From Escherichia phage vB_EcoP_WFI101126, in sequence record NC_070991.1: a stretch of 64,000 nucleotides of DNA; one strand, 5' to 3'. The position numbers were made by a program, and so were the translations under genes. Shown here piece by piece: positions 1 through 64,000 of this stretch (within the stretch, counting starts at the first letter, position 1; every line of letters starts with the position of its first letter). The notes below the pieces were generated by a model. The model was not told the origin of the DNA. It saw only the letters and a list, made by a program, of their open reading frames with translations, and did not search any database.

Positions 1-150
1 GTTCCTGTTAGTGCAGTCCATCCATTAGTCACTACCCCTGCTCCAGTGGAGAAACTTAGTTCACAATGCAAGCAGCGAACCATTCAAAACAACTTGGTTG
101 TTATTTGCCCTGATGCTGAATCTAACGCTCTGAGAAAGATACTACCTTAA
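1..150 (+). CDS. 3' end of an upstream ORF (partial, function unknown)
   Basis: Frame open from window edge to TAA at 148-150; no motif recognised. Confidence 0.25.
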   Translation, partial: VPVSAVHPLVTTPAPVEKLSSQCKQRTIQNNLVVICPDAESNALRKILP

Positions 151-179
151 TTTAAAGGGACCATGAAAGGAGGTTAGAA

Positions 180-671
180 ATGGATAACGTCGCATTGCCA
201 CCTGTACAACTAAACTTAAGCCCAGCTGGAATGGAATTCATCATGAAGCATGAGGGTATGAGAACCAAGGCTTATAAAGATTCCGCAGGTATCTGGACGA
301 TTTGTGTAGGGGCTACGCGCGATATGAATGGTTATCCGGTTAGGCAAGGATTAACATATTCTATAGAGGATTGTCTAGCTCTGCTAGATAGAGACACACA
401 AGACTCTGTTCGTGCTACTCAGAAAAATATAAAGGTTCCTTTGCTCATTCATGAGTTCGATGCACTCACCTCTTTCAACTTTAATGTTGGTAGTGGGGCA
501 CTGAGCACATCTAAGCTAAGGAAAGTTATCAATGGAGATGTTAAGGGTGATATATACTCAGAATTTCTACGTTGGGATAAAATTACGGTGAAAGGAGAGA
601 AGCGGAGAAGTCAGGGTCTTCATAACAGAAGGGTTGCGGAAGCTGATCTTTATACCGAAGGTAAATATTAA
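180..671 (+). CDS. endolysin, T4/lambda-type lysozyme (GH24-like)
   Basis: N-terminal EG.R..AY.D..G.WTI.VG motif with catalytic Glu/Asp/Thr spacing; AGGAGG SD upstream of ATG. Confidence 0.85.
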   Translation: MDNVALPPVQLNLSPAGMEFIMKHEGMRTKAYKDSAGIWTICVGATRDMNGYPVRQGLTYSIEDCLALLDRDTQDSVRATQKNIKVPLLIHEFDALTSFNFNVGSGALSTSKLRKVINGDVKGDIYSEFLRWDKITVKGEKRRSQGLHNRRVAEADLYTEGKY

Positions 672-683
672 TGGAGGTGCCTT

Positions 684-1487
684 TTGGCTATTGAAACTAA
701 TGCGGTCGTGATTACCGACCTGAACCCGCTCTATCCCAGAGATAGGGATTATATCTACGAAGGGGCGGCCCAAATCCGCCTCATTAAACAAACATTAAAG
801 AACACATTCCCTAATGTCACTGAGCCTGTTGAGATTGATTCTGATACCTTTAAGATTATGTCAGAGAAACTCAAATTCACTGGTGATGCGATGGATGTTG
901 GCGGTCTTATGATTAAGAATGCTGCTCCGGGAACTGGAGATAAAGATGTTGTTACTAAAGGCCAGATGGAGGCTTTTATGAACAACTGGATGGAAAATAA
1001 AGTATTCCGTATTGGGTCTTACTATATCACTGAAGAAGATGTTAATCCGGGTGATTCTATCTCTCTTGGGTTTGGCTCTTGGGCTAAAGTTACTGGCGTT
1101 ATCATGGGTACTGGTGTGGTCAACCCTGATGGTACAGTTCCTAATGCCTCTAGGGTTGAGTTTACTTCTGGGGCTACTGGTGGTAGGATCTTCAACACAG
1201 TTCAGACAGAGAACTTACCGTTGATGACTATTAATGGTTCGAGCTTTTCTGTTTCCAGTAACACTCACGCACACAACATTAACTTTGGTCGTGGGGATGC
1301 TAGCGGTCACAACAGTTCCCCTAACTGGTATAGTCCCGGTTCTGGATTTACCCACAGAACAGAGTCTGATACTCACACCCACACAATATCTGGTTCTGTT
1401 AGTTTTGGACGTGACGACATATCTCGTCAACCTATTAACACTTTGCCACCATTCAGAGCGGCTCACATTTGGAGACGTATTAGCTAA
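684..1487 (+). CDS. tail fibre protein with collar-like His-rich motifs
   Basis: TTG start after GGAGG; repeated H-x-H motifs (THAHNINF, HTHTISG) and Gly/Ser-rich beta-type sequence typical of fibre collar domains. Confidence 0.45.
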   Translation: MAIETNAVVITDLNPLYPRDRDYIYEGAAQIRLIKQTLKNTFPNVTEPVEIDSDTFKIMSEKLKFTGDAMDVGGLMIKNAAPGTGDKDVVTKGQMEAFMNNWMENKVFRIGSYYITEEDVNPGDSISLGFGSWAKVTGVIMGTGVVNPDGTVPNASRVEFTSGATGGRIFNTVQTENLPLMTINGSSFSVSSNTHAHNINFGRGDASGHNSSPNWYSPGSGFTHRTESDTHTHTISGSVSFGRDDISRQPINTLPPFRAAHIWRRIS

Positions 1488-1496
1488 GGAGGAATT

Positions 1497-4400
1497 ATGG
1501 CGTTGTATCCAATAAAATCACTCGGTGCTGTCGGTGTTATTGCTGACCAAGCACCTACTGATTTAGCTCCTAATGCTTTCACTAACGCTATAAACGCTCG
1601 GTTTGTTGAGCAGAGAGTTTTTAAGACGGGGGGCAACGCCCCTCTTTCTTACGTAGATGAAGATAAAGACTTAACCCCTCTGTCTTTCATATCTATGCCT
1701 TTCGATTACTATAGTGCAGGTAATAGCTTTCTTATTGTAGGCACTGACAAGAAGCTATATAAACTGACAGATGAAAGCTTGACTGATATCAGCAGAAAAG
1801 TCGCTACGGTGACTAAAAAAGCCTCTGCTACTATCAAAATATATCCTGTGGTCTCTAGGATTACTCCTAAAGAGTCTACTATTTCCATGAACTTCAATCA
1901 AACTAAATCTTTAGAAGTTACAATCTCTCCGGAAGATGCTAATAACCCTGAACTTGTTTGGAGTGTTAGTAACTCTTCTTACGGTCAGATTACTGTAGAC
2001 CCTACTGACTCCAAGAAAGCCTCTTTAACCTCTTTGAATAAAGAAGGCAATCTCGTAGTTACAGTTCAGACTAAAGACGAGTCTGTATCAGCTCAAATTG
2101 CTGTCAACATCATCGATGGAGATTCAGGTATCTTCTTGAGTCAAGATACTGTAACAGTTCGTAAAGGTGGTAATACCACAATAACTGCGGTGACTGGTAA
2201 AACTCCTGTAAGTTGGTCCACTACTAACGGTTCTATCGTTTCTGTGACTCCTAATGCTAACACACTCACGGCAGTGCTTGTTGCTAATGGAGAAGGAACA
2301 GCAACTATCACAGCGGATAACGGAACTAAAACTGCATCATGCGTTGTTAATGTAATACCACAGATTGACAGTATCACTCTGAGTCAAACAGATGTTACCA
2401 TTAACAGAGGGACTCAATATATTCTTACAGCTACAGTATCTCCAACGAATGCTCCTAATAAAAACATAACATGGACTTCCTCTAACCCGAATATTGCTAC
2501 AATATCTGGTACAGGTACAGAGGCAACCATTACTGCGATTACAGCTGGCTTCACTGAGATTACCGCTACTACTCAAGAAGGCAGCAGAACCGCTGTCTGT
2601 ACAGTTCGTGTAGATTTGTCTGGAAGGATGATGAGAACCTCTCTTATGGCTATGTCTTCTACTGAACCAGATGCTCCAGAAGTGGTTGAGGATGTAGTAG
2701 TTCCTGAGTCAGAAGAGGTTTTGTATTTTGCATCACCTTCCTCTGGGATAGATACTACTGGAATGTCTGAAGGGAATAGCTTCTATGATTATTCAAACGT
2801 GGATGACATGGAGGGTTTTGCAAGAGCTTCTCTTTTTGCCACCCCTTTAGATTCTGTAACGTTAGATGTAGTTAGTGCTTCTTTGGATGTAGGAGAGGAG
2901 ATTGTTATTACAGCTACAGCTTCTCCAGAGGGTGATTATTCTTACTTGTGGTCTGTTGATAAGACTGGGTATGTATCGACTACTTCTGTAACTGGCAAGT
3001 CTATCAAACTTACAGCTCTTCGTAAAGGTGAGATTAACATAACATGTTCTGTCAGTCAAATGACACAGAGGGATTATGATGCGTTTGATGATTACCCTTG
3101 GTATCATGCTGTTATATCAAACTGTGTTGTTGCTACTACTCACTATGAAACCCCTCAAGTAAAAGAGTTCGAATCTGAATATTTTACCGATCTTCCGGGA
3201 TGGGGAGAACAAACAGTAGTGGATAACGATGGGAACCCCTCGGTTAAGAAGTTCAACTGGAAGTGTGAAAGGGTTCGCTCTTTTAATAACAGACTCTTTG
3301 CTCTGAATATGAGGGAGTCAAACGCTTCTGGTGTTACAACTAACTACCCGCTCCGTCTTCGTTGGTCTAATTTTGCTAATGAGAACAAAGCTCCTACACT
3401 GTGGGATGACTTTGCCTATGATCGTTTAGTAACATCTGACTTAGCTTCGAATATAGTGGGACAGACTGAGGCTCTGGAAAATGGTTATGCTGGTTACATT
3501 GATTTAGCAGACTCTAACGGGAGTTTAATTGATATCCTACCTCTTAAAGATTACTTGTTCGTTTACACAGAGTTTGAAACGTACATTGGTTCTCCAACTA
3601 ATAACACGTATCAACCACTGATGTTCAAGAAACTCTTTAATGACTCTGGTATCCTTGCCCCTGAGTGTGTAGTAGAAGTTGAAGGCAGTCACTTCGTTGT
3701 TACTCAGAACGACGTGATTCTACACAACGGTGCAACTAAGAAGTCAATTGCTTCCAACCGTGTCAAGAATATGTTGATTAATGAGATATGTCTGGTCAAC
3801 CCGTTAGCTACCAGAGTTCACTTACATCAAGATAAAAAAGAGGTTTGGATTCTTTATGTAGGTCCGGGAGAGCCTAAGGAAAGCTATGCTTGTACTAAAG
3901 CTGCTGTATGGAATTACGAGTTTGATACTTGGTCTTTCCGTACAATACCTTACGCTCAGTGTATTGGTTTGGTTGATCCCCCTGTTCTTGAGAGAGGTCC
4001 AATCTGGGCTGATTTCCAAGAAATCTCTTGGGATGATCCGTCAATAAAAGAGCTAGTCTGGAGGAAAGATGCAACAAACTTCCGTCAGAGGATAACCATA
4101 GTAGGTTCTTTCTTACGTGGATTCTATCAAGTGGATATTGGTGCTTTAGATTATTTCTATGATAGACTCAATGATACTGTTATAGAAAAACCCTTGGAGA
4201 TGAGGTTAGAGAGAACAGGCATTGATTTTGATAATGTCACTAATGAATGGAATCAGAAGCATGTCAACAGATTCAGACCTCAAACAACAGGTTCTGGAAC
4301 TTATGTATTCGAAGCAGGAGGCAGTCAATTCTCAAACGAATATGGTCATCCACACACATCTAAAACATACACAATCGGTGTTGATAGGCATGTCTCTGTG

Positions 4401-4508
4401 AGACTGAACCATCCATACCTTTTCTATAATGTTATAGATAATGATGTTAACAGTAATGCTGCTATCAATGGTTTAACGATAGAGTTTGCTGTTGGCGGGC
4501 GGAGATAA
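1497..4508 (+). CDS. large virion protein with tandem bacterial Ig-like (Big_2) domains, tail spike/decoration-like
   Basis: 1003 aa; three Big_2-like repeats (e.g. LTATVSPTNAPNKNITWTSSNPNIATIS...TAVCTVRV); AGGAGG SD. Confidence 0.55.
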   Translation: MALYPIKSLGAVGVIADQAPTDLAPNAFTNAINARFVEQRVFKTGGNAPLSYVDEDKDLTPLSFISMPFDYYSAGNSFLIVGTDKKLYKLTDESLTDISRKVATVTKKASATIKIYPVVSRITPKESTISMNFNQTKSLEVTISPEDANNPELVWSVSNSSYGQITVDPTDSKKASLTSLNKEGNLVVTVQTKDESVSAQIAVNIIDGDSGIFLSQDTVTVRKGGNTTITAVTGKTPVSWSTTNGSIVSVTPNANTLTAVLVANGEGTATITADNGTKTASCVVNVIPQIDSITLSQTDVTINRGTQYILTATVSPTNAPNKNITWTSSNPNIATISGTGTEATITAITAGFTEITATTQEGSRTAVCTVRVDLSGRMMRTSLMAMSSTEPDAPEVVEDVVVPESEEVLYFASPSSGIDTTGMSEGNSFYDYSNVDDMEGFARASLFATPLDSVTLDVVSASLDVGEEIVITATASPEGDYSYLWSVDKTGYVSTTSVTGKSIKLTALRKGEINITCSVSQMTQRDYDAFDDYPWYHAVISNCVVATTHYETPQVKEFESEYFTDLPGWGEQTVVDNDGNPSVKKFNWKCERVRSFNNRLFALNMRESNASGVTTNYPLRLRWSNFANENKAPTLWDDFAYDRLVTSDLASNIVGQTEALENGYAGYIDLADSNGSLIDILPLKDYLFVYTEFETYIGSPTNNTYQPLMFKKLFNDSGILAPECVVEVEGSHFVVTQNDVILHNGATKKSIASNRVKNMLINEICLVNPLATRVHLHQDKKEVWILYVGPGEPKESYACTKAAVWNYEFDTWSFRTIPYAQCIGLVDPPVLERGPIWADFQEISWDDPSIKELVWRKDATNFRQRITIVGSFLRGFYQVDIGALDYFYDRLNDTVIEKPLEMRLERTGIDFDNVTNEWNQKHVNRFRPQTTGSGTYVFEAGGSQFSNEYGHPHTSKTYTIGVDRHVSVRLNHPYLFYNVIDNDVNSNAAINGLTIEFAVGGRR

Positions 4509-4513
4509 CAACA

Positions 4514-4541
4514 AGGGGCTTCGTGCCCCTTTTATTGTTTT
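4514..4541 (+). terminator. intrinsic terminator/attenuator inside late operon
   Basis: GGGGC-ttcgt-GCCCC hairpin followed by TTTTATTGTTTT immediately after stop of 1497..4508. Confidence 0.5.
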
Positions 4542-4551
4542 GGAGGAACTT

Positions 4552-5562
4552 ATGGGTGCAGGTGGTTTTCGTAAGAACACAGGTCGCAACAACACCACAC
4601 TCCCGTACAACGTTGGGTTTCTCAATAATGTACAGGATACAGAAAATTATAACGTGGCTGTGTATGATGAACTACAGAAAGTAAGCACAGCTACTAATCA
4701 GATGTTCCAAGCTATAGATGAGATTCATGATGAAATTGATGTTCGTATCAAAGCTCTAAATGCGATGAATCTACAGTTTGATGAACTTGAGAATAGAATC
4801 ACTACAGAGATTGAAACTGCTATTGCAGATATTCAAACACAGATGGGTAATCTATCCACTGATGACATTTGGGATAACTCAGTACAACCACCTGTCAAGC
4901 TTGAAAGTTCTATTTCAGGGATTAAGACGAGCATTGAAGGGAATGACTTAAAGATTCAAACTGTTCAAGGCATCGTCAATGATCAAGGGGAGGAGATAGC
5001 TCTAGTCCAAACAGAACTGACTTCACAGGGGCAACAGATTACAGATGTTGATGGAAGAGTTACTACAGTACAAAACTCTCTTTCTCAATATATGAAGTTA
5101 TCCGAATATGAAGCCACTTGGGGTGTCAACTCTTCTGTAAACGGAAAATATGCTGGGGTTAAATTGACTAACAATGGAGTTAACAGCAAGTTCCAAGTAA
5201 CAGCAGATAAGTTTGTTGTTGGTAATGGAACAACAGGGAACACTCCTTTTGTTTTTGAAAATGGTAGAGCAAAGATGGAGTTTGCTGATATAAAAAATGT
5301 CAACATAACTACTGCTCAGGTCGCTAATGCTAGAATACAGTGGGCCCAAATTGATAATGTCAACATCACAAACGCACAAATTCAGAGTTTGTCCGCTGAT
5401 AAAATTACAGCTGGTTCTATGAGTGGGTCTAATTGGAGACTAACTGTTGGTGGTGATTTTGTCTTGGGTGGTACGGGTGGTTCTCAATTATGGATGAATG
5501 GAAGCAGAATGGATTTTTATGATGGAAGTGGTGTTCTCAGAATAAGAATAGGGAGTTGGTAA
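4552..5562 (+). CDS. tail fibre protein (coiled-coil shaft)
   Basis: ATG 7 nt after GGAGG; heptad-rich middle region; C-terminal repeated NVNITxAQ motifs; track ORF start at 4486 spans the terminator so 4552 preferred. Confidence 0.5.
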   Translation: MGAGGFRKNTGRNNTTLPYNVGFLNNVQDTENYNVAVYDELQKVSTATNQMFQAIDEIHDEIDVRIKALNAMNLQFDELENRITTEIETAIADIQTQMGNLSTDDIWDNSVQPPVKLESSISGIKTSIEGNDLKIQTVQGIVNDQGEEIALVQTELTSQGQQITDVDGRVTTVQNSLSQYMKLSEYEATWGVNSSVNGKYAGVKLTNNGVNSKFQVTADKFVVGNGTTGNTPFVFENGRAKMEFADIKNVNITTAQVANARIQWAQIDNVNITNAQIQSLSADKITAGSMSGSNWRLTVGGDFVLGGTGGSQLWMNGSRMDFYDGSGVLRIRIGSW

Positions 5563-5563
5563 C

Positions 5564-6598
5564 ATGGCTTATGGAATATGGACAAGACCTGCTGGACCTG
5601 GACCTGCGGCAGCTTCTGACATTTATATTGACAGCAATACAACTTTCCCACAACTTAAGAATAGGGTTAGTGGTAATTATAACTTTAATGGGGGCAGTAG
5701 AGATTTCCCTATTTCTGGATGGGATGGCTCAGGCCAAATCGTTGTAGTCCCTACCGGCTCTTTGTGTTGGCAATGGGAAGTCCCTCCTAACCTCGTCCCT
5801 GATGTGTATGTTGTAAACAATATCAGTATTGTAAATAACTCAACTTTCAGGGTTAGCATAAACATGAATCCCGGAAGTAACCCGCTGTTTGACGTGGCTT
5901 TCAATGTATATCAAATATGGCCTAGAGCCAATAGAAACTATGGTATAACCTTTTCAAACACAGCTGATTACTTCTCTATATCAGATGCTGGAGTTGTTGG
6001 TCAATGCATTTGGGCTTGGGAAGGAAATATTAATGGCTCTATGCAAGTTCCTGCCATTAGTGGTTTTGATATGTCAAGAGCTTCGGTATTTGCTAACTGG
6101 TCTGGAGGGCAAGGTTTACTATACGATGCAGGTAGTCGTAATATCAGAGTTTATCAAAATAGAACATACGACAATGGAAACAACAACCAAACAGGTACAA
6201 TTAACAATGTTAGGGTTGCAGTATTCTGTGATGGGGCTGGAGTCCCTACGCACAACGGTGGATTGAATATCTACTCACCTAATGGTTCTCAATGCGTATT
6301 TTCTACTTACAGGACGCCTTTTATAGTTGATCGTTTTATGGCTATGAGTGGAGGGGATACTGGATTATCATACCCTATGATTCCTCTGACAAATGGGGCT
6401 GGTTCGATTAGAGGTCAAGCTGGTAGTTGGTATTTCCAACACGCAAGATCCCATATAATGAACGGGTCTTCTTTTGGCACAGGGTATGGTCGATATATGT
6501 TCCAGTGGGATAGAAGTTACGATATGGGTGGTGGTGGAGCTATCTCCCTTCAGGTTCCAGTGCTAGATGCTAGGAAGATTTTTAGAAGCATACAATAA
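5564..6598 (+). CDS. putative tail fibre / receptor-binding protein
   Basis: Gly/Asn/Ser-rich beta-type composition, position in fibre cluster; no catalytic motif. Confidence 0.35.
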   Translation: MAYGIWTRPAGPGPAAASDIYIDSNTTFPQLKNRVSGNYNFNGGSRDFPISGWDGSGQIVVVPTGSLCWQWEVPPNLVPDVYVVNNISIVNNSTFRVSINMNPGSNPLFDVAFNVYQIWPRANRNYGITFSNTADYFSISDAGVVGQCIWAWEGNINGSMQVPAISGFDMSRASVFANWSGGQGLLYDAGSRNIRVYQNRTYDNGNNNQTGTINNVRVAVFCDGAGVPTHNGGLNIYSPNGSQCVFSTYRTPFIVDRFMAMSGGDTGLSYPMIPLTNGAGSIRGQAGSWYFQHARSHIMNGSSFGTGYGRYMFQWDRSYDMGGGGAISLQVPVLDARKIFRSIQ

Positions 6599-6607
6599 GG
6601 AGAACTT

Positions 6608-7390
6608 ATGGCAATTAGAATGGGTATAGAAGAACTAGACCCGATGGTTCAACAGGCTTCAAAGAAGTATGGTATACCAGCTGCTTTGATTCATGCTGTA
6701 ATTCAAAGGGAGTCTAGTGGTCGTCCTAAGGTGGCTTCCGGAACTGGTCCTGTTGGTTTGATGCAGATCAGTAAAGGGTTAGCCAAAGATTATGGTTACA
6801 AGCTAGAAGATAGGCTTGACCCAGCCAAGAATATCGATATGGGTGCTCGTTACATCAGAGATAACCTGAAAGCTTTTAATGGTGATGTTAGGAAGGCAAT
6901 GGTTGGCTACTCAGAGGGAACTGGTGGTGCTAAGCAGATGTTCGCTGGTAAGAAAGGATTTACCCCTCAGGCTCTTGACTCAATGAACAACAAACACTTT
7001 CTTCCTTTCTATGGTGATGCAGCTTCTCAGATTGCTAACCCTATTGGGGCTTTACAAGCTGTTCAACCAGTTAATCAGTTTAATCCTGACTTGTTAGACA
7101 GAGAGAAGGCTGCACAAGCTCCAACTCAGGCAGAGATTGCTGCTTCTAAGACAGGTGCTTTAGGAGGTAATCCTGTAGAGTTCTACTCTGATGAAGTGCA
7201 GGAAGGAGAAGATCAGAAGCCTCAACAGAACTTTGGTAATGCAGTATTAGGGGTAGCTGCTATGCTTGCTGGTAAACCTCCTACTTCTCAAACAGTTCAG
7301 AGGGCAAGTGCACCACATGCAGCAGGTTCTCAGTACAGTCCACAAACACAAGCAGTGCTCAGACGTTTGGCTAGCATTGGTGTAAAGTAA
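6608..7390 (+). CDS. virion-associated lytic transglycosylase (SLT domain)
   Basis: SLT signature LIHAVIQRESSGRP...GPVGLMQI with catalytic Glu-Ser; Gln/Ala-rich C-terminal tail. Confidence 0.8.
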   Translation: MAIRMGIEELDPMVQQASKKYGIPAALIHAVIQRESSGRPKVASGTGPVGLMQISKGLAKDYGYKLEDRLDPAKNIDMGARYIRDNLKAFNGDVRKAMVGYSEGTGGAKQMFAGKKGFTPQALDSMNNKHFLPFYGDAASQIANPIGALQAVQPVNQFNPDLLDREKAAQAPTQAEIAASKTGALGGNPVEFYSDEVQEGEDQKPQQNFGNAVLGVAAMLAGKPPTSQTVQRASAPHAAGSQYSPQTQAVLRRLASIGVK

Positions 7391-7409
7391 TAATCTTTAA
7401 GGAGGACTT

Positions 7410-8462
7410 ATGTCTTTATTTGGAAAATCAGCTTCTAGCAAAACCACAGTGGCTCCTTCCTCTCAGGTTGATGCCCTGCTGAAGCAGATTGTTGCTAATG
7501 CTCAGAATATGCAGAACAACGATCCGGGATTCATTTCCCAACAGCTGGCTGGGTTTAATGGCAACCAACAGGGTGCTCTGAATAATTTGGCAGCTTCTAC
7601 AACTCAGAAGCAACTAGCTGATATGTACACGCCTCGTACTCAGCAAGGGTTGGACCAACTAAACTCTCTTGCCCAACAGTATCAGGATATCATAAACGGT
7701 GGCGGTATAACTGCTGATGGTGTTAATAACTTTAATAAAGGGTTGAATAATTCAGCTCTTGCTCAAGCCACTAGTAAAGCAGCTTCCAACGTATCTCTCG
7801 GGAATGGCTCTGATTCAGGTTCTCTTCGTAGAGCTGCTGCTCAGGGTGCTGCTTTGAATGGTGCTAATACAAACCTAGCTCGAACTATCAATGGAAAGAA
7901 TATGGGAATTAATGCCCTTCAACAAGACCAAAACTTCCAGAGAGGCTTACTTGGTGCTCAGTCGGGGTTAGCTGGACAGAACCTTAATCTTGGTGCACAA
8001 GGTGTTCAGGCAACCCAACAAGCTATCCAGAATCAACTCTTGGCTGGTAATTTACAACAGCTACAAGATCAAGCTCAAGCTGACATTAATTGGCAGAATG
8101 CTATTGGCTCTAGGCAGTATGGATGGAATCAGCTTAACAACCAGCTTAATGTATTAAACAGTGTAAGTCCAATGGCTGGATATACAATTAAGAATGCCGC
8201 TCCGGGTGTTAACACAGGACAGCAGATTCTTGGTGCTGGTATTACCGGATTAGGTATTGCAGGTCGTATGGGCGCTTTCTCTCCTAACCAACAGACTCAA
8301 AATGCTTGGAGTTCCTATAACAACTCAGGTGGTCAATCTGGAATGGCTGGTCCTATGATTGGAGGTTCTAATCTCTCTCAACAGAGAAGTCAGTCTAACT
8401 GGTTATCCACAGCAGGTAGTAATATCTTAGGTGGCGTCTTAGGGGCATTCGGAGCAAACTAA
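7410..8462 (+). CDS. Gln/Asn/Gly-rich internal virion protein
   Basis: Low-complexity Q/N/G-rich protein; N-terminus paralogous to 8475..9443. Confidence 0.4.
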   Translation: MSLFGKSASSKTTVAPSSQVDALLKQIVANAQNMQNNDPGFISQQLAGFNGNQQGALNNLAASTTQKQLADMYTPRTQQGLDQLNSLAQQYQDIINGGGITADGVNNFNKGLNNSALAQATSKAASNVSLGNGSDSGSLRRAAAQGAALNGANTNLARTINGKNMGINALQQDQNFQRGLLGAQSGLAGQNLNLGAQGVQATQQAIQNQLLAGNLQQLQDQAQADINWQNAIGSRQYGWNQLNNQLNVLNSVSPMAGYTIKNAAPGVNTGQQILGAGITGLGIAGRMGAFSPNQQTQNAWSSYNNSGGQSGMAGPMIGGSNLSQQRSQSNWLSTAGSNILGGVLGAFGAN

Positions 8463-8474
8463 AGGAGATTTAAT

Positions 8475-9443
8475 ATGGCTTTATTTGGAGGAGGGAATAG
8501 TAAAACTACTTCCCAAATGATTCGCCCTGAATACATTCAACAGTATATTGACCAGCTTAATAAGCAGATTGGTAATACCAGTTCAGGGGATTATGTTTAT
8601 CGAGACAATGTAGGGTTTAATAACAACCAGACGGAGGCACTTAACAACTTAGCACAATCTGGTGCTCTAGGAACTCTCTCACAGCAATATATGGATGCAG
8701 CAGGTCAAGGGTTAGGGTATCTGGATAATGCCTATAAAGGTTATCAGAGCCTCTCTGGACAAGGTGGGATTACTGGAGAACAGATTGGTGCTCTCGCTGG
8801 TCAACTGTATGATGACGATGCTGTGCAAGCAGCTATTACAGCTAATAATGAGCAGGTTCAACAGAACTTGGCACGTAATGCGCTTCCTCAGTTAGCTCAA
8901 CAGTTTGCTGGTCAACAAGGCTCAGGTGCTCGTATGGCTAAGTCTTTTGCCCAAGGTGATGCTCTGAATCAGATGCAAGGGCAAGCAACAGATATTACCA
9001 ATAGTGCCTATAACTCTGCTATTAGCCAAGCTGAAAGTATCCTCTCTGGTAATAGGCAGAATCAGGCAGCTGCTCTCTCAGGTCTTTCTAATATTGGTTC
9101 TAACCTTTCTAACCTAGGTCAGCAGGGTGCTAATTTGTCTCAACAGCAAATGATGAATCAATGGAATGCAGGGTTGCAGCAACAACAGCAACAACAGAAT
9201 GAATATGATAATGCCTACCAGAATGCTCAGAACGCAGCTAATTGGGGATGGCAGGATATCAACAACCAACTCGGTGCAGCAGGTGTACTTAACGGTGCTC
9301 TCGGACAAACTACAACTACTAAAACATCTGGTGGCAAAGGTGGTTTCCTTGGTGGAGCTATGAGTGGTGCAGCAGCAGGTTCTTCCTTTGGGCCTTGGGG
9401 TGCATTAGCTGGGGGTGTAATCGGTGGGTTGGCTAGTACTTAA
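8475..9443 (+). CDS. Gln/Asn/Gly-rich internal virion protein (tandem paralog)
   Basis: Shares N-terminal pattern (M.LFG...S.TT...ALNNLA) with 7410..8462. Confidence 0.4.
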   Translation: MALFGGGNSKTTSQMIRPEYIQQYIDQLNKQIGNTSSGDYVYRDNVGFNNNQTEALNNLAQSGALGTLSQQYMDAAGQGLGYLDNAYKGYQSLSGQGGITGEQIGALAGQLYDDDAVQAAITANNEQVQQNLARNALPQLAQQFAGQQGSGARMAKSFAQGDALNQMQGQATDITNSAYNSAISQAESILSGNRQNQAAALSGLSNIGSNLSNLGQQGANLSQQQMMNQWNAGLQQQQQQQNEYDNAYQNAQNAANWGWQDINNQLGAAGVLNGALGQTTTTKTSGGKGGFLGGAMSGAAAGSSFGPWGALAGGVIGGLAST

Positions 9444-9456
9444 TTAGGAGATAAAT

Positions 9457-10548
9457 ATGCAACAGACAACTTACGCTCAGGTTAGAAGTCGTGACCCGAG
9501 AAATACTTTCTATGGTGTTAATCCGGGAGCGGCTTCGGCCTCTCCTTATATGGCTAGACCGACTCAGACAGCAGACATTTCTATGTACCAACGTCCTGCT
9601 GTACCTTCATCTCTTGCGGGTCTTGTCTCTCAGGCAGAAGAAGATCAGAATGCTATGATTAATCCGGGATTTCAGCAACGCCTTATGGAACAGCAGAGTC
9701 AAGGAATCCCTACCAGTCTTCAGGGTATTGATATTGGAGCACCAGCCCCTGTAGCGGCTAATCCTAACCTATCCACTGATCAAGGTTTACAAGATGCAGG
9801 GCTTATGCCTAGTGACCCTCTTCCGGTAACACCTCCCCCTAAACCACTAGAAGCCGGTCCTATGGAATTTACTCCTTCTCAGGTGGAACAGGCACAAGGT
9901 GTGATTAACACTCTTGCTCAAGGACAAGACACTGGTGATGGGATGACTGCTGCTACTCGTGCTAAAGATCAGGAACGTGTTAACAACGATATCTTGCAAG
10001 TTGCGAAAGCTAAAGACCCTTCGGAAGCTTGGAACAAACTACAGAAAGAACCGTTCTATCAGAACTCTAGTTTCTATACAGGTTTGATGGGTGTAGGTCT
10101 TTCAATCATGTCAGATAAATCTCCTATCGAAGCTTTCCAGATTGGTCAGGGAATGGCTAATCAGGATGAGACTAAGAAGCAACTGGAAGCTAACCGTGAT
10201 GCCCTGATTGAACAAGGTTTCTCTCAAGACTCAATCGCAGCTGCTATTGCTAACGGAGATCCTTCTCTGCTGAAGATGAAAGCTGTAGACCCTGCTCAGA
10301 AAGAAGCGTTGTATGCTGCTCGTGAAGAACGACAGAATGCTGAATGGGACAGACGTCAACAGATTCAAGAGCAGACTATGCGTGAGCGTGCTGAGGAAAC
10401 TCGTCGTGCCGCTGAAGAAAGAGCTAATATGAACTTTGAACGTCAGAAAGAGTTGATTGGATATCGTGATCAAGTTAAGGCTGAACGTGCTGAACAAGCT
10501 GCTCAGAGTTTTAACTTCAACCCGAAAGAAGTCCGTCTTGCGTGCTGA
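9457..10548 (+). CDS. internal virion protein, 5' portion truncated by tandem duplication
   Basis: ORF reads through copy 1 of a 55-bp repeat and stops at TGA inside copy 2. Confidence 0.5.
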   Translation: MQQTTYAQVRSRDPRNTFYGVNPGAASASPYMARPTQTADISMYQRPAVPSSLAGLVSQAEEDQNAMINPGFQQRLMEQQSQGIPTSLQGIDIGAPAPVAANPNLSTDQGLQDAGLMPSDPLPVTPPPKPLEAGPMEFTPSQVEQAQGVINTLAQGQDTGDGMTAATRAKDQERVNNDILQVAKAKDPSEAWNKLQKEPFYQNSSFYTGLMGVGLSIMSDKSPIEAFQIGQGMANQDETKKQLEANRDALIEQGFSQDSIAAAIANGDPSLLKMKAVDPAQKEALYAAREERQNAEWDRRQQIQEQTMRERAEETRRAAEERANMNFERQKELIGYRDQVKAERAEQAAQSFNFNPKEVRLAC

Positions 10549-11167
10549 ACAAGCTGCTCAGAGTTTTAACTTCAACCCGAAAGAAGTCCGTCTTGCTCAG
10601 AATACAGCTGAAGGTACGGTTGCTAAGCAGTGGGCAGAGAAAGGTGGCTTGTTTAACCAGTCCAATAAAGACTTGGACTTGGCTGATAAAGCTGTTAAGG
10701 ACAAAGATTATCAGACGGCCCGTTCTGCTTACATGCAGGCTATCATGAACTCCGCAAGGGCTGAAATCGGTGCTACTCGTTCTCTTACCGAAGAAGACTT
10801 GGGACACTTTGCAGAAGACCCATCAATCTTCGTTCGTGTTGGTAACAAGTTTGCACTTAAATCTGGATGGCGTCCTACTGATTCTGCTCTTGCTTATGCT
10901 CGTAAGCAGGCTAACGTTGGTCACACCTCTGCAATGAAAGGTGTTGCTGATGCTAAGAGAGCTACGATTGAAGCTTATATCGGTTCTGGTATGGATAAGA
11001 AGAGAGCTACTGCATTGGTCAACCGTGCAATCCCTTCTGGTGGTTTCTATGACCCTCTAGGTGTTTTCTCTGAACAAGCGGAGGAAGCAGTTGGTGGTGC
11101 AGCAACCAATCCTAAGCTTAATGGTGCTTTATCGGCTGTAGAAGATACTAGCTGGTTCACGCAATAA
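10457..11167 (+). pseudogene. 3' portion of the same virion protein gene, out of frame because of the duplication
   Basis: Peptide AEQAAQSFNFNPKEVRLAQNTAEG continues the upstream ORF once one repeat copy is removed; no RBS of its own. Confidence 0.4.
10487..10596 (+). repeat. perfect 55-bp tandem direct duplication (2 copies)
   Basis: 10487-10541 and 10542-10596 are identical; 55 is not a multiple of 3, so frame shifts. Confidence 0.95.
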
Positions 11168-11187
11168 GACCTAAGTCCTGCCTTCTA

Positions 11188-11196
11188 TAATGTATA
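11188..11196 (+). promoter_or_regulatory. phage-type promoter motif TAATGTATA
   Basis: Exact 9-mer 38 nt upstream of ATG 11235; same motif recurs upstream of other genes. Confidence 0.5.
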
Positions 11197-11234
11197 TAGG
11201 GGGTAGGACATTTTTATTTATAAAAGGAGACGTT

Positions 11235-14200
11235 ATGGCTAACATTAAACCGTGGGAAGAAGCTTCCAAAGCTCCTGCGTATCTGAATGCCTCTCCGGAG
11301 CAACAAGCTCAAATGAGAGAACAATATAAGGCAGCAGGTGGCTCTATTCCTGAGGAACAACCAGTAGCACAACCACAACAAGAAGAACGTGGTGCTATAG
11401 GTGAGTTTGCTCAAGGTGTGTCAAATGCTCTTCAATCTGGTGGTGCAAATATTGCAGCTAGTGCTGCTAAAGGTATTGGTGGTTTAGTTGAGATTGGTGA
11501 GAATCTAGCTGGAACACAAACTAGTTATGGTAAGCGTATCCAAGAGAACTCTCAGAACCTTCTGAAAGAACGTATGGATAAGATTGAGGATGGGGTTGGT
11601 AAAACTGTTGGTCAGTATGCTGGCGTTGCTGGTGATATTGGTATGACTGTTGCTAATCCATTGGCTGCTGCTGCTATCATCGCAGGTCGTGAGACAGGTC
11701 GTGCGTATGCAGACCAAACACCTGAAGAGGGAGAAGATAAATCTATTCTAGATGCGGCCTTAGTTGGTGGTGCTAACTATGCGGCTCAGAGAATCCTTCC
11801 GGGTGCTGTTGGTACAGCTGAGTCCACACTTGGACGTATCGGTCAGAACGTTGCTAGTAACGCAGTGGCTGGTGCTAAAGGTGGCGCTCTTGTAGGTGCT
11901 GCTGAAGCTCAGAACAAGCATGGAGATGATACAACCTTTGCTAATGTATTAGAGGGTGCTATCGAAGAAGGTGCTATGGGTGCTGCATTTGGTGGTGCAG
12001 TTGGTGGGGTTCATGGTTTGATTAGCCGTCCAGACTCTGCTGTCTTCAAGAATACTCCAGAGTATGCGAAGACTGATATTGCTGCTGATGACGAACTAAT
12101 TCGCAGTGCTAAGAATATTGATGAATTGAAAGAAGCCTACTCTAAAGCTGAAACTGCTAACGCTGCTTCTGCTCTGAATCTTCTGGATGAGAATGGATTC
12201 CGTATTACAGATGCTGTTGCTGTAGATTCTCCTGCTGCTCAGCGTATTCTCAATACTGACCAAGCTCGCGCTGAGAAAGCTGCTTCCATTCAGAAAGAAC
12301 ATTCCAACATTCCGGGCCTTAACCCTTTAGCTTCTCCTGCTAAGACTCGTGGTAAAGCATTCGCTGATAACGAGCACAACCAGAAGCAGGCTGTTGCTAT
12401 GAAGGATGCAATGGCTGATTACACCAAAGACAACACGAAAGCTCTTACAGATGTTCTAGATAATCTAGACCGTGAATTAACATCTCTCCGAGCTTCTGGT
12501 GATTTTACTGGTAGTCCGATTGATATTAAGAATCGTACACAAGCCGACCGTGACTTCATTGATGCTTACAAGACTTTCTACAACGAAGCAAATCGATTCA
12601 AAGCTCGTGATGGTGAAGACTTTAATAACTTTGTAGAGAAAGCTGCTGAACTACAGAAGATGGCTGATAATGTTTCTCCAGAGATGAAGAAAGCTATTGG
12701 TGGGTTGAAGAAACTGAAAGGTATGCCTGAAGGTTTTAATCCTATCCAAGATGCTTACACTCTGAACAATACAGCTAAGTTCATGAGCAACCAAGATCGT
12801 GGTTGGACTTCCCTGACTGATGATGGATTCCGTGAGGCTTCTTCACCTAGTCTGGTAATGAACACTCTTGGTGCTGCTAAGTATGCTCTGAATCGCTTCT
12901 CTTCTCAGCGTGCTCGCTCTCAACGTGTTAAGCAACAAGAGTCTAACAGTGAAGCTATCCGCTCTCTTGCTCGTGGTGATTTGGAAGTTGCTCGTGCTAA
13001 ATCTACTGCCGAGGAAGCTCGTGCTAGGATGGAAGAAGAACCAGTTGTTGATGACATTAAATTTAAGACGCAAAATGACGTAGAAACCGAACCGGTTCGG
13101 GAGCCTTCTTCTAGTACTGTGACGGAAGAAAATCTTCCTTCTTCTGCTCCTCAAGAAACTCCTCTTACAGCTCGTGATTTAGTTGCTCAAAGACGTGCTA
13201 TCCGTCAGGCTGAACAGCGTCGCGCTGAAGAAGAGGCATTGGCTGCTCAAGAAGCTCCGGTCGAACAAGCTCCACAGGCTGAACCTCTCCCTGCTCGTAA
13301 CCCTTTAGAGGAACGTCGTGCAATGGAACAGCAACGTGCTCAAGAAGAGGCCGCACAGGCTCCAGAACCCACCGTAGAGGAACCAACAGTCAAAGCTGAG
13401 CCATTACCTGCCCGTGCTCCTAAAGCTCCTAAGGAGGCTGTACAGGACGTTAAACCGGCAAGTGGTGTAGAACGTTTAGCTGCTATGTCTAGTGCTGCTC
13501 GTCAGGCTACCAAAGATCGTGCAGAACGTTTTGCTCGTTCTCTGTACTCTAAGGCTGCTAAGGCTAAAGCTACTGCTGAAAACTTCTTGGCTTATAAAGG
13601 TGATCCTAAGGAATTGATGCGTCGTATTCGTCAGGAAGATAATGCTATCAACACTGAACGTCATGAAGAAATGGCTCGTAACCAGCTGGCTTCTCAGCAA
13701 GGTATTGCTACTGCTAAGAACAACACTGTACGAACTAATTTTGCTGAATGGGTTAAAGAACGTGGTCTGCCAGAAGACATTGCTACTAAGGCATTACGTG
13801 CTGAAGAGAAAGGTTTAGGTGGGAACGTAACTAACTTGGATAGTCTGAAACGTCGTGCTGAAAGGTTGTATCAGAAGCAGCGTGAGGATGAGTTTGATAG
13901 ACTGTACCAACAAGCTCTAGAAGAGAATAAAGCTTTCGATAACAAGAATGCTCCTAAGCTGGCTGACCAGAAGAAAGAGCTTCAGTCTGAGATTGATGCT
14001 TTGATTGATTCAGAACCTTTACGTCCTGCTCAGAAAGATGCTATGCGTAAGCTGATGAATGATTTTGTAGATGGGAAGTTTAAATCTTCAGAGAAGGCTG
14101 GTAGGGAAGAGGCTTTGGAAGTTGGTCAGATGAAGGATATTTGGGATGGGTTTATTAATACCTATAACAGAGAGGTGAATGCCTTCAACAAAGCTAACAA

Positions 14201-15656
14201 GAACTCTCAGTACGAAGCTGCTGCTAAGCATTTACAGGCTCGTGAAGAACGTCTTGCTACACTCAGGAAAAAGGCTCAGGCTCGTTCGGATGCTAAAGCT
14301 GCTGTTGAGAATGAACGTAAAACTCTAGAGGCTATTGCAGCTCAGAAGAGTGAGATTGAGAAGATGATGGAGGGTTTACCTAAACCTGTTCGTGAGGCTC
14401 AGGAATCTCGTACACTGAAACAGTTGGCTGCTCACCACGATAAGAACTCTCCAGTTCCTCCAGAGAAGTTCCGTAGTTATATTGAACGTATTCACAACGC
14501 CGAGTCAGATTACCTTGATCGTCAGCGTCGTTTAACTGATGCAGAGGAAGATGCTCGTCAGGCTAAGTGGAATAAGATGTATGAGCAAGCGGAAGAGATG
14601 AACCGTAAGTTTGATGTGGACAAGAGAGTTAAGCGCAGTGAAGAGCTTAAAGCGGCCCAAGAACGTGAGAATGACCTTATGGCAGTACAACGTCAACGTG
14701 ATGACATTCATCGCCGCCTGATGCGTACTATGGAAGATAAGGGCATATCTAGAGAGGATGCTGAAGCGTTTGCTGGTTCCTACATGGATAACCGTTATGC
14801 ACTTCTCGAGAAGCCTATGACTCCAACTGAACATCAGAATGCTCGCTCTCGTATTGAAGCTGATGTTGAGAAGTTCGCTAAGAAGTATGAATCAATGACT
14901 CCTATCGAGAAAGAGATTGTTAAGGTTACTGGAGATACTGAAGGTAAGCTTGATAACTTGGATGCGGATACTAGGAAGGCTATTGAGGAGGCTCAGAAGG
15001 TTGACTCTGATATTAAGAAACTGCAAGAGGAAGAGATGGAGATGGAGAAGATTCGTTCTGCTCTGCCTGATGATGAAAGATCTCAAGCAAATTCTGATAT
15101 CTTGGAAAGCATTAAACAACAGGAAGAGGTCTTTGCTGATAAAGTAGAGAAAGCTTTCTTGAGTGGGAAAAGCTTGGATGAGTTGGTTAGTGTGGCTGAA
15201 GTTTTAGACAGGGTTCATGGTGCAGATAAGGCTGGTAACAACCGTCGCTTTGTACGTGCATTGCAGACTGCTGCTGAAAACAAGAAGAAGTATGGTGATA
15301 ATCCAGTAGCTTGGTTTAGTGCTGATGATTACTCTGCCATTGCTAAACTTGGTGCTTCTTCCGCAGGTGGTAACAAATCCAGAGCACTGGAGAAGATCTT
15401 TGGTTCTACAGCTGAACAGGCTAAGAGTAAGTTGCTTGGTAGGGATGATGTAGCGAAGATGAGACGTGTGATTGAAGAAAACCCTGATATCAAGATTCCT
15501 TCTTACAAGACAACGAATCGTACTGAGTACTTGCAGTTCTTGGAGAAGTTTAATGACGAAGGGAAGCCGAAGATTAAACGTGGCTCATTGTCAGAGAAGC
15601 TTGAACGCAGTAAGCGTCAATCGAGACTCCGTGTAAGAGTTCGACCTAAGGAGTGA
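11235..15656 (+). CDS. large (about 1470 aa) internal virion / injection protein, Ala/Glu/Lys/Arg-rich
   Basis: ATG 5 nt after AAAGGAGA; long helical low-complexity protein at end of late block; track start 11190 lacks RBS. Confidence 0.6.
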   Translation: MANIKPWEEASKAPAYLNASPEQQAQMREQYKAAGGSIPEEQPVAQPQQEERGAIGEFAQGVSNALQSGGANIAASAAKGIGGLVEIGENLAGTQTSYGKRIQENSQNLLKERMDKIEDGVGKTVGQYAGVAGDIGMTVANPLAAAAIIAGRETGRAYADQTPEEGEDKSILDAALVGGANYAAQRILPGAVGTAESTLGRIGQNVASNAVAGAKGGALVGAAEAQNKHGDDTTFANVLEGAIEEGAMGAAFGGAVGGVHGLISRPDSAVFKNTPEYAKTDIAADDELIRSAKNIDELKEAYSKAETANAASALNLLDENGFRITDAVAVDSPAAQRILNTDQARAEKAASIQKEHSNIPGLNPLASPAKTRGKAFADNEHNQKQAVAMKDAMADYTKDNTKALTDVLDNLDRELTSLRASGDFTGSPIDIKNRTQADRDFIDAYKTFYNEANRFKARDGEDFNNFVEKAAELQKMADNVSPEMKKAIGGLKKLKGMPEGFNPIQDAYTLNNTAKFMSNQDRGWTSLTDDGFREASSPSLVMNTLGAAKYALNRFSSQRARSQRVKQQESNSEAIRSLARGDLEVARAKSTAEEARARMEEEPVVDDIKFKTQNDVETEPVREPSSSTVTEENLPSSAPQETPLTARDLVAQRRAIRQAEQRRAEEEALAAQEAPVEQAPQAEPLPARNPLEERRAMEQQRAQEEAAQAPEPTVEEPTVKAEPLPARAPKAPKEAVQDVKPASGVERLAAMSSAARQATKDRAERFARSLYSKAAKAKATAENFLAYKGDPKELMRRIRQEDNAINTERHEEMARNQLASQQGIATAKNNTVRTNFAEWVKERGLPEDIATKALRAEEKGLGGNVTNLDSLKRRAERLYQKQREDEFDRLYQQALEENKAFDNKNAPKLADQKKELQSEIDALIDSEPLRPAQKDAMRKLMNDFVDGKFKSSEKAGREEALEVGQMKDIWDGFINTYNREVNAFNKANKNSQYEAAAKHLQAREERLATLRKKAQARSDAKAAVENERKTLEAIAAQKSEIEKMMEGLPKPVREAQESRTLKQLAAHHDKNSPVPPEKFRSYIERIHNAESDYLDRQRRLTDAEEDARQAKWNKMYEQAEEMNRKFDVDKRVKRSEELKAAQERENDLMAVQRQRDDIHRRLMRTMEDKGISREDAEAFAGSYMDNRYALLEKPMTPTEHQNARSRIEADVEKFAKKYESMTPIEKEIVKVTGDTEGKLDNLDADTRKAIEEAQKVDSDIKKLQEEEMEMEKIRSALPDDERSQANSDILESIKQQEEVFADKVEKAFLSGKSLDELVSVAEVLDRVHGADKAGNNRRFVRALQTAAENKKKYGDNPVAWFSADDYSAIAKLGASSAGGNKSRALEKIFGSTAEQAKSKLLGRDDVAKMRRVIEENPDIKIPSYKTTNRTEYLQFLEKFNDEGKPKIKRGSLSEKLERSKRQSRLRVRVRPKE

Positions 15657-15664
15657 TAAAAGAA

Positions 15665-15699
15665 AAGCCCCAACCGAAAGGAAGGGGCTTTATTTGTTT
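15665..15699. terminator. bidirectional intrinsic terminator at convergence of + and - blocks
   Basis: AAGCCCC-n12-GGGGCTT hairpin flanked by T-runs on both strands. Confidence 0.7.
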
Positions 15700-15846
15700 C
15701 TAAGTTTTAAAAACCATCAAATTCGTCATACATCCCAATTTTCTTCAGAGGTCTGGACGTTCATCTTCAAAGCACCCTGAGATTCCTCCGTAGAACCAAT
15801 CTGATTTACTTCCAAGAATAACAACCTATTCATTCATATAACCCCC

Positions 15847-16008
15847 TTAGATTGTGTTTATAAAATTAATAAGCTTCTCTTCACTTTCATCAAAAGCTTT
15901 TCCAGCTGCTTCCATCTCCCAAGTATTGGCATTGTCAATAAAGCTCTGAGCTTCTAATAGATCGTGGATTAAGTCGAAGAGTTTATTTTTATCTGCTTGT
16001 GTGATCAT
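15847..16008 (-). CDS. small hypothetical protein (53 aa)
   Basis: ATG with AGGAA upstream, acidic helical product; below track size cutoff. Confidence 0.3.
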   Translation of the reverse strand: MITQADKNKLFDLIHDLLEAQSFIDNANTWEMEAAGKAFDESEEKLINFINTI

Positions 16009-16016
16009 GTCAGTTC

Positions 16017-16244
16017 CTAGATTAAATCGTAATACTGAATAATGTCAGAGAGTTTGAACTCTCGAATCTCATCTTTCTCTACATCTATCGCTGTCATAAT
16101 CCAACAAGGTTTGCCACCGTTATGAAAACGGGAGCTAGCAACGGAGGTTCGGAGTGGAATAACGGACCGGTCAGCAACCTCGCCTCTCCAATTGCGATAG
16201 CGAAAGCGAAGCACTTGTTGCGTAGATTTTTGATCATCACTCAT
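16017..16244 (-). CDS. hypothetical protein
   Basis: ATG overlaps stop of upstream HNH gene (ATGAGTGATGA), AAGGAA SD. Confidence 0.35.
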   Translation of the reverse strand: MSDDQKSTQQVLRFRYRNWRGEVADRSVIPLRTSVASSRFHNGGKPCWIMTAIDVEKDEIREFKLSDIIQYYDLI

Positions 16245-16638
16245 TTCCTTTTTTGAATTGTTTTCTTGCATCATTCTCTTCTTTTGTTTTAATCTTATGA
16301 CAAGGGTCTTTACACAGAACCTGAAAACCTTCTTTCTCACACAGAGCACGAGAGATGATTTCATCCCAAGTTGCTTCATGGTCAAGAGGAACTATAGGCT
16401 CTATGTGGTCAATAGCCATATCCTTTACAGGGTGGTCAGAACCACACATGGCACACTTAAAGTGCATTGCCAGTCTACCTGTCTTTGGATTAATCTTCTG
16501 CTCTGTCTTGGCGTCTGCTAGTGCATCGAACATGGGCTTCCACTTTCTAGTCAGAGAACGAATCCCTGACTTGATGAAAGAATTATAACGAGCTTCAGTC
16601 CACATTCCACTACAGCGAGTCTTCTCAGACTTCGCCAT
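16237..16638 (-). CDS. HNH endonuclease
   Basis: C..C...AIDHIEP...CH motif arrangement of HNH nucleases. Confidence 0.75.
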   Translation of the reverse strand: MAKSEKTRCSGMWTEARYNSFIKSGIRSLTRKWKPMFDALADAKTEQKINPKTGRLAMHFKCAMCGSDHPVKDMAIDHIEPIVPLDHEATWDEIISRALCEKEGFQVLCKDPCHKIKTKEENDARKQFKKGNE

Positions 16639-16804
16639 AATCAGCTTCTTCCCAAACTCGTTTGTTTACACGATGGCTCACCTTACCCTCACGAGGAATA
16701 CGACCAGTTCTCTGATCAAACAGTTGATGCTTGATCTTTTGATCTTTACGAGATTCACGATTGGAAGAGTTTTCATCATATGAACGATAATCAAATTTAC
16801 CCAT
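16625..16804 (-). CDS. small basic hypothetical protein (59 aa)
   Basis: ORF between 5'-3' exonuclease and HNH genes, overlaps HNH start. Confidence 0.3.
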   Translation of the reverse strand: MGKFDYRSYDENSSNRESRKDQKIKHQLFDQRTGRIPREGKVSHRVNKRVWEEADYGEV

Positions 16805-16817
16805 TATAATATCCTTA

Positions 16818-17636
16818 TTACCAAGATTTATCTAACCATGTCCAGTCGAACAGGTCTTCCGGAGTCTGACCAACAAAGAGCAGACGAGCATTCTCAAGCA
16901 TCTTCTCTTCATCTTCAGTATCGAACTTCTTATAATATTCCATTCGTACTATATGATACATGGTCCACTTATCTGTAACACCAGCTAGTAATTTAGCTGC
17001 TGCCTTCTTCCCTATGCCTTGACGTCGAAGCTGAAGCTTACCGCCCCACATAACCTCTTTACGTTCCCCACATCCGGGGATATTATCCGTACCGTCTCCA
17101 ATCAACATTTGATAGAAGAAATTTTGCCATGAAACTAAATCGGATACGTAGTGAGGGGGAACCTCTTTTTGCCTTTCTCCACAAGCCCAACGATAATGCC
17201 ATCCGGGAGTTATCAACAAATCTTTGTCTCTAGTACAGATGATAGTGTTCTTATCCCTACGTTGCCTTTCAGCTAGTGCATCATCAGCCTCTCTCCCAAA
17301 TACATCTATGTATTCATATTTACCTTTAATGTAATCACCAACGTTTTGCCAGTGAAAAGGTCTTTCTCCGGGAGGTCTGTTTGCCTTGTAGTCTTGCTGT
17401 TTAGCAACATCGAAACGGAAGTTACCACCTTCGCTGAAGTAGAACACGATCTTGCTACAACCCGAGCGAGCTATGATTGTATCAATCTTATACTGAAGTC
17501 GTTCAATCATGAAATTGTAATCAACTGGAACACGTCCTGTGTCAAGGAAGGGATGCTCCTGAGTAAGAGCACCTACTTCATATCGAAGAACGTCAGCATC
17601 CACTATAGCTACTTCAGGGAGCTTAACGTCTTCCAT
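16818..17636 (-). CDS. 5'-3' exonuclease / flap endonuclease (FEN-like)
   Basis: N-terminal VAIVDADVLRY, GREADD and DKDLL motifs as in Pol I 5' nuclease / T5 D15 family. Confidence 0.65.
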   Translation of the reverse strand: MEDVKLPEVAIVDADVLRYEVGALTQEHPFLDTGRVPVDYNFMIERLQYKIDTIIARSGCSKIVFYFSEGGNFRFDVAKQQDYKANRPPGERPFHWQNVGDYIKGKYEYIDVFGREADDALAERQRRDKNTIICTRDKDLLITPGWHYRWACGERQKEVPPHYVSDLVSWQNFFYQMLIGDGTDNIPGCGERKEVMWGGKLQLRRQGIGKKAAAKLLAGVTDKWTMYHIVRMEYYKKFDTEDEEKMLENARLLFVGQTPEDLFDWTWLDKSW

Positions 17637-17637
17637 A

Positions 17638-18164
17638 TTATTCTCCTAACAGCTTACGTATTCCATTGCGGAAATTATCGTACTCTTCAGGGTATTCAAA
17701 CCCACACTCAAGAAGAGCATAGTGAACAACCTTCAACAAATCCTGAACCTTATTCTTATCTTTGTGTCGATAAGCATATTTGATCATATTGGTTTGTTGG
17801 AAGTTCAACTGTGGGTTTGCATGATAAAACTCAATAGGTTGAATGATTTTAGATTCCGGGTTATAGTGTGCACCGCCAACCATAGTGTCTAAAGCTGGAC
17901 TTCTTTTGCTGGTTTGTTTAGTTGTGGACTTAAAACTGACCACAGGAACAGAAGAGTAAACTATATACTCTTCCCCTACTGGTGGTTTTATTCTTAGTCC
18001 GCGCATGGCATATTCAATCTTCGTGTCAGTGGAACCTGAAGCAATCTCTTCAACAGACTTGCGATAGCTGTCAATAACTGCCCGTAGCATAGAGATTGTT
18101 TTGGTCATATCTTTTACTTTCTCATTAAGTACAACAACCTCTGATTCTTTGAAATCAAACAAAT

Positions 18165-18174
<10 letters not shown>
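17638..18174 (-). CDS. hypothetical protein, C-terminal DUF3310-like region (tentative)
   Basis: GGAHY...QPIEF...IKYAYR pattern recalled from phage DUF3310; unverified. Confidence 0.3.
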
Positions 18175-19458
<1,284 letters not shown>

Positions 19459-19704
19459 AATGCATCTCTTTATAAACAGTTTCCGTGTTCTTCTTCCAGT
19501 TAGATAAACCGGTAAGAACTCTCTGAGCAACTTCATCAGCTGCCCTACTTCTTTCAATCTCTAACTCTTGTTGATGCTTTTCTTTATCCAGATTGTTACT
19601 GTCTGTTCTGTACTCATTAAACTTCATGCCACCAAAGAATACAAGAGCTGAAAAGATAACAAATCCTAGATTATCACTTAAAGTGCTTTGCATATTGACT
19701 CCAA

Positions 19705-19730
19705 CGAAAAAAGCCACCCGGAGGTGGCTA
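19705..19730 (-). terminator. intrinsic terminator upstream of spanin-sigma genes
   Basis: AGCCACC-cgga-GGTGGCT hairpin, then T5 on - strand. Confidence 0.5.
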
Positions 19731-19751
19731 AGCTATAACAAGGAGAGTTAT

Positions 19752-20165
19752 TTATATGAATTTCTGCATACCTTTGATACGAGGGTTATCATCACCAACT
19801 CTCGATTTACAGTAAGCGATAAAAGATTCAGTATTGAGGTTATCCTTTTGAGAACCCCACTGGAGATTGTCTGCTCTATTGTTGCTCGGATTATCATCCA
19901 GATGCATAACAACAGCGTTAGGAAAAGGTTTCTCACCATGAAAAATCTCACACACTAAGATATGAATCCTTTTCTTAAACTTTCTTTTCCTGTTTACAAA
20001 CACCATTCTTCCATCTTTCTCTCTATATCCGCTATATGGTTTTCCTACGAAAAGCCTAACTCCACCATTATTCGTTATGGCTGTGAAAGGCTTAATCTTA
20101 ACTCTACCAAAAGATGATACGGAAAGGAAATCATAATAGGGGTGATCTTTCCAGACTTCTTCCAC
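19752..20165 (-). CDS. HNH homing endonuclease
   Basis: HLDDNPSNNRADNLQWGSQKDN HNH core. Confidence 0.7.
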   Translation of the reverse strand: MEEVWKDHPYYDFLSVSSFGRVKIKPFTAITNNGGVRLFVGKPYSGYREKDGRMVFVNRKRKFKKRIHILVCEIFHGEKPFPNAVVMHLDDNPSNNRADNLQWGSQKDNLNTESFIAYCKSRVGDDNPRIKGMQKFI

Positions 20166-20174
20166 TATCTATCC

Positions 20175-20921
20175 TCAAAATGGGCTATCGTTGTCGTCTT
20201 CGTAAGTAGAGGCAGGCTCTTTATCAATCGTAGGGATTGAAGGAGTAGCTTCTTTCTGCTCTGTTTCAGAAGCACGAGTAATTTCACGACCAGCCAGAGG
20301 CATGTTCTTAGCGTCATTAGCTTGAGTAAGCAGGTTGCGCTGGAACGGGAACATCAGTTGATAAGATGCTACGTTCTCATCGGTTTCAGCATACGGTTCG
20401 AAGAATACCAGAGGACTACGAGCTTCACCAACTGCTGCACGATATTTGGTTGGGATTGGAGAAATGGTCTTGATGGAGTTTTTAACTTCACCAGCTTTGT
20501 TAGTATAAGAGTTAACCAGAATGTTAACAGGCTGGCCTAACAGAACATCCTTGAACCAAGACAGATCACCTTTCAGTGCTTGAATACTTGGGTCAATCAT
20601 CTTGCAAAGATCAAGAATACCAGAGTTCTTAGCTCGTGGGTTTACATCATAGCTCTTGAACTGGCAAGCCGGACGTGGTTCTAATGCCTTACCATCGGAA
20701 TCTTTACCAGTAGCATCAACACCAATCAGCTCGAAAGCTAAATCCATACGGAAAGCTGGATTCTTAGGAGTTACTGCTTTGGTCTTCGGGTCAATCCAAG
20801 GGTCACGATTGTGAACACCCAAACCTACTACACGAACGATACGTGCTTCGTACTCACCATCAGGGATTACATCGTAGTTGGATTTACGGGAAGCAGTTGC
20901 GATAGTTGGAATCATAGACAT
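20175..20921 (-). CDS. ssb: single-stranded DNA-binding protein
   Basis: Acidic C-terminal tail ending DDNDSPF (compare SSB DDDIPF); position in replication cluster. Confidence 0.5.
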   Translation of the reverse strand: MSMIPTIATASRKSNYDVIPDGEYEARIVRVVGLGVHNRDPWIDPKTKAVTPKNPAFRMDLAFELIGVDATGKDSDGKALEPRPACQFKSYDVNPRAKNSGILDLCKMIDPSIQALKGDLSWFKDVLLGQPVNILVNSYTNKAGEVKNSIKTISPIPTKYRAAVGEARSPLVFFEPYAETDENVASYQLMFPFQRNLLTQANDAKNMPLAGREITRASETEQKEATPSIPTIDKEPASTYEDDNDSPF

Positions 20922-20980
20922 ATTTTAATTTCCTTATTTAATTTGAAAGATTGTTGCTCTCTTTGAGCGGTTATGTATAG

Positions 20981-20989
20981 TATACATTA
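20981..20989 (-). promoter_or_regulatory. phage-type promoter motif (TAATGTATA on - strand)
   Basis: Exact 9-mer 59 nt upstream of SSB start. Confidence 0.4.
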
Positions 20990-21052
20990 CGCTTATACCG
21001 ATAAGAGTACTATATAATATAAGTATCTTTGGTAGTAGATATAACACACTAG

Positions 21053-21061
21053 TAATGTATA
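21053..21061 (+). promoter_or_regulatory. TAATGTATA motif on + strand (orphan / antisense)
   Basis: Exact 9-mer in 416-bp AT-rich intergenic region; no + strand ORF downstream. Confidence 0.25.
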
Positions 21062-21337
21062 TATTGTATAGCTGATAAAGTTATTGCAGGCTTGTATATT
21101 GGGCAATTCACAGAATCCCTTGCAAGTACCGAAGGGCAGGAGCCACCTGCGAGATAAAAATAGAGAATTAAGGAATCCTTGATTTAGGTTGTAGGGACTC
21201 CTAGGGACTTTGATTCTCTATTTAAAAGAATATTAATTACTTATTACCTAAATAATTAACTAACTTACTTAAACCAAATTCAAGAATAATAGATAAAAAG
21301 ATTATTCCTAAGAAAGCTAAAAAGTAAAGGATATAAG

Positions 21338-21502
21338 TTACCATTCAAGTAAACCTTTAAAGTTAGTTTGTTCTACTATCCTCTGATAACGAAGATTAGA
21401 ATCAGCTTGTTTCTTTAACATCTCATTATATTGATCTCTGATAGAGTCTTTATATACTACAGGTTCTTTAAATAATGAGATCTTGTTCTTTTCTTCTTTC
21501 AT
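21338..21502 (-). CDS. small hypothetical protein
   Basis: Internal Met start chosen to limit overlap with phosphoesterase gene. Confidence 0.3.
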   Translation of the reverse strand: MKEEKNKISLFKEPVVYKDSIRDQYNEMLKKQADSNLRYQRIVEQTNFKGLLEW

Positions 21503-21971
21503 CAAAGACCTTCCTAATCTCTTGCAGAGAAACAGCTTTATAGTTAATTTGCTCCATTGATGTACAGAAATATCTCCAATCATCAATTACATGGTTATGA
21601 GTATGAGCATAAATATTAAACTTCCCTCTCATCTCGTCAGTGTGAATAGGAATATGAGTTACCCAAAACTCTTTATATTTATAATCACCAGAGATTCTAC
21701 GGAATACTTTCATCATATCGGGGAGAAGTTCTAACCTGTCATGGTTCCCCAAGACCAGATGCTTCTCTCCTTTTACTTCAGCGATGATATCAAGGGCATA
21801 CTTTTCAAACACCCAATCACCGGTAAAGAAGATTTTATCACGCTTAGTTACATGATCAAATGCAGCTAGGATTGCTTTGTCATGCTCTTCAATGTTTTTA
21901 AATTGCTTACGAAAACTACAGATGTTGCGATGACCTAAGTGACCATCTCCTGCAAAATAAACTTCAGCCAT
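21468..21971 (-). CDS. metallophosphoesterase (calcineurin-like phosphatase)
   Basis: GDGHLGH, GDW, GNHD and HTHNH metal-ligand motifs in canonical order. Confidence 0.75.
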   Translation of the reverse strand: MAEVYFAGDGHLGHRNICSFRKQFKNIEEHDKAILAAFDHVTKRDKIFFTGDWVFEKYALDIIAEVKGEKHLVLGNHDRLELLPDMMKVFRRISGDYKYKEFWVTHIPIHTDEMRGKFNIYAHTHNHVIDDWRYFCTSMEQINYKAVSLQEIRKVFDERRKEQDLII

Positions 21972-21980
21972 AAAGACCTC

Positions 21981-22196
21981 TTAGATAGTGCACCCGTCAC
22001 AAGTTAAATCACCTAGAAGGGATAGAGAAAGTAATCTGGATTGCTCATCACTGTATAGTTGATCAATCTCTTCTTTAAGTTTTGCCAACTCCATGAAATT
22101 GATAAGTTGACCATGTTCAAGACAGTCTGTTTTTAGTATAAACAAAACTTCAGCGTCTGTTGAATCTTCACTTGAATATTTATCAATGTATTCCAT
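21981..22196 (-). CDS. hypothetical protein
   Basis: ORF track; acidic small protein. Confidence 0.3.
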   Translation of the reverse strand: MEYIDKYSSEDSTDAEVLFILKTDCLEHGQLINFMELAKLKEEIDQLYSDEQSRLLSLSLLGDLTCDGCTI

Positions 22197-22351
22197 TTTT
22201 ACTCCTATTAATTATGACCAAGATTTAGCTTTCACTTCGACGTATGTTTTAACTTCACCTTTCAAAACTTCCTGAGAAGCATTTGCACTTTCCTCAGAGT
22301 GATGTACAACGGTGATCTCTTTCTTTCCAATCTTATAAGTGTGAATCCAAA

Positions 22352-22519
22352 TCATACTTCTTCCTTATATTCCCAATTTCTTTCATAATATCCAGAGTTA
22401 TAGTTTAGGGCGCACTTCTCGGCCTCTTCTATGTCGTCAGTGTTTAGGATATTTACCCATCCTCCAACTTCATCAAAACCTTCCTCTACTTCGTTAAACC
22501 ATACACTATATTTCTTCAT
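22352..22519 (-). CDS. hypothetical protein
   Basis: ORF track, internal Met start. Confidence 0.25.
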   Translation of the reverse strand: MKKYSVWFNEVEEGFDEVGGWVNILNTDDIEEAEKCALNYNSGYYERNWEYKEEV

Positions 22520-22688
22520 CGAGAAGTTCTTCCCCAATCTTTTACATAGCATCGACCGTTAACCCACTTCGTCTCTGACTTAAATTCTTGAGACAATCTC
22601 ACTTCACAGTCTTCTCTACTGGCATCCCCTCCGATATCAATCAGATATAGGAATAGAGCTATACCTAAAGCCCAAAGAATTATCTTCT

Positions 22689-23099
22689 TCATCGAATCAC
22701 CAAAGGCTCCTCAGAGTACACAGGAGCGGCTATTTCTACAGGAGGTGCTGCCCTAAGGTCATTAAGTCTTACACCCTTCAGCATCCCATCTAGGTGGTCC
22801 TTTTGGGGGATTCCAACAGGGAAGTCGTCAATCCAGATATCTACAAAGAAACCTAGCTGCCGACATACCTCATCCTTTTGTACACCATTGCAAAAGATGA
22901 TAGGAATCTGCAAACACTCTGCATCAATCTTAATATCGTGATTATCATACCCATTAGGCTCTGCAAAGCGATAAGTTACAAAACGTACATCATAGCCCTT
23001 TTCTTGCATTAAAGCCACCACAGAGCGCCACAGCTTTTTATCTGAGGTGTAAGTGTCATCGTAATCTAAGCCAATATTCATGTCAAATCCTTTAGACAA
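22689..23099 (-). CDS. HAD-superfamily phosphatase (nucleotidase-like)
   Basis: N-terminal DxDxT-type motif (GLDYDDTYT) and later WIDD acidic motif. Confidence 0.45.
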   Translation of the reverse strand: MSKGFDMNIGLDYDDTYTSDKKLWRSVVALMQEKGYDVRFVTYRFAEPNGYDNHDIKIDAECLQIPIIFCNGVQKDEVCRQLGFFVDIWIDDFPVGIPQKDHLDGMLKGVRLNDLRAAPPVEIAAPVYSEEPLVIR

Positions 23100-23100
23100 G

Positions 23101-23125
23101 AAAAGCCGCCCGAAGGCAGCTTCTT
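23101..23125 (-). terminator. intrinsic terminator (conserved GCCGCCCGAAGGCAGC hairpin)
   Basis: Hairpin with T-run on - strand; near-identical copy at 53914. Confidence 0.4.
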
Positions 23126-23127
23126 AT

Positions 23128-23325
23128 TTAACTGTTCACTTTAGCTTCAAGTGTTTCGTTTTCAATACTCAAGTCAATCACTACACCAGTAAGCTCAACG
23201 ACTGCTTGGCGAAGGGCATCTTTACCCATAGAGTGTACTTGAGATAAGAAGAAAGCTTTACCTTCTTCAGTGGATAGGGTTTCTTTCAGTTCAGTTGCAG
23301 TCATTCTTTTCCTCTCTCTTTCCAT
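23128..23325 (-). CDS. hypothetical protein
   Basis: ORF track. Confidence 0.3.
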   Translation of the reverse strand: MERERKRMTATELKETLSTEEGKAFFLSQVHSMGKDALRQAVVELTGVVIDLSIENETLEAKVNS

Positions 23326-23481
23326 AGTTCAGCCAGTTCTAAATAATATTGTGCTTCATCAGCACGTCCTTGTTCACTACAGATGGCGCTTTGACGATAA
23401 CACCAATCCGATGGCATCTCTTCCACTTCAATCTCCTTGTTACGAACCAATCAATAAGAATAGTTCATTCGTCTTATTTGT

Positions 23482-23718
23482 TCACTCTGCCAATGCAGGT
23501 ATCTCTAATCTCTTAATTGTGAATGCTTTGTCTGGAAACTTTCGAACTAGCTCCACTGCTTTGCTAATTGCTAAGTTCTCTGTTTCAAAGATACAGAATT
23601 GACCATTCAGCGCGGTAATAGTGGAGCCACCACTGAAGATGGCCCAAGATTTATAATAACCACGAACGCTCATAACCCACCTTAGTGCGTATGCATCCAG
23701 TTTAGTCCAATCTGACAA
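23482..23718 (-). CDS. hypothetical protein
   Basis: ORF track. Confidence 0.3.
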   Translation of the reverse strand: MSDWTKLDAYALRWVMSVRGYYKSWAIFSGGSTITALNGQFCIFETENLAISKAVELVRKFPDKAFTIKRLEIPALAE

Positions 23719-25526
23719 TCAGAAGCCAGAGGACATTCCATGTTCAAATATTCACCCGCTTTCTTAACACAAAGCTCAGTGTGTTCTTTGAGTTTCTGTA
23801 CATCATTACGATTCACTGAGAATTGGCCCTCATCGTGCATATCAATTACCTTAGCACAACGAACCCTATCCCTCTCAATCCACTTGTTTAGGAACATCAT
23901 AGCATATTTCATAACAACAGCACCAGCACATTGCAGGAGAGTGTTAAGTGCTTTATGAACCATAACCTTACCAGTGGCATCTCGTCTCATTGTAATCTTA
24001 CGACCATCAACACCAATCAAGTATCCTTGAGCAGCTTTCTCTGTCATACGATCAATGAGGATTGCAATACATGGGTTCTCTGCCAAGAAACGTGCTCGCA
24101 TCACTGAACCTTCGTCAGCCCCACCACCTACAATTGAACCAAGCTTAGCGTCTCCAGCACCGTAGTTGAATGCATAGATAAACGTTTTAGCATTGTCACG
24201 AGTAGGAAGACCAGCAAGTTTCTGGTTGTGGGAGTGGATATCGCCTTCAAGGAGGATATCACGATACATAATAGCAGAAGCTAAACCACGTTCTGCCAGA
24301 GCTTTCTTAGCTGGATTGTTTTCTTCTATCGCTTCAGCAAGCATATCCCTACACTCTTTAATGAGGTAGTGAGCGAGCATACGAAGCTCAAGTCCAGAAC
24401 CATCATACCCTAAGAATACTTCTTTACCAGCGGGTATGTAATATTTGTAAGCACCTACAGGTTTGTCTTTCTTCCCCGGCTTACCTTTCTCGTAAATTAC
24501 GTTAGTACCTTTTCGTATATAACAACCATCAGGAACAACGTTAGTAATAACGAAAGGACGAGAATGATCACTGTCTGAGTTATAGTCAGACTCAAACAGA
24601 CTGCGACACTCGTGACCAAACAGACCACGGGAGGGAATATTAACCACGATACGATGTTTGAATCGAAAAGTCGGAGTAGCGCAGCTGTTAGCTTCTGCCG
24701 AAAGTTTACCATCTTCGCGTTCCTTTGCTATGAGTCCACTGATAAGACCTAGCCTGTGAGCCGCTACAACGCGTCTCTTAAGCAAACTTCCGACACTCCC
24801 TAGCTCACCCCCTAGCCCCTCTTCAAGAGTCTCCTCGAGGTTTGTAGGAGCTGTAGGCCACTTGTTTGATGTGGCTAGTGCTTTCTTAATCTCATCAAAC
24901 GTTACAGGATTACGACGATTAGGGTTCAATCCCAAACCAAATACGTAAGCCTTCATATAGTTCTTAGTCTTAAACCTGAAATGCTTTTCTAAGAACTTCT
25001 TAATATCAGCGTCAACCATCTCGGCTGTCTGCTTCTGTTTAGCATTGCCTCGCATCCAAGCAGTGTACCATGCTTGATACGTTCCATACTTTCTCATATC
25101 TTTCTTAATTTCGAAAGTATTCCAAGGCTTCTTAGATACATTAAACTCTGGAGGAAGAAAGCCCTCATCCATAAGAGCTTCTTTAACTCGAGCATCTTTC
25201 GATGGGTCAAAGTCTACGTATTCAACACAGGTGAAAGCTCCACCAATATCTTCTCTTTTCAGCCCAACCCTATCACAATAGGCTTGAGGCCACTTCTGTA
25301 AAGCTCCAGACTTCTTAAACGGCTTCATATAAGTAGAGCCGTCTAATCTCATCTTAGGTAAGAGAGGAATCAACTCTCTGTCAATATTAACAATAATCTC
25401 TTTAAGGAGGTGAACATACCACCGAGCATTTCTTCGGTTGAAACTCACTCCGTGCTTTGCTTGCTTAGAGATTATATCAGCGACAGTCATCTCTGTCAAA
25501 AATGGAAGAGCGTCCGGGTTGCTCAC
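23682..25526 (-). CDS. DNA polymerase, family A polymerase domain (no exonuclease domain)
   Basis: Motif A YDGSGLELR and motif B-like FNYGAGDAKLG of Pol I family; 614 aa. Confidence 0.85.
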   Translation of the reverse strand: MSNPDALPFLTEMTVADIISKQAKHGVSFNRRNARWYVHLLKEIIVNIDRELIPLLPKMRLDGSTYMKPFKKSGALQKWPQAYCDRVGLKREDIGGAFTCVEYVDFDPSKDARVKEALMDEGFLPPEFNVSKKPWNTFEIKKDMRKYGTYQAWYTAWMRGNAKQKQTAEMVDADIKKFLEKHFRFKTKNYMKAYVFGLGLNPNRRNPVTFDEIKKALATSNKWPTAPTNLEETLEEGLGGELGSVGSLLKRRVVAAHRLGLISGLIAKEREDGKLSAEANSCATPTFRFKHRIVVNIPSRGLFGHECRSLFESDYNSDSDHSRPFVITNVVPDGCYIRKGTNVIYEKGKPGKKDKPVGAYKYYIPAGKEVFLGYDGSGLELRMLAHYLIKECRDMLAEAIEENNPAKKALAERGLASAIMYRDILLEGDIHSHNQKLAGLPTRDNAKTFIYAFNYGAGDAKLGSIVGGGADEGSVMRARFLAENPCIAILIDRMTEKAAQGYLIGVDGRKITMRRDATGKVMVHKALNTLLQCAGAVVMKYAMMFLNKWIERDRVRCAKVIDMHDEGQFSVNRNDVQKLKEHTELCVKKAGEYLNMECPLASDCQIGLNWMHTH

Positions 25527-25542
25527 TTTATACTCCTTTGAA

Positions 25543-25965
25543 TTATTGGTAAAGTAAATCTGTAAATGCTTGGTTATCTTCTACCACACCTAACATGGTA
25601 GCTTCATCACTATAAGCTCTAACCGACCCATTGACAACTGTCCAAGGAGGGGGCGGAGGAGGTATATGTGTAGCTCTGGCTTCACGAGGTTGTTCTCGTA
25701 CCAGATGAGCCACAACTCTCTGATTAGCAACCTCTTCCCTTTCTCGAATAGCTCTTTGAATGTAAGCCAGCTTCATACCCCAAGCTTCTTCAAATTCTTG
25801 AGGGTGCTTATCGCTGATAACCACATACTGACGTTCAGGAATACCAGAGCGAATCTCTGATAATAATTCATGGAACAGGTCCAGTTCGTGCTCAGTGAGA
25901 TTCATTTCAATATCATCCCACTTGAGAACTAGGAAACGGTTTTGGTGTCTAGCTGGTAATGGCAT
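25543..25965 (-). CDS. hypothetical protein
   Basis: ORF track; PPPPPPW tract. Confidence 0.35.
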   Translation of the reverse strand: MPLPARHQNRFLVLKWDDIEMNLTEHELDLFHELLSEIRSGIPERQYVVISDKHPQEFEEAWGMKLAYIQRAIREREEVANQRVVAHLVREQPREARATHIPPPPPPWTVVNGSVRAYSDEATMLGVVEDNQAFTDLLYQ

Positions 25966-25966
25966 C

Positions 25967-26125
25967 CTACTCCACCTCTACTTCAATGTAAGTTCTCTCG
26001 CCAACATCGTCTTTTAAGACCCATGACTTGGCATCTTCTTCCGACTTAAAAGCTTTCACAACGCTGTATCCGCCTTCCCATTCATCACCGAACCAGCGCT
26101 GTCCTACGTAAATGTATTCTTTCAT
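25967..26125 (-). CDS. small hypothetical protein
   Basis: Compact ORF filling gap. Confidence 0.25.
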   Translation of the reverse strand: MKEYIYVGQRWFGDEWEGGYSVVKAFKSEEDAKSWVLKDDVGERTYIEVEVE

Positions 26126-26128
26126 CAC

Positions 26129-26413
26129 TCAACCTTTCGGGAATGGCATTAAAAATTCTACAGCAGATTTGATTTCGTTATTGATTCGTGAATCACGGTA
26201 AGAGATAAACTTACCTTTGCTGTCACGTAACATCACATGGGTTCTGGCTGTTTTGTGAGGAAGCAAAGTGATACTGGTTGGGATAGTATCAATTCCTACA
26301 GAGAATGAATTAATAGTCTTACTTTCTACTAGCAGATAAGACCAAGTACGGGGTTTCTGCTCCGGGCGGTTGGGGTATGTATCTCTAATCTGAACCATAG
26401 CTAACTTATTCAT
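26129..26413 (-). CDS. hypothetical protein, tandem paralog A (…FPKG C-terminus)
   Basis: Shares ART.V.LR...GKF.SY and C-terminal PFPKG with 26415..26669. Confidence 0.4.
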   Translation of the reverse strand: MNKLAMVQIRDTYPNRPEQKPRTWSYLLVESKTINSFSVGIDTIPTSITLLPHKTARTHVMLRDSKGKFISYRDSRINNEIKSAVEFLMPFPKG

Positions 26414-26414
26414 A

Positions 26415-26669
26415 TTAAACTCCTTTAGGGAATGGGATGAGGTTTTCTATTGCAACACGGAAAGATTTTTCTACATCTTTGTTTTTATAAGAAAGGAATT
26501 TACCATCAGCGCCACGAAGGATTACGTTAGTGCGAGCTGTATTTGGGTTTTGTTGAATCATAGAACGAATGATGTTCTCTGAACCTCTGTGTTTATTGGT
26601 GAATTTCCAACTGATAGTTTTACCGGTACGAGTTACATCAATGATATTTACAGATTTTACAATAGACAT
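26415..26669 (-). CDS. hypothetical protein, tandem paralog B
   Basis: See paralog A. Confidence 0.4.
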   Translation of the reverse strand: MSIVKSVNIIDVTRTGKTISWKFTNKHRGSENIIRSMIQQNPNTARTNVILRGADGKFLSYKNKDVEKSFRVAIENLIPFPKGV

Positions 26670-26738
26670 ATTTATTACCTAAGAAGTTTAATTTGGTTTA
26701 TATAAAAGAAAAGGCCACCTGATTAGGCAGCCTTTGTT

Positions 26739-27032
26739 CTAGAGACGAAGACAAGTTTGGTAGTCGGCTTCAGTGTAATGGTTATTTCGAGAATCGTTTT
26801 TCATTTCCTTAAGAGTAGCCCTCAAGTCAATGTTACGCTCTCTCCTTGTCCTATTCGGGTCTGTATCTTCTAATAGATGGGAGTGATCACTACAAGAGTA
26901 GTGCTTATAGTGGTCCCTGTATCCCCTACTTGGAGAATACTTGGTCATTAAAGTTGCAACTCTTTTTACACCCTCTGATTTACAGAATTTACAATAAGTG
27001 TGAATTGTACATCTTTTTGTTTCTGCTGACAC
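26739..27032 (-). CDS. Cys/His-rich small protein (zinc-binding?)
   Basis: C..C..C plus multiple His/Cys. Confidence 0.35.
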   Translation of the reverse strand: MSAETKRCTIHTYCKFCKSEGVKRVATLMTKYSPSRGYRDHYKHYSCSDHSHLLEDTDPNRTRRERNIDLRATLKEMKNDSRNNHYTEADYQTCLRL

Positions 27033-27042
27033 TATAACCTCT

Positions 27043-27357
27043 TTATGAGCTTAAAGCTCCTTTGCGTGCTCCAGCTGCTTTTCCAGCTCGATCACCACTT
27101 TTGCCGCCGTTTGAACGGTTTGAGCTGACTGATTCAACACGTAAGTTGCTTGACGCATTAGAACCTTCAGACTTGACAGCTCGTTTGTGTCCAACATCTT
27201 TACCTCTGACAGCAGCTTTTCCATCGCGCTTTTCAACGATGCGACGTGCACGGTGGCGCTGAGCATCTCCGCTCTTGCTCCCAACGCCTGTCTCACCACG
27301 GGCAATTGCGGTACGTCTTTCTTGTGCATAATCTCTCTTTCCTACATGATCTGCCAT
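27043..27357 (-). CDS. basic Gly/Arg/Lys/Ser-rich disordered protein
   Basis: AAGGAG SD 6 nt before ATG; TAATGTATA motif 36 nt upstream. Confidence 0.45.
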   Translation of the reverse strand: MADHVGKRDYAQERRTAIARGETGVGSKSGDAQRHRARRIVEKRDGKAAVRGKDVGHKRAVKSEGSNASSNLRVESVSSNRSNGGKSGDRAGKAAGARKGALSS

Positions 27358-27393
27358 TTAAAACTCCTTAATATATCAGTGTACACTAAGGAG

Positions 27394-27402
27394 TATACAT
27401 TA
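27394..27402 (-). promoter_or_regulatory. phage-type promoter motif (TAATGTATA on - strand)
   Basis: Exact 9-mer 36 nt upstream of ATG 27357. Confidence 0.5.
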
Positions 27403-27411
27403 TGAATGGTG

Positions 27412-27660
27412 TTAAAACTCTGCTAAGTACTTAATATCAGAGGCATATACCTCATCAAAGGAAATAGGCTCTCCGTTGTAGAGGAGTTCTATTTTCAGTA
27501 TACCAGAGCATTTAGTGTCTTTAGAGTCAACTCTGATAGAGAGTTTATCAACTATCTGAGCTTTAATCTCTTCTATTACTGACTCTTGAGTATTACTCAC
27601 TCCACCCTCCCGGTGGTACAAAATCATCAGGAACGTCAATGATAGTAGGTTCTCCATCAT
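27412..27660 (-). CDS. hypothetical protein
   Basis: ORF track. Confidence 0.3.
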   Translation of the reverse strand: MMENLLSLTFLMILYHREGGVSNTQESVIEEIKAQIVDKLSIRVDSKDTKCSGILKIELLYNGEPISFDEVYASDIKYLAEF

Positions 27661-27778
27661 TCATGCAGGTGTCTTCATTGAACTCTTCACACTCAAAACA
27701 TGCTCGTTCGATATTTTTGTAGAAGTCGATGGTTGCTGAACCATCACCACAATCTCGAATAACTAGAGCTACTTTCAT
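27593..27778 (-). CDS. hypothetical protein
   Basis: ORF track; overlaps neighbour. Confidence 0.2.
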   Translation of the reverse strand: MKVALVIRDCGDGSATIDFYKNIERACFECEEFNEDTCMNDGEPTIIDVPDDFVPPGGWSE

Positions 27779-28518
27779 TTATCTTGTTCCTTTTCCATAG
27801 CCTTAACAATAGCTTTACAGAAACCAGAACGAACAATGTCATCCGATTCGCCGTCTACAATCTCAGCGAACTCATACAGATCATGTTCATCAATAAAGTT
27901 GGTAGCCCAAGTAAGACCGCTCTCACGACCACGCATATCATGCTGGTTAGTATCACCCATGCAGAACAGCTGAGAGGTTTCTCCCAATCGAGTCATGATT
28001 GAGAAGGCTTCATCTTTAGTGGTGTTCTGGAACTCATCAACAATAACAATAGCATCATTGAAAGAACGACCACGGAGATACTCCAGAGGTACAAATTCAA
28101 TGTTACCATTTCCGATTTGGCATTCATAAAACCCTTTACCATATCGCTGAGTAATAACATCAATGATAGGCATCAGGTAGGGTTCAAACTTCTCACGCAT
28201 CCCTCCCGGAAGCAACCCAAGAGAGTTGCCCATACCGACTGAAGGACGACTCAGGATAATCTTCTGAATCTTACCACTCTTCAGTGCATCAATAACTGTG
28301 GAAGTGATTACAAAGGTCTTACCACAGCCCGCAGGAGCGTCTGTGAACACAACTTGTTTAGTCTTGATAGCATTTAGTAGTTCAGACTGAAACTGGTTCT
28401 GAGGGACTACAGGCTTCGCTAAAACCACTTCTTCAAACTCTCGCTTACCTTTACGAGTGACAAGTGCTTCCCGACGAAGATCTTTCCGTGATTCTTTCCG
28501 TGATTGACGACGACTCAT
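27775..28518 (-). CDS. phoH: PhoH-like ATPase
   Basis: Walker A DAPAGCGKTF and PhoH-like downstream motifs. Confidence 0.8.
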   Translation of the reverse strand: MSRRQSRKESRKDLRREALVTRKGKREFEEVVLAKPVVPQNQFQSELLNAIKTKQVVFTDAPAGCGKTFVITSTVIDALKSGKIQKIILSRPSVGMGNSLGLLPGGMREKFEPYLMPIIDVITQRYGKGFYECQIGNGNIEFVPLEYLRGRSFNDAIVIVDEFQNTTKDEAFSIMTRLGETSQLFCMGDTNQHDMRGRESGLTWATNFIDEHDLYEFAEIVDGESDDIVRSGFCKAIVKAMEKEQDK

Positions 28519-28712
28519 TTACGCTCTCCAATTTCTTCGTAATGACATTCAGTAGTTAAACAATCTTTACAGATTGCTGTGTAAACTCTGACGTTAGTAA
28601 ATCGTTTGTTCTTCCCTTTGGTTGGAGAGCCTTTGGCAAGCTCTCTGATAACCTTGTTACTTAAGTGAAGGTTTGTCCCTTCACATTTAGAGCACTTCAC
28701 CACAAAGTCCAT
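28515..28712 (-). CDS. small Cys-containing hypothetical protein
   Basis: ORF track; CxxC pairs. Confidence 0.3.
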   Translation of the reverse strand: MDFVVKCSKCEGTNLHLSNKVIRELAKGSPTKGKNKRFTNVRVYTAICKDCLTTECHYEEIGERK

Positions 28713-28897
28713 TCAGTAAGAGACCACAGAGAGTCACCTATGTTGGCATTGTCATTCCTGATGAGGTCTTTGATTTTATCAACATCAGTTAAGTGAGTCA
28801 CATTCAAAATATCCTCAACATCCGGGGCATATTTAAATATGGCAACAATACTGTTGTGATCTTCAGCATATCTTTCTAGAACATAAACTGAACTCAT
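28697..28897 (-). CDS. hypothetical protein
   Basis: ORF track. Confidence 0.3.
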   Translation of the reverse strand: MSSVYVLERYAEDHNSIVAIFKYAPDVEDILNVTHLTDVDKIKDLIRNDNANIGDSLWSLTEWTLW

Positions 28898-29046
28898 TTG
28901 AAATCCTCTAACTTAGTAGAGAGTTTAATGATGCTGTTAATACTAATAATCTGATCTTGAGAAAGAGTTCTACCTTTCATTTTACGGGACATCTTTCTTT
29001 TTGATTGTCTTTCTTGATAGAATCGGTTCTTTAAAGTCTTAACCAT
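28894..29046 (-). CDS. small basic hypothetical protein
   Basis: Internal start chosen to avoid overlap with 29039..29362. Confidence 0.2.
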   Translation of the reverse strand: MVKTLKNRFYQERQSKRKMSRKMKGRTLSQDQIISINSIIKLSTKLEDFK

Positions 29047-29362
29047 GACGTACACCTGTTTTAAGTCTGTAAACAGATAGGGCCATACAGGCCACTGTTT
29101 CATTGTGTGGGAGATGCATTCCTGTAGAACCATCCCAATCTTTGAACTCGTTGTCAAAAACTCCGGTAGGTTCTGGATAGAGGTCTTGCAACTCAACCAA
29201 ATCGTTAGCAACTTGTTGCCATTTATCATCAGACCAGATAGGGTCATCCAACCAGTAATACAAATAGGAATGGATGATCAATTGCCTTCTATGCCGATTG
29301 ATTACTTCAGCGGGACTTATCTCACTTCCATTTGAAGTCCTAAATGTATTACTGTCAATCAT
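29039..29362 (-). CDS. hypothetical protein
   Basis: ORF track. Confidence 0.35.
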   Translation of the reverse strand: MIDSNTFRTSNGSEISPAEVINRHRRQLIIHSYLYYWLDDPIWSDDKWQQVANDLVELQDLYPEPTGVFDNEFKDWDGSTGMHLPHNETVACMALSVYRLKTGVRHG

Positions 29363-29544
29363 TTCACAACCTTAAATTTGAATGTTGTTGGGTGATAATA
29401 GTGCAACCTGTTAATGGTGTGCTTTGTTTCAAGATATATCCTACAAGAGTGACACATAACATGAGATAAACCAGTCACAGGGTTGGGTTTGAAGTTGGCG
29501 ATAGGCTTCTCTTTCTTACAGAAACTACAGACTTTCTTTTCCAT
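29359..29544 (-). CDS. small Cys-rich hypothetical protein
   Basis: CSFC...CHSC pattern. Confidence 0.3.
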   Translation of the reverse strand: MEKKVCSFCKKEKPIANFKPNPVTGLSHVMCHSCRIYLETKHTINRLHYYHPTTFKFKVVK

Positions 29545-29758
29545 CTTTTCTCCAGTGGTCAACGAATTGCTGAAACACTTTATGGTCGAATGTGAAACCT
29601 CGAGCAATCCCACACTCTATGAAAGTAGAAGGCATATAGTCTACATCATCTTTAGATGTATGACCATAAACTTGAATAAGCTTTTTAATCCTATCCTTCT
29701 CTCTTCGAGGAAGCATTCTAAATGCCTCCTGAATATCTGTAATGTGTTTGATTTTCAT
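29525..29758 (-). CDS. hypothetical protein
   Basis: ORF track. Confidence 0.35.
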   Translation of the reverse strand: MKIKHITDIQEAFRMLPRREKDRIKKLIQVYGHTSKDDVDYMPSTFIECGIARGFTFDHKVFQQFVDHWRKDGKESL

Positions 29759-29907
29759 CAGAAATTCCTGCTAATCCTCTGAGTTGTGGGAACAGCAATA
29801 TTCACATACTCCACAACAAGGGCAAATATCTACACTTGGGTCGTATGCATCATCAACTGTCATCCCACACTTGGTGCAGAACACATCATCATCTTCCTCT
29901 TCCAATA

Positions 29908-30162
29908 TTAGCCCTCCAAACAAGAACCATTAGACAGTAATTCCACGCTGTCAAGTGTGTAATAATAACCAAAGAATGGGGATGTTAACTTGGAAACCTT
30001 TTTATCAAAAAGAGATTGAGAAACACTCTCTTCTACTCCAACATCTTCAAGCTGTTGTTTTGTAGGATAGTCAGTGAAAGAGCAAAGCACTTCTATGTCC
30101 TCCCCTATGTCCGTGTCTTCAACACGGCTCAGAATCCAAATATCCTTCTTAACCATTTCCAC
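29908..30162 (-). CDS. hypothetical protein
   Basis: ORF track. Confidence 0.3.
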   Translation of the reverse strand: MEMVKKDIWILSRVEDTDIGEDIEVLCSFTDYPTKQQLEDVGVEESVSQSLFDKKVSKLTSPFFGYYYTLDSVELLSNGSCLEG

Positions 30163-30814
30163 TCTCCAAAGTTTTCTTCAGAGCTGCCCACGAGATAGGG
30201 TAGAGCTTCGCCATCTCTTCGTCTACGGATTTAGCAAATACTCGAACTTCGTATTGAGCGTGAGAGGAGAGTCGCTGACGACACAACTCAAACCATCCAT
30301 ACAAAGAACCAGTCCACACCCACTCAGTGATCATCCCCTGAGGGAGTACAAATCGGGCTTGCTCTGGTGCAATAAATTCAATCAACTTGTCATATGCTGC
30401 TAGAGAAGCTTCATATGCATCGTTAATTAACATTAATGCTTCAGCTCGCTCTCCGTCGATGAGCTGAACCCCTGAACCTGCATGGAGGTCCGAAGGTCTC
30501 GCAAAAATCTCTTTAGGGATGAAGACTTCAACTGCTCCATCTTTATACCGCCGGGACATTTCGTTCCACGAGAATCCAACCTGATGCTTGCCCAGCTGTC
30601 TCGCAATTGCGATAGGTGCTTTGCATCGGAAACTGACTTGCGGGTGTCGGAATGGGGTAACATGCTTCTCTCTTGCGAGGAAGTTGATGAGACGTTCATC
30701 ACGTTCATTTAAATCACCTTCACGGGTTACGCCAAAGGAAACTCGAGCTGCGTTTACTACGCTACGATCACTTCCCATAGCTTCGATTAATGTTGCTTGT
30801 AATTGTTCATTCAT
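30149..30814 (-). CDS. thyX: flavin-dependent thymidylate synthase ThyX-like
   Basis: ThyX-like signature H.....S.NE.S.RY (HQVGFSWNEMSRRY) and AARVSFG N-terminal motif. Confidence 0.7.
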   Translation of the reverse strand: MNEQLQATLIEAMGSDRSVVNAARVSFGVTREGDLNERDERLINFLAREKHVTPFRHPQVSFRCKAPIAIARQLGKHQVGFSWNEMSRRYKDGAVEVFIPKEIFARPSDLHAGSGVQLIDGERAEALMLINDAYEASLAAYDKLIEFIAPEQARFVLPQGMITEWVWTGSLYGWFELCRQRLSSHAQYEVRVFAKSVDEEMAKLYPISWAALKKTLESGNG

Positions 30815-30829
30815 CCGTGAATTTCCTTA

Positions 30830-31039
30830 TTAATATTCCTTGATTGGGGATACCACAAAACCACCAAGAGGTGAGGTAAAAGATTTATGTAAGCTTATTT
30901 TGCTATAAATCTTTGGAGCCATCTTAAGAGCCTTCTTAAAACGACGAGCATCTTTACGAGTAGCAAAATGCTCTGTAACAGGTATAGAATGGTCTTGGTA
31001 GATATAATACATCACCGTCCAGTATTTTCCCATAATCAA
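30830..31039 (-). CDS. small protein, member of TR(K/Q)xAR..KK family
   Basis: ATRKDARRFKKALK motif, C-terminal Tyr; paralogous to 32894-33509 trio. Confidence 0.4.
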   Translation of the reverse strand: MIMGKYWTVMYYIYQDHSIPVTEHFATRKDARRFKKALKMAPKIYSKISLHKSFTSPLGGFVVSPIKEY

Positions 31040-31308
31040 ACACCTAGTGCAGTAGTTAAAAATGCTTTCAGGTTTGCCTCAGTCTGCATACCAGAGAGGC
31101 TGTAGTGTGCACCACTGTTACGGTCAGGTACGACGAAAGCAGGTATGCTTCGTACACCATATTTAACAGCTTGTTCACGACCATCTCCTTCAAGGATGTT
31201 AATCTCTTCCACTTCTACATCAAACTCCCTAACAACCTTCTCAAAGGTAGGAGCCATTGCTTTACATGGAGCACACTGATCACTATAAAACTTAATTACT
31301 TTACTCAT
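31036..31308 (-). CDS. thioredoxin-like protein
   Basis: CAPC active-site-like motif at conserved position, downstream cis-Pro (SIPAF). Confidence 0.7.
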   Translation of the reverse strand: MSKVIKFYSDQCAPCKAMAPTFEKVVREFDVEVEEINILEGDGREQAVKYGVRSIPAFVVPDRNSGAHYSLSGMQTEANLKAFLTTALGV

Positions 31309-31498
31309 TCTATTCCTTGTTAATAAACAGATTGATATGACGCTGGGTAGCAGGAACAACAATAAAAGATTTATACTGACCTTTTGCTAAGTCATGAGCA
31401 ATCTTCTTTGTCTGACCAAGACCCATCACACAGCCACTAACGATAATGGCATGTGCTTGTAATTCTTCAGGTAGGTTTAGTTTCACTCTTTGGGTTCC

Positions 31499-31684
31499 TT
31501 ATAGCATACAAAGAATAATAACAAGAGGTAGTGTTATAGCAAAATGTACCAGAACAACACTACCTAGCTTGATAGCTTTAACATCCTCTTCTGCTGGGTT
31601 TTCTTTAATTGCTAAATTTCGAGCTTTATATATAACAGTACCAACTATTAACGACCACACGGCCCACACAATCAGTGAAATCAT
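31499..31684 (-). CDS. small two-TM membrane protein (paralog 1)
   Basis: Two hydrophobic helices flanking charged loop. Confidence 0.35.
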   Translation of the reverse strand: MISLIVWAVWSLIVGTVIYKARNLAIKENPAEEDVKAIKLGSVVLVHFAITLPLVIILCML

Positions 31685-31693
31685 ATCAAATCC

Positions 31694-31873
31694 TTATGCA
31701 GTCAGGAGGTGAAGCAGGAATGGGATAACAACAGCTACGATAACCATGATAGTTGATGCTGTTTGAATCTCACCTTTCTTATCAGGAGTTTCTTCAATAA
31801 GCTTACCAGAAGCCCAATAAATACCACCACCAATAAAGATAGCCCAAATACCCCATACGATTGCTGATAACAT
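31694..31873 (-). CDS. small two-TM membrane protein (paralog 2)
   Basis: MLSAIVWGIW... similar to 31499..31684; below track cutoff. Confidence 0.3.
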   Translation of the reverse strand: MLSAIVWGIWAIFIGGGIYWASGKLIEETPDKKGEIQTASTIMVIVAVVIPFLLHLLTA

Positions 31874-31934
31874 ATATCTATATCCTTATAAATAAGTTCG
31901 CCCCACCTCGGGTTAGGAGACAGGGCGGAGGTTT

Positions 31935-40694: not shown

Positions 40695-42725
40695 TTAACC
40701 TCTATTCAATGAACATTTAGGAGAATTACAATAAACTTGATTCATAGAACCAAGCGTACAACTTTCAGCATCGCGCCACGGAATCTGCTTAAAACACTCT
40801 GAGCAGTATCCGAGGGTTGACCACATTGCTTTGGTGAAGTCAGTGCTTCGGTTTCCGTCGAAGCTGACAACAGTTTTGCGGAGAGCTGTTCGTGATTCAG
40901 GAAACACACCTGCTTTCTCAGCAGGTTCCTCCTTTTTTGGCTTAGTTGAGATTGCAAAAATACTGTTGCTACGTTTCTCAACATAAGCATCAACAACATC
41001 CTCCAGAGTGATGCCTGTCTGTTTCGCTGAGGAAGGTAATACAGTCATACGACCAATCATTTCTTCAGTTACACGTAAAGCAAATTCAGGACGACGGGAG
41101 TTTGTTGTATCTGTTGCTCTAATCCAGACATAACCATCTTTGATCGTAGCATTAGACACTTTCTTCTTTACATCTACAGCACAAACTTTACAGATATCTT
41201 CACCACGAAGACGACTAAGCTCTTCATCGAACTCATTCTCTGTTTTAACTTCACCGCAGATTTCACAAACACCAATAGGAGTTTCCTCCTCTTCTTCATC
41301 TTTAGGCTTAGTTAAACCTTCCAGACATTCAGGATGCCAGTAGCACTGATAAGCGAAGACTGCTTTAGGAGCATCTTTCCAATCAATGTGTTTATCGCAA
41401 CCACCACAATCTCCATGAGAGTGTGCTTCCCAGAATTTACGAGTGATAGTAACGCCATTATTGTTGACGAAACTATCATTCATATCAAAAGGGATATCAT
41501 CATCGAAGTCAGCAGTAGTAGACTCAGGCTCCTTTTTCTCCAGAGATGGGTCAACAAAACGACCTGCTGTGATCACTAAACGAACCATAGCATTAACTTC
41601 GGAGATGCAGGATACTGTCCCACGGTAAACAATCTTAGGGTCTTTCAGTGCGTCCTGATAAGCCTTAATGTCTACGTTATGAACATCACCTTCGATATAC
41701 TCTTGAGACTTCTCATCGTAGATATAACCAATCATCTTACCACGAGAAGGAACAGCACCAGCAGTTGCATAAGGAACGAACTCATGCGGAGTGATTTCCA
41801 CAGTCATATCGCGGCGAATGTCAATGTTTCGATCGCTTGCGATTTTGTTTTGACTTACCACTGCGTTTCTTCGACGAACGTCTGCTGCTGTCACTCCCGG
41901 CTTCGTGTCGTAAGGATTGCTTGTACTGCTTTTTGAGGAACTTTGATAGTTGCTTTGGCTGTAGTTGTTCGAGTAGTAACTGCCCCAACGATTGACTACC
42001 GTAAAAACCGGAAGCTCGTGGGCGACCTCTTCAACCAGAGTCATGCTGTTGTTTGACATATCAAAGATATACTCTGTACCAACTTTACATTCAAAATGCT
42101 CATCAATACGGTTCTTGTGAGATCTAGAACGCTTCAGAATCCACATCAACATGTCTTCTTCAGAAGCACCAAACCAATCTCTGTTACAGCGTGCTAGATG
42201 GAAAGGACGCTCTTCGTTACGGATGATATGAAGACGGTTATCAGAAGCATCATGCCAGATTAAGGTGAAAGCACCATCCAGCTTTTGAATAGTCTCTGCT
42301 GCACCAATAGTGTTAATAGAGTGGCAGATGTTCTCACTGTCTACCTCGAAGTTTTTGCTGTCAGGTAACAGGTCTTGGTCCATCAAGGTTCCGTTATGAA
42401 CCAGAGTGATGTTACCATGTTGGAAAGGATGGGCGTTCTTGGCGTTAACTGCACCTTTCGTTGCATGACGGCTGTGACCAACAATCCATGAAGGTGCTAC
42501 AGTGTAAGCTGTTTCACCAGTGGTGTGCTTCTTGTACTCATCTTGTAGGATGAATGCGAAAGAAGGAAGAGCTTCTTTATAAGTGAAGACTTCCTTAGTG
42601 CTTTTACGCTGACCAAAGATACCAGAGGAATGTTGTCCTCTGAATACTCCAGCATAAAAGAGTTGGTTAAATACGTCTAAATCAGTGCTTGACAGATTAC
42701 CGCCAGCTAATACGATGCCACAAAT
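40695..42725 (-). CDS. class-II (Ntn) glutamine amidotransferase with Cys-rich C-terminal extension; non-canonical start
   Basis: Frame open from 42728 to 40695; CGIV...RGQHSSGIFG...GHSRHATKG...NAHPF...HNG motifs all lie upstream of the first ATG/GTG/TTG (42386); ATT at 42725 is 7 nt after AGGTGGA and precedes the catalytic Cys codon. Confidence 0.7.
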   Translation of the reverse strand: MCGIVLAGGNLSSTDLDVFNQLFYAGVFRGQHSSGIFGQRKSTKEVFTYKEALPSFAFILQDEYKKHTTGETAYTVAPSWIVGHSRHATKGAVNAKNAHPFQHGNITLVHNGTLMDQDLLPDSKNFEVDSENICHSINTIGAAETIQKLDGAFTLIWHDASDNRLHIIRNEERPFHLARCNRDWFGASEEDMLMWILKRSRSHKNRIDEHFECKVGTEYIFDMSNNSMTLVEEVAHELPVFTVVNRWGSYYSNNYSQSNYQSSSKSSTSNPYDTKPGVTAADVRRRNAVVSQNKIASDRNIDIRRDMTVEITPHEFVPYATAGAVPSRGKMIGYIYDEKSQEYIEGDVHNVDIKAYQDALKDPKIVYRGTVSCISEVNAMVRLVITAGRFVDPSLEKKEPESTTADFDDDIPFDMNDSFVNNNGVTITRKFWEAHSHGDCGGCDKHIDWKDAPKAVFAYQCYWHPECLEGLTKPKDEEEEETPIGVCEICGEVKTENEFDEELSRLRGEDICKVCAVDVKKKVSNATIKDGYVWIRATDTTNSRRPEFALRVTEEMIGRMTVLPSSAKQTGITLEDVVDAYVEKRSNSIFAISTKPKKEEPAEKAGVFPESRTALRKTVVSFDGNRSTDFTKAMWSTLGYCSECFKQIPWRDAESCTLGSMNQVYCNSPKCSLNRG

Positions 42726-42804
42726 TTTCTAATCCACCTGAAGGGTAAACCCTTTCATCTAATTAACCTTTAAATTGTGCCCCTTTGTCAGAGGCACCCA
42801 TTGA

Positions 42805-43908
42805 TTACAGCGCTTGCTCTAACTGGTTTTCCAGATGGTCTGGAATGTACCCTGTGATATTACTATCACTGTGACCTGACTCACGTAGTAAGTCAAAAAT
42901 AGCACGGATACGTTGTTCTGGAGCGTGTCTTACTTGAGACAGGTCAGTTGTACGAAGCATAACCAGAATCTCTTGGTACAAGTTGTTAGCGTTCCCTCGG
43001 ACATACCCAAGGAATCCGTAGAAGTCTGACATATAACGTAAGTCAACAAGAACATCTCCGTTGGAGTTGGTTCTACGTAAACGAATACGACCAGACTGTT
43101 CTACTTCATGAGAACGGCAATACAAAACATCACGGGCCATACAATACCCTGAATGCAAATCAGATTCATCCAGATTGTAATCCAGAGGAAGGTAAGGAAG
43201 CATTGGGGCAAATCGTACAGTATTTAAGTGCTCAATAAACTGATCATTGCTCATATCTGCGTTATCTAAAGCCAGCTTCTTCAACATCAAGAAGCGGTTA
43301 ACCAGATTGAGAAGTTGACCACGTTTCCACTTAGGCTCACTGATACGGAACTCAATCGAACCGTATTGGGCAAGTGGCAGAAGGTTCAGGGATGTATACT
43401 TATCCCATGAACGCACCAGACGGTTGAAGAACTCTTCGTCGTCGTAGTTAAATGCGTCAGAGGCATTCATTACCTGTGCTTGTACCACTGCAAAAGCAGG
43501 GCAGAAGTTGCTACGGTAACGATGGTAGCCTGAACACTTGAACAACATCTTTTCATAGAAGGTCCAAGCGAGAATGGTTTTCTTGAGGATATTACTATCA
43601 GCATCCCTCATATCCATATGAACGTGAGTAGAGCAACGCCAAGTCCCCTCGGCGTGCGATTCAGCTACTGCTTCACTCAGGTTGTTGATAGCGTCTAACA
43701 ACTCCTGTCCGTTGTAAGGCCGTGAACATACCATTTCACAACCATTACGCAGGGAACCATCCTCTGTACAATCCCACATATCTGCTTCGATATGGTCGGA
43801 ACCTTCGAGTTCAAGTTCAATACCGACACCGCACTGAAGTGCAATTGAACTATGCGCCTCAGTTAAACGACCTTCTCGATACCCAAAAGTTTGCGCTACA
43901 GTTGTCAT
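42805..43908 (-). CDS. GCS2/YbdK-like carboxylate-amine ligase (glutamine synthetase fold amidoligase)
   Basis: GVGIELELEG near N-terminus and HVHMD motif as in YbdK (GIELE...HVHVG). Confidence 0.5.
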   Translation of the reverse strand: MTTVAQTFGYREGRLTEAHSSIALQCGVGIELELEGSDHIEADMWDCTEDGSLRNGCEMVCSRPYNGQELLDAINNLSEAVAESHAEGTWRCSTHVHMDMRDADSNILKKTILAWTFYEKMLFKCSGYHRYRSNFCPAFAVVQAQVMNASDAFNYDDEEFFNRLVRSWDKYTSLNLLPLAQYGSIEFRISEPKWKRGQLLNLVNRFLMLKKLALDNADMSNDQFIEHLNTVRFAPMLPYLPLDYNLDESDLHSGYCMARDVLYCRSHEVEQSGRIRLRRTNSNGDVLVDLRYMSDFYGFLGYVRGNANNLYQEILVMLRTTDLSQVRHAPEQRIRAIFDLLRESGHSDSNITGYIPDHLENQLEQAL

Positions 43909-44522
43909 AACGAATCCACCAACGTAATATTATAATTGCTAAGGTTTTCAGAAATGTGATGAAAGTGTTCCAGAAGTCTCATCGGTTGCTGACCGTAAGA
44001 GTCACGAGGTGCTTCCAGATCTACTTGCCCTACCAGTGCACCTTTATAATGCACCTTACCATCTGTAGGGTTGATATAAATATAACGAGTAACCAATCCT
44101 TCGAATTCAGGATTGAATAGACTGTAAACCATCTCCCCGGAGATAGCACGACCAACACCCGGAGCATTTCGAATCTTATTACCCATTAAGCCCTTTGCTC
44201 TCTGGCGAACAGGGTTAATATGAGTCCAGCTTACAGTGTTACCGTTATGGAACAGATAACCAACGTCAGGTGATTCAAGAATCAAGGTTGGGTCGAACAC
44301 TGGGATATTCATCGTAGTGTTTCGAAGATGCCCTTGCTCGTTCTTGTACCACTGCTCTACAACAAAGTACAGAGCCTGCTCTGCTTCGTGAGAGAAGTCA
44401 TCACTGCGGAAGTTACCGCTCTGCTCAACACCAATCACAAAACATGGAAGGTTGATATTACCTGCTCGTTTAGCAATCCATGTACCATTATAGTAATGAG
44501 AAAAATCAGCTACTAAGCTCAC
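43905..44522 (-). CDS. hypothetical protein (operon partner)
   Basis: 4-nt overlap with upstream gene suggests coupling. Confidence 0.4.
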   Translation of the reverse strand: MSLVADFSHYYNGTWIAKRAGNINLPCFVIGVEQSGNFRSDDFSHEAEQALYFVVEQWYKNEQGHLRNTTMNIPVFDPTLILESPDVGYLFHNGNTVSWTHINPVRQRAKGLMGNKIRNAPGVGRAISGEMVYSLFNPEFEGLVTRYIYINPTDGKVHYKGALVGQVDLEAPRDSYGQQPMRLLEHFHHISENLSNYNITLVDSL

Positions 44523-44531
44523 GATAACCTC

Positions 44532-45338
44532 TTATGCTACCTGAAGGAGTTTGATCTGCTGGTCCGCTTCTTTAACGTTGTTACCGTTAATGATTTCATG
44601 AAGCTTCTCAATCGGAAGGCGAGAGTGCAATGCCATCAGAGTGGACATGTCGCACTGCTGAACAACCTTGTCAACCTGATCGTAAACAAACTTACGGTTT
44701 TCACGATCGCTAATCCAGAAGTTAGACAGTGAACGGTATTCAATACCATAGTCTTTATAACGAATTGCAGATGCTTTACCGTAGAGTTCTTTACGGCGAG
44801 TATCTTTGTCCATAATTACTGCTGGGAGTGACAGGAAGTAGTCACACAGCACACCAAGCATCATCTGAGTTTGCAGAGTGATATCCAAAGCACCAACTAC
44901 GCCAAGATGTACGTGACCACCGGCAGTACGAAGCCCCTTGTTCTGAGAAGTTGGGGATGGGTTTTTCTGACCAGTGAAAGCGTTGAAGTCAGGAGTGCAT
45001 CCAAAGATGAACGCTGATTCATTAAAGGTCTTCATCTCTTCTTCGGTGAAGATGTGAGAGCTGACACCCGGAGCTGTTTCCATGTCCAGTTTGTTCAGGA
45101 CATTATTGGTAAGGTCAATACCACGTTGCATGTTATCGTTAAACGCTTCAAAACCACTCTGTGGGTCAATATCAAACTCAGCCAGTACATTGTCCTCTTG
45201 AAGACGAACATCCTTAGCCAGAGTGATCTTATCGTCCTTAGAACAACCTAATAGACCAGCTACAGAGGTGATGATACCGTTGCTAGTACGAACGAACATT
45301 TCAGGGTCAGAGCCGATGAGGAATTTGCGCTTAGTCAT
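44532..45338 (-). CDS. hypothetical protein, possibly second GS-fold ligase-like
   Basis: LIGSDPEMFV and GGHVHLGV loosely echo the GIELE / HVHVG motifs; weak. Confidence 0.35.
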   Translation of the reverse strand: MTKRKFLIGSDPEMFVRTSNGIITSVAGLLGCSKDDKITLAKDVRLQEDNVLAEFDIDPQSGFEAFNDNMQRGIDLTNNVLNKLDMETAPGVSSHIFTEEEMKTFNESAFIFGCTPDFNAFTGQKNPSPTSQNKGLRTAGGHVHLGVVGALDITLQTQMMLGVLCDYFLSLPAVIMDKDTRRKELYGKASAIRYKDYGIEYRSLSNFWISDRENRKFVYDQVDKVVQQCDMSTLMALHSRLPIEKLHEIINGNNVKEADQQIKLLQVA

Positions 45339-46302
45339 TGTAATACTCCACTAGTTCAGAAAAGAGAGATGAGATTGTGTTACCAACTTCTTCAGTAGTA
45401 AGGCCAGAACTTGGGCCAGTACGCTGAATTAGTCGGGCTGTAAAGTTTTGTACTGTAATGTTTTCCAACTTACTGTCTATTGCTTCACGTTTGTGACCAT
45501 GACAGTTGGACCAGAGTCTTAACCACTCTGACATTGTTTCATACTCGTCCGGGTCTTGATCTTTAGCACGAGCAAATCTTCGTAAGGCATCTTGGTTATG
45601 GTTACGAACATAACCATTCTCGTTGTCGCCAACACCGAAGGGATTTTGAACCCATACTTGCTTCGTATACTCATCAGAGTCTACAACCAAAGGAAGGAAT
45701 GCTGCTGCTGACATATTGTTATTAATAACAATAGAGGTGCTCTCGCTACTCCCATTGGCTCTTCCTCGTTGAGACCACCCACCGAAGAAGTCACGACCCA
45801 ACCCAGCTAACACTAGAGCTATGCCTATGCGTTTACGCTTCAGCCACTCTTCCTTGTCTTCAATTCCTTCTGCTAGGAAATCCATTCCACGATACTGCCC
45901 TTCCAGAATACTACGGAAAAGCATAAGTCCTGTGAAGATCTGATCTGCTGGATGCTCACGGAGGTTGACAGCAACACTATTTGCTGAAGTGATCGTAAAT
46001 ACGTCACGATAGCAAGACATGGAGTTCATAATGTCTGCTGTTTCAACCAAGTTCTTTTCAATATCAGATGCAACATGACCATGAAAAGAATGAGTCCAGT
46101 AATTCAACATCTCCAGTTGCAAGTTGATATCGCGGTTGAAGCTACGATAGCGCCCTTCTTCCGTGATAACTTCACCATTAATGTCATTTACACACTGGCC
46201 TTGCATGTAGTTGTGGATACCGAAGCACCCACGACCTAAGAACTTCTGTTCCCCTAAATCTTGTTGAAGATTAAAAGGTACGATCGTTGTGGAGATTGAC
46301 AT
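45331..46302 (-). CDS. hypothetical protein (operon partner)
   Basis: 8-nt overlap with downstream gene. Confidence 0.4.
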   Translation of the reverse strand: MSISTTIVPFNLQQDLGEQKFLGRGCFGIHNYMQGQCVNDINGEVITEEGRYRSFNRDINLQLEMLNYWTHSFHGHVASDIEKNLVETADIMNSMSCYRDVFTITSANSVAVNLREHPADQIFTGLMLFRSILEGQYRGMDFLAEGIEDKEEWLKRKRIGIALVLAGLGRDFFGGWSQRGRANGSSESTSIVINNNMSAAAFLPLVVDSDEYTKQVWVQNPFGVGDNENGYVRNHNQDALRRFARAKDQDPDEYETMSEWLRLWSNCHGHKREAIDSKLENITVQNFTARLIQRTGPSSGLTTEEVGNTISSLFSELVEYYND

Positions 46303-46312
46303 AACTAACCTT

Positions 46313-47506
46313 TTATTTTCCTAAAAATAATCCGCTCATAACACCATCCCACTCAGAGGACGGAATCACTGAATACTCCGAACTTTGGTCCAGAGTTCCA
46401 CTACTAAATCGCTGAACAATGTTGTAGATGTTGAACAGGTCTTTAGCCTCGGCACGAATGCCGTAGATTAACCTGTTAGCTGTTCTCTCATTTTTAGACA
46501 CGCGACGGGTAAAGTTAACCAAAAGATTATCACCTTTAAGTATCTCTGACCCATCTTTTACTAGATCGGGGTGCATCACTGGCAAGAACATTGAGTTGTT
46601 AACTCGCAATTCTGCTGTTTCGTCGTTCTCATAATGAATCCACTTAAAGTCTTCATCACGAAAGTGACCGCATCCATCTCTGTATGACTGTTGACGCCAA
46701 GGCACTTGAAATGCTTCAGCGTATTTATCAGCCATGCCAACCGTAAATAGTGACGCTGGGAAAATACAAGCATCCCAATCGTTACCAACCAGAGTTGCTT
46801 TCGTTTCTCCCAAGAGGTTGGTGTAAGTGCTAACCATTCGTGAATAAACGTAAGCCTGAAGAATTGTCCAGCCTTCAACCAACCATTTATGAAGGAAGGT
46901 TTCAACTTGACTCTCTTCATCTTCACAATAGAAGGTTCGATCTAACATCAAATAGAACAGACAACGATCAGCAGGAACATTCTCAGTTGCTACCCCCATA
47001 AAACCTTTCTCGTGCCAGCGTAAACAGGAGGGACGATCTTTGTCCACAAATGCTTCCATAGCTTCCAGTACAGCACGAGGTGTGGTTCGATGTTCAGGGT
47101 TTTTGTCGTTCCAACGTTCGATGTTATTTTTAAGCTCGCCTTCGTAATCAATAGCACCCCAACCTAAAGCTTCGGATACATGCTCTGCGTCACGCCAACG
47201 TCTAAAACCTAACATCTTCATGTGAGTTCCGGAGTTCCAGATATGCTTGATTTTACACATATCCATCTCTCGGCTTAACAGGAACTCTTCCCCATCAGCA
47301 CTACGAACGTTAGCTTCTTCATGCCACACTCGAACGTGCATATTCCACCCATGAGTTGCCTCATACATGTTAGGGTCGAAGTATTCATCTTCGTCATCAT
47401 CTTTATCAACGCCACCGTTATAGTTGCGAAGCTGAAGGAACCCATAACAAGGAGGGTTGACCGTTAAAACATTACCTTCAGTATCTTCTAATGTTACTGG
47501 AAACAT
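46313..47506 (-). CDS. hypothetical protein (operon partner, 397 aa)
   Basis: Long ORF, no recognised motif. Confidence 0.4.
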   Translation of the reverse strand: MFPVTLEDTEGNVLTVNPPCYGFLQLRNYNGGVDKDDDEDEYFDPNMYEATHGWNMHVRVWHEEANVRSADGEEFLLSREMDMCKIKHIWNSGTHMKMLGFRRWRDAEHVSEALGWGAIDYEGELKNNIERWNDKNPEHRTTPRAVLEAMEAFVDKDRPSCLRWHEKGFMGVATENVPADRCLFYLMLDRTFYCEDEESQVETFLHKWLVEGWTILQAYVYSRMVSTYTNLLGETKATLVGNDWDACIFPASLFTVGMADKYAEAFQVPWRQQSYRDGCGHFRDEDFKWIHYENDETAELRVNNSMFLPVMHPDLVKDGSEILKGDNLLVNFTRRVSKNERTANRLIYGIRAEAKDLFNIYNIVQRFSSGTLDQSSEYSVIPSSEWDGVMSGLFLGK

Positions 47507-47517
47507 TATACCAACCT

Positions 47518-47880
47518 CTATTGGTTTTTAATCAACTCAATCGACTTACGGATATAAAGGATATCTCGGAAATTTCGATAGTTGTTCATAAATTGATGCT
47601 TCTGGAAAGTAGCTTCTTCCAGAGCTTTCTTTGCTTCTGCGTAGTTTTTACGGGCAAGATGTACAACCCGCTCGGGTAACACATTTGCATGACGGATGAC
47701 ATACTTGTGAGCTTTCATGTTGCTTTGCTCACGAGCAATCTTACCTTTAGCAACTTTGATACCATTTGCAATCCAAGCAAGTTCTTGCTCAAGCTCATCG
47801 TTGGACATTCCACCGAGATTTGATGCAACCTTGTTCAGAGTTTCAATATTAACGTTGCCCTTAATGGGACGTGTATTCAT
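47518..47880 (-). CDS. hypothetical protein
   Basis: ORF track. Confidence 0.35.
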   Translation of the reverse strand: MNTRPIKGNVNIETLNKVASNLGGMSNDELEQELAWIANGIKVAKGKIAREQSNMKAHKYVIRHANVLPERVVHLARKNYAEAKKALEEATFQKHQFMNNYRNFRDILYIRKSIELIKNQ

Positions 47881-47882
47881 AC

Positions 47883-48029
47883 TTACTCCTGTTGTTTACA
47901 CTCGTCAATAACCCACTGATAAGTGGATTGCCCAGAAAAGAAACACTGAATAAATCCAGATGTTCTCTGCGTTACCAGTGCTAGTGCACAAATCACTACC
48001 GCTGCTGCTAGCAGTTTTAAATCTAATTT
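47883..48029 (-). CDS. small secreted/membrane protein
   Basis: MSKLDLKLLAAAVVICALALV signal-like N-terminus. Confidence 0.25.
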   Translation of the reverse strand, partial: KLDLKLLAAAVVICALALVTQRTSGFIQCFFSGQSTYQWVIDECKQQE

Positions 48030-48130
48030 AGACATATTTCCTCTCATTGAATTTAAAAAAGGACTCTCCGAAAAGAGCCAAGCTTTAAATCCAAAAAAGA
48101 TATTACCCAATATCTGTGGATAACCTGCTC

Positions 48131-48262
48131 TTAAAATATCTATCCGACGGATGTTCGAGGATTGTTCCTCTCCCTAGCATCGGCCCCATACGGGAAATAT
48201 ATTAAGATTAGGTTAGTTGAGTCAGAATAACTCACATAGCCCTCCGAAGAAGGCTATAGGCG
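48131..48262. repeat. conserved intergenic element, copy A
   Basis: Shares GGATGTTCGAG, CTCTCCCTAGC and TCACATAGCCCTC blocks with 54516-54640. Confidence 0.6.
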
Positions 48263-48271
48263 TTACTACAA

Positions 48272-48487
48272 CTAAAAATCACTTGATTTTACAAAATCAT
48301 CACTAAGGATTTCGTCAATCTCTTTGCTAGTCAAATCTTTCCTGAACCAGCAACAAGGAACATCCACCCATTGACCAGAGTTGTTTTCTACAGAGCATCT
48401 ATTGCCTGTCTTACTCTTGCACTTATAGGTTTTCCCTTTGTCTAGACGATAGTGTATTCTGTAAACGATCGACACAAGTGCTATCAT
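48272..48487 (-). CDS. Cys-rich hypothetical protein
   Basis: ORF track. Confidence 0.3.
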   Translation of the reverse strand: MIALVSIVYRIHYRLDKGKTYKCKSKTGNRCSVENNSGQWVDVPCCWFRKDLTSKEIDEILSDDFVKSSDF

Positions 48488-48744
48488 TACTCTATCCTAA
48501 CTGAAGGGCAGTATTTCTCTTTCTTGCTGCGATACATCACAACAATCCAGTTTGAATCACGACGCTCTTTCTTACGTCGTTTCTTTTCAGCACGAGTTTC
48601 ATATGTGCTAGTTCGGTGGTCACGGTATATTCCACGAAGTTCATGAAATGCCCAACTACCACCAAACACTACACCAGCCAAAGCAGCCAAAGGTAAGGCA
48701 CCAAGAGCAGGGGCAGTGAACCATGTCCACCAATTGAATGACAA
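48487..48744 (-). CDS. membrane protein with basic C-terminal tail
   Basis: TM helix then RAEKKRRKKERRD; overlaps 48669..48950. Confidence 0.3.
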   Translation of the reverse strand: MSFNWWTWFTAPALGALPLAALAGVVFGGSWAFHELRGIYRDHRTSTYETRAEKKRRKKERRDSNWIVVMYRSKKEKYCPSVRIE

Positions 48745-48950
48745 AAATTCTCATGTCCAAGGAGAGAGCCACCAATCATGGATAGTGCAGCGTATACAAT
48801 CCCTAACAGCAGCGTCAGTGCAATGAAGTGCATCACTGTACGCCAGAAGTATTCGCAAAAGTTAGTCATATTATCCCAATGAGGGTTGGGTAAACCTGAC
48901 ATGGTTTTGTTTAACTTATGCAACCATCCGTTCTTGTTAATCTTGATCAT
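48669..48950 (-). CDS. membrane protein
   Basis: TM helix; possibly one gene with 48487..48744 separated by a frameshift. Confidence 0.3.
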   Translation of the reverse strand: MIKINKNGWLHKLNKTMSGLPNPHWDNMTNFCEYFWRTVMHFIALTLLLGIVYAALSMIGGSLLGHENFCHSIGGHGSLPLLLVPYLWLLWLV

Positions 48951-49183
48951 TACTCACCTTTCTTGGCACGATCTTTGGCAGTTTTACCAGTGCGGATGCG
49001 ATGGGAAACGTTAACCAGAGTACCACCATCAACTACGGTAACGCTCTTGTTTTTAGCCAGATCAAACACAGTCTTCTCTGTGCCACCCAAGCGAATTTGC
49101 TTAGGCTCACTGAAGGTTTGGGTTGATTTAGATTGGAACTGGAACGGTTGACGGATTGCATCGATTGCGCTTACTTTAGACAT
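48950..49183 (-). CDS. hypothetical protein
   Basis: ORF track. Confidence 0.35.
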   Translation of the reverse strand: MSKVSAIDAIRQPFQFQSKSTQTFSEPKQIRLGGTEKTVFDLAKNKSVTVVDGGTLVNVSHRIRTGKTAKDRAKKGE

Positions 49184-49257
49184 AGGGGAAATTCCTTAAA
49201 AAGTTATGGCTGCGTAGAGGGAATTCCCTACGCAAATTGGGACGCCCACAGAGAGGC

Positions 49258-49275
49258 GTCATAGTACTAAAAGGA
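49258..49275. repeat. 18-bp conserved motif GCGTCATAGTACTAAAAG (copy 1)
   Basis: Identical 18-mer at 56743-56760; contains 8-bp palindrome TAGTACTA; followed by hairpin 49208-49229. Confidence 0.6.
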
Positions 49276-49417
49276 GGAGAGAAGAGGGATTATTTAGCTA
49301 CCTTTTTCTGTCCATTTACGAACCAGATAATTGAACCGTCAGGCTGTCGTTGACCGAAGCCTTTTTGGTTAATCATATCGTCATAAGAATATGCTTTACG
49401 TCTCATTTGTTTTCCTA

Positions 49418-49630
49418 TTAACAGGCGTAGTTACGTAGGTATACATGCCGATCTCTCAGCACCTCACCAAGAAAAGATTTGTAATCTTCTGTTATGCCAG
49501 AATAAAACTTCTCTTTAGCTTCTTCTTCGGACACTTTCCACAACTTAGAAAGTTGGTTGAACAAGATTTCCTCTGAGGAAAACAGTAGATAGGCATTCTG
49601 TATGAGTATGTCTTTCTCTTCTTGAGTCAT
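49418..49630 (-). CDS. hypothetical protein
   Basis: ORF track. Confidence 0.3.
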   Translation of the reverse strand: MTQEEKDILIQNAYLLFSSEEILFNQLSKLWKVSEEEAKEKFYSGITEDYKSFLGEVLRDRHVYLRNYAC

Positions 49631-49639
49631 AGACCACCC

Positions 49640-49885
49640 TTACATTAGAGTTAAGATGATCTCTGCTTTGGCAAACTTCTCACCAACTTCAAGAGTGTCA
49701 GAAACAGGACGAGGTTCGCCTGTGCCTAAATTAACTGCTCTGCGATATCCACCAGATAGAGGCATCATCAAATAAATGACCTGACTGTCATCATCTTTTA
49801 AAGTAAAGATGTCAGCGGTTGACAGATCTTTAACAAAGAGTTTCTTTTCTTCTTTGTTGTGAACCTTGATATGTATCGTGCTCAT
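49640..49885 (-). CDS. small beta-rich protein, multicopy family member
   Basis: L..DL...D.F...........NLGTG...P pattern shared with family. Confidence 0.4.
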   Translation of the reverse strand: MSTIHIKVHNKEEKKLFVKDLSTADIFTLKDDDSQVIYLMMPLSGGYRRAVNLGTGEPRPVSDTLEVGEKFAKAEIILTLM

Positions 49886-49887
49886 AC

Positions 49888-50139
49888 CTACTCCTGAACC
49901 ACAGACATACGAATCATCTCTACCTGATCATCAAGACTTTTAACAGATAGTACACCTGTAAAAAGGTTTACCACAGGAACCCAACCACTAGCTATACGGA
50001 TGTTACCAGAAGCATTTTCAACCCTCATATAATATTGAGGAGAAGCACTTCCGTTCTGAACTACGAAGGGGTTTCCGGGAATGATTGTTTCCAATCGTAC
50101 CGTATTATCCTTTTTCTTAGGGATGATTTTCATTAGCAA
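49888..50139 (-). CDS. small beta-rich protein, multicopy family member
   Basis: Family pattern. Confidence 0.4.
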   Translation of the reverse strand: MLMKIIPKKKDNTVRLETIIPGNPFVVQNGSASPQYYMRVENASGNIRIASGWVPVVNLFTGVLSVKSLDDQVEMIRMSVVQE

Positions 50140-50208
50140 TCACTCACTAAAAGTTCTGCCGACACAGGAATAACTTGGCACCAGCTAGACGGTGCTGTTA
50201 CGTTACCA

Positions 50209-50379
50209 TCAGATAGACGGAGAGAGTACTCGATCAGAGTTAACGGTTACATTAGGACTTTCAGATACAGTCCCTTTGACATAGAGAGTAGCACTCTCGG
50301 GGAATTTAAATACTGCTCCGCTGGGAAGGGTGTTGAGATCAACCTTGGTCACTTCTTCTTTCTTGTGAGTAATCTTCAT
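50209..50379 (-). CDS. small beta-rich protein, multicopy family member (56 aa)
   Basis: KVDLNTLPSGAVFKF; ATG overlaps stop of upstream gene (ATGA); below track cutoff. Confidence 0.35.
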   Translation of the reverse strand: MKITHKKEEVTKVDLNTLPSGAVFKFPESATLYVKGTVSESPNVTVNSDRVLSPSI

Positions 50380-50630
50380 TTAGAATCCTTAATAACGTTA
50401 GCTTCAACCTTAACAGGAATAACAGAGATGCCCTCAACGGGGCCACTTAAGTGTCCATCTTCCAGTCTGACACACACGACTCGATCTCGTGCAACTTCTA
50501 CCCAATTAGTAGATGCCGCAGTACAGACCATATGAATTGGACCGTTCTCTTCCAGCCGGAAGGTAGCGCCCTTCTTCAGAGTGTGGAGTTTCACAGTCTT
50601 GATAGTTTTGTTCAATTCGTTAACTTTCAT
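50376..50630 (-). CDS. small beta-rich protein, multicopy family member
   Basis: VKLHTLKKGATFRL... family pattern. Confidence 0.4.
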   Translation of the reverse strand: MKVNELNKTIKTVKLHTLKKGATFRLEENGPIHMVCTAASTNWVEVARDRVVCVRLEDGHLSGPVEGISVIPVKVEANVIKDSK

Positions 50631-50638
50631 ATTGATTC

Positions 50639-50950
50639 CTATTTAAGTTTCAGGCTAATATTAAGGTGCATACATGCCCTGTTCTGTACAGCAGCATAGC
50701 TTCTACCGAGCATGTCAGCCATTCTCTGAATAGGCATGAACCCAGCATTACGGATAAGGAACTGATCTTCTTCTTCAGACCACTTAACTCGGATTGAAGC
50801 TCTTGATATTCCGAACTTAGTGCAAGCTGTGTTAACAGCATTCTCCGTTACATTCATAATCTGAGCAACTTCTTTAACCGAGTACTCTTTGATTAATCTC
50901 CGAAGATTTTCAATCTGCATCGGAGTCCATATAGTTCTTCGCGCTTTCAT
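50639..50950 (-). CDS. DNA-binding protein with two GcrA-like HTH motifs
   Basis: Two repeats of W.......L..L........A......NAV (WTPMQIENLRRL...; WSEEEDQFLIRN...). Confidence 0.45.
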   Translation of the reverse strand: MKARRTIWTPMQIENLRRLIKEYSVKEVAQIMNVTENAVNTACTKFGISRASIRVKWSEEEDQFLIRNAGFMPIQRMADMLGRSYAAVQNRACMHLNISLKLK

Positions 50951-51430
50951 ATACCCTCCAATTAAAAAGAAGAAAACTATCAGGGGAGTACACTAGCTCT
51001 GGGCCACGCTGTAGACATCGGCCTACCTTCCACAGCTAATCAGCTAATGTACTCTCCTAATAGTTTATGAATAGGGGGAGGGGACGAATCCTCCCATATC
51101 CTATTAATTAATATTGCATGTAAGATCTAACAATCGGTTGCCTTTGTAGGAATAAGCGTTATGCTAATCCAGCACTAAACTCCCGCCCCCTTAGTGGGCT
51201 GGGTTATTAAAGGGTAACGCCCTTATGGGCTAGTTACATGAATGTTAGTTTGATAGGAGATCTGAAGTCCTATCTCAAAGGACTCTCGTAAGAATCCTTC
51301 ACGATATTACTTATTCAACTCTCGTCGGCTATCTCTCCAAGCCAACCAAGTGTAGATTTTCAACTCTTCAAAATCTTCTGGAGAGAATAGATATTCTTTG
51401 AAGGTGTCACTAAACCACTCTAAAAATTCT

Positions 51431-51631
51431 TCAGTCATAAATACCTCTTGCTTTATAGGTGGTACAGATTAATGTTGCATGTCTTTGGTTATACAGTTCG
51501 AAGTAACGAGGCTTGCTCCAGTCTCTGTCTCTGGTAAAGGATTGAAGAATGAAGTGTCTGTCACATCCAAGCCATTCAGAAACATCCATCGCTAGACGTA
51601 TAGGAGAACCTCTGAATTCCCTCCGCTCCAT
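51431..51631 (-). CDS. hypothetical protein
   Basis: ORF track. Confidence 0.3.
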   Translation of the reverse strand: MERREFRGSPIRLAMDVSEWLGCDRHFILQSFTRDRDWSKPRYFELYNQRHATLICTTYKARGIYD

Positions 51632-51642
51632 TTAAACCTCTC

Positions 51643-51816
51643 TTAGCAAGACTGGTCACATGGCTGATCACCACATGTTTTACAAATAACTGGTGAGTAA
51701 CTACAGGCAGGATACACTGACACACCATCCCATGTCTCACACCCACAGTCAGGACATGTGCCGTTAGATTCCATGTCATCATCGTCGTCTATTTCACCGC
51801 CACCAAAACAACTCAT
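51643..51816 (-). CDS. small Cys-rich (zinc-binding?) protein
   Basis: AAGGAG SD 6 nt before ATG; 12 Cys in 57 aa; preferred over overlapping 51576..51782. Confidence 0.4.
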   Translation of the reverse strand: MSCFGGGEIDDDDDMESNGTCPDCGCETWDGVSVYPACSYSPVICKTCGDQPCDQSC

Positions 51817-51825
51817 ACAGGCTCC

Positions 51826-52047
51826 TTAGTAAACTAAACCTATAGCCTTTGCATCGGGCTGAGGGACTACCTTTGCGCTAGGGCGATAGCCATCCACTGA
51901 ACCATTCCAAAGGTTGACACAGGTAATATACCCATCGTCTATGATGTCTGTTTTAATCCAGAAGTGTTTATCATGACCAAAGATACTTCCGTTTGGCAGC
52001 GTGGACAGTTCAGCGGTCTTAAGTGACTGCTTAGAGTCTAGTTTCAT
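51826..52047 (-). CDS. small beta-rich protein, multicopy family member
   Basis: SLKTAELSTLPNGSIF...VNLWNG...VVPQPD. Confidence 0.4.
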   Translation of the reverse strand: MKLDSKQSLKTAELSTLPNGSIFGHDKHFWIKTDIIDDGYITCVNLWNGSVDGYRPSAKVVPQPDAKAIGLVY

Positions 52048-52054
52048 AATAACC

Positions 52055-52303
52055 TCAATTATCGTAGCATGTATTCCAATACATGTAGTTAACGTACGTT
52101 CTCGGTTTGATTCCGTACATGATGAAGTGAGTCTTCTTGATCCTTTCCTTCAGCGTGTAATAAAGGCCATCACTGAAGTTACCAATCTTTACTTGGAAGC
52201 GTAAGGAGCGAGCATCCATTCGAAGCATCCACAGCATCTGATTATGACTCTGATTACTCATTGTATCGAGAAGCTTCTTTGTATTCCAATAATGAGCTGT
52301 CAT
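52055..52303 (-). CDS. hypothetical protein
   Basis: ORF track, internal Met start. Confidence 0.3.
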   Translation of the reverse strand: MTAHYWNTKKLLDTMSNQSHNQMLWMLRMDARSLRFQVKIGNFSDGLYYTLKERIKKTHFIMYGIKPRTYVNYMYWNTCYDN

Positions 52304-52304
52304 A

Positions 52305-52586
52305 TCACCACTCCTTACCGGTTGTAGTAGTAGAACCACCACACCACTGCGCATCTGACAAGGTTTTAGTTTCCTCATCTACTGCTGCACCGTTCAGGCA
52401 TGAGATACCACTGTAACGCATATCAATTTCACCAGAAGGAATCTTCTCACCTTTGTGCCAGCGAGAAACACAAACACCTTCCACTGATACTGCACACCAT
52501 CCATCAGGACGGCTCTGTACGCAGCCTGTAAGGGCTATACAGACAAGGAAGATACAGATTAAGGATATTACACCACCCCAACTCAT
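52305..52586 (-). CDS. lipoprotein
   Basis: Signal peptide with LTGC lipobox (MSWGGVISLICIFLVCIALTGC). Confidence 0.55.
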   Translation of the reverse strand: MSWGGVISLICIFLVCIALTGCVQSRPDGWCAVSVEGVCVSRWHKGEKIPSGEIDMRYSGISCLNGAAVDEETKTLSDAQWCGGSTTTTGKEW

Positions 52587-52605
52587 AACTACCTCCTATT
52601 TGATG

Positions 52606-52681
52606 TGGTGCGCCCTACAGGACTCGAACCTGTAACCAATAGCTTAGAAGGCTACTGCTCTATCCATTGAGCTAAGAGCGC
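52606..52681 (-). tRNA. tRNA-Arg (anticodon UCU), CCA encoded
   Basis: 76 nt; 7-bp acceptor stem with one G-U, D-arm GCTC/GAGC, anticodon loop CTTCTAA, T-arm ACAGG-TTCGAGT-CCTGT, 3' ACCA. Confidence 0.85.
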
Positions 52682-52689
52682 GGAATTAT

Positions 52690-52854
52690 TTAGATCATAT
52701 CTCGCTTAGTGATATGACCACATGTTTTACATCGAAGTATGTAACGAGTTCCGGTACTTTCCAGTTTACCAAACTCATTGTATGTATTTAAACTAACCGC
52801 TTTGATTGTCTCCCACTCATGGAGATGGAAGAGATATTTAAACCACTTGAACAT
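52690..52854 (-). CDS. small hypothetical protein (CxxC)
   Basis: Compact ORF adjacent to tRNA. Confidence 0.25.
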   Translation of the reverse strand: MFKWFKYLFHLHEWETIKAVSLNTYNEFGKLESTGTRYILRCKTCGHITKRDMI

Positions 52855-52856
52855 AA

Positions 52857-53090
52857 TTATACCACCTCAACGAGAGATGTTTTCCACCCAAACAGAGGTC
52901 CATTATCATTAAGATAAACAGCCCCTCCAGTCTCGAATGGAGTTCCATAAGGGAGTGCCCAAGCATACCCACGAATTTCTGGCTTATGAGTAAACCCATA
53001 CACTTCGCCGTTGCTATCAGTTGCTAAATATCTTATAGAGTTACCTATTTTAATAACTTCACCAAAATATTTAACCTCTTTAGTCTTCAT
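52857..53090 (-). CDS. small protein (paralog pair with 53098..53349)
   Basis: RYLATDSNGEVYGF vs RYIAIDKMGYVWAW. Confidence 0.35.
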   Translation of the reverse strand: MKTKEVKYFGEVIKIGNSIRYLATDSNGEVYGFTHKPEIRGYAWALPYGTPFETGGAVYLNDNGPLFGWKTSLVEVV

Positions 53091-53097
53091 ACCAACC

Positions 53098-53349
53098 TCA
53101 AGCACAAGCAGGGAGTGTGATGATTTTATACTGACCTTCAAACTCTCCAAATAAACCTAAGAATGTAGGACTGTAAGTACCAGTACAAACAAACTCATCA
53201 AACAGTTCGTTATAGCTAGGCTTAATCTTCCAAGCCCATACATAACCCATCTTGTCAATTGCAATGTAACGAGTGTTCAGAGGAACAGTCATCATCACAC
53301 CGTCAACTTCGATCACTTTAGTGATTGGTGCAGCTTGGAAGTTTTTCAT
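53098..53349 (-). CDS. small protein (paralog pair)
   Basis: See partner. Confidence 0.35.
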   Translation of the reverse strand: MKNFQAAPITKVIEVDGVMMTVPLNTRYIAIDKMGYVWAWKIKPSYNELFDEFVCTGTYSPTFLGLFGEFEGQYKIITLPACA

Positions 53350-53522
53350 ACTTTACCTTTGATAAAAATATCATTACCACAGACACAGCATGAACGAACA
53401 ACAGTAGCGCCACGCTGAACGATACGAACCTCTTCCTTAACCAGATTAACACGAGCACCACAGCAAGGAGAGTTAACATAAGAGTAACCAGCTTGCGTAT
53501 TCTTGATTGTTTGCTTAGACAT
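53346..53522 (-). CDS. small zinc-ribbon protein
   Basis: CC...n...CC.C pattern; ATG overlaps upstream stop. Confidence 0.3.
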   Translation of the reverse strand: MSKQTIKNTQAGYSYVNSPCCGARVNLVKEEVRIVQRGATVVRSCCVCGNDIFIKGKV

Positions 53523-53523
53523 T

Positions 53524-53871
53524 TTATTCGAGATCTCTCAGTTGTTCAGCCATTTGTTCGCACTTGTTGATGCAGAACGCTTCTGTTCTTGGAACCCCGT
53601 TAGGGTTGAACCGTGTCTTATCACCTGCATGGGCACAATCAAATCCGATTGTATCTAAACCACCCATCTCTTCAAGGGTATCTTGCCACGTGACACCACC
53701 ATGAACGTTCACATAACAAACAACCTTTTCCTCTCCATTATATCCGGTGAAGTTTTTATGTTTCAAACTATCTGGTAACTCTACATACCCACATAAGTGG
53801 GAATTGTTCATGTGCATAATCACAGCACGAAGGCCCGATTTAGTTTCCCAACTTTTAACTATGCGTCTCAT
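53524..53871 (-). CDS. hypothetical protein
   Basis: ORF track; conserved-looking HGGVTW...IGFDCAHAGD. Confidence 0.35.
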   Translation of the reverse strand: MRRIVKSWETKSGLRAVIMHMNNSHLCGYVELPDSLKHKNFTGYNGEEKVVCYVNVHGGVTWQDTLEEMGGLDTIGFDCAHAGDKTRFNPNGVPRTEAFCINKCEQMAEQLRDLE

Positions 53872-53913
53872 ATAAGCACCTCTTGTTAGTTTAAGTAAGA
53901 GTTGTCCCTTAAT

Positions 53914-53943
53914 TAAAACAACAAAGGCCGCCCGAAGGCAGCC
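53914..53943 (-). terminator. intrinsic terminator (conserved GCCGCCCGAAGGCAGC hairpin)
   Basis: Near-identical to hairpin at 23103; T-rich tract on - strand. Confidence 0.45.
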
Positions 53944-53948
53944 TCTCT

Positions 53949-54158
53949 TTATTGACTAACACCACGAATCAGATGATTCTGTAGCATTTCGTCTTCTGCA
54001 TTATATAGGAATGCAAACATCAACTCCTTAGCCACATCTCTTGAGCAATTAAGACACTTAGAGATTTGCGTTAGTTGCATGTTGCGTTCAGTGTGTTCCA
54101 TCAAGGCAATGCGAATGATCTCTCGCATACCTATCACATGGGTTGTCTTAACCGGCAT
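53949..54158 (-). CDS. hypothetical protein (possible HTH)
   Basis: ORF track, internal Met start. Confidence 0.3.
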   Translation of the reverse strand: MPVKTTHVIGMREIIRIALMEHTERNMQLTQISKCLNCSRDVAKELMFAFLYNAEDEMLQNHLIRGVSQ

Positions 54159-54288
54159 AGGTCCAATTTCCTTGCTTGTTACGGATGGCTGACATTGCAT
54201 GAAGCCAGAAGCCTTCCAGTTTCAGAGCACCATTAGCTACTACATCCATACGTTCAGGGCGGTTCATACGTTTGGTTGATACTTTCAT
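54148..54288 (-). CDS. small hypothetical protein
   Basis: 46 aa ORF; stop overlaps next start. Confidence 0.2.
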   Translation of the reverse strand: MKVSTKRMNRPERMDVVANGALKLEGFWLHAMSAIRNKQGNWTYAG

Positions 54289-54515
54289 ACCTATCTCTCT
54301 TTGTTAGTGGAGGCATTATTGCCAGTTGATATAAGGGATAGCCCTAGTCAGTAGGCTAATCCTGACCGCGTACTCATTGCCGACCTTCTCTGCCTAAGAG
54401 TTCAGGTTCTAGAGCTATCTCTTATTCCAACTGGTGAAGACTCCCTACCCCTAGGAAGTCTCCTGAATCCCAAACCAATACGTACCCCTACATATCGGAA
54501 AGTCTTTCGAAAATT

Positions 54516-54640
54516 AACAGGTTTTAGTCTAACACCGGATGTTCGAGCAAGCTCTCCCTAGCGGTGTGGCATATGCCTGAATTAATAAGTTAATGAGGAA
54601 CACCCTCACATAGCCCTCTGATAAACACAAGAGCTATAAG
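54516..54640. repeat. conserved intergenic element, copy B
   Basis: See copy A; hairpin GAGCaaGCTC here versus GAGGattgttCCTC in copy A. Confidence 0.6.
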
Positions 54641-54646
54641 TCGGTG

Positions 54647-54958
54647 TTACTTAACTGCTTCCATCATCTTACGAACGTTAGCCACACCTTTCTGAATCAA
54701 AGGCAGGAACTCATCACCCAAACTAGAAGATAGAAGACTCAAACTTCCCGTCTTAATGCCACGACATGCTGACTCTACTTCTTCCGGCAACAATGTCATA
54801 TTAAACCACGGAGATTTAATCTCTACTGTAAATCCGGGGTTGTACCGGCTCTCGCTATGATTAAACTCCAGATAAGTGACACCGGAGCAGTGTTTCATTT
54901 GAGCACGAATTGTTACAGTGGGCTTACACATCACAAAAGAAGAAACAGACATAATCAC
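54647..54958 (-). CDS. hypothetical protein
   Basis: ORF track. Confidence 0.35.
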   Translation of the reverse strand: MIMSVSSFVMCKPTVTIRAQMKHCSGVTYLEFNHSESRYNPGFTVEIKSPWFNMTLLPEEVESACRGIKTGSLSLLSSSLGDEFLPLIQKGVANVRKMMEAVK

Positions 54959-54963
54959 TTACC

Positions 54964-55182
54964 TTACTTTTGAGTCACATGTAGATCAGGGCGAGGTGTA
55001 ACAGTAGTGCCGCCCTTAAAAAGACCAACATAACCAGTACGAAGATTGGCTGCTTTATGTGAACCATTATTTGCTACCTCTTCAAGCAGCAACCAGAACC
55101 GGCTATCATAAAAGAAAACCGACCCACTTTCTAGATCACATATTTTTGAAAACTTAAGAGGTTTACCTTCATTGATTTCCAT
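54964..55182 (-). CDS. small beta-rich protein, multicopy family member
   Basis: PLKFSKICDLESGSVFF...AANLRTG. Confidence 0.4.
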   Translation of the reverse strand: MEINEGKPLKFSKICDLESGSVFFYDSRFWLLLEEVANNGSHKAANLRTGYVGLFKGGTTVTPRPDLHVTQK

Positions 55183-55437
55183 TTACTTACCCTTGTTGGT
55201 AATCACTGCATCAGGAATAAGGACTACAGGAATATCTGAAGCGAGCTTCATAACCTGATTGATGTTTAAATTTAGCACCACACAACCGGCACTAGGCTTA
55301 GCTTCGGTTACATGTGGAGTGAAGAGTTGCACAACCATGTAATAACTTATACCGGTGTTTTTAACTTGGAATACATCACCCAGTTTCAGATCACTCAACT
55401 TAAGTTCTGGATTCTTCCACTCAAGATCAATCTTCAT
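55183..55437 (-). CDS. small beta-rich protein, multicopy family member
   Basis: LKLSDLKLGDVFQV...VVLNLNINQV...VVLIPD. Confidence 0.4.
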   Translation of the reverse strand: MKIDLEWKNPELKLSDLKLGDVFQVKNTGISYYMVVQLFTPHVTEAKPSAGCVVLNLNINQVMKLASDIPVVLIPDAVITNKGK

Positions 55438-55633
55438 CTTTAACCTCTACGTTGGTTATGTGGAGATCATTACGAACTTGGCAGACTTCATCACGCTTAA
55501 TAGGGATGAGTTTTCCAGTGACCACATCAACGCAGTTCACATAATTGTCTGCATATAAAGAATCGGTTCGAATATAAAGGAACCCTTTAGACTCAAAGAG
55601 AACCCCCGGCTTCATGTTATTTAAGCGAAGCAT
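55427..55633 (-). CDS. small beta-rich protein, multicopy family member
   Basis: MLRLNNMKPGVLFESKGFLYIRTD. Confidence 0.35.
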   Translation of the reverse strand: MLRLNNMKPGVLFESKGFLYIRTDSLYADNYVNCVDVVTGKLIPIKRDEVCQVRNDLHITNVEVKDED

Positions 55634-55652
55634 TGTATGGTTAGGTTTAATA

Positions 55653-55949
55653 TTAACCTTCACTGTTAATCTCCTGCTGCTTAGCAATAGCCACTCGCAA
55701 ATCTTCATTAGCACGAGTGAGGCGCAATACTTCATGATTGAGGCTCTGAAGACGCTTGTTTCTGTCTTCAACTTGCATAATAAGATCGTTAAGTGTTACT
55801 TTAACTTTCTCATTATACATCTCATCCACTCGGACTAGAGATTTATACATTCTTTCCCAGCTTGCTGCTTTGTTTCTGAGAACAATAAATCCTATAACGC
55901 TGATAGTTAAACAGAGTACAAAAAGGAATTTATATACTTCTAAAGTCAT
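55653..55949 (-). CDS. membrane-anchored coiled-coil protein
   Basis: N-terminal TM helix then heptad-rich region. Confidence 0.35.
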   Translation of the reverse strand: MTLEVYKFLFVLCLTISVIGFIVLRNKAASWERMYKSLVRVDEMYNEKVKVTLNDLIMQVEDRNKRLQSLNHEVLRLTRANEDLRVAIAKQQEINSEG

Positions 55950-56149
55950 ATCATTTTACCCTTTATCAGAGATTAAAAGTAATATTATTTAAGTAAGTTA
56001 TATTTAGTAAACTTATTTTCTAAGAAATTTTCAAAGGGTCTATATACAGAGCATTACCCATAGTCCCAGAATACTACCATCTTTTTCAATAAATTTACTA
56101 AGTGGTTGGTTTATAAAGGAATTTAGTTTGTCAAATCTGGCACTAGTGA

Positions 56150-56539
56150 TTATTCCCTAGAGCTATTATCGAACACTAAATCACCACAATACATAGGATT
56201 GGCATACCATTTTGGCACCCCTTCGCTCTTACTCTGAAAGTAAGTCCCACTATACAGCGGAACATAATTCTTCTTAAGGGCACGTTTAGCCAGCCGCTCG
56301 CTTTCTCCAATGGCTTGCTTAGTCATCGGATTTTTATCACGAATCAGCTTTACATAACGTTTATAAGGTTTCTCCTGTTTTAATAGTACCGGAATCCACT
56401 CAAACTGGTTCTTTTGTCTTATCACCTGTTCAGCGGTCAGTTTTCGTTGAGCCATTCTATTTATTACGGTATCCGCAACTAAAGCCTTACATGCGGTTGG
56501 CTGATTCCCTGCCTCATAATAAATAGTCAATGTCAACAT
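56150..56539 (-). CDS. cell-wall hydrolase, CwlJ/SleB-like (tentative)
   Basis: LTIYYEAGNQ...ALVADTVINR resembles Hydrolase_2 core. Confidence 0.4.
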   Translation of the reverse strand: MLTLTIYYEAGNQPTACKALVADTVINRMAQRKLTAEQVIRQKNQFEWIPVLLKQEKPYKRYVKLIRDKNPMTKQAIGESERLAKRALKKNYVPLYSGTYFQSKSEGVPKWYANPMYCGDLVFDNSSRE

Positions 56540-56588
56540 TAGCTGGGCCGTTGTTATCAGAACTTGCTACCTCCTGTTTTACGGGCAT

Positions 56589-56614
56589 AAAAAAGCCCCA
56601 GCCGTAGCCGGGGC
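56589..56614 (-). terminator. intrinsic terminator
   Basis: GCCCCGGCTACGGCTGGGGC hairpin plus T6 on - strand. Confidence 0.5.
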
Positions 56615-56677
56615 AAACCTGAAAGCAACACATGACCGTTGCTATAAATACACTCGCAAATGCACTTACAGCAACGC

Positions 56678-56699
56678 AAAAAGCCGCCCAAAGGCGGCT
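56678..56699 (-). terminator. intrinsic terminator
   Basis: AGCCGCC-caaa-GGCGGCT perfect hairpin plus TTTT on - strand. Confidence 0.5.
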
Positions 56700-56742
56700 A
56701 TGCGGAAGCTTCAAATGGGGAGAGTACGACGCGACAGAAAGA

Positions 56743-56760
56743 GCGTCATAGTACTAAAAG
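56743..56760. repeat. 18-bp conserved motif GCGTCATAGTACTAAAAG (copy 2)
   Basis: Identical to 49258-49275. Confidence 0.6.
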
Positions 56761-56936
56761 AGGGGGGTAGTATTCCATAGAGATCTTCTCTCTCTTTCCC
56801 TATTTTCAGCCTCTAATTCTTTCTTTAGTAATTCGTTTTCTTCTTGCAAGGATGCTACCAGATGAACCAGAACATCAACTACTGCATCACCTTGCCGCAT
56901 CTCTCTGACTTTATTTAGAATCTCTGAATAAATCAT
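56754..56936 (-). CDS. small coiled-coil protein
   Basis: ORF track. Confidence 0.3.
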   Translation of the reverse strand: MIYSEILNKVREMRQGDAVVDVLVHLVASLQEENELLKKELEAENRERERRSLWNTTPLF

Positions 56937-57376
56937 TTTACCCTCGCCTCTTTGATGGGGTCAATGTATTTCTCAACGCCCCATTTATGTTTACTATCTG
57001 CGTAGAAAACATCAGGCGCACACTGACTTGTCTTAGGGAATGCTTGCGGGTCTTTCGTGCTACCTTTAAACTTCTGCTTACCACGGGTGCGACCATTACA
57101 GAAGATTTCTAACTTCTTCTCTTCTTCTGTTTTAGCGCCCCCGCTCTGTAACAAAGAACGTTTATGATCAGCTAACAACAACGCATCAGCACGATGGACA
57201 CGATGGCCTACACGTTTTGCCACACTAGAAGGAATATGAGATTCAGCTTCAGCCTTTGCAGCACGACGTTTTAAACTACGCTTGCTAACGTGGTTGGTTG
57301 CTTTTGGTTTCTCTTTTTCCAGTTCAGAGATAGAGAAACAGCGCCCGCCTTTCATGCTGATTTTAGGTTTAGCCAT
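56933..57376 (-). CDS. basic protein, possible HNH-like nuclease (tentative)
   Basis: LADHKRSLLQSGG resembles DHIxPxSxGG of His-Me finger enzymes; weak. Confidence 0.3.
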   Translation of the reverse strand: MAKPKISMKGGRCFSISELEKEKPKATNHVSKRSLKRRAAKAEAESHIPSSVAKRVGHRVHRADALLLADHKRSLLQSGGAKTEEEKKLEIFCNGRTRGKQKFKGSTKDPQAFPKTSQCAPDVFYADSKHKWGVEKYIDPIKEARVK

Positions 57377-57445
57377 TATCTTATTCCTTTCAGTGACAAG
57401 TTATATCGTGCAAGCCCATCGTGGGGATAGGCTTAACCAAATAAC

Positions 57446-57655
57446 TCAATCGAGTAAACTAAACGATTTCCAACTACGTAGAAGGATTGTACCGTCATCC
57501 ATAGTTACACACAACTTTAGTAGTTTCTTATTGGCACTACTCACCGTTGTAATTCGTCCGGTTGTGCATTTACCTTTGTTGCTGTAAAGATATACAACAC
57601 GACGACCTAACAGTCGGGAGGGAGCTTTCTTAAACTCTGAAATATTAGTTATCAT
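57446..57655 (-). CDS. hypothetical protein
   Basis: ORF track. Confidence 0.3.
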   Translation of the reverse strand: MITNISEFKKAPSRLLGRRVVYLYSNKGKCTTGRITTVSSANKKLLKLCVTMDDGTILLRSWKSFSLLD

Positions 57656-57876
57656 AATGCTTGATACCTTTGGATGTGTTCAATACGGGTAGATTGAGCA
57701 AAGGACGCTTTAACAGCCATTTTTCTAACTTCTTCTTTACGCTGGTTAGCGTGTACAGTATCCCAATGATTATCATCACGTTGGCGCTGTAATATCTTAC
57801 TACATTTGCGATGGTTTCCCGTGCTGCGATGTTTCTCACAAATAGGACACTTACCAAAATTGCTACTGAATATCAT
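57652..57876 (-). CDS. Cys/His-rich small protein
   Basis: CPICEKHRSTGNHRKC. Confidence 0.35.
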   Translation of the reverse strand: MIFSSNFGKCPICEKHRSTGNHRKCSKILQRQRDDNHWDTVHANQRKEEVRKMAVKASFAQSTRIEHIQRYQAL

Positions 57877-58100
57877 TTTCTTAATCCCAGCTTTCTTAAG
57901 ATACGGCCTAACGTTGTTTCTTGCGTGATAATATAGCTGATCGCTTCACGTTCCAACGTTTCAATCTTCATTGGCGACGGATACCATTCACCGGTAATAA
58001 CACATTTACATTCAACGCCATACTTTTTAGATAGGCGGTAATGTTGACCGTTGACAAGATTTCTATAGATCGTGGTATGTGTAATTAACATGATCGTCAC
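57873..58100 (-). CDS. hypothetical protein
   Basis: ORF track. Confidence 0.3.
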   Translation of the reverse strand: MTIMLITHTTIYRNLVNGQHYRLSKKYGVECKCVITGEWYPSPMKIETLEREAISYIITQETTLGRILRKLGLRK

Positions 58101-58144
58101 CTTTGATTAGATTCTTTGATTAATGCACTGAATCAATGCACTGA

Positions 58145-58179
58145 TAAAAGAAAAGGCGCTACCCGTTAAGATAGCGCCT
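58145..58179 (-). terminator. intrinsic terminator
   Basis: 8-bp perfect stem AGGCGCTA/TAGCGCCT plus T-rich tract on - strand. Confidence 0.55.
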
Positions 58180-58202
58180 TATGTTTATTCGAATTGTCTT
58201 AC

Positions 58203-59111
58203 TTATGCCGCCTGACGTGCCGCCATAATCTCAGCCGCTTTACGCAACACTTCTTCCTCTTCTTCTTTCGCAGCTTGTTCGGTACGGGTAGCAACCGTTG
58301 AAGAGATACGACCGCGCAGTCCTTCTAACTTCTCCTGCATAGCTGCGATGGTCTTTTCCATTTCATCAGCGTATGAATCGAGGGATTCTAATTCCTTGCT
58401 TGATGCGTTCATCAGATAATCGTCAGAGATCGCTACCGTCGAGGCCGTTACTTTCTTGATGAGCGAGTCAAAGGATTTTTTAACCTTGCCGACTTCTTCA
58501 CTTAAGGCGATAGTGTTATCGCTAGTAGCGCCGTTGCGCTCATCAGCCAGCAATTTGGCTTCGATACGGATTGCATTCAAGCGTTCAACTAAAGCGTAAA
58601 TATCCTGATTAAAATCTTCCTTGTTTTTCGCCGGTATTTGCAGGTGTGCCGCCACGTTGTCATTGCAACCTTTGTAGAAGTTAGGATTATCCACTTCAAT
58701 TGCACGACCTAAAGCAAAGTTTTCAAAAGCGTTTGACCAACGGGCGCGGTTTTGTTCCATTTTGGCCTTAATTTGCGCTTCTTTCGCGTCTTCTTTAGCT
58801 TTCGCCTCACCTTCCAGATTAATCCACTTTTTACGACCGTTCGCCGCATCAGTGTTAAACTTGATAGGAGTTAAGAAAGTAATTGCAGTGGCAATAACAT
58901 CCATATCACGGAAACGTTCAGTTAACAAGAAGTCAACCGCCGCCTGCAATACGTCCAGCTTCTTACCATTACTGCGGAAGTGCTGTAAGTGTCCTAACAG
59001 GAAGTTAGAAACATCTTGTTTGATCGCCGCGTTATTACTGCGAATGTTGTTAGCCAGAGCATTAAAACCGGATTCGTTAACCAGAGTAAAGATTTTAGCC
59101 ATGATATTCAC
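58203..59111 (-). CDS. early protein with coiled-coil C-terminus, function unknown
   Basis: First ORF downstream of the long promoter-rich leader. Confidence 0.4.
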   Translation of the reverse strand: MNIMAKIFTLVNESGFNALANNIRSNNAAIKQDVSNFLLGHLQHFRSNGKKLDVLQAAVDFLLTERFRDMDVIATAITFLTPIKFNTDAANGRKKWINLEGEAKAKEDAKEAQIKAKMEQNRARWSNAFENFALGRAIEVDNPNFYKGCNDNVAAHLQIPAKNKEDFNQDIYALVERLNAIRIEAKLLADERNGATSDNTIALSEEVGKVKKSFDSLIKKVTASTVAISDDYLMNASSKELESLDSYADEMEKTIAAMQEKLEGLRGRISSTVATRTEQAAKEEEEEVLRKAAEIMAARQAA

Positions 59112-60022
59112 CTTTCAATTGTAAGGGCGCTATTGCCCCGCTCTCTATGAGCTTGTTTAAGTCACTATTAACTTAACTATAACCACTCGTTGTTAAGTGG
59201 TTATAGGTAAGCGGGGCGGTCTTATCAGGAGTTAACCTTGCCGCCCCTTATCCGTGATGTTTCATCTGGTATCTTTAATTAGTCGCTATAAACGAAGCCG
59301 ACCTGATAGCGATGATCAATCATCACAATAAGGCTATGCGTCCGACTCTATTTAATTACATTACTGTAACCGTCGGCAATATCGTCCACTTTGTTTTCGC
59401 TCCCGCTTATCCTTTTATATCAGCTCTCTATCGCTAGTCATCGCCCACTACGGGATACTATTGCGAAAGAGTCACTAACCGCCTATTATTCCGGCGTTTT
59501 ATATCTTTCAGCAGGTTTACTACATAACCCGACTATGTACTTTCATCTTATAATGAATCTCAAGCCGTTCACATCGTAAACGTTCGCATTAAACCTTATT
59601 GTTAAATAGCAATTTGCCACTTTTTAACCACTCACCGCCGCTCTCAATTGAGCGTTATTTCTTCGGGCTTGCCTACCCTGATTAACTTCTTTCACCGTAG
59701 CACCTTGTTAGCGATGACCGCCGCTACCCTTAACCGTGGGCGATTAGCTTAAGTCTTTGCGTATACTCGATGAATCCGTTTATCAGTGGTGACGTTTCCA
59801 GCAAGGGATTGTAAGGCTGTTTTCTCTGATAGTTTAGAGAGTCTTACATCGTTTTGTCTGGTATGTTATCCGATGGTTATTATCATCTAACATATTCAAC
59901 CGATATAGGAGAATGTTTAAATTATTAAAGAGCGGTAAATCTATCAGTGTGCTTTCTCACACTATGCAACTGTTAGCCGTTGTTACGCTTTCCTTAAGCG
60001 GTGATTTGCTTAAGTGATGCTC

Positions 60023-60051
60023 ATTATGAATCATGTTGTTTTCGCTGTCAA
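60023..60051 (-). promoter_or_regulatory. sigma70-type early promoter P1 (TTGACA-17-CATAAT)
   Basis: Perfect -35 hexamer, 17-nt spacer, 5/6 -10. Confidence 0.5.
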
Positions 60052-60654
60052 CCGCTTTTTAATCTTTTTCGTCGTTCCCGCTATTGGGAGGATATATCAA
60101 TCAGCTTTATTTGATTGAAGATTAAGCGGTGATGCTTAACTTATGATTCATATTGTTAAAGAGCGTTAGCCTTTTAGAGTGTCTGCTAATCACTGTCACA
60201 TTTAAGGCTTACTTATTCATTAACGGGCCGCCTACACCCGAACTACTCGCTGCACTATGTGCCACCTTTCCCGCGATACGTTGATTTGGGAACTAGTTAG
60301 CGATGTTTTGCTAACTTGTGGTTAGTATGGACTACTTTAACCACGTTTGCAAGCTCTTTTTATCATCTTCTTTTAATTCCTTTCCCTTATCTCGCGTGAA
60401 TCTTTGCGAAAGGGCAAGATGATAAGTCTGATTTGTCTTTTAGGAATCTAGTGCGCTTTCAAGCATTAATCTTTTGAAAGTATCGAACAAATAAGGCTTA
60501 TTGATATTGCTTATTGTCCGCCTGCGTCACGTATGAATCAGGAATCAATTCTACCGATTAACTGAGCGCCTTATAGTAATGACGTCGCCGCCACCCGTAA
60601 GACAAATCATATTTTTAAAGAGCGGGATATTTCACGTCATCGCTGACTATGCTC

Positions 60655-60683
60655 ACTATATATCAGGCTTTTTCCGGTGTCAA
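60655..60683 (-). promoter_or_regulatory. sigma70-type early promoter P2 (TTGACA-17-TATAGT)
   Basis: Perfect -35, 17-nt spacer, 5/6 -10. Confidence 0.55.
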
Positions 60684-60858
60684 TACTCTTTTTAAGAATA
60701 TTTTCACTTTCTAGCCTGATTTTTAAAGAGCGTAGCACTTTCATTGTGCGTCTTACTGTCGGTATTCCTACCGCTCCCCGTTGAAGCCTTTTACCGTGAT
60801 GCTAATCACCTATCGAGGAGTTTTTACTACTTGTTACTTACTGCTTACTACGGGATTC

Positions 60859-60886
60859 ATATTACTATACAGGAAAACCCTGTCAA
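60859..60886 (-). promoter_or_regulatory. sigma70-type early promoter P3 (TTGACA-16-TAATAT)
   Basis: Perfect -35; spacer resembles P4. Confidence 0.45.
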
Positions 60887-61084
60887 TACCCTTTTTTCAA
60901 ATTATTTTATATCTTACTGTTTTATAAAGGAATTTATTTTAGGGAGGATAGGAACTACAAAGAAATCAGGGGATAGAGGAACGGGCGCGCGTGATACATC
61001 ATAGGAAACGGCTTGTAAAGCAATAATAAGCGGCCTATAACGCATCACAACGAGCTAAAAGGGAGTAAGGCATACAATCACCCT

Positions 61085-61114
61085 ATAAAATAGAAAAGCC
61101 TCGCATAGAGGCTT
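61085..61114 (-). terminator. intrinsic terminator
   Basis: AAGCCTC-gcata-GAGGCTT hairpin plus T-rich tract on - strand. Confidence 0.5.
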
Positions 61115-61189
61115 ATAGGAAGGATTAGAGAATCAGATAGATTATGACCATAGGCATGACTACGGCACAATAAAGAAGGAAGACTAATC

Positions 61190-61555
61190 CTATGGATTTA
61201 AGCATTGACCGTTACCGGATTCAATTTCATTCATGGACTCATCAAAGAGTGTCAACGATGAGCGCATCAAGTGATCTATCGTAATTTGTTTACCGGTATT
61301 TTCGTTTACCAGTAGAATAATTTTACTATCTGATTGCACATGATCGAAATCATTTACATGCAAAATAATAACTTTAGGTGACTTTTTACCAGTCGAATAA
61401 TTTTCGATCAAATAGGTGCACTGTAAACCGTCAACCGTAGCAGGGGAGAATGTTGCAGCTTTAACGCTACCCATAGATGACAGCAGGACACCTAACAGGA
61501 GAACAACCAGAAAGAAGCCTACAAATACTTTCACTACAAATTTGATAATACCCAT
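61190..61555 (-). CDS. secreted/membrane early protein
   Basis: Hydrophobic signal-like N-terminus. Confidence 0.4.
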   Translation of the reverse strand: MGIIKFVVKVFVGFFLVVLLLGVLLSSMGSVKAATFSPATVDGLQCTYLIENYSTGKKSPKVIILHVNDFDHVQSDSKIILLVNENTGKQITIDHLMRSSLTLFDESMNEIESGNGQCLNP

Positions 61556-61647
61556 AATGATAAACCTTTAGTTAGAGAATATAAGAATAGAGCATATCAG
61601 CGATGAATAACGCCACGGTAACAACGAACAAGCAACGCCAAAAATAA

Positions 61648-61950
61648 TCATTCTTCTTCATTGCTATCCTCGCCAAAAAATGCTACGCTAATCTGTTCCA
61701 CTTCTTCCAGCGACAACAAAATCCCACGTTGGGCTAAATACTTCCCAACGGTTATATAATCTTGCACCAAACAAACAACGGGAAAGCGGATAGTTTGAAT
61801 CTCACCCTTAGAAAGAAAAGACAAATAACCAGCGTCGACTGATTCATCAAAGGATAACGTAACGCCACCGTAATTATGCGTATCAATTAACGCAATAGTT
61901 TCATTCCCCATAACGTTTCCAATCCTTATTGTATTTGAGAATAGACACAT
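61648..61950 (-). CDS. hypothetical early protein
   Basis: ORF track. Confidence 0.3.
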   Translation of the reverse strand: MCLFSNTIRIGNVMGNETIALIDTHNYGGVTLSFDESVDAGYLSFLSKGEIQTIRFPVVCLVQDYITVGKYLAQRGILLSLEEVEQISVAFFGEDSNEEE

Positions 61951-62122
61951 ACTCAGGGCCGGACAAAGTGCCGCCTAAGTAAGTAACCGTCATTCGTGCG
62001 CTAAACTCTGAAAGGTTGCACAATACGGAAAGGGGTACTCGACTATCACCGCGACTACTTGCAACTAACACAACATTATCAAAGATAGTCACGCTATCGT
62101 TAACAATAACGCCATTAACCAT
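61901..62122 (-). CDS. hypothetical early protein
   Basis: ORF track. Confidence 0.3.
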   Translation of the reverse strand: MVNGVIVNDSVTIFDNVVLVASSRGDSRVPLSVLCNLSEFSARMTVTYLGGTLSGPEYVSILKYNKDWKRYGE

Positions 62123-62366
62123 GTATTAATCCCTCACTTAACAGGTTAGCCAGTGACAAATCACCGTCAATATAGATTGACTTGAAATCATCGCGGTTAA
62201 TATCAATACGCACCAATTGAAGCCATTTTTTGGCCTCATTAAAGCTCATGGAACAAAAAGCAACAACGGGAACTATAATCTGACCATCGCGCATATTAAA
62301 CTCGATAGATTGCCCACCAACAAAACAAGAAAAACCATTAGATAATCTGACTTCTTTGATAGCCAT
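62115..62366 (-). CDS. hypothetical early protein
   Basis: ORF track. Confidence 0.3.
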   Translation of the reverse strand: MAIKEVRLSNGFSCFVGGQSIEFNMRDGQIIVPVVAFCSMSFNEAKKWLQLVRIDINRDDFKSIYIDGDLSLANLLSEGLIHG

Positions 62367-62390
62367 TTTTACACTCCCAAAATAGGTTAT

Positions 62391-63263
62391 TTACTTACTA
62401 GCCTTAATGCAGTTGGCTAAATTAACGTGAACGGTATAAACAGCGTTATCAGCGTTATTATAAACGGTAGTGGCGATCATCGACTCATTAACCGGACCAT
62501 AACTCACTAGATTGGTTACAGCTTTAACGTCTTCGTAACGTTGTACAGTGCCAAATGTAACCATATCCGAGTCACTATCGGTGCGCTTGAGAACTAGATC
62601 ATTGTTAGGCTGATTGTCTAACGTCTTAGACTGAAAGAGAACGCCATTATTAGTTACGTTGCTAAATTTCATTTTTAATACAATGGTACTTCCATCACTA
62701 TCAGCACCGTTACAAATCATCCAACCTTTATTGATGGAACTAGAGAAGACACTAGCCGCATCAGTTGCAGGAGCAGGACTAGCAACAGCCTTATCAGAAA
62801 GAGATGTGACCAGTGCACTAACACCGATAGCTGCAACCAGTGCATAACTAGCCAGATTGACAGACTTCATTATCTTACTCGCAACAGTAGGCTTGATTGG
62901 CTGTTTCTTAGTTTTCTTGTTCCATGCTTCAACCATGACAGACAAGCGGGATAATTCAGCTTTCACATCGCGGCACGACTCGGGCCAATCCTTCTGATTC
63001 CAGCTATCTAAATTTGCCTGAATATAACAATTGATAGCGTCCTGCATATCAGTAAAACCGTTTTCTTTGAACGTGCTTTCATCTTCACACTGTAAAGCGT
63101 TCGCAGTAGAGTTAATGATCAAGCAAGCCAACATTACAGAGTTTTTGAATCCTTTACGTGCGCTTTCGTTTTCCATCCACGCATCAGGACTACCAACGGA
63201 TAAGCCTAAAGAGGAAAGGCTTTCGTTTGCTTTGTTCAACTGGTTAATTGCAGCTTTTGACAT
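62391..63263 (-). CDS. early membrane-associated protein
   Basis: First gene after promoter P4; central TM helix. Confidence 0.4.
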   Translation of the reverse strand: MSKAAINQLNKANESLSSLGLSVGSPDAWMENESARKGFKNSVMLACLIINSTANALQCEDESTFKENGFTDMQDAINCYIQANLDSWNQKDWPESCRDVKAELSRLSVMVEAWNKKTKKQPIKPTVASKIMKSVNLASYALVAAIGVSALVTSLSDKAVASPAPATDAASVFSSSINKGWMICNGADSDGSTIVLKMKFSNVTNNGVLFQSKTLDNQPNNDLVLKRTDSDSDMVTFGTVQRYEDVKAVTNLVSYGPVNESMIATTVYNNADNAVYTVHVNLANCIKASK

Positions 63264-63308
63264 TTTGTTAATCCTTATGGTTGATGAAAACTACAAACTA
63301 CAATCGCA

Positions 63309-63336
63309 ACTATATAATAAAGGAAAAAGCTGTCAA
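63309..63336 (-). promoter_or_regulatory. sigma70-type early promoter P4 (TTGACA-16-TATAGT)
   Basis: Perfect -35, 16-nt spacer, 5/6 -10, about 40 nt upstream of ATG 63263. Confidence 0.55.
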
Positions 63337-64000
63337 CCATTTATTTTCTAACTTTCTTGCATCTTACTGAAAACTGAAGGAATTTAATTTACTAAACTTC
63401 CCATACTCAGAGAATCAGCTTACTGACTATTGTTACTTTATAACACTAATCCTACGGGTAGCAGACCAACATACCAGGACAAACGGGGATACAACAACCG
63501 CAGAACAGACCACGGGGAAACATAGCCAGATAGTGCGGTAATAATATACCACTTAAATAATTAGTTAACTATTAATAGCATTACTCAAACATCAAAGACG
63601 TTCGTACTTCGTACTCACAAAGGCACGCTGAAAAAGAAAAGAATAAACATCAATTATTAAAAGAAATATAATCATCCACTTAATTAATACATACATCATT
63701 ATTGCACTCATAATCATTACTATTGAAACTATTTACATTCAAACTATGGGGAGTGGTGGCTGTCATTAATGGCATTATTAGTCTGCTAATTAGTGCAGCA
63801 CAGTGCTAGCCGCTTCCCGCGTGTTTCCTAAAAAGGGGGAGTCCTCATTTAAAAAAGGGTTATTGGCAATGCCTTTACCTTCCTTTTCAACGTTCCACCT
63901 TTCCCCGTGCCTACTCCCCGTAATTATTTCCCCGTGTATACCATCCTATTCATTAGCTACCCGTTTATTTAGTTCCCCTTTAGAGAGTGAGAGAAAGGCT

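Follow-up and report, generated by a model that had tools for sequence, protein, structure and literature searches.

Does the 55-bp tandem duplication that interrupts an ejection-protein gene in the deposited genome of Escherichia phage vB_EcoP_WFI101126 belong to the phage, or did it arise when the sequence was assembled and finished? The phage (MK373770, record of 77,307 bp) is a phiEco32-like podovirus of the genus Kuravirus. The window analysed here, to which coordinates refer unless another record is named, comprises the last 64,000 bases of the record, i.e. record positions 13,308-77,307. A sequence-only reading of this window had left two explanations side by side, a very recent event and an assembly artefact. 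The artefact half of this alternative stands and the recent-event half is strongly disfavoured: because the repeat is exactly as long as the SPAdes k (55) and the genome ends were adjusted by hand in the source study, we regard the duplication as almost certainly an assembly or finishing artefact of the deposited genome, an untrimmed SPAdes k = 55 overlap, and no feature of the phage.

Table 1. Positions of the duplicated unit, the two pieces of the ejection-protein gene and the terminal repeat within the 64,000-nt window
Feature	Position	Strand	Remarks
Copy 1	10487-10541	+	Identical to copy 2; segment single in relatives; putative 3' end of the original contig
Copy 2	10542-10596	+	Length equal to the '55kmer' SPAdes setting (PMC6563267); putative 5' end of the original contig, untrimmed k = 55 overlap
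Ejection-protein gene, N-terminal piece	9457-10548	+	PQC57_gp022, QBQ76450.1 / YP_010674204.1, 363 aa
Ejection-protein gene, C-terminal piece, +1 frame	10487-11167	+	PQC57_gp023, QBQ76451.1, 226 aa, GTG start
Premature TGA from the frame shift, inside copy 2	10546-10548	+	
Kuravirus 193-bp terminal repeat, reverse complement	63807-64000	-	Very end of the window and of the record

Direct comparison of the two copies (Table 1) shows 55 nt each, head to tail and 100% identical, and Tandem Repeats Finder returns a period of 55, 2.0 copies and 100% matches, in agreement with the perfect duplication first noticed in the sequence-only reading. The unit runs from GTGCTGAAC to CGTCTTGC. In the deposited sequence, copy 1 closes with ...GTCCGTCTTGC and copy 2 opens with GTGCTGAACAAG..., and with its flanking letters the junction reads ...AAGTCCGTCTTGC/GTGCTGAACAAGC..., the slash marking the boundary. 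Within the 64-kb window, a repeat search and our own scan for tandem duplications found no other long perfect direct repeat, and a chance origin of a 55-nt exact match, at about 4^-55 per position, is excluded. Identity between the copies continues for 1 nt leftward and 0 nt rightward, and the placement of the unit is ambiguous by 1 nt, as it could equally be shifted leftward by a single base. For a slippage junction, the flanks to compare are ...CTGAAC/GTGCTG and ...CTTGC/TCAGAA; C is their only common base, and the flank comparison revealed no microhomology at the duplication junction beyond this 1 nt, which is chance level. GCTGAAC, earlier proposed as a junction microhomology, does not hold in this role; it reflects a local 9-nt periodicity and occurs just 5' of copy 1 and again within each copy.

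The reading frame shifts because 55 = 18 x 3 + 1, and automatic annotation (Prokka) therefore called two coding sequences of 363 and 226 aa. The ORF from 9457 enters copy 2 and stops there at the premature TGA, so that the N-terminal piece consists of 362 native residues and a Cys; its identity to residues 1-362 of the 551-aa protein of Escherichia phage Ptacy1532 is 98%. The open stretch of the +1 frame reaches from 10457 to 11167, and the C-terminal piece is 99.5% identical to residues 344-551 of the same protein and shows no decay. Deleting one copy in silico gives a single ORF of 551 aa plus stop. The upstream ORF ending in copy 2, the continuation of the same protein in another frame up to 11167 and the restoration of an ORF of about 552 codons had all been described in the sequence-only reading, and all three are reproduced here. 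A search for exact protein identity assigned the 363-aa product to the WFI101126 record, and gp024 (1,473 aa), the gene that follows, agrees with the deposited annotation as well. The start codon of gp024 is trivially ambiguous: the longest ORF begins at ATG 11190 (1,488 aa), and the deposited annotation and the PHROG profile place the start at 11235.

Judged from its sequence, the interrupted gene is a homologue of the ejection protein SU10 gp23 / phiEco32 gp25 (PHROG 12130). The restored ORF matches the PHROG 12130 profile end to end (1-551 of 551, E = 0), is 98% identical to the cluster representative and lies in the same gene block, with a 322-aa 'DNA ejection protein' on one side and the 1,473-aa protein on the other. 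The locus forms one 1,656-nt CDS in phiEco32 (phi32_25), SU10 (ACQ52_gp023) and Ptacy1532 (XTK85279), whereas in the WFI101126 record the 55-nt insertion splits the gene into two CDSs. Searches for the ejection protein returned no family or domain in Pfam and no solved structure among its relatives in the PDB. In SU10, gp20-24 were detected in virions by mass spectrometry and are lost on genome release, which led to their naming as ejection proteins (PMC9509320). The order of locus tags suggests that ACQ52_gp023 is SU10 gp23, and by homology with this protein the WFI101126 ejection protein is probably carried in the virion; the earlier label of an internal virion protein is thus reasonable. 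In two further kuraviruses, myPSH2311 and myPSH1131, the same ejection-protein gene is annotated with only 416 aa, its start being placed at the equivalent of Met136.

Ptacy1532, at about 98.7% identity, is the nearest record. Over the first 25 kb, this genome and the window are collinear, interrupted by a single large break, the 55-nt insertion. A 1,851-nt query from the window spans only 1,794-1,799 nt, i.e. about 55 fewer, in all 40 listed records (the best 40 of 84). With the junction in the middle of a 70-nt query, no record gave one continuous alignment; instead, both halves of the query aligned to the same 56-nt stretch (30 listed of 56 matching records). At the protein level, close complete homologues in a library of 5.8 billion proteins measure 549-551 aa and distant ones 543-593 aa, and the listed members of a 142-member cluster have 551 aa, with the 226-aa fragment of WFI101126 itself as the sole exception. 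The exact 38-nt junction sequence had zero matches in IMG/VR, the JGI metagenomes and the GTDB genomes, and no contig encoding the 363-aa product was found in the contig collections searched. The exact restored 551-aa protein is likewise absent from a collection of 15 billion proteins, and the collections searched hold no independent second assembly of WFI101126. The comparison with related genomes thus shows the listed relatives to be single-copy throughout and confines the duplication to the WFI101126 record.

When SPAdes encounters a cyclic path, as arises from circular, circularly permuted or terminally redundant genomes, it writes this path out linearly, and the two ends of the resulting contig share exactly k bases. 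Published phage workflows provide precedents for the handling of such ends: a 55-bp overlap was trimmed and the contig then reopened (PMC8483715), and 127-bp overlaps were trimmed before reopening (PMC5923482; PMC8104045). In the source study of WFI101126, Korf et al. (2019) assembled Illumina data with 'SPAdes ... (55kmer)' and re-adjusted genome ends by hand (PMC6563267). Table S4 of the study lists WFI101126 with 77,307 bp, 97.9x coverage and no terminal repeat, and neither the paper nor its supplement states whether this phage belonged to the Illumina or the PacBio subset (PMC6563267). We infer that it was among the Illumina/SPAdes genomes and that the original contig ended at the site of the duplication. 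The features expected of a SPAdes overlap are present at this locus: the copies are fully identical and directly adjacent, the unit length equals the k given in the paper (in which the platform is not stated for this phage), the contig was reopened after assembly, with the window ending exactly at the terminal-repeat boundary, and the duplication is absent from the listed relatives and from independent assemblies. A random duplication would hit exactly 55 nt with a probability well below 1%, and the match to k is therefore strong evidence alone.

The duplication would then most probably have arisen as follows. Assembly of terminally repeated phage DNA by SPAdes at k = 55 would give one circular-type contig, the last 55 bases of which would be the same as its first 55, and the break of this contig would happen to fall inside the 551-aa ejection-protein gene. 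During re-linearisation to match phiEco32 and SU10, the old contig ends would have been joined with the overlap kept, and the join would read ...KK..., where K is the overlap, i.e. a perfect internal 55-bp tandem duplication. The likeness to a de Bruijn contig-end overlap lies in the perfect identity and in the length, which equals the final k (55). In a raw contig, however, the two copies stand at opposite ends, whereas those of WFI101126 are adjacent and internal. This internal adjacency requires an extra, documented step, namely re-linearisation without trimming.

The right-hand end of the record bears on how the sequence was finished. Window nt 64000 aligns to nt 1 of phiEco32 and, in YF01, to the base with which the annotated 'direct terminal repeat' begins, so that the window and the record end together. 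The last 194 nt are the kuravirus 193-bp direct terminal repeat in inverted orientation (Table 1). All five relatives compared (phiEco32, SU10, YF01, Ptacy1532, and Ptacy1479) have the repeat in forward orientation behind the same flank. The right-hand repeat was probably pasted in the wrong orientation during the manual adjustment of the ends, and its inversion independently indicates that errors were made when this record was finished by hand.

Further duplications are found in sister records of the same study. Five further genomes were scanned for perfect tandem duplications: R4596, PTXU06, MM01, WFI, and G29-2 (its first 50 kb). R4596 (MK373771.1), whose accession number directly follows that of WFI101126, contains a perfect 168-bp tandem duplication at 19870-20205. 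The duplication extends over the final part of a small ORF and the beginning of the portal (head-to-tail connector) gene, and in each of the 11 relatives compared the span is shorter by exactly 168 nt. The locus tags of this genome carry the prefix 'R4596rev_', which suggests that the contig was reverse-complemented. PTXU06 (MK373789.1) has a perfect 1,064-bp tandem duplication at 32105-34232 that doubles two genes (PTXU06_00045/46 and 00047/48), and its listed relatives lack the duplication and span roughly 800-1,060 nt less. The GenBank length of this genome is 45,904 bp, vs. 42,321 bp in Table S4 (PMC6563267). The scan returned zero perfect tandem duplications in MM01, WFI, and the 50-kb part of G29-2, and likewise zero in Ptacy1532, the control from an unrelated study. 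Counting WFI101126, three of six study genomes thus have perfect internal tandem duplications unique to their record, which points to overlaps left during the re-linearisation of contigs. The five sister genomes yielded no second 55-bp case, only the 168- and 1,064-bp duplications; these two overlaps have an origin other than k = 55 and speak for careless end joining in the dataset, not for the same k-mer mechanism.

The foremost alternative is a real and very recent event of replication slippage or unequal recombination in the phage stock, with an ejection protein truncated to 363 aa and a stock that survives either because the gene is dispensable on the laboratory host or because revertants, formed when recombination between the 55-bp repeats removes one copy, sustain the population. 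Genuine tandem duplications do occur in phage stocks, and this one resembles the classical frameshifting cases in its head-to-tail repeat, its +1 shift and its potential to revert by the loss of one copy; it is also present in the deposited sequence, and copies without any mismatch would be expected from a very recent event. Two frameshifts unique to the window (A6 to A5 at 48743 and a GA loss at 50220) could mean a stock that accumulates mutations. We nonetheless consider such an event very improbable. Duplications by replication slippage usually have short junction homology and arbitrary lengths, whereas the WFI101126 junction shares 1 nt, without microhomology, and its unit length is exactly an assembler parameter. 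The C-terminal part of the gene is undecayed when compared with Ptacy1532, and those relatives that were checked have an intact gene. As the SU10 homologue is a virion ejection protein, a null allele should, on general grounds, be counter-selected, and a perfect 55-bp repeat should revert readily. Other editing anomalies, both in this record and in those of its sister genomes, likewise speak against a real event. Points against the artefact reading are the sequencing platform, which the source paper leaves unstated for this phage (PMC6563267), the sister duplications of 168 and 1,064 bp instead of 55, and the three clean sister genomes.

A variant of this alternative, which we rate as extremely improbable, combines a real duplication with two overlapping polypeptides, one with residues 1-362 and one starting at TTG 10538 with residues 344-551. 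It would represent a fresh gene fission of a virion-internal protein in which infection is still supported.

More doubtful still, and hardly credible in our view, is a rescue at the level of expression, in which a real duplication would be tolerated through +1 ribosomal frameshifting in the 92-nt overlap (10457-10548) or through coupled re-initiation at TTG 10538. Frameshifting would give a full-length protein with an internal repeat of 18-19 aa, and after re-initiation residues 1-362 and Met plus residues 344-551 would have to work together as a split protein; both fragments would keep the duplicated 18-aa segment. The +1 frame is indeed open across the overlap, and TTG 10538-10540 lies 8 nt before the TGA, with an AAGAAG Shine-Dalgarno-like motif 6 nt upstream and the purine-rich GAAAGAAG at 10524-10531, a geometry compatible with coupling. 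A TTG with a 5-of-6 match to the Shine-Dalgarno sequence is a weak start, however, and such a split arrangement occurs in no relative compared, all of which have one continuous ORF. The paradigm of a +1 slippery site is CUU-UGA-C of prfB, whereas the sequence before the stop in WFI101126, CUU GCG UGC UGA, allows no tRNA re-pairing in the +1 frame. The rescue also presupposes a real duplication, which is itself improbable. Programmed ribosomal frameshifting was rejected, as 10457-10548 contains no slippery motif for it and nothing similar is conserved among the relatives. Given the agreement of the 55 nt with k and the hand-adjusted ends, the earlier suggestion that the phage carries a truncated protein or depends on frameshifting or repeat loss is very probably moot.

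With the untrimmed overlap as the preferred explanation, the split ejection-protein gene is almost certainly a database error without biological significance. In MK373770 and its RefSeq copy (YP_010674204.1, YP_010674205.1), one conserved gene appears as two hypothetical proteins, and the fragments have already entered UniRef and protein clusters. The GenBank/RefSeq record merits correction, and the sister records MK373771 and MK373789 are suspicious likewise. In genome scans, a perfect internal tandem repeat of 21, 33, 55, 77, 99 or 127 should be presumed to be an assembler overlap until reads contradict this.

Smaller differences from the relatives occur elsewhere in the window. At 48743, in a minus-strand gene at about 48487-48950, a 1-nt deletion unique to the window leaves A5 where relatives have A6 (Ptacy1532, phiEco32, and SR02; 172-1 is too divergent at this site and has an intact 465-nt gene), and a 154-aa homologue of the phi32_92 'membrane protein' is split into ORFs of 85 and 93 aa. 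At 50220, in a minus-strand gene at about 50209-50379, one GA is lost from a short GA-rich run, again only in the window, so that the phi32_97 homologue measures 56 instead of 82 aa; the two extra bases are present in Ptacy1532, phiEco32, and 172-1. Both frameshifts may be consensus errors or real variants. Finally, the window is mosaic at about 28900-31700 and 54650-55430, where similarity to Ptacy1532, elsewhere 97-99% identical, is low or absent. These stretches fall in small early genes near the ThyX and HNH regions, and their mosaicism looks like ordinary module exchange among kuraviruses.

Follow-up and report, generated by a model that had tools for sequence, protein, structure and literature searches.

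We propose, with moderate confidence and from the sequence and its relatives, that the 315-bp non-coding gap upstream of the SSB-like gene (20922-21236) houses a small RNA gene, so far unannotated, whose structured product would be transcribed from a middle promoter of the P68 type. The initial annotation had read this region either as an origin of replication or as a source of antisense or non-coding RNA, and the non-coding RNA half of that reading turns out to be the better supported, because a hairpin at the predicted +1 (H1) covaries, the + strand folds better than the - strand and the block is more conserved than the coding DNA beside it; for the antisense alternative, no base-pairing target was found.

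The window, meaning the whole 64,000-nt stretch analysed here, belongs to a phiEco32-like coliphage of the genus Kuravirus (Gordonclarkvirinae). Its closest relative is Escherichia phage Ptacy1532, with 99.8% identity over 2.5 kb around the gap, while SU10 and others share 96-98% identity over the same 2.5 kb. Every gene neighbouring the gap is encoded on the - strand (Table 1), and the gap belongs to the replication module, in which the SSB-like gene, the DNA polymerase and the exonuclease are close by. The region had been described as 416 bp of intergenic DNA flanked by an SSB gene, and both parts of this description hold only partially. A non-coding gap does exist, but it is confined to 315 bp, the DNA beyond it being occupied by the phi32_41 homologue, which matches PHROG 24970 (E=2.7e-24), has a GC content of 21% and begins with an ATG that shares bases with the upstream ORF's stop codon (ATGGTAA). 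In EcoN5 the phi32_41 homologue is shortened, and Paul, XT18, ECBP2, TH34, Bas86, NC-B, EK010 and LAMP lack it. About half of the relatives examined thus have no intact copy, and in these the RNA block is kept. As for the SSB gene, the name "ssDNA-binding protein" comes from the annotation of one record, but searches of the protein against Pfam and PDB sequences returned no match, and PHROGs lists its family as function unknown. The protein has an acidic C-terminal tail (...EDDNDSPF), and it is on this tail and the one annotation that the SSB label rests. Directly downstream of the SSB-like gene lies an HNH endonuclease ORF (19752-20165, -) which Ptacy1532, SU10 and some others carry and which phiEco32 and most relatives lack; in most relatives the matches begin at query base 180. 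The ORF probably encodes a mobile homing endonuclease.

Table 1. Features in and around the gap, with positions in the window.
Feature	Position	Strand	Basis or remark
phi32_40 homologue, SSB-like gene	20175-20921	-	ATG at 20921, RBS 20929-20936
Leader hairpin GCUC-AAAGA-GAGC	20956-20968	-	near 5' end of predicted P40 transcript
P40 -10-like element	20981-20989	-	exact TAATGTATA; known gp36-dependent middle promoter
Imperfect inverted repeat	21003-21029		by eye from alignment; between both promoters, overlaps P40 -35 region
+ promoter, -35-region element TTGGTAGTAGATAT	21029-21042	+	positions -39 to -26; 14-mer identical to that of P68
+ promoter, -10-like element TAATGTATA	21053-21061	+	exact match; predicted start A21068
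H1, 6-bp hairpin	21068-21084	+	RNAalifold; starts exactly at predicted +1
Variable middle domain	21089-21130	+	alignments; type A in window, a single irregular hairpin
H3, hairpin GCAGG-AGNCA-CCUGC	21136-21150	+	stem invariant; only loop base varies (C or A)
H4, long irregular hairpin	21158-21223	+	contains direct repeat TAGGGACT
phi32_41 homologue, 35-aa hydrophobic ORF	21237-21344	-	annotated in phiEco32 and Ptacy1532
phi32_42 homologue	21338-21502	-	homology
Metallophosphoesterase	21468-21971	-	homology

Promoters that depend on the phage sigma factor gp36 share the consensus tAATGTAtA (PMC8948821, PMC12276001), with the AATGTA core centred at -11.5 (PMC12276001). In a cryo-EM study of 2025 on the gp79/gp36 open complex at P68, base-specific contacts were described at -37G, -34A, -14A, -13A, -12T and -11G, and the first two of these are made by the C-terminal domain of gp36 (PMC12276001). 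Exact copies of TAATGTATA number four in the 64 kb of the window against 0.58 expected, a count that none of 100 shuffles reaches, and when one mismatch is allowed the number is at chance level (17 found, 20.6 expected). Comparison of the flanks of all motif matches brought out a shared 14-nt upstream element, and the resulting bipartite pattern, TTGGTAGTAGATAT-N10-[T/A]AATGTATA, a match of 23 bases, occurs at exactly two sites in the window, 21029-21061 (+) and 32861-32893 (-), where 0.00 are expected. The second of these is P68, since its counterpart in phiEco32 lies between genes 68 and 69; phiEco32 too carries the + strand copy, beside gene 40. With +1 placed at A21068, the contacted bases fall on G21031 (-37G), A21034 (-34A), A21054 (-14A), A21055 (-13A), T21056 (-12T) and G21057 (-11G), so that six of six contacts are present. 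Across 20 distinct variants, drawn from isolates and metagenomes, the two elements hardly vary (-37G and -34A kept in 20/20, the + strand TAATGTATA intact in 19), and the spacer between the -35 and -10 elements, 10-12 nt long, varies freely. A single metagenome contig (L031) has TAATATATA in place of TAATGTATA, a G to A change at -11 (the equivalent of 21057), and the RNA block downstream of it is intact.

The + strand site thus appears to be an unannotated gp36-type promoter and a twin of P68, with predicted activity. The two have in common the 14-nt element of the -35 region, the 10-nt length of the spacer, the AATGTATA core and the six contacts, and they differ in the first base of the -10 element, which is A in P68 and T here. 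They also differ in setting: P68 stands before a protein gene and runs with the gene cluster, whereas the + site is oriented against it, with no ORF following. An origin by duplication of a larger P68 region was considered and rejected, as the similarity stops at the limits of the promoter. The primary promoter-mapping paper for phiEco32 is reportedly that of Pavlova et al. in 2012 (J Mol Biol 416:389). Six gp36 promoters have been mapped, upstream of phiEco32 genes 6, 13, 26, 40, 58 and 68 (PMC4331800, PMC8948821, PMC4281155), and the + strand promoter appears to be unreported among the six given in two of these papers (PMC8948821, PMC4331800), although the original mapping may have noted or tested the site. 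One promoter search covered the gene-orientation strand only (PMC4331800) and would therefore miss it.

The leftward motif of the gap is already known. By position and sequence, the - strand TAATGTATA is the published P40, and it differs from the phiEco32 promoter in nothing; P40 does not have the full P68-type -35 element. The element lies 60 nt upstream of the phi32_40 homologue, its start is predicted at about 20974, and it is kept in all relatives of the alignment. The gap therefore contains two back-to-back promoters whose predicted starts are 94 bp apart, and in this respect the divergent phage-promoter motifs of the initial annotation are borne out on both strands, as exact matches at 20981 (P40, leftward) and at 21053, the latter being part of the full bipartite P68-type match with its -35 contacts. 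P40 itself lies in a near-palindrome (20971-20989, TTATGTATA-G-TATACATTA) which creates a one-mismatch copy of the motif on the + strand at 20971; this copy is probably incidental, because it is not conserved in SU7-type relatives.

Several further observations concern the DNA around the two promoters. The leader hairpin of the SSB-like gene, which lies a few nt past the predicted P40 start, is invariant in all Kuravirus-type relatives, and other hairpins, GUCCA/UGGAC and GUUCA/UGAAC, occupy the leader position in distant relatives (L028-L030). The leader may have an autoregulatory or stabilising role. An Rfam search of the leader for the DUF2815 RNA motif gave 14.3 bits (E=6.9) in one locus only (L010), below the threshold of 41.2 bits. 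The imperfect inverted repeat lies upstream of both predicted starts, and its upper stem, as judged by eye, changes from TACT/AGTA to TGCT/AGCA in KBNP1711 and EP335 and reads AAGGTT/AACCTT in the SU7 type, an apparent compensation. Phages of the ES17 type (ES17 itself, L011, 708-851; also L020 and L031-L035) have an inserted 47-aa basic ORF on the - strand, beginning MKFNHKYAATEKARAYV, which sits exactly between P40 and the + strand promoter, with its ATG abutting the conserved GGTAGTA of the -35 element.

What follows the rightward promoter is a conserved structured block of ~157 nt (21068 to ~21223, +), which begins at the predicted +1. The promoter does not precede a middle or late gene in its direction of transcription: no conserved + strand ORF lies downstream, as the initial annotation had remarked, and the only candidate, a 32-aa ORF with a TTG start (21084-21182), was discarded since it is frame-shifted by the 26-nt difference in length between the two forms of the middle domain found among relatives. 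Structure and covariance analysis, which had been suggested as a check, speaks for an RNA in part of the block. In H1, compensatory changes are found at two of the six pairs, one of which is C-G, U-A or A-U and another U-A or G-C, and the covariation score of 0.056 (0.027 in shuffles) is reached by none of 500 shuffles. When the partner columns are slid, pairing falls from 99.5% to 34-53%. Moreover, one pair of H1 is G.U in 10 of the 20 sequences, and on the - strand it would be an A.C mismatch.

The middle domain is modular. Type A, the form present in the window, is replaced in ECBP2, MN05 and ES17-like phages by type B, which has two hairpins and is 26 nt longer. Type B folds into a three-way junction with CGG/CCG as the closing pairs, and in ECBP2 one pair of hairpin B1 shows a compensatory change from U-A to C-G. 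The two types are unrelated, and both are hairpin modules between identical flanks. Type B is limited to 12 records of E. coli phages, and no source for it could be traced outside these phages. The 3' half of the block is made up of H3 and H4, whose 27 stem pairs are invariant and hence carry no covariation information either way. For H3 an alternative fold exists, in which CCUGCGA (21146-21152) pairs with UUGCAGG (21084-21090). H4 contains the short repeat that had been noticed near 21190, namely TAGGGACT at 21192-21199 and 21202-21209, in two copies only and with a period of 10; the apical loop holds one copy and the second belongs to the 3' strand, and in Paul-type phages both copies lack one G. 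The variant events in H4, counted by hand, fall mostly in loops or junctions (five of seven), with one A-U to G.U change and one that breaks the terminal pair.

Folding, too, favours the + strand. The block folds with -45.8 kcal/mol on the + strand (z -2.58; 1 of 200 shuffles as good) and with -35.3 kcal/mol on the - strand (z -1.52; 13/200), and of the cells that pair on one strand only, 51 favour + and one favours -. The same holds for H4 by itself, with a fold energy of -23.5 kcal/mol on + against -18.2 on -, and with two invariant G.U pairs that are possible only on the + strand.

Where the RNA would end is less clear than where it would begin. H4 has an A-tract on one side and a U-tract on the other, and the U-tract is better on the - strand, where the sequence after H4 is an invariant UAUUUUUAU, than on the + strand (UAUUUAAAA). 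In having a hairpin with A-tract and U-tract, placed between convergent transcription units, H4 resembles intrinsic and bidirectional terminators, but unlike these its stem is long, AU-rich and interrupted, with a 34-nt interior, and only 3-4 U follow it on +. A terminator scan of 20000-22500 on both strands called no terminator, H4 included, the d'Aubenton-Carafa rule, calculated by hand, is negative for H4 in both directions, and no clear + strand terminator is seen for several kb past H4. With no canonical terminator at H4 on either strand, the + RNA may stop there, may be processed at this hairpin, or may continue as an antisense RNA.

These properties of H4 bear on an alternative that we consider unlikely, in which the element acts on the - strand only. 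For the upstream operon (phosphoesterase, gp42, gp41), H4 would then serve to terminate the message, to stabilise its 3' end or as an RNase III-type processing site, the remainder of the block would be a long spacer before P40, and the + promoter would matter through its firing, by interference with P40 or by a supercoiling boost of it, and not through its product. Consistent with this, H4 lies just past the stop codon of gp41 and is followed on that strand by the better, invariant U-tract, all neighbouring genes are on the - strand, and the closely spaced back-to-back arrangement of the promoters is as such a reading would have it. Furthermore, the ES17-type - strand ORF is situated downstream of the element and seems to need read-through on the - strand across the whole of it. 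Against it stand the failure of H4 in the terminator scan, the weaker and less unusual fold of the - strand, and the fact that H1 covaries although half of the variants would have an A.C mismatch there on the - strand. A promoter needed only for its firing would also leave ~155 nt of near-invariant sequence and the modular swap unexplained.

A promoter-primed replication origin, which was the other half of the initial reading, is in our estimate improbable. Here the gp36 promoter on the + strand would produce a primer or activator RNA that enters the adjacent AT-rich DNA, in the style of T7, T4 or ColE1 RNA II, and the conserved hairpins would shape R-loop formation or serve as signals in single-stranded DNA. 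The primary origin of T7 and oriF and oriG of T4 consist of a phage promoter and an AT-rich unwinding element. The element resembles them in that a phage-specific promoter is followed by very AT-rich DNA in a replication region, and it differs from them in that ~155 nt of conserved, structured sequence lie between promoter and AT tract, and in that the tract is a non-conserved ORF. The tract at 21230-21330 is as AT-rich as had been claimed, with a GC content of 19.8% against a window mean of 42%, which places it among the six lowest of ~6,400 sampled 101-nt windows, but it is not intergenic, coinciding mostly with the phi32_41 ORF. Tracts at ~55900-56050 and ~63630-63740 share the lowest GC of the window (~18-22%) and may be early-promoter regions.

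In favour of an origin one can count the strong phage promoter directed at this low-GC tract, the lack of a gene in the transcribed direction, the location within the replication gene module and the conservation at the nucleotide level; as H4 is no strong terminator, transcription could enter the tract. Opposed to it is the loss or truncation of the AT-rich ORF in about half of the relatives, which nevertheless retain the RNA block, and the covariation of H1 together with the G.U bias, both of which indicate an RNA structure. The two 8-nt repeats inside H4, 10 nt apart, do not amount to an iteron array (at least three repeats, ~17-22 bp). The GC skew has its turning point at 15.7 kb, together with the switch in gene orientation, and shows nothing at 21 kb; it follows gene orientation and is hence uninformative on the origin. 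The DNA upstream of the homologous gene is short in 7-11 (~100 nt) and Privateer (~75 nt), and closer relatives have unrelated sequence at this place. A literature search on the replication origin or antisense RNA of phiEco32 gave nothing relevant.

Conservation of the block also counts in favour of the RNA reading. Identity in the 3' half is 92-100%, also in relatives whose neighbouring gene is only ~82% identical. In SU7, KBNP1711, EP335 and Bas86 the 3' domain of the RNA is 96.6-98.9% identical, compared with 81-83% for the first 560 nt of the neighbouring gene, and because of this difference the non-coding block seems either to be under stronger constraint than the adjacent coding DNA or to have spread by recombination. 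Its high DNA identity could thus stem from recent recombination or from a function at the DNA level. Far from lacking conservation in relatives, which the initial annotation had named as a ground for giving up its reading, the block is conserved beyond the DNA of the adjacent gene. It is confined to this phage group, the only one returned by pattern scans of viral and metagenome contigs, and a search with an nhmmer profile gave neither a further copy within the window nor a match in three relatives whose SSB-like protein is 67-70% identical; these relatives have a different spacer of 170 nt at the place of the block. In these uncultivated phages (L028-L030), a nearly invariant block of another kind, GGAAGCATCTAGCAAAGCTAGCATATCAAAGCTAAGCTAAGCTATATGC, with AGCTA repeats, stands ~60-130 nt upstream of the SSB-like gene, at the place of the Kuravirus element and without sequence similarity to it.

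It is very improbable that the + strand match is a chance or decaying P68 copy, with the conservation a matter of recent common ancestry: all carriers do belong to one subfamily, many being >95% identical overall, and one metagenome contig has lost the G at -11 to A, but a 23-base bipartite match is expected 0.00 times, the motif is invariant while its flanks diverge, the block is far more conserved than adjacent coding DNA in divergent genera, and the changes in its pairs are compensatory.

Searches for a known counterpart of the RNA were negative throughout. Against Rfam 15, with both strands, both domain types and permissive E-values, the best hits had E-values of 1.7-7.8, all far below the gathering thresholds, and a tRNA/tmRNA scan detected nothing in the gap region; a single tRNA gene, tRNA-Arg (anticodon TCT), is located elsewhere in the window at 52606-52681 (-). 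Mimicry of a host RNA was rejected, there being no similarity to the element in 5,426 E. coli genomes. Complementarity of the RNA to the rest of the window, in 10-12-mers, is at chance level, and the duplex energies with 187 translation-start regions are no better than in shuffled controls (best -41.6; mean of shuffled minima -39.4, sd 3.1). A decoy of the CsrA type, assessed by eye, was likewise set aside, for the RNA has four GGA against ~2.4 expected, and only one of them is in a loop.

Lambda OOP, P22 sar and the T4 stable RNAs are phage-encoded small non-coding or antisense RNAs. The proposed RNA is similar to them in being short, structured, promoter-proximal and free of an ORF, and in running from a phage promoter opposite to the neighbouring genes, whereas it has no sequence or Rfam relationship to them, would depend on a phage sigma factor and possesses a swappable internal domain. 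In addition, unlike the antisense RNAs of phages, its core overlaps no gene, and it is hence not an obvious regulator in cis.

Under the reading that we favour, of a small RNA gene, P40 serves the SSB-like gene and the sigma operon in the leftward direction, and at middle times the host RNA polymerase, equipped with gp36 and with the help of gp79, would initiate rightward at A21068. The product would be a non-coding RNA of ~157 nt, or ~183 nt in type B relatives, composed of H1, the swapped middle domain, the small H3 and the long irregular H4 with its direct repeat. H1, at the very 5' end, would be expected to stabilise the RNA. Since the loops and linkers of the 3' half are as conserved as the stems, and since no base-pairing target was found, we infer that the RNA would act by binding a protein or some other specific partner rather than by antisense pairing. 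On the opposite strand, H4 may in addition provide a weak stop or a processing site for the upstream operon. A bolder and decidedly doubtful extension is that the + RNA represents a new class of phage regulatory RNA, made by means of the phage sigma factor, in which the invariant 3' half would bind a specific host or phage protein and so sequester or recruit it, and the swappable middle domain would adjust the specificity, the target being for instance a host defence or an RNA-binding regulator.

The phage phiEco32 is a model for the takeover of host RNA polymerase by gp36 and gp79, and its transcription map contains six gp36 promoters, all of which stand before protein genes (PMC8948821, PMC4331800). 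Phages of the phiEco32 type are kept in therapy collections, and a conserved element that is unannotated is relevant to the engineering of their genomes. If the element were an origin instead, it would place the origin for a phage group without a mapped one found in the literature. If the proposed RNA gene is real, a seventh gp36 promoter, a near-exact twin of P68 with a conserved non-coding RNA as its product, would bring an RNA into this map, and it would offer a ready-made test case in which the promoter contacts are already defined.

Follow-up and report, generated by a model that had tools for sequence, protein, structure and literature searches.

The gene for a class-II (Ntn) glutamine amidotransferase (GATase) in Escherichia phage vB_EcoP_WFI101126, a phiEco32-like podophage (Kuravirus), is very probably intact and functional and, as comparison with its relatives indicates, has AUU (42725-42723) as its initiation codon, directly before the codon for the catalytic cysteine. 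The occurrence of ATT or ATC directly before this Cys1 codon in seven to eight phage amidotransferase lineages seems not to have been described before, and the same seems true of the 55-nt leader, with a mini-ORF, a hairpin and a Shine-Dalgarno (SD) sequence, that precedes the AUU here. Positions are those of the window, i.e., the whole 64,000-nucleotide stretch of DNA that was analysed, and the features of relevance are as follows.

40695 to 42725, minus strand: class-II (Ntn) glutamine amidotransferase gene, orthologue of phiEco32 gp83, 676 codons, ATT to TAA.
42384 to 42386, minus strand: TTG, the first canonical in-frame start, inside the GATase domain; fallback start of ORF finders and of several GenBank records.
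42718 to 42773, minus strand: leader block of 55-56 nt, TTAAAGGTTAATTAGATGAAAGGGTTTACCCTTCAGGTGGATTAGAAAATTTGTGG, identical in Kuravirus, Suseptimavirus and Nieuwekanaalvirus.
42720 to 42722, minus strand: TGT, codon of the catalytic N-terminal Cys (Cys1 of the mature enzyme); invariant alignment column C1, aligning with residue 1 in the glutaminase domains of GlmS and PurF.
42723 to 42725, minus strand: ATT (AUU), putative initiation codon; the ATG position in orthologues, invariant in about 100 genomes, with no canonical start from the TAG up to the Cys codon.
42729 to 42758, minus strand: nine-codon mini-ORF encoding MKGFTLQVD, from ATG (42758-42756) to GAT and its stop codon TAG (42731-42729), in frame with the GATase gene.
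42733 to 42739, minus strand: SD-like AGGTGGA, ending 7 nt before the ATT and lying inside the mini-ORF.
42741 to 42754, minus strand: hairpin AAGGG-TTTA-CCCTT, predicted at -5.3 kcal/mol alone.
42777 to 42797, minus strand: intergenic stem-loop GUGCCUCU-GACAA-AGGGGCAC, a predicted fold directly past the amidoligase stop codon.
42805 to 43908, minus strand: Amidoligase_2 gene (PF12224), orthologue of phiEco32 gp84, upstream of the GATase gene, its stop codon 79 nt before the ATT.

On the minus strand the reading is ATG (42758) AAA GGG TTT ACC CTT CAG GTG GAT TAG AAA ATT (42725-42723) TGT (42722-42720), with Cys1 one codon past the ATT and three codons past the in-frame TAG, and the frame then stays open to a TAA at 40697-40695. 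The first-pass annotation had placed the mini-ORF, TAG, AAA, ATT and TGT, the AGGTGGA 7 nt before the ATT and the small hairpin exactly so, and all of these coordinates are correct. It had also pointed to the lack of any ATG, GTG or TTG across the 112 codons of the Ntn domain, and this too is borne out, the earliest of these codons past the TAG being the TTG at 42386, 112 codons beyond the Cys codon and 114 beyond the TAG. The window has 35 open frames with 150 codons or more, and of these the GATase frame is the only one with such a start-less head (114 codons vs at most 23 in the others), and its length exceeds chance. The gene is located in a cluster of phiEco32 type, together with amidoligase, COOH-NH2 ligase and ATP-grasp genes. 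In the short interval that separates it from the amidoligase gene, the pairing of the stem-loop is kept between genera while the sequence differs (GTGCC/GGCAC in Kuravirus vs GCGC/GCGC in Suseptimavirus, with different loops).

What is the enzyme? Its N-terminal part of about 200 amino acids is a GATase domain, matched in Pfam by GATase_6 (E=1e-14; 55 bits, cut-off 27) and by GATase_7 (27.4 bits, cut-off 25), and this is followed by a Cys-rich C-terminal part of about 430 amino acids with three pairs of CxxC motifs; residues from about 250 to 676 have no Pfam match. A single-protein phmmer search of PDB sequences gave no match and a profile of homologues (n=15) was needed; in that profile position 1 is residue 1 of the glutaminase domains of GlmS (1xff) and PurF (1ecb, 1ao0), in keeping with the earlier proposal that Cys is the mature N-terminal residue. 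Invariant in the 15 phage homologues are C1, R28, G29, H83, R85, A87, T88, H98, P99, N110, G111 and D128, and the class-II signature is present, with an Arg near position 26, H-x-R-x-A-T, an Asn-Gly oxyanion hole and an Asp for binding the amino group of the substrate. By the position of Cys1, the conserved residues and the Pfam domain, the protein is identified as a class-II (Ntn) glutamine amidotransferase. It resembles E. coli GlmS and PurF in having the catalytic Cys right after the initiator codon and in the same invariant Arg, Asn-Gly and Asp, and it differs from them in having AUU for AUG, in having the Cys-rich region of about 430 amino acids in place of an acceptor domain, and in its phiEco32-type gene cluster. 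Across codons 2-113, compared with Suseptimavirus and Nieuwekanaalvirus, synonymous sites are saturated (64-78% differ) and dN/dS is 0.06-0.10, i.e., purifying selection is strong. On this comparative evidence translation of the gene is to be taken as beginning at or before Cys1. In SU10 the protein is indeed made, nine of its peptides having been detected by proteomics (PMC4281155).

Where, then, is the start? Orthologues in nine other lineages have an SD and ATG-TGT with no leader, and their ATG is exactly at the position of the ATT: Proteus P59, Cronobacter GAP52, PKM.Lu.22.1, Salmonella SE131, Aeromonas LAh_9, PJNS034, Pseudomonas Bjorn, and IMG/VR L027 and L028 (63-65% amino acid identity). 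It is for this reason that AUU is taken to be the start codon. The first-pass annotation had looked to orthologues for conservation of the TAG and the ATT and had thought ordinary ATG-TGT starts without a leader unfavourable to its finding; in phiEco32-type phages both TAG and ATT are conserved, but the other genera do have just such ordinary starts. Their occurrence fixes the position of the start codon, and the finding stands. Its first-listed explanation, AUU initiation, gains from this, from the SD 7 nt upstream, from the constancy of the ATT in about 100 genomes, from the selection on the start-less domain and from existing annotation, as the GenBank CDSs of phiEco32 gp83 (2008) and SU10 gp85 already begin at ATT. 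Codons next to the invariant ATT do vary synonymously, with TGT or TGC for the Cys and GGC or GGT for Gly. We infer from these comparisons AUU initiation itself, and likewise why expression would be kept low or conditional and what role the leader plays, both considered below. The accessible literature yielded no N-terminal or ribosome-profiling data for the protein, and the SU10 supplements are without a peptide list.

AUU start codons are subject to discrimination by IF3. Initiation at AUU proceeds at 1-2% of the AUG rate, and in E. coli the only confirmed AUU starts are those of infC and pcnB (bioRxiv 10.1101/063800). For both reasons, the low rate and the discrimination, the AUU codon most likely keeps GATase expression low or conditional. 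In the proposed sequence of events, the SD-like AGGUGG, 7-8 nt upstream of the AUU, would position the ribosome, which would place fMet-tRNA on the AUU; the fMet would be taken off by deformylase and methionine aminopeptidase, and the mature protein would begin at the catalytic Cys, as E. coli GlmS and PurF do. The resemblance to infC, which encodes IF3, and to pcnB extends to an AUU after an SD, to the weak initiation and IF3 sensitivity to be expected, and to AUU being kept in relatives while more distant orthologues have AUG. However, infC and pcnB are host genes for translation and RNA metabolism and the present gene is one for a phage enzyme, not known to be autoregulated, with an invariant 55-nt leader that has a mini-ORF and a hairpin. 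A phage precedent in E. coli is T4 gene 26, for which Nivinskas et al. are said to have described internal AUU initiation in 1992, but there it is an internal start for a second product, and here the AUU would be the sole start of the full-length enzyme.

The phenomenon is not confined to one phage. In 73 IMG/VR homologues the match begins with Cys1, and the codon before Cys1 is ATG in 60, ATT in ten, TTG in two and ATC in one, and ATC also precedes Cys1 in Klebsiella phage Klyazma. The homologues with ATT or ATC are spread over seven to eight separate clades, and in every one of them the SD, mostly GGAGGA, ends 7 nt upstream; with the exception of L116, they have no canonical in-frame start past the upstream stop. 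When 185,579 genomes of bacteria and archaea were scanned with a strict pattern, and without an ATG control pattern, one clear case emerged.

In our reading, the leader is a module that controls translation of the GATase gene. It comprises the mini-ORF, the hairpin, the SD and an A-rich spacer, and all 55 of its 55 positions are invariant in the three genera; in the CDS on either side the figure is 57-60%, and in the hairpin region next to the leader it is 39%. With synonymous sites saturated between these genera, the leader is evidently under extreme constraint, and invariance of all 55 nt exceeds the needs of an SD and a start codon. It is about the tenth longest block identical in all three genera in the 64-kb window, and leader, TAG and ATT are identical in about 95 phage records and seven metagenome contigs. 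When leader variants were sought in IMG/VR and the metagenome collection, only identical phiEco32-type leaders plus chance matches were found, and the leader recurs, with changes, in Aeromonas phage BUCT695. The BUCT695 hairpin keeps its stem with the loop changed from TTTA to TTAA, and the sole change in its SD is from T to C at one central position. By prediction the hairpin is extendable to UGAA-A-GGG / CCC-UUCA (42739-42757), taking in the UG of the mini-ORF AUG, and the fold of the whole leader reaches -9.0 kcal/mol with an outer stem UUAAUU/GAUUAG; predicted folding is modestly better than that of shuffled sequences (z = -2.1). Two further pairings were considered and rejected: a long-range one, GGUUAAU..GAUG / CAUC..AUUAGCU, involving codons 3-8 in the MFE fold, is not kept in BUCT695, and the BUCT695 changes destroy the pairing of an alternative SD-sequestering hairpin, GGUUUACC/GGUGGAUU.

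Do ribosomes reach the AUU by way of the mini-ORF, as in the third explanation of the first-pass annotation? Tentatively, they may translate it from the AUG at 42758, terminate at the UAG (42731-42729) and restart 3 nt further on at the AUU, held by the SD within the mini-ORF; such coupled reinitiation would bypass IF3 discrimination, and GATase output would then be tied to mini-ORF translation and to opening of the hairpin. The geometry is the classical one, as only 3 nt separate the mini-ORF stop from the ATT and the SD takes up codons 6-9 of the mini-ORF, the last ones, and in the E. coli phages the mini-ORF has putative start signals of its own, namely AUG, AAA as second codon, a weak AAGG 8 nt upstream and sequence rich in A/U before it. 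Then there is the matter of SD strength. The duplex of AGGTGGA with the 16S 3' end is calculated at -5.9 kcal/mol with a spacing of 7, only average when set against the median of -6.05 for ATG-start homologues, so that unaided AUU initiation here would be weak, leaving room for help from the mini-ORF; most ATT/ATC homologues without a mini-ORF have the strong GGAGGA, which fits the idea of a compensating device. BUCT695 retains the AUG, frame and UAG of the mini-ORF (MKGLTLQAD before the stop) though its protein is only about 51-54% identical, but its version of the upstream AAGG is gone (AAAGG to AAATG). Overlapping constraints of peptide, hairpin, SD and stop would yield extreme conservation, but an invariant leader cannot tell selection on a peptide from selection on RNA. 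The UG of the mini-ORF AUG is, moreover, paired in the predicted hairpin, and six other ATT/ATC lineages have no adjacent mini-ORF. Also to be weighed against coupling is that in Cronobacter GAP52 the same TAGATGAAAGGA string provides the SD region for an ATG start of the ordinary kind, from which it follows that the mini-ORF ATG may be a relic. The arrangement is like the nine-codon leaders of cat-86 and cmlA, like ermC and like operon-type coupling, with a nine-codon ORF and hairpin directly upstream, the downstream SD within or beside the leader ORF, and a stop that is a few nt from the start. Unlike in cat-86, cmlA and ermC, no inducer or stalling motif is known, the conserved predicted fold leaves the downstream SD unsequestered, the restart codon is non-canonical and translation of the mini-ORF is putative.

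That the leader is conserved for some other reason, as a translational operator bound by a protein of phage or host, as a site of RNase processing whose 5' hairpin is protective, or as a DNA-level signal, with the mini-ORF incidental, strikes us as unlikely. It is not without attraction: where every nucleotide is invariant, even those of the hairpin loop within Gordonclarkvirinae, a protein-binding site is more typically involved than a simple hairpin, related phages keep a TTTAAATG motif at the equivalent position before their ATG starts, and among the window's other blocks identical in the three genera there is known regulatory DNA, e.g., 27362-27404, in which the gp36 promoter motif TAATGTATA occurs on the minus strand. 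But the leader itself lacks the gp36 promoter motif, tAATGTATAtA (PMC4281155), and in a scan for sigma-70 promoters and terminators the coding strand of the leader had none; the sole promoter-like site is antisense (42689-42716, plus strand) and lacks conservation in other genera. Nor is there a second copy of the block in the window or enrichment there of the motif TTTAAAKGTWA, and the E. coli chromosome has no counterpart of the leader. A scan of the leader region against Rfam 15 gave best scores of 16-17 bits, with gathering scores of 44-70, and hence no family. The limits of the block fall right around the SD, AUU and initial codons of the gene, and this points to translation.

A suppressed amber codon would give another route to an N-terminal Cys, with initiation at the ATG at 42758, readthrough of the UAG and autocatalytic cleavage of a 12-residue MKGFTLQVD-X-KI to expose Cys1, and we consider it very improbable. 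The mini-ORF does share the GATase frame, an A follows the TAG and the 12 residues are close in length to the propeptide of Bacillus subtilis PurF, which has 11 residues and is cleaved. The likeness to that PurF is of a short in-frame peptide-coding stretch before the catalytic Cys; the difference is that here the stretch is broken by the TAG in every genome, leaving no continuous ORF, and that the more distant orthologues all begin Met-Cys, with no propeptide. The TAG ends ten of the 86 ORFs in the window and thus is not recoded, Arg-TCT, the one tRNA that the window encodes, is no suppressor, and the E. coli strains that serve as hosts in nature do not carry suppressors. Other ATT/ATC lineages are, besides, without any in-frame ATG upstream. 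The readthrough explanation in the first-pass annotation is accordingly without support, together with the sequencing error that it had offered alongside.

Least credible of these is artefact or decay, i.e., that the TAG or the ATT is an error of sequencing or assembly, that the gene is a pseudogene, or that the true product comes from the TTG at 42386 and lacks the catalytic domain; the chance of this is slight in the extreme, and comparative data have already refuted it. ORF finders and many GenBank records do place the start downstream. The SU10 proteomics table lists an expected mass of 63.8 kDa, in agreement with the truncated gene model (PMC4281155). However, the same sequence is found in about 100 independently sequenced genomes and contigs, the low dN/dS holds across the very 112 codons that are start-less, the catalytic residues are all invariant, and the internal starts differ by genus, with an ATG at codon 11 in ECBP2 and none for 112 codons in Kuravirus. 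Frameshifting or hopping was rejected, the mini-ORF and the GATase gene being in one frame and the enzyme needing an N-terminal Cys.

There are consequences for annotation. Most GenBank and RefSeq records of these phages lose the initial 10 to 112 or more codons, the catalytic Cys included, and truncated versions of the gene are those of ECBP2, KBNP1711, EP335, Paul, BUCT695 and Klyazma. Gene finders that bar ATT and ATC starts will repeat the truncation for about one in seven of the phage homologues.

A wider proposal, speculative at this stage and with the odds against it, is that AUU or AUC is a selected, recurrent design of phage class-II GATase genes, present in about 15% of the sampled homologues, that acts as an IF3-sensitive dosage limiter or as a timer of infection stage, and that in the phiEco32 lineage and BUCT695 has been elaborated into a 55-nt switch, the mini-ORF and hairpin delivering terminating ribosomes to the AUU. 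Dosage of the amidoligase/GATase pathway appears to be tightly controlled, and a family of phage genes in which AUU or AUC has been taken up repeatedly would suit the study of IF3-dependent start-codon discrimination during infection and of reinitiation at non-canonical codons.

The glutamine amidotransferase (GATase) gene, orthologous to phiEco32 gp83, has as neighbours an Amidoligase_2 gene (gp84), a phiEco32-type COOH-NH2 ligase (gp86), an ATP-grasp enzyme (gp80) and a DUF7195 protein. Sequence search matched its region to 95 phage records, the closest being phiEco32-like podophages (Kuravirus, Gordonclarkvirinae) at 97-98% identity, with 28 further records, at 76-79%, from the sister genera Suseptimavirus and Nieuwekanaalvirus. 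Minus-strand sequence here is ...TTTAAAGGTTAATTAG ATG AAA GGG TTT ACC CTT CAG GTG GAT TAG AAA ATT TGT GGC ATC GTA..., and the features, by scripted coordinates except for the last two, are:

42758-42756, minus strand: ATG of a nine-codon mini-ORF
42731-42729, minus strand: TAG of the mini-ORF
42725-42723, minus strand: ATT
42722-42720, minus strand: TGT, codon of the catalytic Cys (Cys1)
42386, minus strand: TTG, first canonical in-frame start, 112 codons past the Cys codon
40697-40695, minus strand: GATase stop TAA, 676 codons counted from ATT
42773-42718, minus strand: leader block TTAAAGGTTAATTAGATGAAAGGGTTTACCCTTCAGGTGGATTAGAAAATTTGTGG, identical across Kuravirus, Suseptimavirus and Nieuwekanaalvirus
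42777-42797, minus strand: intergenic stem-loop directly after the amidoligase stop codon

Coordinates and fold fully bear out what the first-pass annotation had described: the start-less catalytic stretch, AAA-ATT-TGT, the Shine-Dalgarno (SD) spacing, the in-frame TAG, the mini-ORF and the hairpin. The SD-like AGGTGGA has its 3' end 7 nt ahead of ATT, and the hairpin AAGGG-TTTA-CCCTT has a predicted fold of -5.3 kcal/mol. Among the window's 35 long open frames the GATase frame alone has a long start-less head, 114 codons; the others reach at most 23. Codons 1-112 after Cys1 in Kuravirus (42386-42722, minus strand) include zero Met, GTG or TTG codons, an absence with a chance probability of roughly 0.2% if these codons make up about 5.5%; it is not shared by all genera, since codon 11 of ECBP2 is ATG. 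An antisense sigma-70-like promoter (42689-42716, plus strand; TTGACA-16-TACGAT, 10/12 matches) lies within the opening GATase codons and is directed into the leader; it is probably a chance match, since ECBP2 and KBNP1711 do not keep its TTGACA.

Is the gene intact? A 64-nt query (leader plus first four codons) matched 98 records, 67 of them 100% identical and 28 deviating solely at the Gly codon (GGC/GGT); two belong to Aeromonas phage BUCT695, in its GenBank and RefSeq versions, and one is a weak chance match (78% identity, E = 0.04). Conservation of TAG and ATT is thus found in 95 phage records and seven metagenome contigs, one of the seven having TGC for the TGT of Cys, so that adjacent synonymous sites do vary. 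Sequencing error is ruled out by this recurrence of leader, TAG and ATT. Between genera, codons 2-113 have a dN/dS of 0.06-0.10 with 64-78% of synonymous sites differing, i.e., saturation, and the start-less stretch is therefore translated and under selection. Cys is position 1 in a profile of 15 phage homologues, where it aligns with the first residue of the glutaminase domain of E. coli GlmS (1xff) and of PurF from both E. coli (1ecb) and, in its mature form, B. subtilis (1ao0). The profile shows no variation at the Arg, H-x-R-x-A-T, H-P, N-G and D residues, and the GATase_6 match exceeds the Pfam cut-off. By sequence-level criteria the protein ranks as a class-II (Ntn) amidotransferase. With that selection and the invariant Cys1 and catalytic residues, a pseudogene or downstream start is also ruled out. 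The C-terminal ~430 aa (40695-41970, minus strand), lacking a Pfam match, carry three Cys-rich CxxC...CxxC-type motifs (CGGCDKH..C..HPEC; CEICGE..CKVCA; CSECFK..C..CNSPKC) and an acidic linker, and are in effect an uncharacterised acceptor or targeting domain.

Where, then, does translation begin? Of the options raised at first pass, AUU initiation directly before Cys1 is the best supported: all the more distant orthologues show a normal SD and then ATG-TGT, the ATG at the exact ATT position, without the leader ORF. These are Proteus P59, Cronobacter GAP52, PKM.Lu.22.1, Salmonella SE131, Aeromonas LAh_9, Escherichia PJNS034, Pseudomonas Bjorn and two IMG/VR contigs (63-65% aa identity). Leaderless ATG-TGT orthologues, raised at first pass as evidence against, do occur in other genera, but they fix the position of the start codon and do not overturn the finding. 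The phiEco32 (EU330206) gp83 CDS is annotated from the same ATT, as is SU10 gp85, and because of these an AUU start has been in databases since 2008. The SU10 protein was seen via nine peptides (PMC4281155). Elsewhere annotators have begun the CDS at an internal ATG or TTG (NC_018859, ECBP2; NC_023593, KBNP1711; NC_070979, EP335; MN045231, Paul; OL799327, BUCT695; OP125547, Klyazma), dropping the catalytic Cys and up to >100 residues, and most records matched by the 64-nt query have no CDS annotated over the leader or true start.

ATT or ATC before Cys1 recurs in other lineages. Among 80 IMG/VR homologues sampled with a profile, the match begins at Cys1 in 73, where the preceding codon is ATG in 60, TTG in two, ATT in ten (five phiEco32-type, five others) and ATC in one; Klebsiella phage Klyazma, its annotated gene truncated, also has ATC. 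A neighbour-joining tree spreads the ATT/ATC cases over 7-8 separate clades. In every case the SD ends 7 nt upstream, and outside the phiEco32 type and one homologue locus, L116, most of these SDs are a strong GGAGGA/GGAGGG (-9.3 to -11.2 kcal/mol; the median for ATG-start homologues is -6.05 kcal/mol). Past the upstream stop, a canonical in-frame start is present only in L116. Outside the phiEco32 type none has a mini-ORF, the preceding gene ending 19-30 nt away. A scan of one genome per species for 185,579 bacterial and archaeal species with GGAGG-N5-8-ATT-TGY-GGN-ATH-GTN-GG gave 22 matches, one a real N-terminal case and the others internal or chance, the contrast with phages being qualitative only. 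That case, glmS of a Hyphomicrobiales MAG (JAPLOW010000103.1, ~2090-2119, minus strand), has AGGAGGA, 7 nt and ATT-TGC ahead of 606 aa past Cys (beginning CGIVGVVGRE..RGYDSAGIA), and is likely, from its sequence, a cellular AUU-Cys start; a canonical in-frame start is also present 23 codons upstream.

The leader is under striking constraint, with 55/55 columns invariant in the three-genus alignment, as against 57-60% in flanking CDS and 39% in the adjoining hairpin region. It is roughly the tenth-longest three-genus-identical block within the 64-kb window, and others include known regulatory DNA. BUCT695 (Grimontviridae, ~51-54% aa identity) carries the same leader, with two changes in the 44 nt from mini-ORF ATG to Cys codon, TTT to TTA in the loop of the hairpin and GTG to GCG at a single central position of the SD; further 5', AAAGG becomes AAATG plus a 1-nt insertion. 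The protein tree places BUCT695 with GAP52 (84% bootstrap) and the E. coli phages with L027 and L028, contigs that have an ATG start (100%), and therefore the leader is in two non-sister clades, which requires that it was lost several times or that a ~60-nt module was transferred. GAP52 has TAGATGAAAGGATTTTTAGTATG-TGT, with AAAGGA as its SD, and looks like the leader minus 14 nt, ACCCTTCAGGTGGA. The leader alone has a predicted fold of -9.0 kcal/mol, with inner stem UGAA-A-GGG / CCC-UUCA and outer stem UUAAUU / GAUUAG, the SD GGUG within an internal loop and the AUU single-stranded in an A-rich tract. No Rfam family matches it, no promoter-like site was found on its coding strand, the window holds no second copy, and no E. 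coli counterpart was found.

By what route would ribosomes reach the AUU? Direct initiation, by 30S subunits on the SD and AUU, leads with about an even claim. Reinitiation on the AUU by ribosomes ending at the mini-ORF UAG, 3 nt upstream, is a tentative second: the stop/restart geometry, retention of the mini-ORF in BUCT695 and a GATase SD of merely average strength favour it, but the mini-ORF's own SD is lost in BUCT695, its AUG is paired in the predicted fold, and GAP52 holds a possible relic. That the leader is instead an operator or processing site is rather unlikely. Amber read-through yielding a propeptide precursor, also proposed at first pass, is highly improbable even though the mini-ORF shares the GATase frame and the 12-residue leader is reminiscent of the PurF propeptide, as the window's sole tRNA is Arg-TCT, TAG terminates 10/86 of its ORFs, no orthologue has a propeptide and other ATT/ATC lineages lack an in-frame ATG upstream. 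That tRNA (52606-52681, minus strand) has a counterpart at the equivalent site in ECBP2.

The stem-loop at 42777-42797 varies in sequence between genera with pairing kept (GTGCC/GGCAC vs GCGC/GCGC; arms GTGCCTCT..AGGGGCAC vs GCGCTCT..AGGGCGC, loops differing), so this intergenic region evidently tolerates change in ordinary structural elements. As no T-run follows, it may be mRNA stabilising or processing rather than a classical terminator. In eight homologue loci (L008-L013, L027, L028) of Grimontviridae, Lahexavirus and related contigs, TTTAAATG(T) is conserved ~20-35 nt upstream of the GATase start, usually 3' of a GC-rich hairpin; it includes AATGTA, core of the gp36 promoter motif of phiEco32 (tAATGTATAtA), and might be a phage-sigma promoter there. 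The window's version, at 42766-42774, is the degenerate TTTAAAGGT. The three-genus-identical block 27362-27404 has, on the minus strand, TAATGTATA, the published gp36 (phage sigma) promoter motif. Several of the blocks below fall within the early region and resemble regulatory or structured elements; 58111-58189 has a GC hairpin.

Other three-genus-identical blocks (63-196 nt; general divergence 20-30%)
31495-31690
31342-31435
59254-59334
58111-58189
57891-57962
51250-51313
60405-60467

The AUU start itself is not new, as it is already annotated for phiEco32, and is of a known kind, that of infC and pcnB, the only confirmed AUU starts in E. coli, where such initiation proceeds at 1-2% of the AUG rate (bioRxiv 10.1101/063800). 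In the literature searched, no description was found of the invariant leader, of its presence in an unrelated Aeromonas phage, or of phage amidotransferases having repeatedly adopted ATT/ATC before Cys1. Very probably, on this comparative evidence, the AUU at 42725-42723 is used as initiation codon; fMet would then be removed, leaving Cys1 as the catalytic N-terminal nucleophile, and the rare codon would limit or condition GATase expression.

Follow-up and report, generated by a model that had tools for sequence, protein, structure and literature searches.

Genomic setting of the two intergenic elements

The window, i.e. the whole 64,000-nt stretch of DNA that was analyzed, derives from a phiEco32-like (Kuravirus) phage. 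Such phages, with a sigma factor of their own and gp79, serve as models for how a phage controls the host RNA polymerase. Two related intergenic elements were located within the long early gene cluster transcribed by the host RNA polymerase: copy A in a 236-nt gap between the homologues of phi32_91 and phi32_90, and copy B in a 358-nt gap between the homologues of phi32_113 and phi32_112. In both cases, the neighbors are co-directional early genes, as had been noted in a first-pass annotation of this DNA. The motif starts directly behind the stop codon of the gene upstream. All genes in this region are encoded by the minus strand; thus, the RNA of the motif is minus-strand (sense), and the sequence blocks quoted in the first-pass annotation, all of which were found in the segments 48131-48262 and 54516-54640, are the antisense of the RNA. 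Both elements extend past the limits given there, the module of A to 48055 (double DnaA box, weak hairpin, terminator) and that of B to 54436 (two additional conserved hairpins; Table 1). The genes following B are unrelated to those following A, and the interval between the two copies is highly variable in gene content between phages, with sizes from 2.9 kb (ManiMatter) to 6.4 kb (this phage).

No conserved reading frame was found across the motif copies, the gaps being crossed by short unconserved frames only. A protein-coding small ORF was rejected on the basis of indels of 2, 3, 4, 7, and 9 nt together with substitutions paired across helices. Spurious small ORFs are annotated over the motif copies in several GenBank records.

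Table 1. Features of copies A and B and of their flanks (window coordinates; RNA letters refer to the minus strand)
Feature	Position	Strand	Remarks
Copy A, whole covariance-model match (H1, H2, linker, H3, core)	48140..48265	-	R1, 154 bits
A H1, UAUAGCCUUC-UUCG-GAGGGCUAUG	48235..48258	-	9 modelled pairs, 5 with double-sided changes; loop length varies
A H2, UGAGU-UAUUCUG-ACUCA	48218..48234	-	compensatory variants among homologues
A linker, AU-rich, single-stranded	48195..48217	-	complementary to 3' flank
A H3, CCC-GUAU-GGG	48185..48194	-	CG/GC pair types alternate
A core: CCGAUG/CGUCGG outer stem, CUAGGGA/GAACAUC loop, GAGG-AACAAU-CCUC inner hairpin	48144..48183	-	
Double DnaA box, TTAAGAGCA-gg-TTATCCACA (DNA-level site)	48115..48134	-	perfect 9-mer
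A weak hairpin, GAUAUU-GGGU-AAUAUC, then U6	48093..48114	-	counterpart of H5 of B
Intrinsic terminator, GGCUCUU-UUCG-GGAGAGUC, then U6	48055..48079	-	conserved
Copy B, whole covariance-model match	54529..54649	-	R1 (A-type copies only), 50 bits, E = 4e-8
B core: ACACCG/CGGUGU outer stem, CUAGGGA/GAACAUC loop, GAG-CUUG-CUC inner hairpin	54532..54567	-	
B H5, CCGAUAUG-UAGGGGUA-CGUAUUGG	54475..54498	-	8 pairs, 97.7% paired, loop invariant
B H6, GGAGACUUCCU-AGGGGU-AGGGAGUCUUC	54436..54462	-	11 pairs, 4 with double-sided changes, loop invariant
Nearest intrinsic terminator after B	53923..53946	-	~590 nt downstream of B

Copies A and B share one covarying RNA structure

Copies A and B are paralogues of one conserved RNA motif of ~120 nt. 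An exact 14-mer (CTCACATAGCCCTC) and an exact 11-mer (GGATGTTCGAG) were each found at these two places only in the 64 kb. An nhmmer search with B as query matched A (E ~1e-3 in the window, ~1e-7 in phage SU7), and a covariance model (R1) trained on A-type copies only recovered B in addition to A, so the similarity goes beyond chance. The same search of the window gave no match other than A and B, in agreement with the two copies originally counted. The motif comprises, in this order, the hairpins H1 and H2, an AU-rich single-stranded linker, the small hairpin H3, which is a palindrome at the DNA level (CCATATGG type), and a core composed of a 6-7 bp outer stem, a 7x7 internal loop (CUAGGGA/GAACAUC), and a short capped inner helix.

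For evaluation of base pairing, 41 distinct sequences aligned by model fitting were used; they originated from Kuravirus-, SU7-, and 7-11-like phages, from metagenomes, and from a Flavobacterium phage-like contig. Standard pairs occupied 99.3% of the pair cells versus 86% in shuffled sequences and 32-46% with the partners slid, and compensatory double-sided changes were observed in 15 of the 27 pairs, including 4 of the 6 in the outer stem. RNAalifold recovered H1, H3, the outer stem, and the inner stem. Of the two options proposed earlier, a structured RNA or a protein-recognised stem-loop, the further covarying copies sought as a check support a structured RNA; the covariation itself, previously ascribed to a single hairpin, involves five helices. 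On the opposite strand, many of the G-U pairs would become A-C mismatches, which assigns the structure to the transcribed strand.

The difference between the inner hairpins described for the plus strand (GAGG-attgtt-CCTC in A, GAGC-aa-GCTC in B) is present, but the 4-bp stem with a 2-nt loop given for B is not, the actual hairpin being GAG-CUUG-CUC. In SU7-like phages, the B core has GAGA-CUUG-UCUC at this position and a UCACCG/CGGUGA outer stem. Compensatory variants of H2 were GAGC/GGCUC (SU7), GAGGG/CCUC (B), and GGUAUAC/GUAUAUC (Flavobacterium phage-like contig L049), and those of H3 were GGC-AUAU-GCC (B) and GCC-RUAU-GGC (7-11 and the B copy of SU7). The loop nucleotides beside the inner helix occurred in the distinct sequences as A..G (24), C..A (15), A..A (2), and C..G (0), with Fisher p = 2e-9, a pattern that fits a non-Watson-Crick pair. 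The 7x7 internal loop is probably zipped by sheared purine pairs. The AU-rich linker is unpaired, 10-24 nt long, and located between stable hairpins in every homologue, including L049 and the contig L052. It could possibly form a long-range helix (P6) with the 3' flank of A, with the pairings AACCU/AGGUU plus UCUUAA/UUAAGA, UCUUU/AAAGA (7-11), and UUCUUUU/AAAAGAA (L032).

Distribution of the motif

The A-only model identified a full-length homologue (60 bits) in L049, in which the sequence of every helix differs and the internal loop is identical. The occurrence of this loop in phages from two phyla of bacteria implies that its partner or its chemistry is conserved. L052, which has its gene order in common with this phage, contains a weak syntenic homologue with a reduced internal loop; the 'invariant' loop is therefore not universal. 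No element was detected in the scanned part (bases 30000-76631) of the relative GAP52, indicating that the motif is not indispensable for this genome architecture.

An A-type copy is the sole copy in 7-11-like phages, and in both enterobacterial and Flavobacterium phages, it is located upstream of the same amidoligase/ATP-grasp/glutamine amidotransferase cluster, with several kilobases of small genes between RNA and cluster in the Flavobacterium contigs. The A-type copy is the ancestral one, B being a duplicate specific to Gordonclarkvirinae.

When the 64-kb window was searched with the 4227 covariance models of Rfam 15, a tRNA-Arg alone passed the gathering threshold, and a permissive scan of positions 47800-55000 gave nothing at either element up to E = 5. 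A tRNA, tmRNA, or tRNA-like identity was rejected, since ARAGORN and Rfam found only the tRNA-Arg(TCT) at 52606-52681. The motif is a structured RNA family without a match in Rfam and as such of interest whatever its function.

Flanks of the two copies

The intrinsic terminator downstream of A lies ~10 nt ahead of the ribosome-binding site of the phi32_90 homologue. It is conserved in Kuravirus-, SU7-, and 7-11-like phages and carries a terminator annotation in 7-11 and SU7; the weak hairpin preceding it is missing in 7-11-like phages. The nearest terminator after B is followed by the start codon of the next gene within ~50 nt. No obvious intrinsic terminator was found downstream of the Flavobacterium copies. 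The sequence AAGAGC in the flank of A is complementary to both the linker (UCUUAA) and the 5' strand of the terminator (GCUCUU), and its alternative pairing is a possible antiterminator. Duplicated segments competing for one partner were found in B and in L049.

Between A and its terminator, the consensus 9-mer TTATCCACA is preceded by a weaker second box in the same orientation at the 2-3 bp spacing of double DnaA boxes. The site is ~90% identical over ~40 nt to the one upstream of E. coli nrdD (5423 of 5426 genomes), a site defined by ChIP-seq and reported to be bound by DnaA in vivo (PMC11317965). The flank of A (tTTAAGAGCAggTTATCCACAg) and the nrdD site (tTTAAGAACAggTTATCCACAg) agree in spacing, orientation, and flanking bases. 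Compared with the E. coli double DnaA boxes (nrdD; oriC R4, datA, DARS2 type), the phage box is a predicted DNA site, and it is located outside the element shared by A and B. It is kept as far as the 7-11-like phages and is absent at B and at the Flavobacterium copies, including L049. The predicted site may add DnaA-dependent control at A.

Possible function in terminator read-through

How early transcription gets past internal terminators has been stated to be unknown, and antitermination of the early transcripts is described as a necessity for 7-11, achieved by a strategy 'that remains to be defined' (PMC8948821). A covariation-supported RNA just ahead of putatively promoter-less terminators represents a concrete, mutable candidate for this question. 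The terminators directly abut the next genes, which leaves no room for a new promoter, with the promoters of the region being loosely defined. The structure of the motif is well supported, control of transcription read-through is its proposed role, and a discrete RNA species or processing site is putative. Judging by its position, we tentatively favor a cis-acting RNA that would control terminator read-through, the likeliest of the explanations considered. The motif RNA would act on its own transcript by modifying the elongating RNA polymerase or its local folding path, and transcription would then pass the downstream intrinsic terminators (48079-48055 after A, 53946-53923 after B). This would amount to put-like processive antitermination or to attenuation control, by which the delayed genes within the early cluster would be gated. 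The unpaired nucleotides kept across phyla are compatible with a partner that is universally conserved, for example RNA polymerase.

The putL and putR elements of HK022 resemble the motif in being two sequence-related copies on early phage transcripts made by the host RNA polymerase, upstream of terminators; their action in cis without a phage protein is only proposed for the motif. As expected for the position of a put element, A lies 65 nt and B ~590 nt upstream of a terminator. The put RNA comprises ~70 nt and two stem-loops, which form a V (PMC9378689), an architecture from which the ~120-nt motif with its five helices and 7x7 loop is set apart; neither a put-like pair of stems nor a put-like sequence was recognized in the motif. 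Similar to the lambda nut sites, the motif occurs as two copies of an RNA signal in early operons, ahead of terminators gating delayed-early genes. However, reading the aligned copies for a boxA (CGCUCUUA)/boxB arrangement gave none, nor a boxB-type 15-nt hairpin; the sole boxA-like string (GCUCUUU) is inside the terminator stem, and the short nut signal is greatly exceeded by the motif in both size and degree of structure. The similar terminator at 56699-56679 has no motif copy upstream within the window, which counts against read-through control, as do the distance of B from its terminator, the Flavobacterium copies without an obvious one, GAP52 without the element, and the reduced loop of L052.

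Alternative explanations

The main alternatives are an RNA processing or stability element and a sensor leader, of which the former is possible though doubtful. In this case, the AU-rich linker would be an RNase E-like cleavage site punctuating the polycistronic early mRNA, with H1-H2 capping the 3' end of the upstream message and H3 plus core protecting the downstream 5' end. Its start at the upstream stop codon among co-directional early genes and the unpaired linker between stable hairpins in all homologues would fit this role. At A, a small RNA of the 3'-UTR type might be released. Running from H3 up to and including the terminator, it would be ~130 nt long and have a terminator and U-tail, the usual small-RNA architecture; B without such a terminator argues against this as a function common to both copies. 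The early RNase III sites of T7 are a precedent for repeated structured intercistronic sites, and they likewise consist of related hairpins, each with an internal loop, that separate co-directional early genes on host-polymerase polycistronic RNA. But there are about ten of them, the T7-type site being an irregular hairpin of ~20 bp (about two helical turns) repeated between many early genes, whereas the motif has two copies for ~60 early genes, a core helix of 10-11 bp that is short for RNase III, and three additional helices. Moreover, a 14-nucleotide loop sequence that is invariant from enterobacterial to Flavobacterium phages is more than a host RNase site requires. This loop, framed by covarying helices, is the aptamer-type pattern of riboswitches and would be explained by a sensor leader (riboswitch-like or a protein-binding operator RNA), which we consider unlikely. 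Binding of a small molecule or protein to the conserved loop and junction would switch an expression platform, i.e. the terminator after A or, downstream of B, the hairpins preceding gene 112. Copy A is followed by a terminator and a gene, the A-type copy precedes the same cluster in both phage groups, AAGAGC can pair with the linker or the 5' strand of the terminator, and competing segments are duplicated in B and L049. Unlike in riboswitch leaders, however, motif and terminator do not overlap, and B and the distant copies have no clear platform. The amidoligase neighborhood is only partly conserved, since the RNA is several kilobases from the cluster in the Flavobacterium contigs and B precedes unrelated genes; the candidate alternative pairings are short (4-6 bp), and none of the Rfam riboswitches matched.

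An element acting as DNA, either a replication origin or protein-binding module (DnaA box plus inverted repeats) or a repeated cassette promoting recombination and shuffling of the hypervariable early genes that lie in the A-B interval, appears quite improbable. The conserved host-type double DnaA box at A, the palindromic H3, and the variable A-B interval are in line with it, but the DnaA site is single without a cluster and absent at B and L049, and no origin signal was seen in the GC skew. Abundant G-U pairs and strand-specific covariation indicate RNA; protein-binding palindromes keep their sequence and do not covary. Strictly conserved internal-loop nucleotides, variable helices, a phage intergenic site, and spread across phyla are typical of small ribozymes. 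Even so, cleavage of the early polycistronic transcript by a self-cleaving ribozyme belonging to a class not described so far is the most improbable explanation, as models of hammerhead, twister, twister-sister, pistol, hatchet, and HDV ribozymes gave no match, not even a weak one, no catalytic-core features were recognizable, and the loop of L052 is reduced.

A more far-reaching version of terminator read-through control, which we regard as improbable, would place the motif in a new class of RNA-polymerase-modifying (processive) antiterminators, unrelated to put and extending from enterobacterial to Flavobacterium phages. At A, occupancy of the double box between RNA and terminator by DnaA would then decide on read-through into the delayed early genes, i.e. 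the amidoligase genes and, in phiEco32, gp79. If true, this would explain how tens of kilobases are transcribed from few early promoters in phiEco32- and 7-11-like phages. The copy of a host DnaA-bound site beside A suggests, at the sequence level, a link of phage early expression or replication to the host initiator.

Structure and covariation of the RNA motif

Read 5' to 3' on the minus (RNA-sense) strand, the aligned copies comprise a hairpin H1 (UAUAGCC...GGCUAUG, the loop of which varies in length), a second hairpin H2 that immediately adjoins it, a linker that is AU-rich, unpaired, and 10-24 nt long, a third hairpin H3 (3-bp stem, RUAU loop), and a core. In the core, an outer stem of 6-7 bp is followed by an internal loop and an inner helix of 3-4 bp with a variable loop. 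The internal loop contains 7 + 7 invariant nucleotides, 5' CUAGGG(A/C) and 3' (G/A)AACAUC; AACAUC is found again at the 5' end in many copies.

H1, H3, and both core helices were recovered by RNAalifold from a plain MAFFT alignment, with nine covarying pairs. A covariance model built from 19 sequences of A type only (R1) scored the B copies at 50-65 bits and, over its full length, an element on the Flavobacterium phage-like contig L049 at 60 bits. In an alignment of 41 distinct sequences, which was fitted to the covariance model and is thus biased toward structure, 99.3% of the pair cells held standard pairs (column shuffles, 86%; slid partners, 32-46%), and 15 of the 27 pairs showed double-sided changes. 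The MAFFT-based RNAalifold result and the L049 copy, in which every helix is retained with a different sequence, both point in the same direction as this model-fitted alignment. The structured RNA with covariation proposed in the first-pass annotation is therefore supported by paired-cell statistics and further copies, in 41 distinct sequences. G-U pairs are common (35 of 40 sequences have U-G as the basal pair of H1; outer stem, 23 of 41); because they would read as A-C mismatches on the opposite strand, the structure is assigned to the transcribed strand, and a plus-strand RNA was ruled out.

The loop nucleotides flanking the inner helix also covary, being A..G in 24 sequences, C..A in 15, A..A in 2, and C..G in none (Fisher p = 2e-9, for sequences that are distinct, not independent), with separate switches in the Kuravirus A, Kuravirus/SU7 B, and 7-11 lineages. 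By pair isostericity, the A..G / C..A / A..A pattern suits a sheared, non-Watson-Crick pair, which we infer to be stacked on the inner helix beside tandem G-A pairs. A kink-turn reading of the loop was not adopted: the GGGA non-bulged strand and the GAA loop match Kt-7, but C stands in place of G at position 1b, and the covariation seen is at odds with such a fold.

A single-sequence fold of B gave the closing stem GUAACACCG/CGGUGUUAG, the 5' partner of which gains a mismatch in SU7. The local outer stem was preferred because it covaries (ACACCG/CGGUGU versus UCACCG/CGGUGA). In B, H2 has a 5' strand and loop (54594-54608; GGGUGUUC, SU7-like GGAUGUUC) complementary to GAACAUCC, the invariant 3' loop strand of the core (54538-54545), which could possibly indicate an alternative pairing or a loop-loop contact; this complementarity is absent from A.

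Genome setting of copies A and B

Megablast analysis of window positions 47000-56000 gave 97% identity to Escherichia phage Ptacy1532 and ~92% to phiEco32, identifying the source as a Kuravirus (Gordonclarkvirinae) podophage. According to gene calls and the phiEco32 annotation, the minus strand carries all plausible genes in the 45-58 kb region. Both copies lie inside the counterpart of the early cluster that is described as transcribed by the host polymerase in phiEco32 and 7-11 (PMC8948821). In the aligned copies, the motif opens at the stop codon of the preceding gene, with TAA/TGA variation within a conserved 'GTAAC'. A tRNA-Arg(TCT) is located between A and B in the same early transcription unit. 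Elsewhere in the window, at 10486-10595, the plus-strand (late/structural) region contains a 55-nt unit duplicated perfectly in tandem.

The sequence blocks from which a repeated intergenic element had initially been proposed are all present in both segments, in identical order. The exact 14-mer and 11-mer blocks do not occur in the window outside A and B, and nhmmer connects A with B. The observation is real, and the element is more extensive than described, both copies running past the limits first drawn for them.

Coordinates of the two motif copies and of other features in the window (phi32 numbers are phiEco32 gene names)
Feature	Position	Strand	Setting
Copy A	48265-48140	minus	236-nt gap, phi32_91 homologue / phi32_90 homologue
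Double DnaA box (predicted)	48134-48115	minus	after A
Weak hairpin + U6	48114-48093	minus	after A; absent from 7-11
Conserved intrinsic terminator	48079-48055	minus	after A
tRNA-Arg(TCT)	52606-52681	minus	between A and B
Copy B	54649-54529	minus	358-nt gap, phi32_113 homologue / phi32_112 homologue
Hairpin H5	54498-54475	minus	after B; invariant loop containing UAGGGGUA
Hairpin H6	54462-54436	minus	after B; invariant loop containing UAGGGGUA
H1-like hairpin	54339-54358		UAGCCUA-CUGAC-UAGGGCUA
Next terminator after B	53946-53923	minus	next gene start ~50 nt further
GC-rich hairpins, AAAAGCCGCCCGAAGGCGGCT type	19709-19729, 23101-23121, 53923-53943, 56679-56699	minus	near-identical
AT-rich repeats, families D1 and D13	56082-56129, 60867-60941, 63317-63391		intergenic; 48-75 nt

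Across Kuravirus-, SU7-, and 7-11-like phages, the terminator after A keeps its stem while its loops differ; ~10 nt separate its end from the ribosome-binding site of the gene that follows, and the 7-11 and SU7 records annotate it as a terminator. The linker of A is complementary to the flank bearing the DnaA boxes (AACCU/AGGUU plus UCUUAA/UUAAGA), with UCUUU/AAAGA and UUCUUUU/AAAAGAA as the corresponding pairings in 7-11-like sequences. These complementarities, with few independent events behind them, make it plausible that a long-range helix closes around H3 and the core. After B, H5 and H6 were 97% paired in the MAFFT alignment versus 35-54% with slid partners, and H6 showed double-sided changes at four pairs. 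A third hairpin, resembling H1, falls within a ~60-nt insertion/deletion at ~54330-54400; some Kuraviruses have this segment, and NJ01, ManiMatter, and SU7-like phages carry a shorter replacement.

Neither A nor B matched an Rfam family, a tRNA, or a tmRNA, and no description of the motif was found in the papers searched on phiEco32, 7-11, SU10, SU7, or phiEco32 and RNA. The motif is considered non-coding because it has paired substitutions and indels of lengths not divisible by three. In several records, including L002:1030-1125 and L011:12003-12143, small 'hypothetical protein' ORFs on one strand or the other are annotated over A; judging by the covariation pattern, these are probably mis-annotations. 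With strong comparative support, A and B represent a structured RNA family without an Rfam match.

Distribution and ancestry

A and B are conserved in ~100 phage records. SU7-like phages (88%) and Salmonella phage 7-11 with its relatives (72-74%) carry diverged A copies. Pattern scans of IMG/VR and metagenomes with the core loop limited true copies to Kuravirus-, SU7-, and 7-11-like contigs, with the Flavobacterium MAG contig L049 as the one exception; the matches on L017, L018/L022/L035/L040/L048, L021, L024, L030, and L047 were judged to be due to chance, their helices being missing. The R1 model detected no third copy in the window and no second copy in bases 58729-89916 of 7-11. The motif was not found in bases 30000-76631 of Cronobacter phage GAP52, a 7-11 relative.

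The L049 element is situated between co-directional small ORFs in a phage-like early region whose PHROG matches include an Srd-like 'decoy of host sigma70'. The related IMG/VR contig L052, the sole further Flavobacterium relative obtained in protein-based searches, gave a weak 23-bit match at the syntenic position, with similar helices and a reduced internal loop. Like the window and 7-11, L052 encodes glutamine amidotransferase, COOH-NH2 ligase, amidoligase, and ATP-grasp proteins, and this amidoligase-type cluster lies downstream of the RNA in the orientation shared with both. Given the shared cluster and its same orientation to the RNA, the Flavobacterium phages are distant relatives and the A-type position is ancestral, with B a later duplicate. 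The amidoligase/ATP-grasp genome module therefore spans host phyla. The Flavobacterium phage-like contigs (L052:7859-16000, L049) share this cluster, together with a 568-aa protein, with phiEco32/7-11-like phages (window positions 36221-45323).

A predicted DnaA site beside copy A

When the A module was compared with 5,426 E. coli genomes by blastn, 5,423 shared one chromosomal match, directly upstream of nrdD. The phage site (tTTAAGAGCAggTTATCCACAg, with flanks to ~48140) shows ~90% identity over ~40 nt to this upstream site, where E. coli has tTTAAGAACAggTTATCCACAg, exactly the sequence that a ChIP-seq study (PMC11317965) lists as a 'double DnaA box' bound by DnaA. NrdR boxes were dismissed, as the matched E. 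coli segment differs from the nrdDG NrdR site (oligonucleotide sequences, PMC12176259). The nrdD site is inverted relative to the phage site with respect to transcription; hence, the similarity is at the DNA level. The predicted site, the sole perfect DnaA box near A, is conserved in 7-11-like phages. No DnaA box was present at B or L049, indicating an add-on of locus A outside the shared RNA. The predicted, host-derived DnaA site beside the ancestral copy was unexpected. A replication origin was rejected, because there is a single DnaA site and the GC skew just tracks gene orientation.

Possible functions of the motif

The motif is a conserved, strand-specific, multi-helix RNA structure within early transcripts. 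Control of transcription read-through is the role we favour, tentatively and at less than even odds, from terminator placement, the antitermination need of 7-11, the put precedent, and the invariant loop. The ancestral copy always lies ahead of a strong terminator, with no promoter room before the next genes, and B likewise lies ahead of such a terminator at greater distance. Phage 7-11 must antiterminate early transcription by an undefined route (PMC8948821), and with the put RNAs there is already a case in which early transcripts carry two related copies that act in cis. Because the loop nucleotides are invariant across host phyla, their partner would be universally conserved, such as RNA polymerase. 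Against read-through control, GAP52 manages without the motif (scanned bases 30000-76631), no copy precedes the terminator at 56699-56679, no clear terminator accompanies the Flavobacterium copies, and the L052 loop is degenerate.

Somewhat less probable than read-through control is a site that punctuates the transcript for processing and stability by means of the AU-rich linker, followed at a slightly lower likelihood by a leader sensing a ligand or protein. A DNA-level element is improbable; the DNA-level similarity to the nrdD site belongs to the add-on of locus A, and the helices themselves are strand-specific. A new ribozyme is the least likely of these functions, with a very slight chance.

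A sigma-70 promoter match within A (CTGACT-18-TATATT) was discarded, since B, 7-11, and L049 do not conserve it, and near 56.1 and 53.75 kb no promoters were definable with confidence. The three related AT-rich repeats contain TTGACA and AAATTCCTTTATAAA and are probably early promoter regions, with -35/-10 elements not assignable with confidence. The four GC-rich hairpins each read as an intrinsic terminator on the minus strand, a terminator cassette repeated across the genome.

Follow-up and report, generated by a model that had tools for sequence, protein, structure and literature searches.

The gene described here belongs to a family that is already known, and in this respect the case is an ordinary one. 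In Escherichia phage phiEco32 it corresponds to phi32_92 (YP_001671837), annotated as 'membrane protein', and related proteins, including gp113 of Salmonella phage 7-11 and PAK_P100153c of Pseudomonas phage PAK_P1, are members of PHROG 944, which is labelled 'membrane protein' and placed in the category 'moron, auxiliary metabolic gene and host takeover'. Class II holins are proteins of about 65-95 aa, of which S21 of phage 21, with two transmembrane (TM) helices in an N-in/C-in arrangement, is an example, while T4 Imm exemplifies the small early inner-membrane proteins with roles in superinfection exclusion or host takeover. In kuraviruses, the holin and the endolysin are found together among the late morphogenesis genes (PMC7881722, PMC9965538).

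We analyzed a window of 64,000 nucleotides from the genome of Escherichia phage vB_EcoP_WFI101126 (NC_070991.1), where the homologue of phi32_92 (gene 92 from here on) appears as two overlapping ORFs, which a preliminary description of this DNA had proposed to be a single holin-like gene split by a frameshift. The 1.5 kb around this finding were matched by 98 phage records, all of them phiEco32-like coliphages (genus Kuravirus); the best match to this region, with 99.9% identity, was Ptacy1532, which also aligns with the whole window in large collinear blocks of ~96-99% identity. Our main reading, to which we assign a probability of roughly 0.88, is that gene 92 has been split because a run of six T's has lost one, and that its product is a predicted early accessory membrane protein and not the holin. 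The relevant features, in window positions, are the following:

48487..48950, minus strand: gene 92 homologue (phi32_92, PHROG 944 'membrane protein'), from the alignment with Ptacy1532 and phiEco32 and the comparison of the fused translation with PHROG 944
48669..48950, minus strand: 5' fragment, ORF of 93 aa with an ATG start, from the ORF listing and a profile match
48487..48744, minus strand: 3' fragment, ORF of 85 aa with a TTG start, from the ORF listing and a profile match
48743..48747, minus strand: frameshift site, T5 on the coding strand (A5 on the plus strand), from the alignment with relatives
48950..49183, minus strand: upstream gene, phi32_93 homologue, phrog_6662
48272..48487, minus strand: downstream gene, phi32_91 homologue, phrog_33631
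1..150, plus strand: 3' end of the annotated kuravirus holin gene (phi32_16 homologue, phrog_11161), cut by the window start
180..671, plus strand: endolysin gene (phi32_17 homologue, phrog_7)

The 93-aa and 85-aa ORFs overlap by 76 nt (48669-48744) in different frames, as stated in the preliminary description. The homopolymer run that had been noticed in the overlap, CAAAAATT at 48742-48749 on the plus strand, with A5 at 48743-48747, is located at its upstream edge, and the frameshift falls exactly in this run. Both ends of gene 92 are joined to the neighboring genes through TAATG sequences, the stop of the phi32_93 homologue overlapping the start of gene 92 and the start of the phi32_91 homologue overlapping its stop. 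In the 93-aa ORF, residues 1-69 are authentic and comprise the conserved cytoplasmic N-terminal motif and the first TM segment (TM1), and the 24 residues that follow are out of frame and rather hydrophobic. The 85-aa ORF corresponds to residues 70-154 of the intact protein, with the second TM segment (TM2), the basic tail and the conserved C-terminal KYCP motif; its TTG is formed from the last two T's of the run, has a TGA two codons upstream in frame and is preceded only by a weak GAG, 5 nt upstream. The 93-aa product is identical to 'membrane protein [Escherichia phage vB_EcoP_WFI101126]' in NCBI/UniProt, and no separately annotated product was found for the 85-aa ORF among the protein matches returned; the 93-residue 'membrane protein' of the public record is the front half of a 154-residue gene whose back half is unannotated. 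A scan for promoters and terminators around the gene 92 locus gave sites no more numerous than those in shuffled sequence.

Comparison with the relatives indicates what has happened at this site. The gene 92 interval measures 464 nt in WFI101126 and 465 nt in its relatives, and in both phiEco32 and Ptacy1532 it consists of a single 465-nt CDS, translated into 154 residues with ...GHENFLSFNWW... at the junction. In a three-way alignment, gene 92 was 100% identical to the Ptacy1532 copy except for a single-base gap, T5 for T6, and its identity to phiEco32 was 97%; SR02 also has T6 at the frameshift site. When compared with PHROG 944, the 93-aa ORF matched profile positions 84-158 (E 3.4e-20) and the 85-aa ORF positions 147-228 (E 1.2e-13), while residues 1-154 of the fused protein covered positions 84-228 of 235 with an E value of 2.4e-39. 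Such consecutive matches imply that the pair of ORFs is not due to chance and, along with the single-frame orthologues and the change from T6 to T5, support the proposal that a frameshift has split a single gene. After codon 69 the frame is lost and the single ORF of about 135-170 aa that characterizes PHROG 944 is not present, so what WFI101126 carries is a disrupted allele of this family and not an intact member.

Orthologues of gene 92 were recovered from several sources. A tblastn search with the fused protein gave a full-length match within a single frame for 32 of the 33 phage records, with identities from 100% to 25%, the other record being a partial, distant match; these records correspond to kuraviruses, Salmonella 7-11-like phages, Pseudomonas PAK_P1-like phages and a T4-like Erwinia phage, so that PHROG 944 can be regarded as a small membrane-protein family spread over several phage groups. 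Altogether, the gene was seen in one frame in 21 kuravirus records, 11 more distant phage records and nine metagenomic clusters (defined at 90%; lengths of 154-159 aa). An exhaustive profile search of 1.84 billion representative proteins gave 78 clusters, nearly all of 130-170 aa and matched end to end, the sole shortened entry being precisely the 93-aa ORF of WFI101126. The orthologues examined were all single ORFs of 135-160 aa; none of them consists of two separate overlapping genes, the arrangement that would have spoken against the preliminary description, and the split was found in none of about 100 relatives. The T6 run is confined to the subclade formed by phiEco32, SR02 and Ptacy1532, and PGN6866, the SU10-like, the NJ01-like and other orthologues have no run at that position. 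Exact-sequence searches of a contig index with both ORF products yielded no match, a scan of IMG/VR with the fused protein returned phiEco32 and NJ01 only, and no T5 or T6 copy was found when metagenome and genome collections were searched with the site pattern allowing any run length from 4 to 8.

Within the group of close relatives the gene is patchily distributed: of about 98 related records, 21 contain gene 92 DNA and 97 the phrog_11161 holin. Gene 92 is missing from about four in five related phages, all of which keep the phrog_11161 holin, and in EcoN5 its absence takes the form of an exact gene-sized gap at which phi32_93 and phi32_91 abut. In most kuraviruses the homologues of these two genes adjoin with a 1-nt overlap exactly at the gene 92 site, and gene 92 has the appearance of a clean presence/absence cassette (48487-48950 compared with 574-1022 of EcoN5, in the numbering of the compared EcoN5 piece). 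With respect to the surroundings of the homologues, in three unrelated phage groups they are found near NAD/nucleotide-salvage genes, which may be a coincidence in 'auxiliary' regions: in Aeromonas phage APT65, nicotinamide phosphoribosyltransferase and PRPP synthetase genes are located immediately upstream (piece 29-2938), in 7-11 a NAMPT gene lies about 1 kb upstream (compared piece 1-1953), and in PAK_P1 a PRPP synthetase gene is three genes downstream (compared piece 1501-3405).

Alignments of 15 phage orthologues and distant representatives revealed two conserved motifs that flank a two-helix hairpin, I-N-K-N-x-W-x-H...C-x-Y-F-W at the N-terminus and K-x-K-[YF]-C-P at the C-terminus; in WFI101126 the former is carried by the 93-aa ORF and the latter by the 85-aa ORF. 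Among kuraviruses, pairwise identity averages 88% at the N-terminus and 89% at the distal C-terminus, and 55-61% over TM1, the loop and TM2, and one Cys at each end (LC.YFW, K.CP; C32 and C148) is kept even in PAK_P1 and in distant metagenomic members. Each ORF gave one TM-like segment in a 19-residue Kyte-Doolittle scan (residues 42-60 in the 93-aa ORF and 9-31 in the 85-aa ORF), in line with the one hydrophobic helix previously attributed to each of them. In the fused protein the segments are at about 42-60 and 78-100, and the charges of +3 at the N-terminus, -1 in the loop and +9 in the C-terminal tail predict an N-in/C-in topology; two TM helices and a charged C-terminus had been anticipated for the joined product. 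The basic stretch RAEKKRRKKERRD, which had been described as the end of the second ORF, is indeed present in it, but does not constitute the very C-terminal end, because 22 more residues (SNWIVVMYRSKKEKYCPSVRIE) follow. An AF2 model of moderate confidence (pLDDT 71.7) shows helices at 31-63 and 76-142. The intact product would be a 154-residue inner-membrane protein of 17.8 kDa, in which 39 cytoplasmic residues at the N-terminus precede two helices that form a hairpin (about 40-63 and 76-100) and a basic cytoplasmic tail of 52 residues closes with the conserved motif. The combination of conserved cytoplasmic ends and variable TM helices suggests that the protein is anchored in the membrane and acts on the cytoplasmic side.

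Gene 92 is part of a leftward cluster of small genes, on the opposite strand to the endolysin gene and about 48 kb away from it. In SU10, CDSs 69-125, which form the leftward cluster, were assigned to the early class (PMC4281155), and the gene 92 homologue of this phage was put in that range by map position alone; likewise, the phiEco32 cluster that corresponds to the gene 92 region has been marked as early, and described as such on experimental grounds (PMC8948821). Taking together this position and the conservation pattern, the product is most likely an accessory early protein, of the host-takeover or exclusion type, that acts through its cytoplasmic ends, its early class being based on map position. 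On the same strand, four to five paralogues of ~80 aa with MKI... starts, related to phrog_12612, 7431, 8365 and 7832, are arranged in tandem at 49640-50630; genes around gp113 and the endolysin of 7-11 match the same PHROGs weakly.

As for the consequences of the split, one T would have been lost from the T6 run at codons 68-70, interrupting the homologue of phiEco32 gene 92. Translation initiated at the ATG would yield the N-terminal motif and TM1, after which 24 residues would be read out of frame, and the C-terminal half would be left without a proper start, its conserved motif being made only if the TTG were used. Because of this lack of a proper start for the C-terminal half, gene 92 of WFI101126 is most likely inactive as written. 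The downstream phi32_91 homologue has its own AGGA 7 nt before the ATG and so need not suffer from the lost TAATG coupling.

The explanation that competes best with a true mutation is that the missing T corresponds to a homopolymer undercall in the deposited genome and that the phage itself has an intact gene 92, a possibility that we consider substantial, albeit somewhat below even odds. The genome of WFI101126 (MK373770; 77,307 bp, 97.9x coverage) comes from a study in which either PacBio RSII/HGAP3 or Illumina/SPAdes was used, the one applied to this phage being unspecified in the paper or its supplement (Korf et al., 2019; PMC6563267). The loss of 1 nt from a 6-base homopolymer, as seen here, is the commonest residual error of PacBio RSII/HGAP, one of these two methods; besides, gene 92 and its Ptacy1532 counterpart are otherwise 100% identical, hence without signs of decay, and an independent T5 copy was absent from every collection searched. 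On the other hand, the coverage of 97.9x and the rarity of such an error if the genome was obtained with Illumina/SPAdes argue against an undercall, as does the overall comparison with Ptacy1532, where 71 indels were counted, most of them compensated pairs in divergent stretches or in non-coding DNA, and coding sequence was not enriched overall in homopolymer indels. In well-aligned coding sequence there are three clean, uncompensated contractions of simple repeats with respect to Ptacy1532, all of them affecting small genes: the gene 92 site, a 2-nt loss in (CT)4 that reduces the phi32_97 homologue from 82 to 56 aa, and a 2-nt (CT)n loss near 23312 that alters the last residues of a 45-aa ORF. 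Since these other two ORF-changing indels are losses in dinucleotide repeats, untypical of consensus errors and more like replication slippage, the balance leans towards real slippage, and the fact that gene 92 is dispensable in the genus means that a real knockout would be tolerable. No second mutation was found in gene 92, which fits a very recent mutation or an artefact alike. By about three to two, we favour true slippage, in an accessory gene that the phage can do without, over a consensus undercall.

Some further observations on these contractions and other indels can be added. The phi32_97 homologue (50134-50379, minus strand) has 82 aa in Ptacy1532 and phiEco32 and is represented here by a 56-aa ORF at 50209..50379; the break is a 2-nt loss near 50220, in the (CT)4 repeat on the coding strand, and the shortened homologue matches only profile positions 1-47 of the 77 in phrog_7832. 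At ~23300-23320 (minus strand), the end of the 45-aa ORF reads ...KERGKE where Ptacy1532 has ...KEREEKNDCN, following the 2-nt (CT)n contraction, and this altered end sits just upstream of the start of the next gene. The segment 59200-62400, equivalent to positions 72.5-74.6 kb of Ptacy1532, where roughly 2 kb carry no annotation, and to the adjacent sequence, contains many small indels, including homopolymer length differences such as C5/C4, T6/T5 and G6/G4.

With gene 92 read as split by the loss of a T, either the annotation should indicate a frameshifted gene or pseudogene or the deposited sequence should be corrected, and a holin label is unwarranted. If the mutation is real, gene 92 has been knocked out naturally in a phage that is viable, and would be dispensable for growth on the isolation host.

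The possibility that intact gene 92 encodes a class II-type holin or another lysis-timing protein (an auxiliary holin or an antiholin) appears improbable. Its basis is the general shape of the product (two TM helices, N-in/C-in, and a strongly basic C-terminal tail), to which can be added the situation in 7-11 and pSal-SNUABM-01, where the endolysin gene lies 2-3 genes downstream of the homologue; of the five genes checked around the 7-11 endolysin, only the homologue encodes a TM protein, and the phiEco32-type holin has been reported to be absent from this phage (PMC4281155). It is because of this proximity to the endolysin that we keep a lysis-related role as a chance of less than one in ten. 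However, an annotated terminator separates the homologue from the endolysin, two genes away, in 7-11, and the homologues of PAK_P1-like and T4-like phages are far from any annotated lysis gene. No significant family was assigned to the fused protein by Pfam, NCBIfam or PADLOC, none of the matches in Pfam, PHROGs and NCBIfam was to a holin family, and Foldseek found only members of the family in BFVD, with no PDB match beyond noise and a single holin in the list, at E = 9.3. In WFI101126 itself, gene 92 is on the opposite strand to the endolysin, in the early cluster and about 48 kb away, outside the lysis cassette, where a separate annotated holin, present in 97 records as opposed to the 21 that have gene 92, adjoins the endolysin. 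Finally, at 154 aa (130-170 aa in the family), and with conserved cytoplasmic motifs and variable TM helices, the protein is unlike the class II holins. Of the features expected for a holin, the TM helices and the charged C-terminus were found, whereas the size, the position in the lysis cassette, a family match by sequence or fold and conservation among close relatives (21 of about 98 records) all point elsewhere; the holin-like character put forward in the preliminary description reduces to a generic shape, and the identification of the gene 92 product as the holin of the phage is not supported.

Regarding the annotated kuravirus holin, the Ptacy1532 copy of the phi32_16 homologue matched phrog_11161 'holin' with an E value of 1.4e-48. 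This 72-aa protein, seen at 1-150 (plus strand) of the window and at 779-997 of the compared locus, contains one hydrophobic segment, at the N-terminus, and a tail of 43 residues with little charge; its label derives, as far as found, from annotation and PHROG naming only.

A more ambitious view, according to which PHROG 944 would be a widespread early membrane effector, the T6 run of the phiEco32 subclade a mutational on/off switch and the T5 allele a natural 'off' state and not an error, is in our opinion also improbable. Were it true, the N- and C-terminal motifs, with one invariant Cys each, could form a functional module serving, for example, exclusion, anti-defence or lysis timing; the family itself spans kuraviruses and 7-11-like, PAK_P1-like and T4-like phages.

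Least credible of all, to the point of being negligible, is that the split is functional, with -1 ribosomal or transcriptional slippage restoring the full length or the two halves being made separately and cooperating: a tRNA-Phe slipping by -1 in the P site on U_UUU would restore the exact wild-type ...ENFLSFNWW..., and the weak GAG 5 nt upstream of the TTG might serve the second half, but there is no heptanucleotide X_XXY_YYZ signal at the T5, a run much too short for RNA polymerase to slip on efficiently, the arrangement occurs in none of about 100 relatives, and the run is missing from most orthologues, being present only in the phiEco32 subclade and in frame in its T6 copies, so that no slippery site is conserved. 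A programmed frameshift site, given the single frame of all orthologues and a slippery sequence without conservation, and a two-gene arrangement, ruled out by comparison with orthologues that are all single-frame, were both rejected as candidates.

The split gene 92, as we interpret it, can finally be set against the systems mentioned at the beginning. With class II holins such as S21 of phage 21 the intact product shares the two TM helices, the predicted N-in/C-in topology and the basic C-terminal tail, but it is about twice their size and without sequence or fold match to them, its gene is placed away from the endolysin in an early cluster, with a patchy distribution in the genus and a separate annotated holin present, and constraint falls on its cytoplasmic ends and not on the TM helices. 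To characterized exclusion proteins it has no known sequence similarity and can be likened by architecture and position only; in these terms it resembles the early inner-membrane proteins of the T4 Imm type, as a small helical membrane protein that is encoded among early accessory genes and variably present among close relatives. Its true counterparts are the Ptacy1532 protein, to which the fused WFI101126 product is 100% identical, and phi32_92, with 94.8% identity and the same flanking genes, TAATG junctions and length, from which the WFI101126 gene differs in having lost one T of the T6 run, with the frame broken after residue 69.

Follow-up and report, generated by a model that had tools for sequence, protein, structure and literature searches.

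A conserved 10-mer shared by phiEco32-like coliphages matches the nick site of Pseudomonas phage tf and co-occurs with a small HNH-like protein

Site-specific nicks in virion DNA have been known in phage T5 since the 1960s, in phiKMV-like phages since 2009, and in Pseudomonas phage tf since 2012. To our knowledge, the nicking enzyme of the tf-type phages has never been named. The interruptions in tf virion DNA are ligatable single-strand nicks (single-chain interruptions), with the cut falling after the fourth base (Glukhov et al. 2012, PMC3517423); the site, 5'-TACT/RTGMC-3', was mapped by run-off sequencing, primer extension, and ligase-reversible denaturing gels (PMC3517423). Nicks of this type also occur in related phages. 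WACTRTGAC nicks were detected in phage Rembedalsseter by nanopore sequencing, and the nick sites of LUZ24-like phages are scattered in coding DNA (PMC11780129). The consensus sequences of T5 (R/GCGCRGG) and phiKMV (CGACxxxxxCCTA/CTCCGG; both quoted in PMC3517423) belong to systems that, together with that of BF23, embody the same concept as the one considered here, namely sequence-defined, strand-specific, ligatable virion nicks, but their sequences and phage lineages are unrelated to those described below. T5 mutants without nicks are viable (summarised in PMC3517423 and PMC11780129), and the purpose of virion nicks is still unexplained in every phage that has them (PMC3517423, PMC11780129).

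All 14 tf sites lie on one strand, and a trailing G follows 10 of the 12 TACTRTGAC sites of tf (against 0.09 expected); in LUZ24, PaP3, and MR299-2, the predominant variant is TACTATGAC. The literature that we searched contained no mention of nicks in phiEco32-like phages. The DNA analyzed here, a 64,000-nt stretch referred to as the window, was identified as belonging to such a phage (Kuravirus, phiEco32-like).

A repeated 18-mer and its conserved core

The first-pass annotation had drawn attention to an 18-mer present at two gene boundaries. This sequence, GCGTCATAGTACTAAAAG, occurs exactly twice in the window, on the + strand, at 49256-49273 (copy 1) and 56743-56760 (copy 2); the two exact copies and the position of the second stand as first described, whereas the first had been placed 2 nt off, at 49258-49275. 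A third site, differing at 3 positions, was located on the opposite strand (13108-13125). As had been claimed, the repeat is beyond chance, with 0.06 matches expected at ≤3 mismatches and none of 100 shuffles giving 3. The 24-nt extended similarity also reported is weak, the sequence outside the 18 identical bases sharing just a purine/pyrimidine bias. Because all of the genes around both copies are on the - strand, the sense reading of the 18-mer is CTTTTAGTACTATGACGC, i.e., CTTTTAG-TACTATGACG-C. On that strand, the core TACTATGACG of copy 1 spans 49266-49257, between the phi32_94 and phi32_93 homologs, and that of copy 2 spans 56753-56744, downstream of the phi32_120 homolog. Both copies are indeed at the 3' ends of small genes: copy 1 begins 16 nt past the TAA of a 38-aa open reading frame (ORF) (49290-49406; the phi32_94 homolog), and copy 2 is preceded by an extra 60-aa ORF (56754-56936) whose TAG stop falls inside the 18-mer. 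The start points of assembly records near copy 2 are scattered, at 100 to 660 bp from it, and are therefore uninformative.

The motif search in relatives that had been proposed as a check recovered the core at both syntenic intergenic loci in 10 phages from three genera (Kuravirus, Suseptimavirus, and Nieuwekanaalvirus), where TACTRTGACG alone is invariant. The bases before it vary (ttttag, ttttagc, ttttaac, tttcaac, ggtcaac, ttgcaac, and ttgcagc), with versions in relatives such as ...CAAC-TACTGTGACG and ...TAGC-TACTATGACG; the 8 flanking bases that extend the repeat to 18 nt are genus specific and probably reflect common ancestry or gene conversion of the copies or else a weak extended preference. 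Position R of the core is A or G, the same degeneracy as in the nick consensus, which thus allows the TACTGTGACG (R = G) found at the copy-2 locus of phiEco32. The conserved unit is an asymmetric 10-mer. The palindrome TAGTACTA noted earlier is present in the window but is not conserved, turning into TAGCTACTA, CAACTACTG, or CAGCTACTG in relatives with loss of dyad symmetry. A palindromic operator was rejected on these grounds, and with it goes the original operator reading, which relied on that palindrome. The broader suggestion that the repeat is functional, and likely a recognition site, is supported, the repeat having been kept at the two syntenic loci by all of the relatives examined.

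The third site, TACTGTGACG at 13115-13124 on the + strand, is inside a late gene (11190-15656; phi32_26 homolog), on its sense strand. Here TACTGTGACGGAAGA is invariant in seven phages of three genera in which the DNA around it is 72 to 78% identical, and the codon before it varies (AGT, ACT, or GCT) with the wobble T always kept. Judged by this pattern of substitution, the third site is under nucleotide-level constraint within a coding region. No terminator is found near this mid-coding position. The 10-mer TACTRTGACG occurs 3 times in the window, against 0.15 expected, and 2 of 1,000 resamples reach 3 (P about 0.002). The bare 9-mer, matching TACT/RTGMC as TACTATGAC twice and as TACTGTGAC once, is not above chance (3 against 1.6 to 1.9 expected), so the case rests on the 10-mer, its conservation, and the cross-lineage comparison. 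With respect to local transcription, each of the three occupies the sense strand, but they are not all on one DNA strand.

These patterns make it scarcely credible that the repeat is a functionless relic, i.e., a short duplicated boundary sequence derived from recombination or module exchange among early-gene cassettes. The early region is mosaic (beside copy 2, phiEco32 has gene 119 where the window and phage Paul have the extra 60-aa ORF), and both copies of one genome tend towards the same flank type. However, a neutral remnant would not stay exactly TACTRTGACG across three genera as its flanks change, and neither its coincidence with the experimentally defined site of another phage group nor its recurrence in a coding region under synonymous constraint would be expected.

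Hairpins, terminators, and promoter-like features

A terminator scan found two canonical intrinsic terminators on the - strand downstream of copy 2, T1 (56682-56699) at 44 nt and T2 (56595-56614) at 130 nt, and the T2 equivalent carries a terminator annotation in phages Paul and 4E8. Folding placed a long hairpin of ~18 bp between them (56637-56676, - strand), the region from 56580 to 56680 reaching -42.5 kcal/mol (z = -4.7). Copy 1 is followed, 22 nt downstream on the - strand, by a bulged GC-rich 10-bp hairpin, GCGTAGGGAATTCCCTCTACGC (49213-49234); as its T-run is 9 nt away, the scan gave no terminator score there. Thus, of the terminator hairpins first described after both copies, the hairpins are present at both and the scan supports terminators at copy 2 but not at copy 1. 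The motif as part of an intrinsic terminator was rejected in view of the distance to the copy-2 terminators, the lack of a T-run adjoining the copy-1 hairpin, and the lack of either feature at the coding copy. The hairpins and terminators are separate neighboring elements outside the motif.

An RNA-level element in early transcripts, such as an RNase processing site or a terminator/antiterminator module working with the downstream hairpins, is to be weighed on several observations. Transcription reads the two intergenic copies in sense, and stable structures come after each (z = -4.2 to -4.8); in many copies, a GCGTC further downstream is available for pairing with the motif's GACGC; and copy 2 reads CGCTCTTT, which we take to resemble boxA. 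Yet the boxA-like string is missing from copy 1; the 5' arm of the GACGC/GCGTC stem is fixed by the motif itself, and the stem is lost or reduced to 3 or 4 bp at copy 1 of phiEco32, NJ01, and Paul and at copy 2 of KBNP1711 and 4E8; the copy-1 hairpin is absent from that locus in Suseptimavirus; and the 10-mer is kept inside a coding region and, in other phages, occurs dispersed among genes along a single DNA strand. An Rfam covariance search matched no family to the motif, the hits being just tRNA-Arg and sub-threshold matches on the terminator pair. We regard such an element as very unlikely, and the RNase-processing and terminator-module readings put forward initially are not sustained, given the absence of an Rfam match, the separate hairpins, and a coding copy devoid of a terminator.

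A promoter, either a weak sigma-70 type whose -10 element would be TACTAT or a single-element type for a phage-modified RNA polymerase, was likewise considered and appears highly improbable. A2 and T6 of the -10 hexamer are kept in TACTRT, the promoter element of the phage sigma factor gp36 is a single 9-bp sequence (PMC8948821), and TACTGTGAC agrees with this sequence, tAATGTAtA, at 5 of 9 positions. The sites further resemble gp36 promoters in being short single-element motifs with few copies per genome in the same phage. They differ from them in sequence and position: two follow genes 94 and 120 and the third is within gene 26, whereas gp36 promoters have been reported solely ahead of genes 6, 13, 26, 40, 58, and 68 (PMC4331800). 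In addition, -35 and extended -10 elements are lacking, neither the two copies nor the genera share a conserved upstream sequence, a promoter scan called none at either 18-mer site, a start at copy 2 would fire directly into T1 and T2, and the late-gene copy is within a coding region. Neither a sigma-70 nor a gp36 promoter was retained as a candidate, no match to tAATGTAtA exceeding 5/9 or falling at a known gp36 promoter position.

A small HNH-like protein in the motif-bearing phages

The window, tf, Photobacterium phage PhCF1.2, and Cronobacter phage GAP52 have only 11 proteins in common. Among these, a basic 104-aa HNH-like protein (27043-27357, - strand; phi32_58 homolog) shows the highest conservation (61 to 68% identity) and is the sole plausible sequence-specific nuclease; we consider it a candidate to recognise and nick TACTRTGACG. 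It has no annotation in tf and is "hypothetical" elsewhere. The window and tf, which belong to distantly related phage groups, also share a syntenic replication and amidoligase module.

Motif and protein co-occur in several lineages. PhCF1.2 has six TACTRTGAC sites, all on the + strand; LUZ24-like UViGs (uncultivated viral genomes) with the HNH-like protein have 3 to 8 sites per 20 kb; and two other metagenomic loci, L046 and L057, have five (all on one strand) and two sites, respectively. In GAP52, k-mer counting recovered de novo a one-base variant, TACGGTGACG, found eight times on the - strand and once on the + strand in the late region (about 0.15 expected), beside a single TACTATGACG on the - strand. 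Common to the TACGG-type phages are changes in the invariant N-terminal segment of the protein (GA.SKD..RHKARR against GS.SGDA.RHRARR). Two 90- to 97-kb contigs encoding the protein (L032 and L033) showed no site within ±10 kb. As the 10 other proteins are also common to these phages, the link between protein and motif is correlative.

Pfam HNH matches were obtained throughout the family, and its top structural neighbors are enzymes of the I-HmuI, Geobacter Gme HNH, and phage HNH nickase type. As in these nicking endonucleases, a beta-beta-alpha-metal core with the His/Asn/Asn set is predicted, the catalytic His ending strand 1 and Asn residues occupying the loop and helix; His57, Asn67, Asn71, and Asn80 are all retained. 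The family differs from them in its far smaller size (~100 aa), its lack of zinc-binding Cys pairs, its unique invariant basic N-terminal segment (RGETGVGSKSGDAQRHRARR), its lack of any intron or intein association, and a location that is not beside the terminase gene. A further difference is confined to the E. coli phiEco32-like clade, window included, which has V-G-H for V-D-H and NLRVES for NLRVRS, such that Gly replaces the acidic or His metal ligand before the catalytic His. All of the homologs outside this clade have D-H or E-H, apart from the divergent protein of L046, which has H-H. The lost Asp is a metal ligand in characterised HNH enzymes (I-HmuI D74 and Cas9 D839); the proteins of the E. 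coli clade may thus have reduced catalytic activity or none.

This substitution bears on the possibility that the 10-mer is bound and not cut, with the Asp-less protein acting as a DNA-binding roadblock, a regulator, or a boundary mark at three fixed sites. In favor of binding alone, D56G and R75E are confined to the clade with just three position-fixed sites, the protein is still under strong purifying selection (85 to 98% identity), and in three genera sites are intergenic, ahead of hairpins or terminators that delimit early-gene blocks. Against it, the HNH core residues are kept, Asp54 on the same strand face could substitute, and the third site falls well inside a late coding region that offers no regulatory context. 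On balance, we consider binding without cleavage unlikely.

Putative nick sites of the phiEco32 group

The identity of the 10-mer to a known phage nick site marks it as a DNA-level recognition site for a protein, most probably a nicking enzyme rather than a repressor. Our preferred reading, to which we assign a probability of about 0.6, is that the conserved 10-mer is a strand-specific recognition site and putative nick site for the HNH-like protein; the coliphage would then probably carry three programmed nick sites. From the comparison, we infer the nicking of Kuravirus DNA, the HNH-like protein as its nickase, and any role of the nicks. In this scheme, the small basic protein (phi32_58), encoded in the replication module and expressed from the gp36-dependent middle promoter P58, would recognise the asymmetric site 5'-TACT|RTGACG-3' in duplex DNA at its three copies per Kuravirus genome (two early intergenic and one in late gene 26). 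The cut would be confined to the motif strand, leaving progeny and virion DNA interrupted at 49263|49262 and 56750|56749 (- strand) and at 13118|13119 (+ strand). Across three genera, the two intergenic sites have stayed a short way ahead of hairpins or terminators, a placement that the nicking model leaves unexplained and that speaks against it.

The likeness to the tf/LUZ24 systems extends to the identical core, including A/G at position 5 and the favored trailing G, the putative strand specificity of the sites, and the shared module and HNH-like protein; some tf sites are also exactly at gene boundaries. The differences are that there are three sites per 77-kb genome rather than 9 to 14 per 45 kb, that the Kuravirus sites are position fixed across genera, with two of them intergenic beside terminators, that one occupies the other DNA strand, in keeping with the direction in which its gene is transcribed, and that the Kuravirus-clade protein is without the Asp beside the catalytic His. 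Further, the tf/LUZ24 nicks were physically mapped, and those of Kuravirus are predicted from sequence. That the phi32_58 family supplies the nickase of tf-/LUZ24-type phages, with a specificity coevolving with the N-terminal segment, stands at roughly even odds. A quite doubtful extension is that, in the E. coli clade, an ancestral multisite nicking system has been pared to three fixed sites and an Asp-less HNH protein, the sites now being programmed marks. Such marks, whether infrequent single-turnover nicks or stable complexes of protein and DNA, would sit at early-gene block borders, about 9% and 19% of the way in from the early genome end and each just upstream of terminators; they could control stepwise entry of the genome or the switch from early to middle transcription.

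If the preferred reading is true, the tf-type system would reach from Pseudomonas podophages to the phiEco32 group of E. coli, a well-studied group with a tractable host and just three sites to mutate, and would also be present in Cronobacter and Photobacterium phages. One small candidate nickase would be named for tf-type nicks, and a natural specificity variant (TACT/RTGACG versus TACGGTGACG) could uncover the means by which an HNH protein of 100 aa recognises 10 bp. Nicks at known positions would affect nanopore and ligation-based sequencing, the prediction of termini, and the engineering of coliphages that are therapeutic candidates.

The repeated 18-mer and its invariant core

The window belongs to a phiEco32-like Kuravirus (97% identity to Escherichia phage Ptacy1532) and contains two exact occurrences of the 18-mer GCGTCATAGTACTAAAAG on the + strand, at 49256-49273 (copy 1) and 56743-56760 (copy 2); the first-pass annotation had placed copy 2 correctly and copy 1 2 nt off. 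Its claim that such a duplication is not expected by chance is borne out, and the duplication is real: matches with up to three mismatches are expected 0.06 times. The opposite strand has a third match, at 13108-13125, which differs at three positions. Both copies are in the early region, which is transcribed leftward, so that the sense reading is CTTTTAGTACTATGACGC. Phage phiEco32 carries both, one of them differing at one position (A to G).

The stop codon of a 60-aa ORF lies within copy 2, after which come two canonical terminators flanking a long hairpin. Copy 1 lies 16 nt past a 38-aa ORF (phi32_94 homolog), and the bulged GC hairpin after it is non-canonical as a terminator. Of the strong terminator hairpins described after each copy, the hairpins are present at both but canonical terminators only at copy 2. 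The long hairpin between the two intrinsic terminators 3' of copy 2 (~18 bp, CGUUGCUGUAAGUGCAUU...AGUGUAUUUAUAGCAACG; 56637-56676, - strand) is kept in Kuravirus relatives and, by its size, could be either a substrate for RNase III or a strong regulatory structure. Directly downstream of copy 2, phiEco32 has phi32_119, a gene for a 265-aa "tail protein/adhesin" (9415-10212 of its record; compare window 56540-56742), the annotated 5' part of which overlaps the terminator-pair region. The window and phage Paul are without this gene and have instead an additional ORF of 60 aa on the upstream side of the motif, differences that put the site at a mosaic junction. Elsewhere in the early region is a tRNA-Arg gene (52609-52681, - strand; 72 bits in Rfam), which in phage Paul is adjoined by an HNH homing endonuclease gene.

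We gathered both loci from 10 phages representing Kuravirus, Suseptimavirus, and Nieuwekanaalvirus. Across these three genera the invariant part is TACTRTGACG only (R = A or G). The 5' flank takes the forms ttttag, ttttagc, ttttaac, tttcaac, ggtcaac, ttgcaac, and ttgcagc; the 3' flank is pyrimidine rich, with nothing more kept; and the copy-1 hairpin is missing in Suseptimavirus. The 10-mer occurs a third time at 13115-13124 (+ strand), within a large late gene (11190-15656; phi32_26 homolog), where TACTGTGACGGAAGA is invariant in seven phages of the three genera amid neighboring DNA of 72 to 78% identity. The amino acid encoded by the preceding codon varies (AGT/ACT/GCT), yet the wobble T is retained, which indicates that it is the DNA, and not the protein, that is constrained. 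Three sites per genome compare with 0.15 expected, a number reached in just 2 of 1,000 resamples, while the count of the bare 9-mer by itself is not above chance. Each of the three lies on the strand that is sense for local transcription, and the genome portion to the left of the window holds no further sites. A small inverted repeat, GGAAGA-aaa-TCTTCC, comes right after the coding-region site (13124-13138, + strand) and is retained in relatives with altered sequence (GGAAG...CTTCC in SU7).

Several readings of the motif were considered and set aside. The palindromic operator proposed in the first-pass annotation fails because the 5' flank forming the palindrome varies and the dyad is lost among relatives, and its suggestion of a terminator module fails because the terminators are distinct elements and the coding-region copy is without one. 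A sigma-70 promoter would call for a -35 or extended -10 element, neither of which is present; the promoter scan made no call and the upstream sequence is not conserved. Near-consensus sigma-70 promoters do cluster at the early end of the genome (60023-63336, - strand), with TTGACA-16/17-TATAGT at 63336 and 60683, TTGACA-17-CATAAT at 60051, and TTGACA-16-TAATAT at 60886; these are presumably strong early phage promoters, and a terminator at 58180-58153 comes after them. For a gp36 promoter, both the motif and the positions are wrong. Small ORFs can be read from the motif's own ATG/GTG (28 and 12 codons in the window); they have no Shine-Dalgarno sequence, and neither length nor sequence is kept (copy 2 of phiEco32 gives 5 codons). 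A boxA/nut-like reading of CGCTCTTT applies to copy 2 only, being missing from copy 1 and from other genera. In most phages a small inverted repeat, GACGC...GCGTC, has its 5' arm overlapping the site at both intergenic loci, but as a conserved unit this mini-hairpin is missing in several relatives and one of its arms is the motif itself. An Rfam search returned no family at the motif. Assembly starts near copy 2 (NJ01, MN03, PGN6866, PE006, and FS2B) are scattered and 100 to 660 bp away, and so do not serve as a sign of nicking, and the over-represented 11-mer TGAAGTTAAAA is unrelated, occurring in coding DNA or in a local duplication.

Correspondence with mapped nick sites

The TACTRTGAC of the window equals 5'-TACT/RTGMC-3', the consensus for localized single-chain interruptions in the Pseudomonas putida phage tf; 14 of these were mapped, all on one strand, ligatable, and present in >90% of molecules, and in LUZ24, PaP3, and MR299-2 the predominant form is TACTATGAC (PMC3517423). 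Nanopore sequencing of phage Rembedalsseter likewise detected breaks associated with WACTRTGAC, a motif enriched in 60 related phages (PMC11780129). Of the 12 TACTRTGAC sites in tf, 10 have a trailing G (0.09 expected), and the extended 10-mer is thus the same in tf and Kuravirus. The RTG of some tf sites is a real start codon, whereas the motif-internal ORFs of the window are not conserved. Our literature search recovered no paper tying Kuravirus to nicks and none naming a tf-type nicking enzyme.

The best explanation for copies 1 and 2 is that they belong to a set of three conserved tf-type sites, for nicking or recognition, predicted as TACT/RTGACG and targeted by a small HNH-like protein of the replication module. 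That the sites are nicked we put at a probability of roughly 0.6, a judgment rather than a computed figure.

The HNH-like protein and its module

A syntenic module common to tf and the window comprises a COOH-NH2 ligase, an amidoligase, a glutamine amidotransferase, and an ATP-grasp enzyme, followed by a primase-helicase, a separate 3'-5' exonuclease, a DNA polymerase, and a 5'-3' exonuclease. The window, tf, Photobacterium phage PhCF1.2, and Cronobacter phage GAP52 have just 11 proteins in common, and among them a 104-aa basic protein (27043-27357, - strand) is the best conserved, with the highest tf-window identity (61%); it is the sole plausible sequence-specific nuclease in the set. The ligase-to-ATP-grasp cluster is syntenic in all four phage groups with motif and protein (window 39055-45350, - strand; tf 7590-13147; PhCF1.2 7521-12382; GAP52 55549-62170), and could in principle be linked to DNA or protein modification.

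In phiEco32 the small protein is phi32_58, encoded behind the gp36-dependent promoter P58. Its tf homolog (16129-16416, + strand) is TTG initiated and unannotated, the GenBank record having in its place the overlapping tf_29 (16115-16429) in a different frame. Homologs were recovered by tblastn in 250 phage records (Escherichia, Pseudomonas, Aeromonas, Proteus, Salmonella, Cronobacter, Vibrio, and Photobacterium). The window protein alone matched only phrog_4590, a family with no functional annotation, and nothing in Pfam; among 37 homologs, 25 matched HNH and 12 HNH_3. A PDB sequence search with the family profile gave no matches, and in the AlphaFold model (mean pLDDT 68; core, 75 to 82) a predicted beta-beta-alpha unit is visible.

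Members of the E. coli clade have V-G-H in place of V-D-H at the HNH dyad, and NLRVES in place of NLRVRS; D-H is kept in relatives at 78 to 81% identity. The lost Asp is a metal ligand in characterized HNH enzymes, and the activity of the E. coli-clade protein may thus be weakened or gone. The sites of this clade also number just three per genome and do not shift in position, and two lie immediately before terminators, a placement that plain nicking leaves unexplained; with it a role in binding alone or as boundary marks, the less probable reading, would be compatible. Nicking is favored by the identity with the mapped tf sites.

Association of site and protein in other phages

The predicted pairing of protein and nick site extends to other phages. 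PhCF1.2, which encodes the HNH-like protein, has six TACTRTGAC sites, all on the + strand and five with the trailing G (0.21 expected). We also examined IMG/VR loci around the HNH-like gene: LUZ24-like contigs carry 3 to 8 sites in each 20 kb, confined to one strand, and a metagenomic contig of low GC carries five, likewise all on one strand. A contig of 100 kb, encoding a protein with 81% identity to that of the window, has two in 20 kb; two contigs of 90 to 97 kb with the protein have none within 10 kb of the gene.

GAP52 has a phiEco32-like architecture, and de novo k-mer counting over its whole genome recovered a strand-asymmetric variant, (a)cTACGGTGACG. The early/middle arm has eight copies, all on the - strand, along with one TACTATGACG on that strand, and the late arm has one copy of the variant on the + strand (~0.15 expected), a layout mirroring that of Kuravirus. 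This motif, which departs from the tf nick site by one base, was found in no literature report. GAP52 and a second locus of the TACGG type share substitutions in an otherwise invariant N-terminal segment (GA.SKD..RHKARR versus GS.SGDA.RHRARR), which hints that the protein and its site may co-vary. We consider it quite likely, again as a judgment, that this protein family has the 10-mer as its cognate DNA site, cut or uncut. The analysis thereby nominates a candidate for the tf-type nickase and moves the nick problem to an E. coli phage with three mutable sites.
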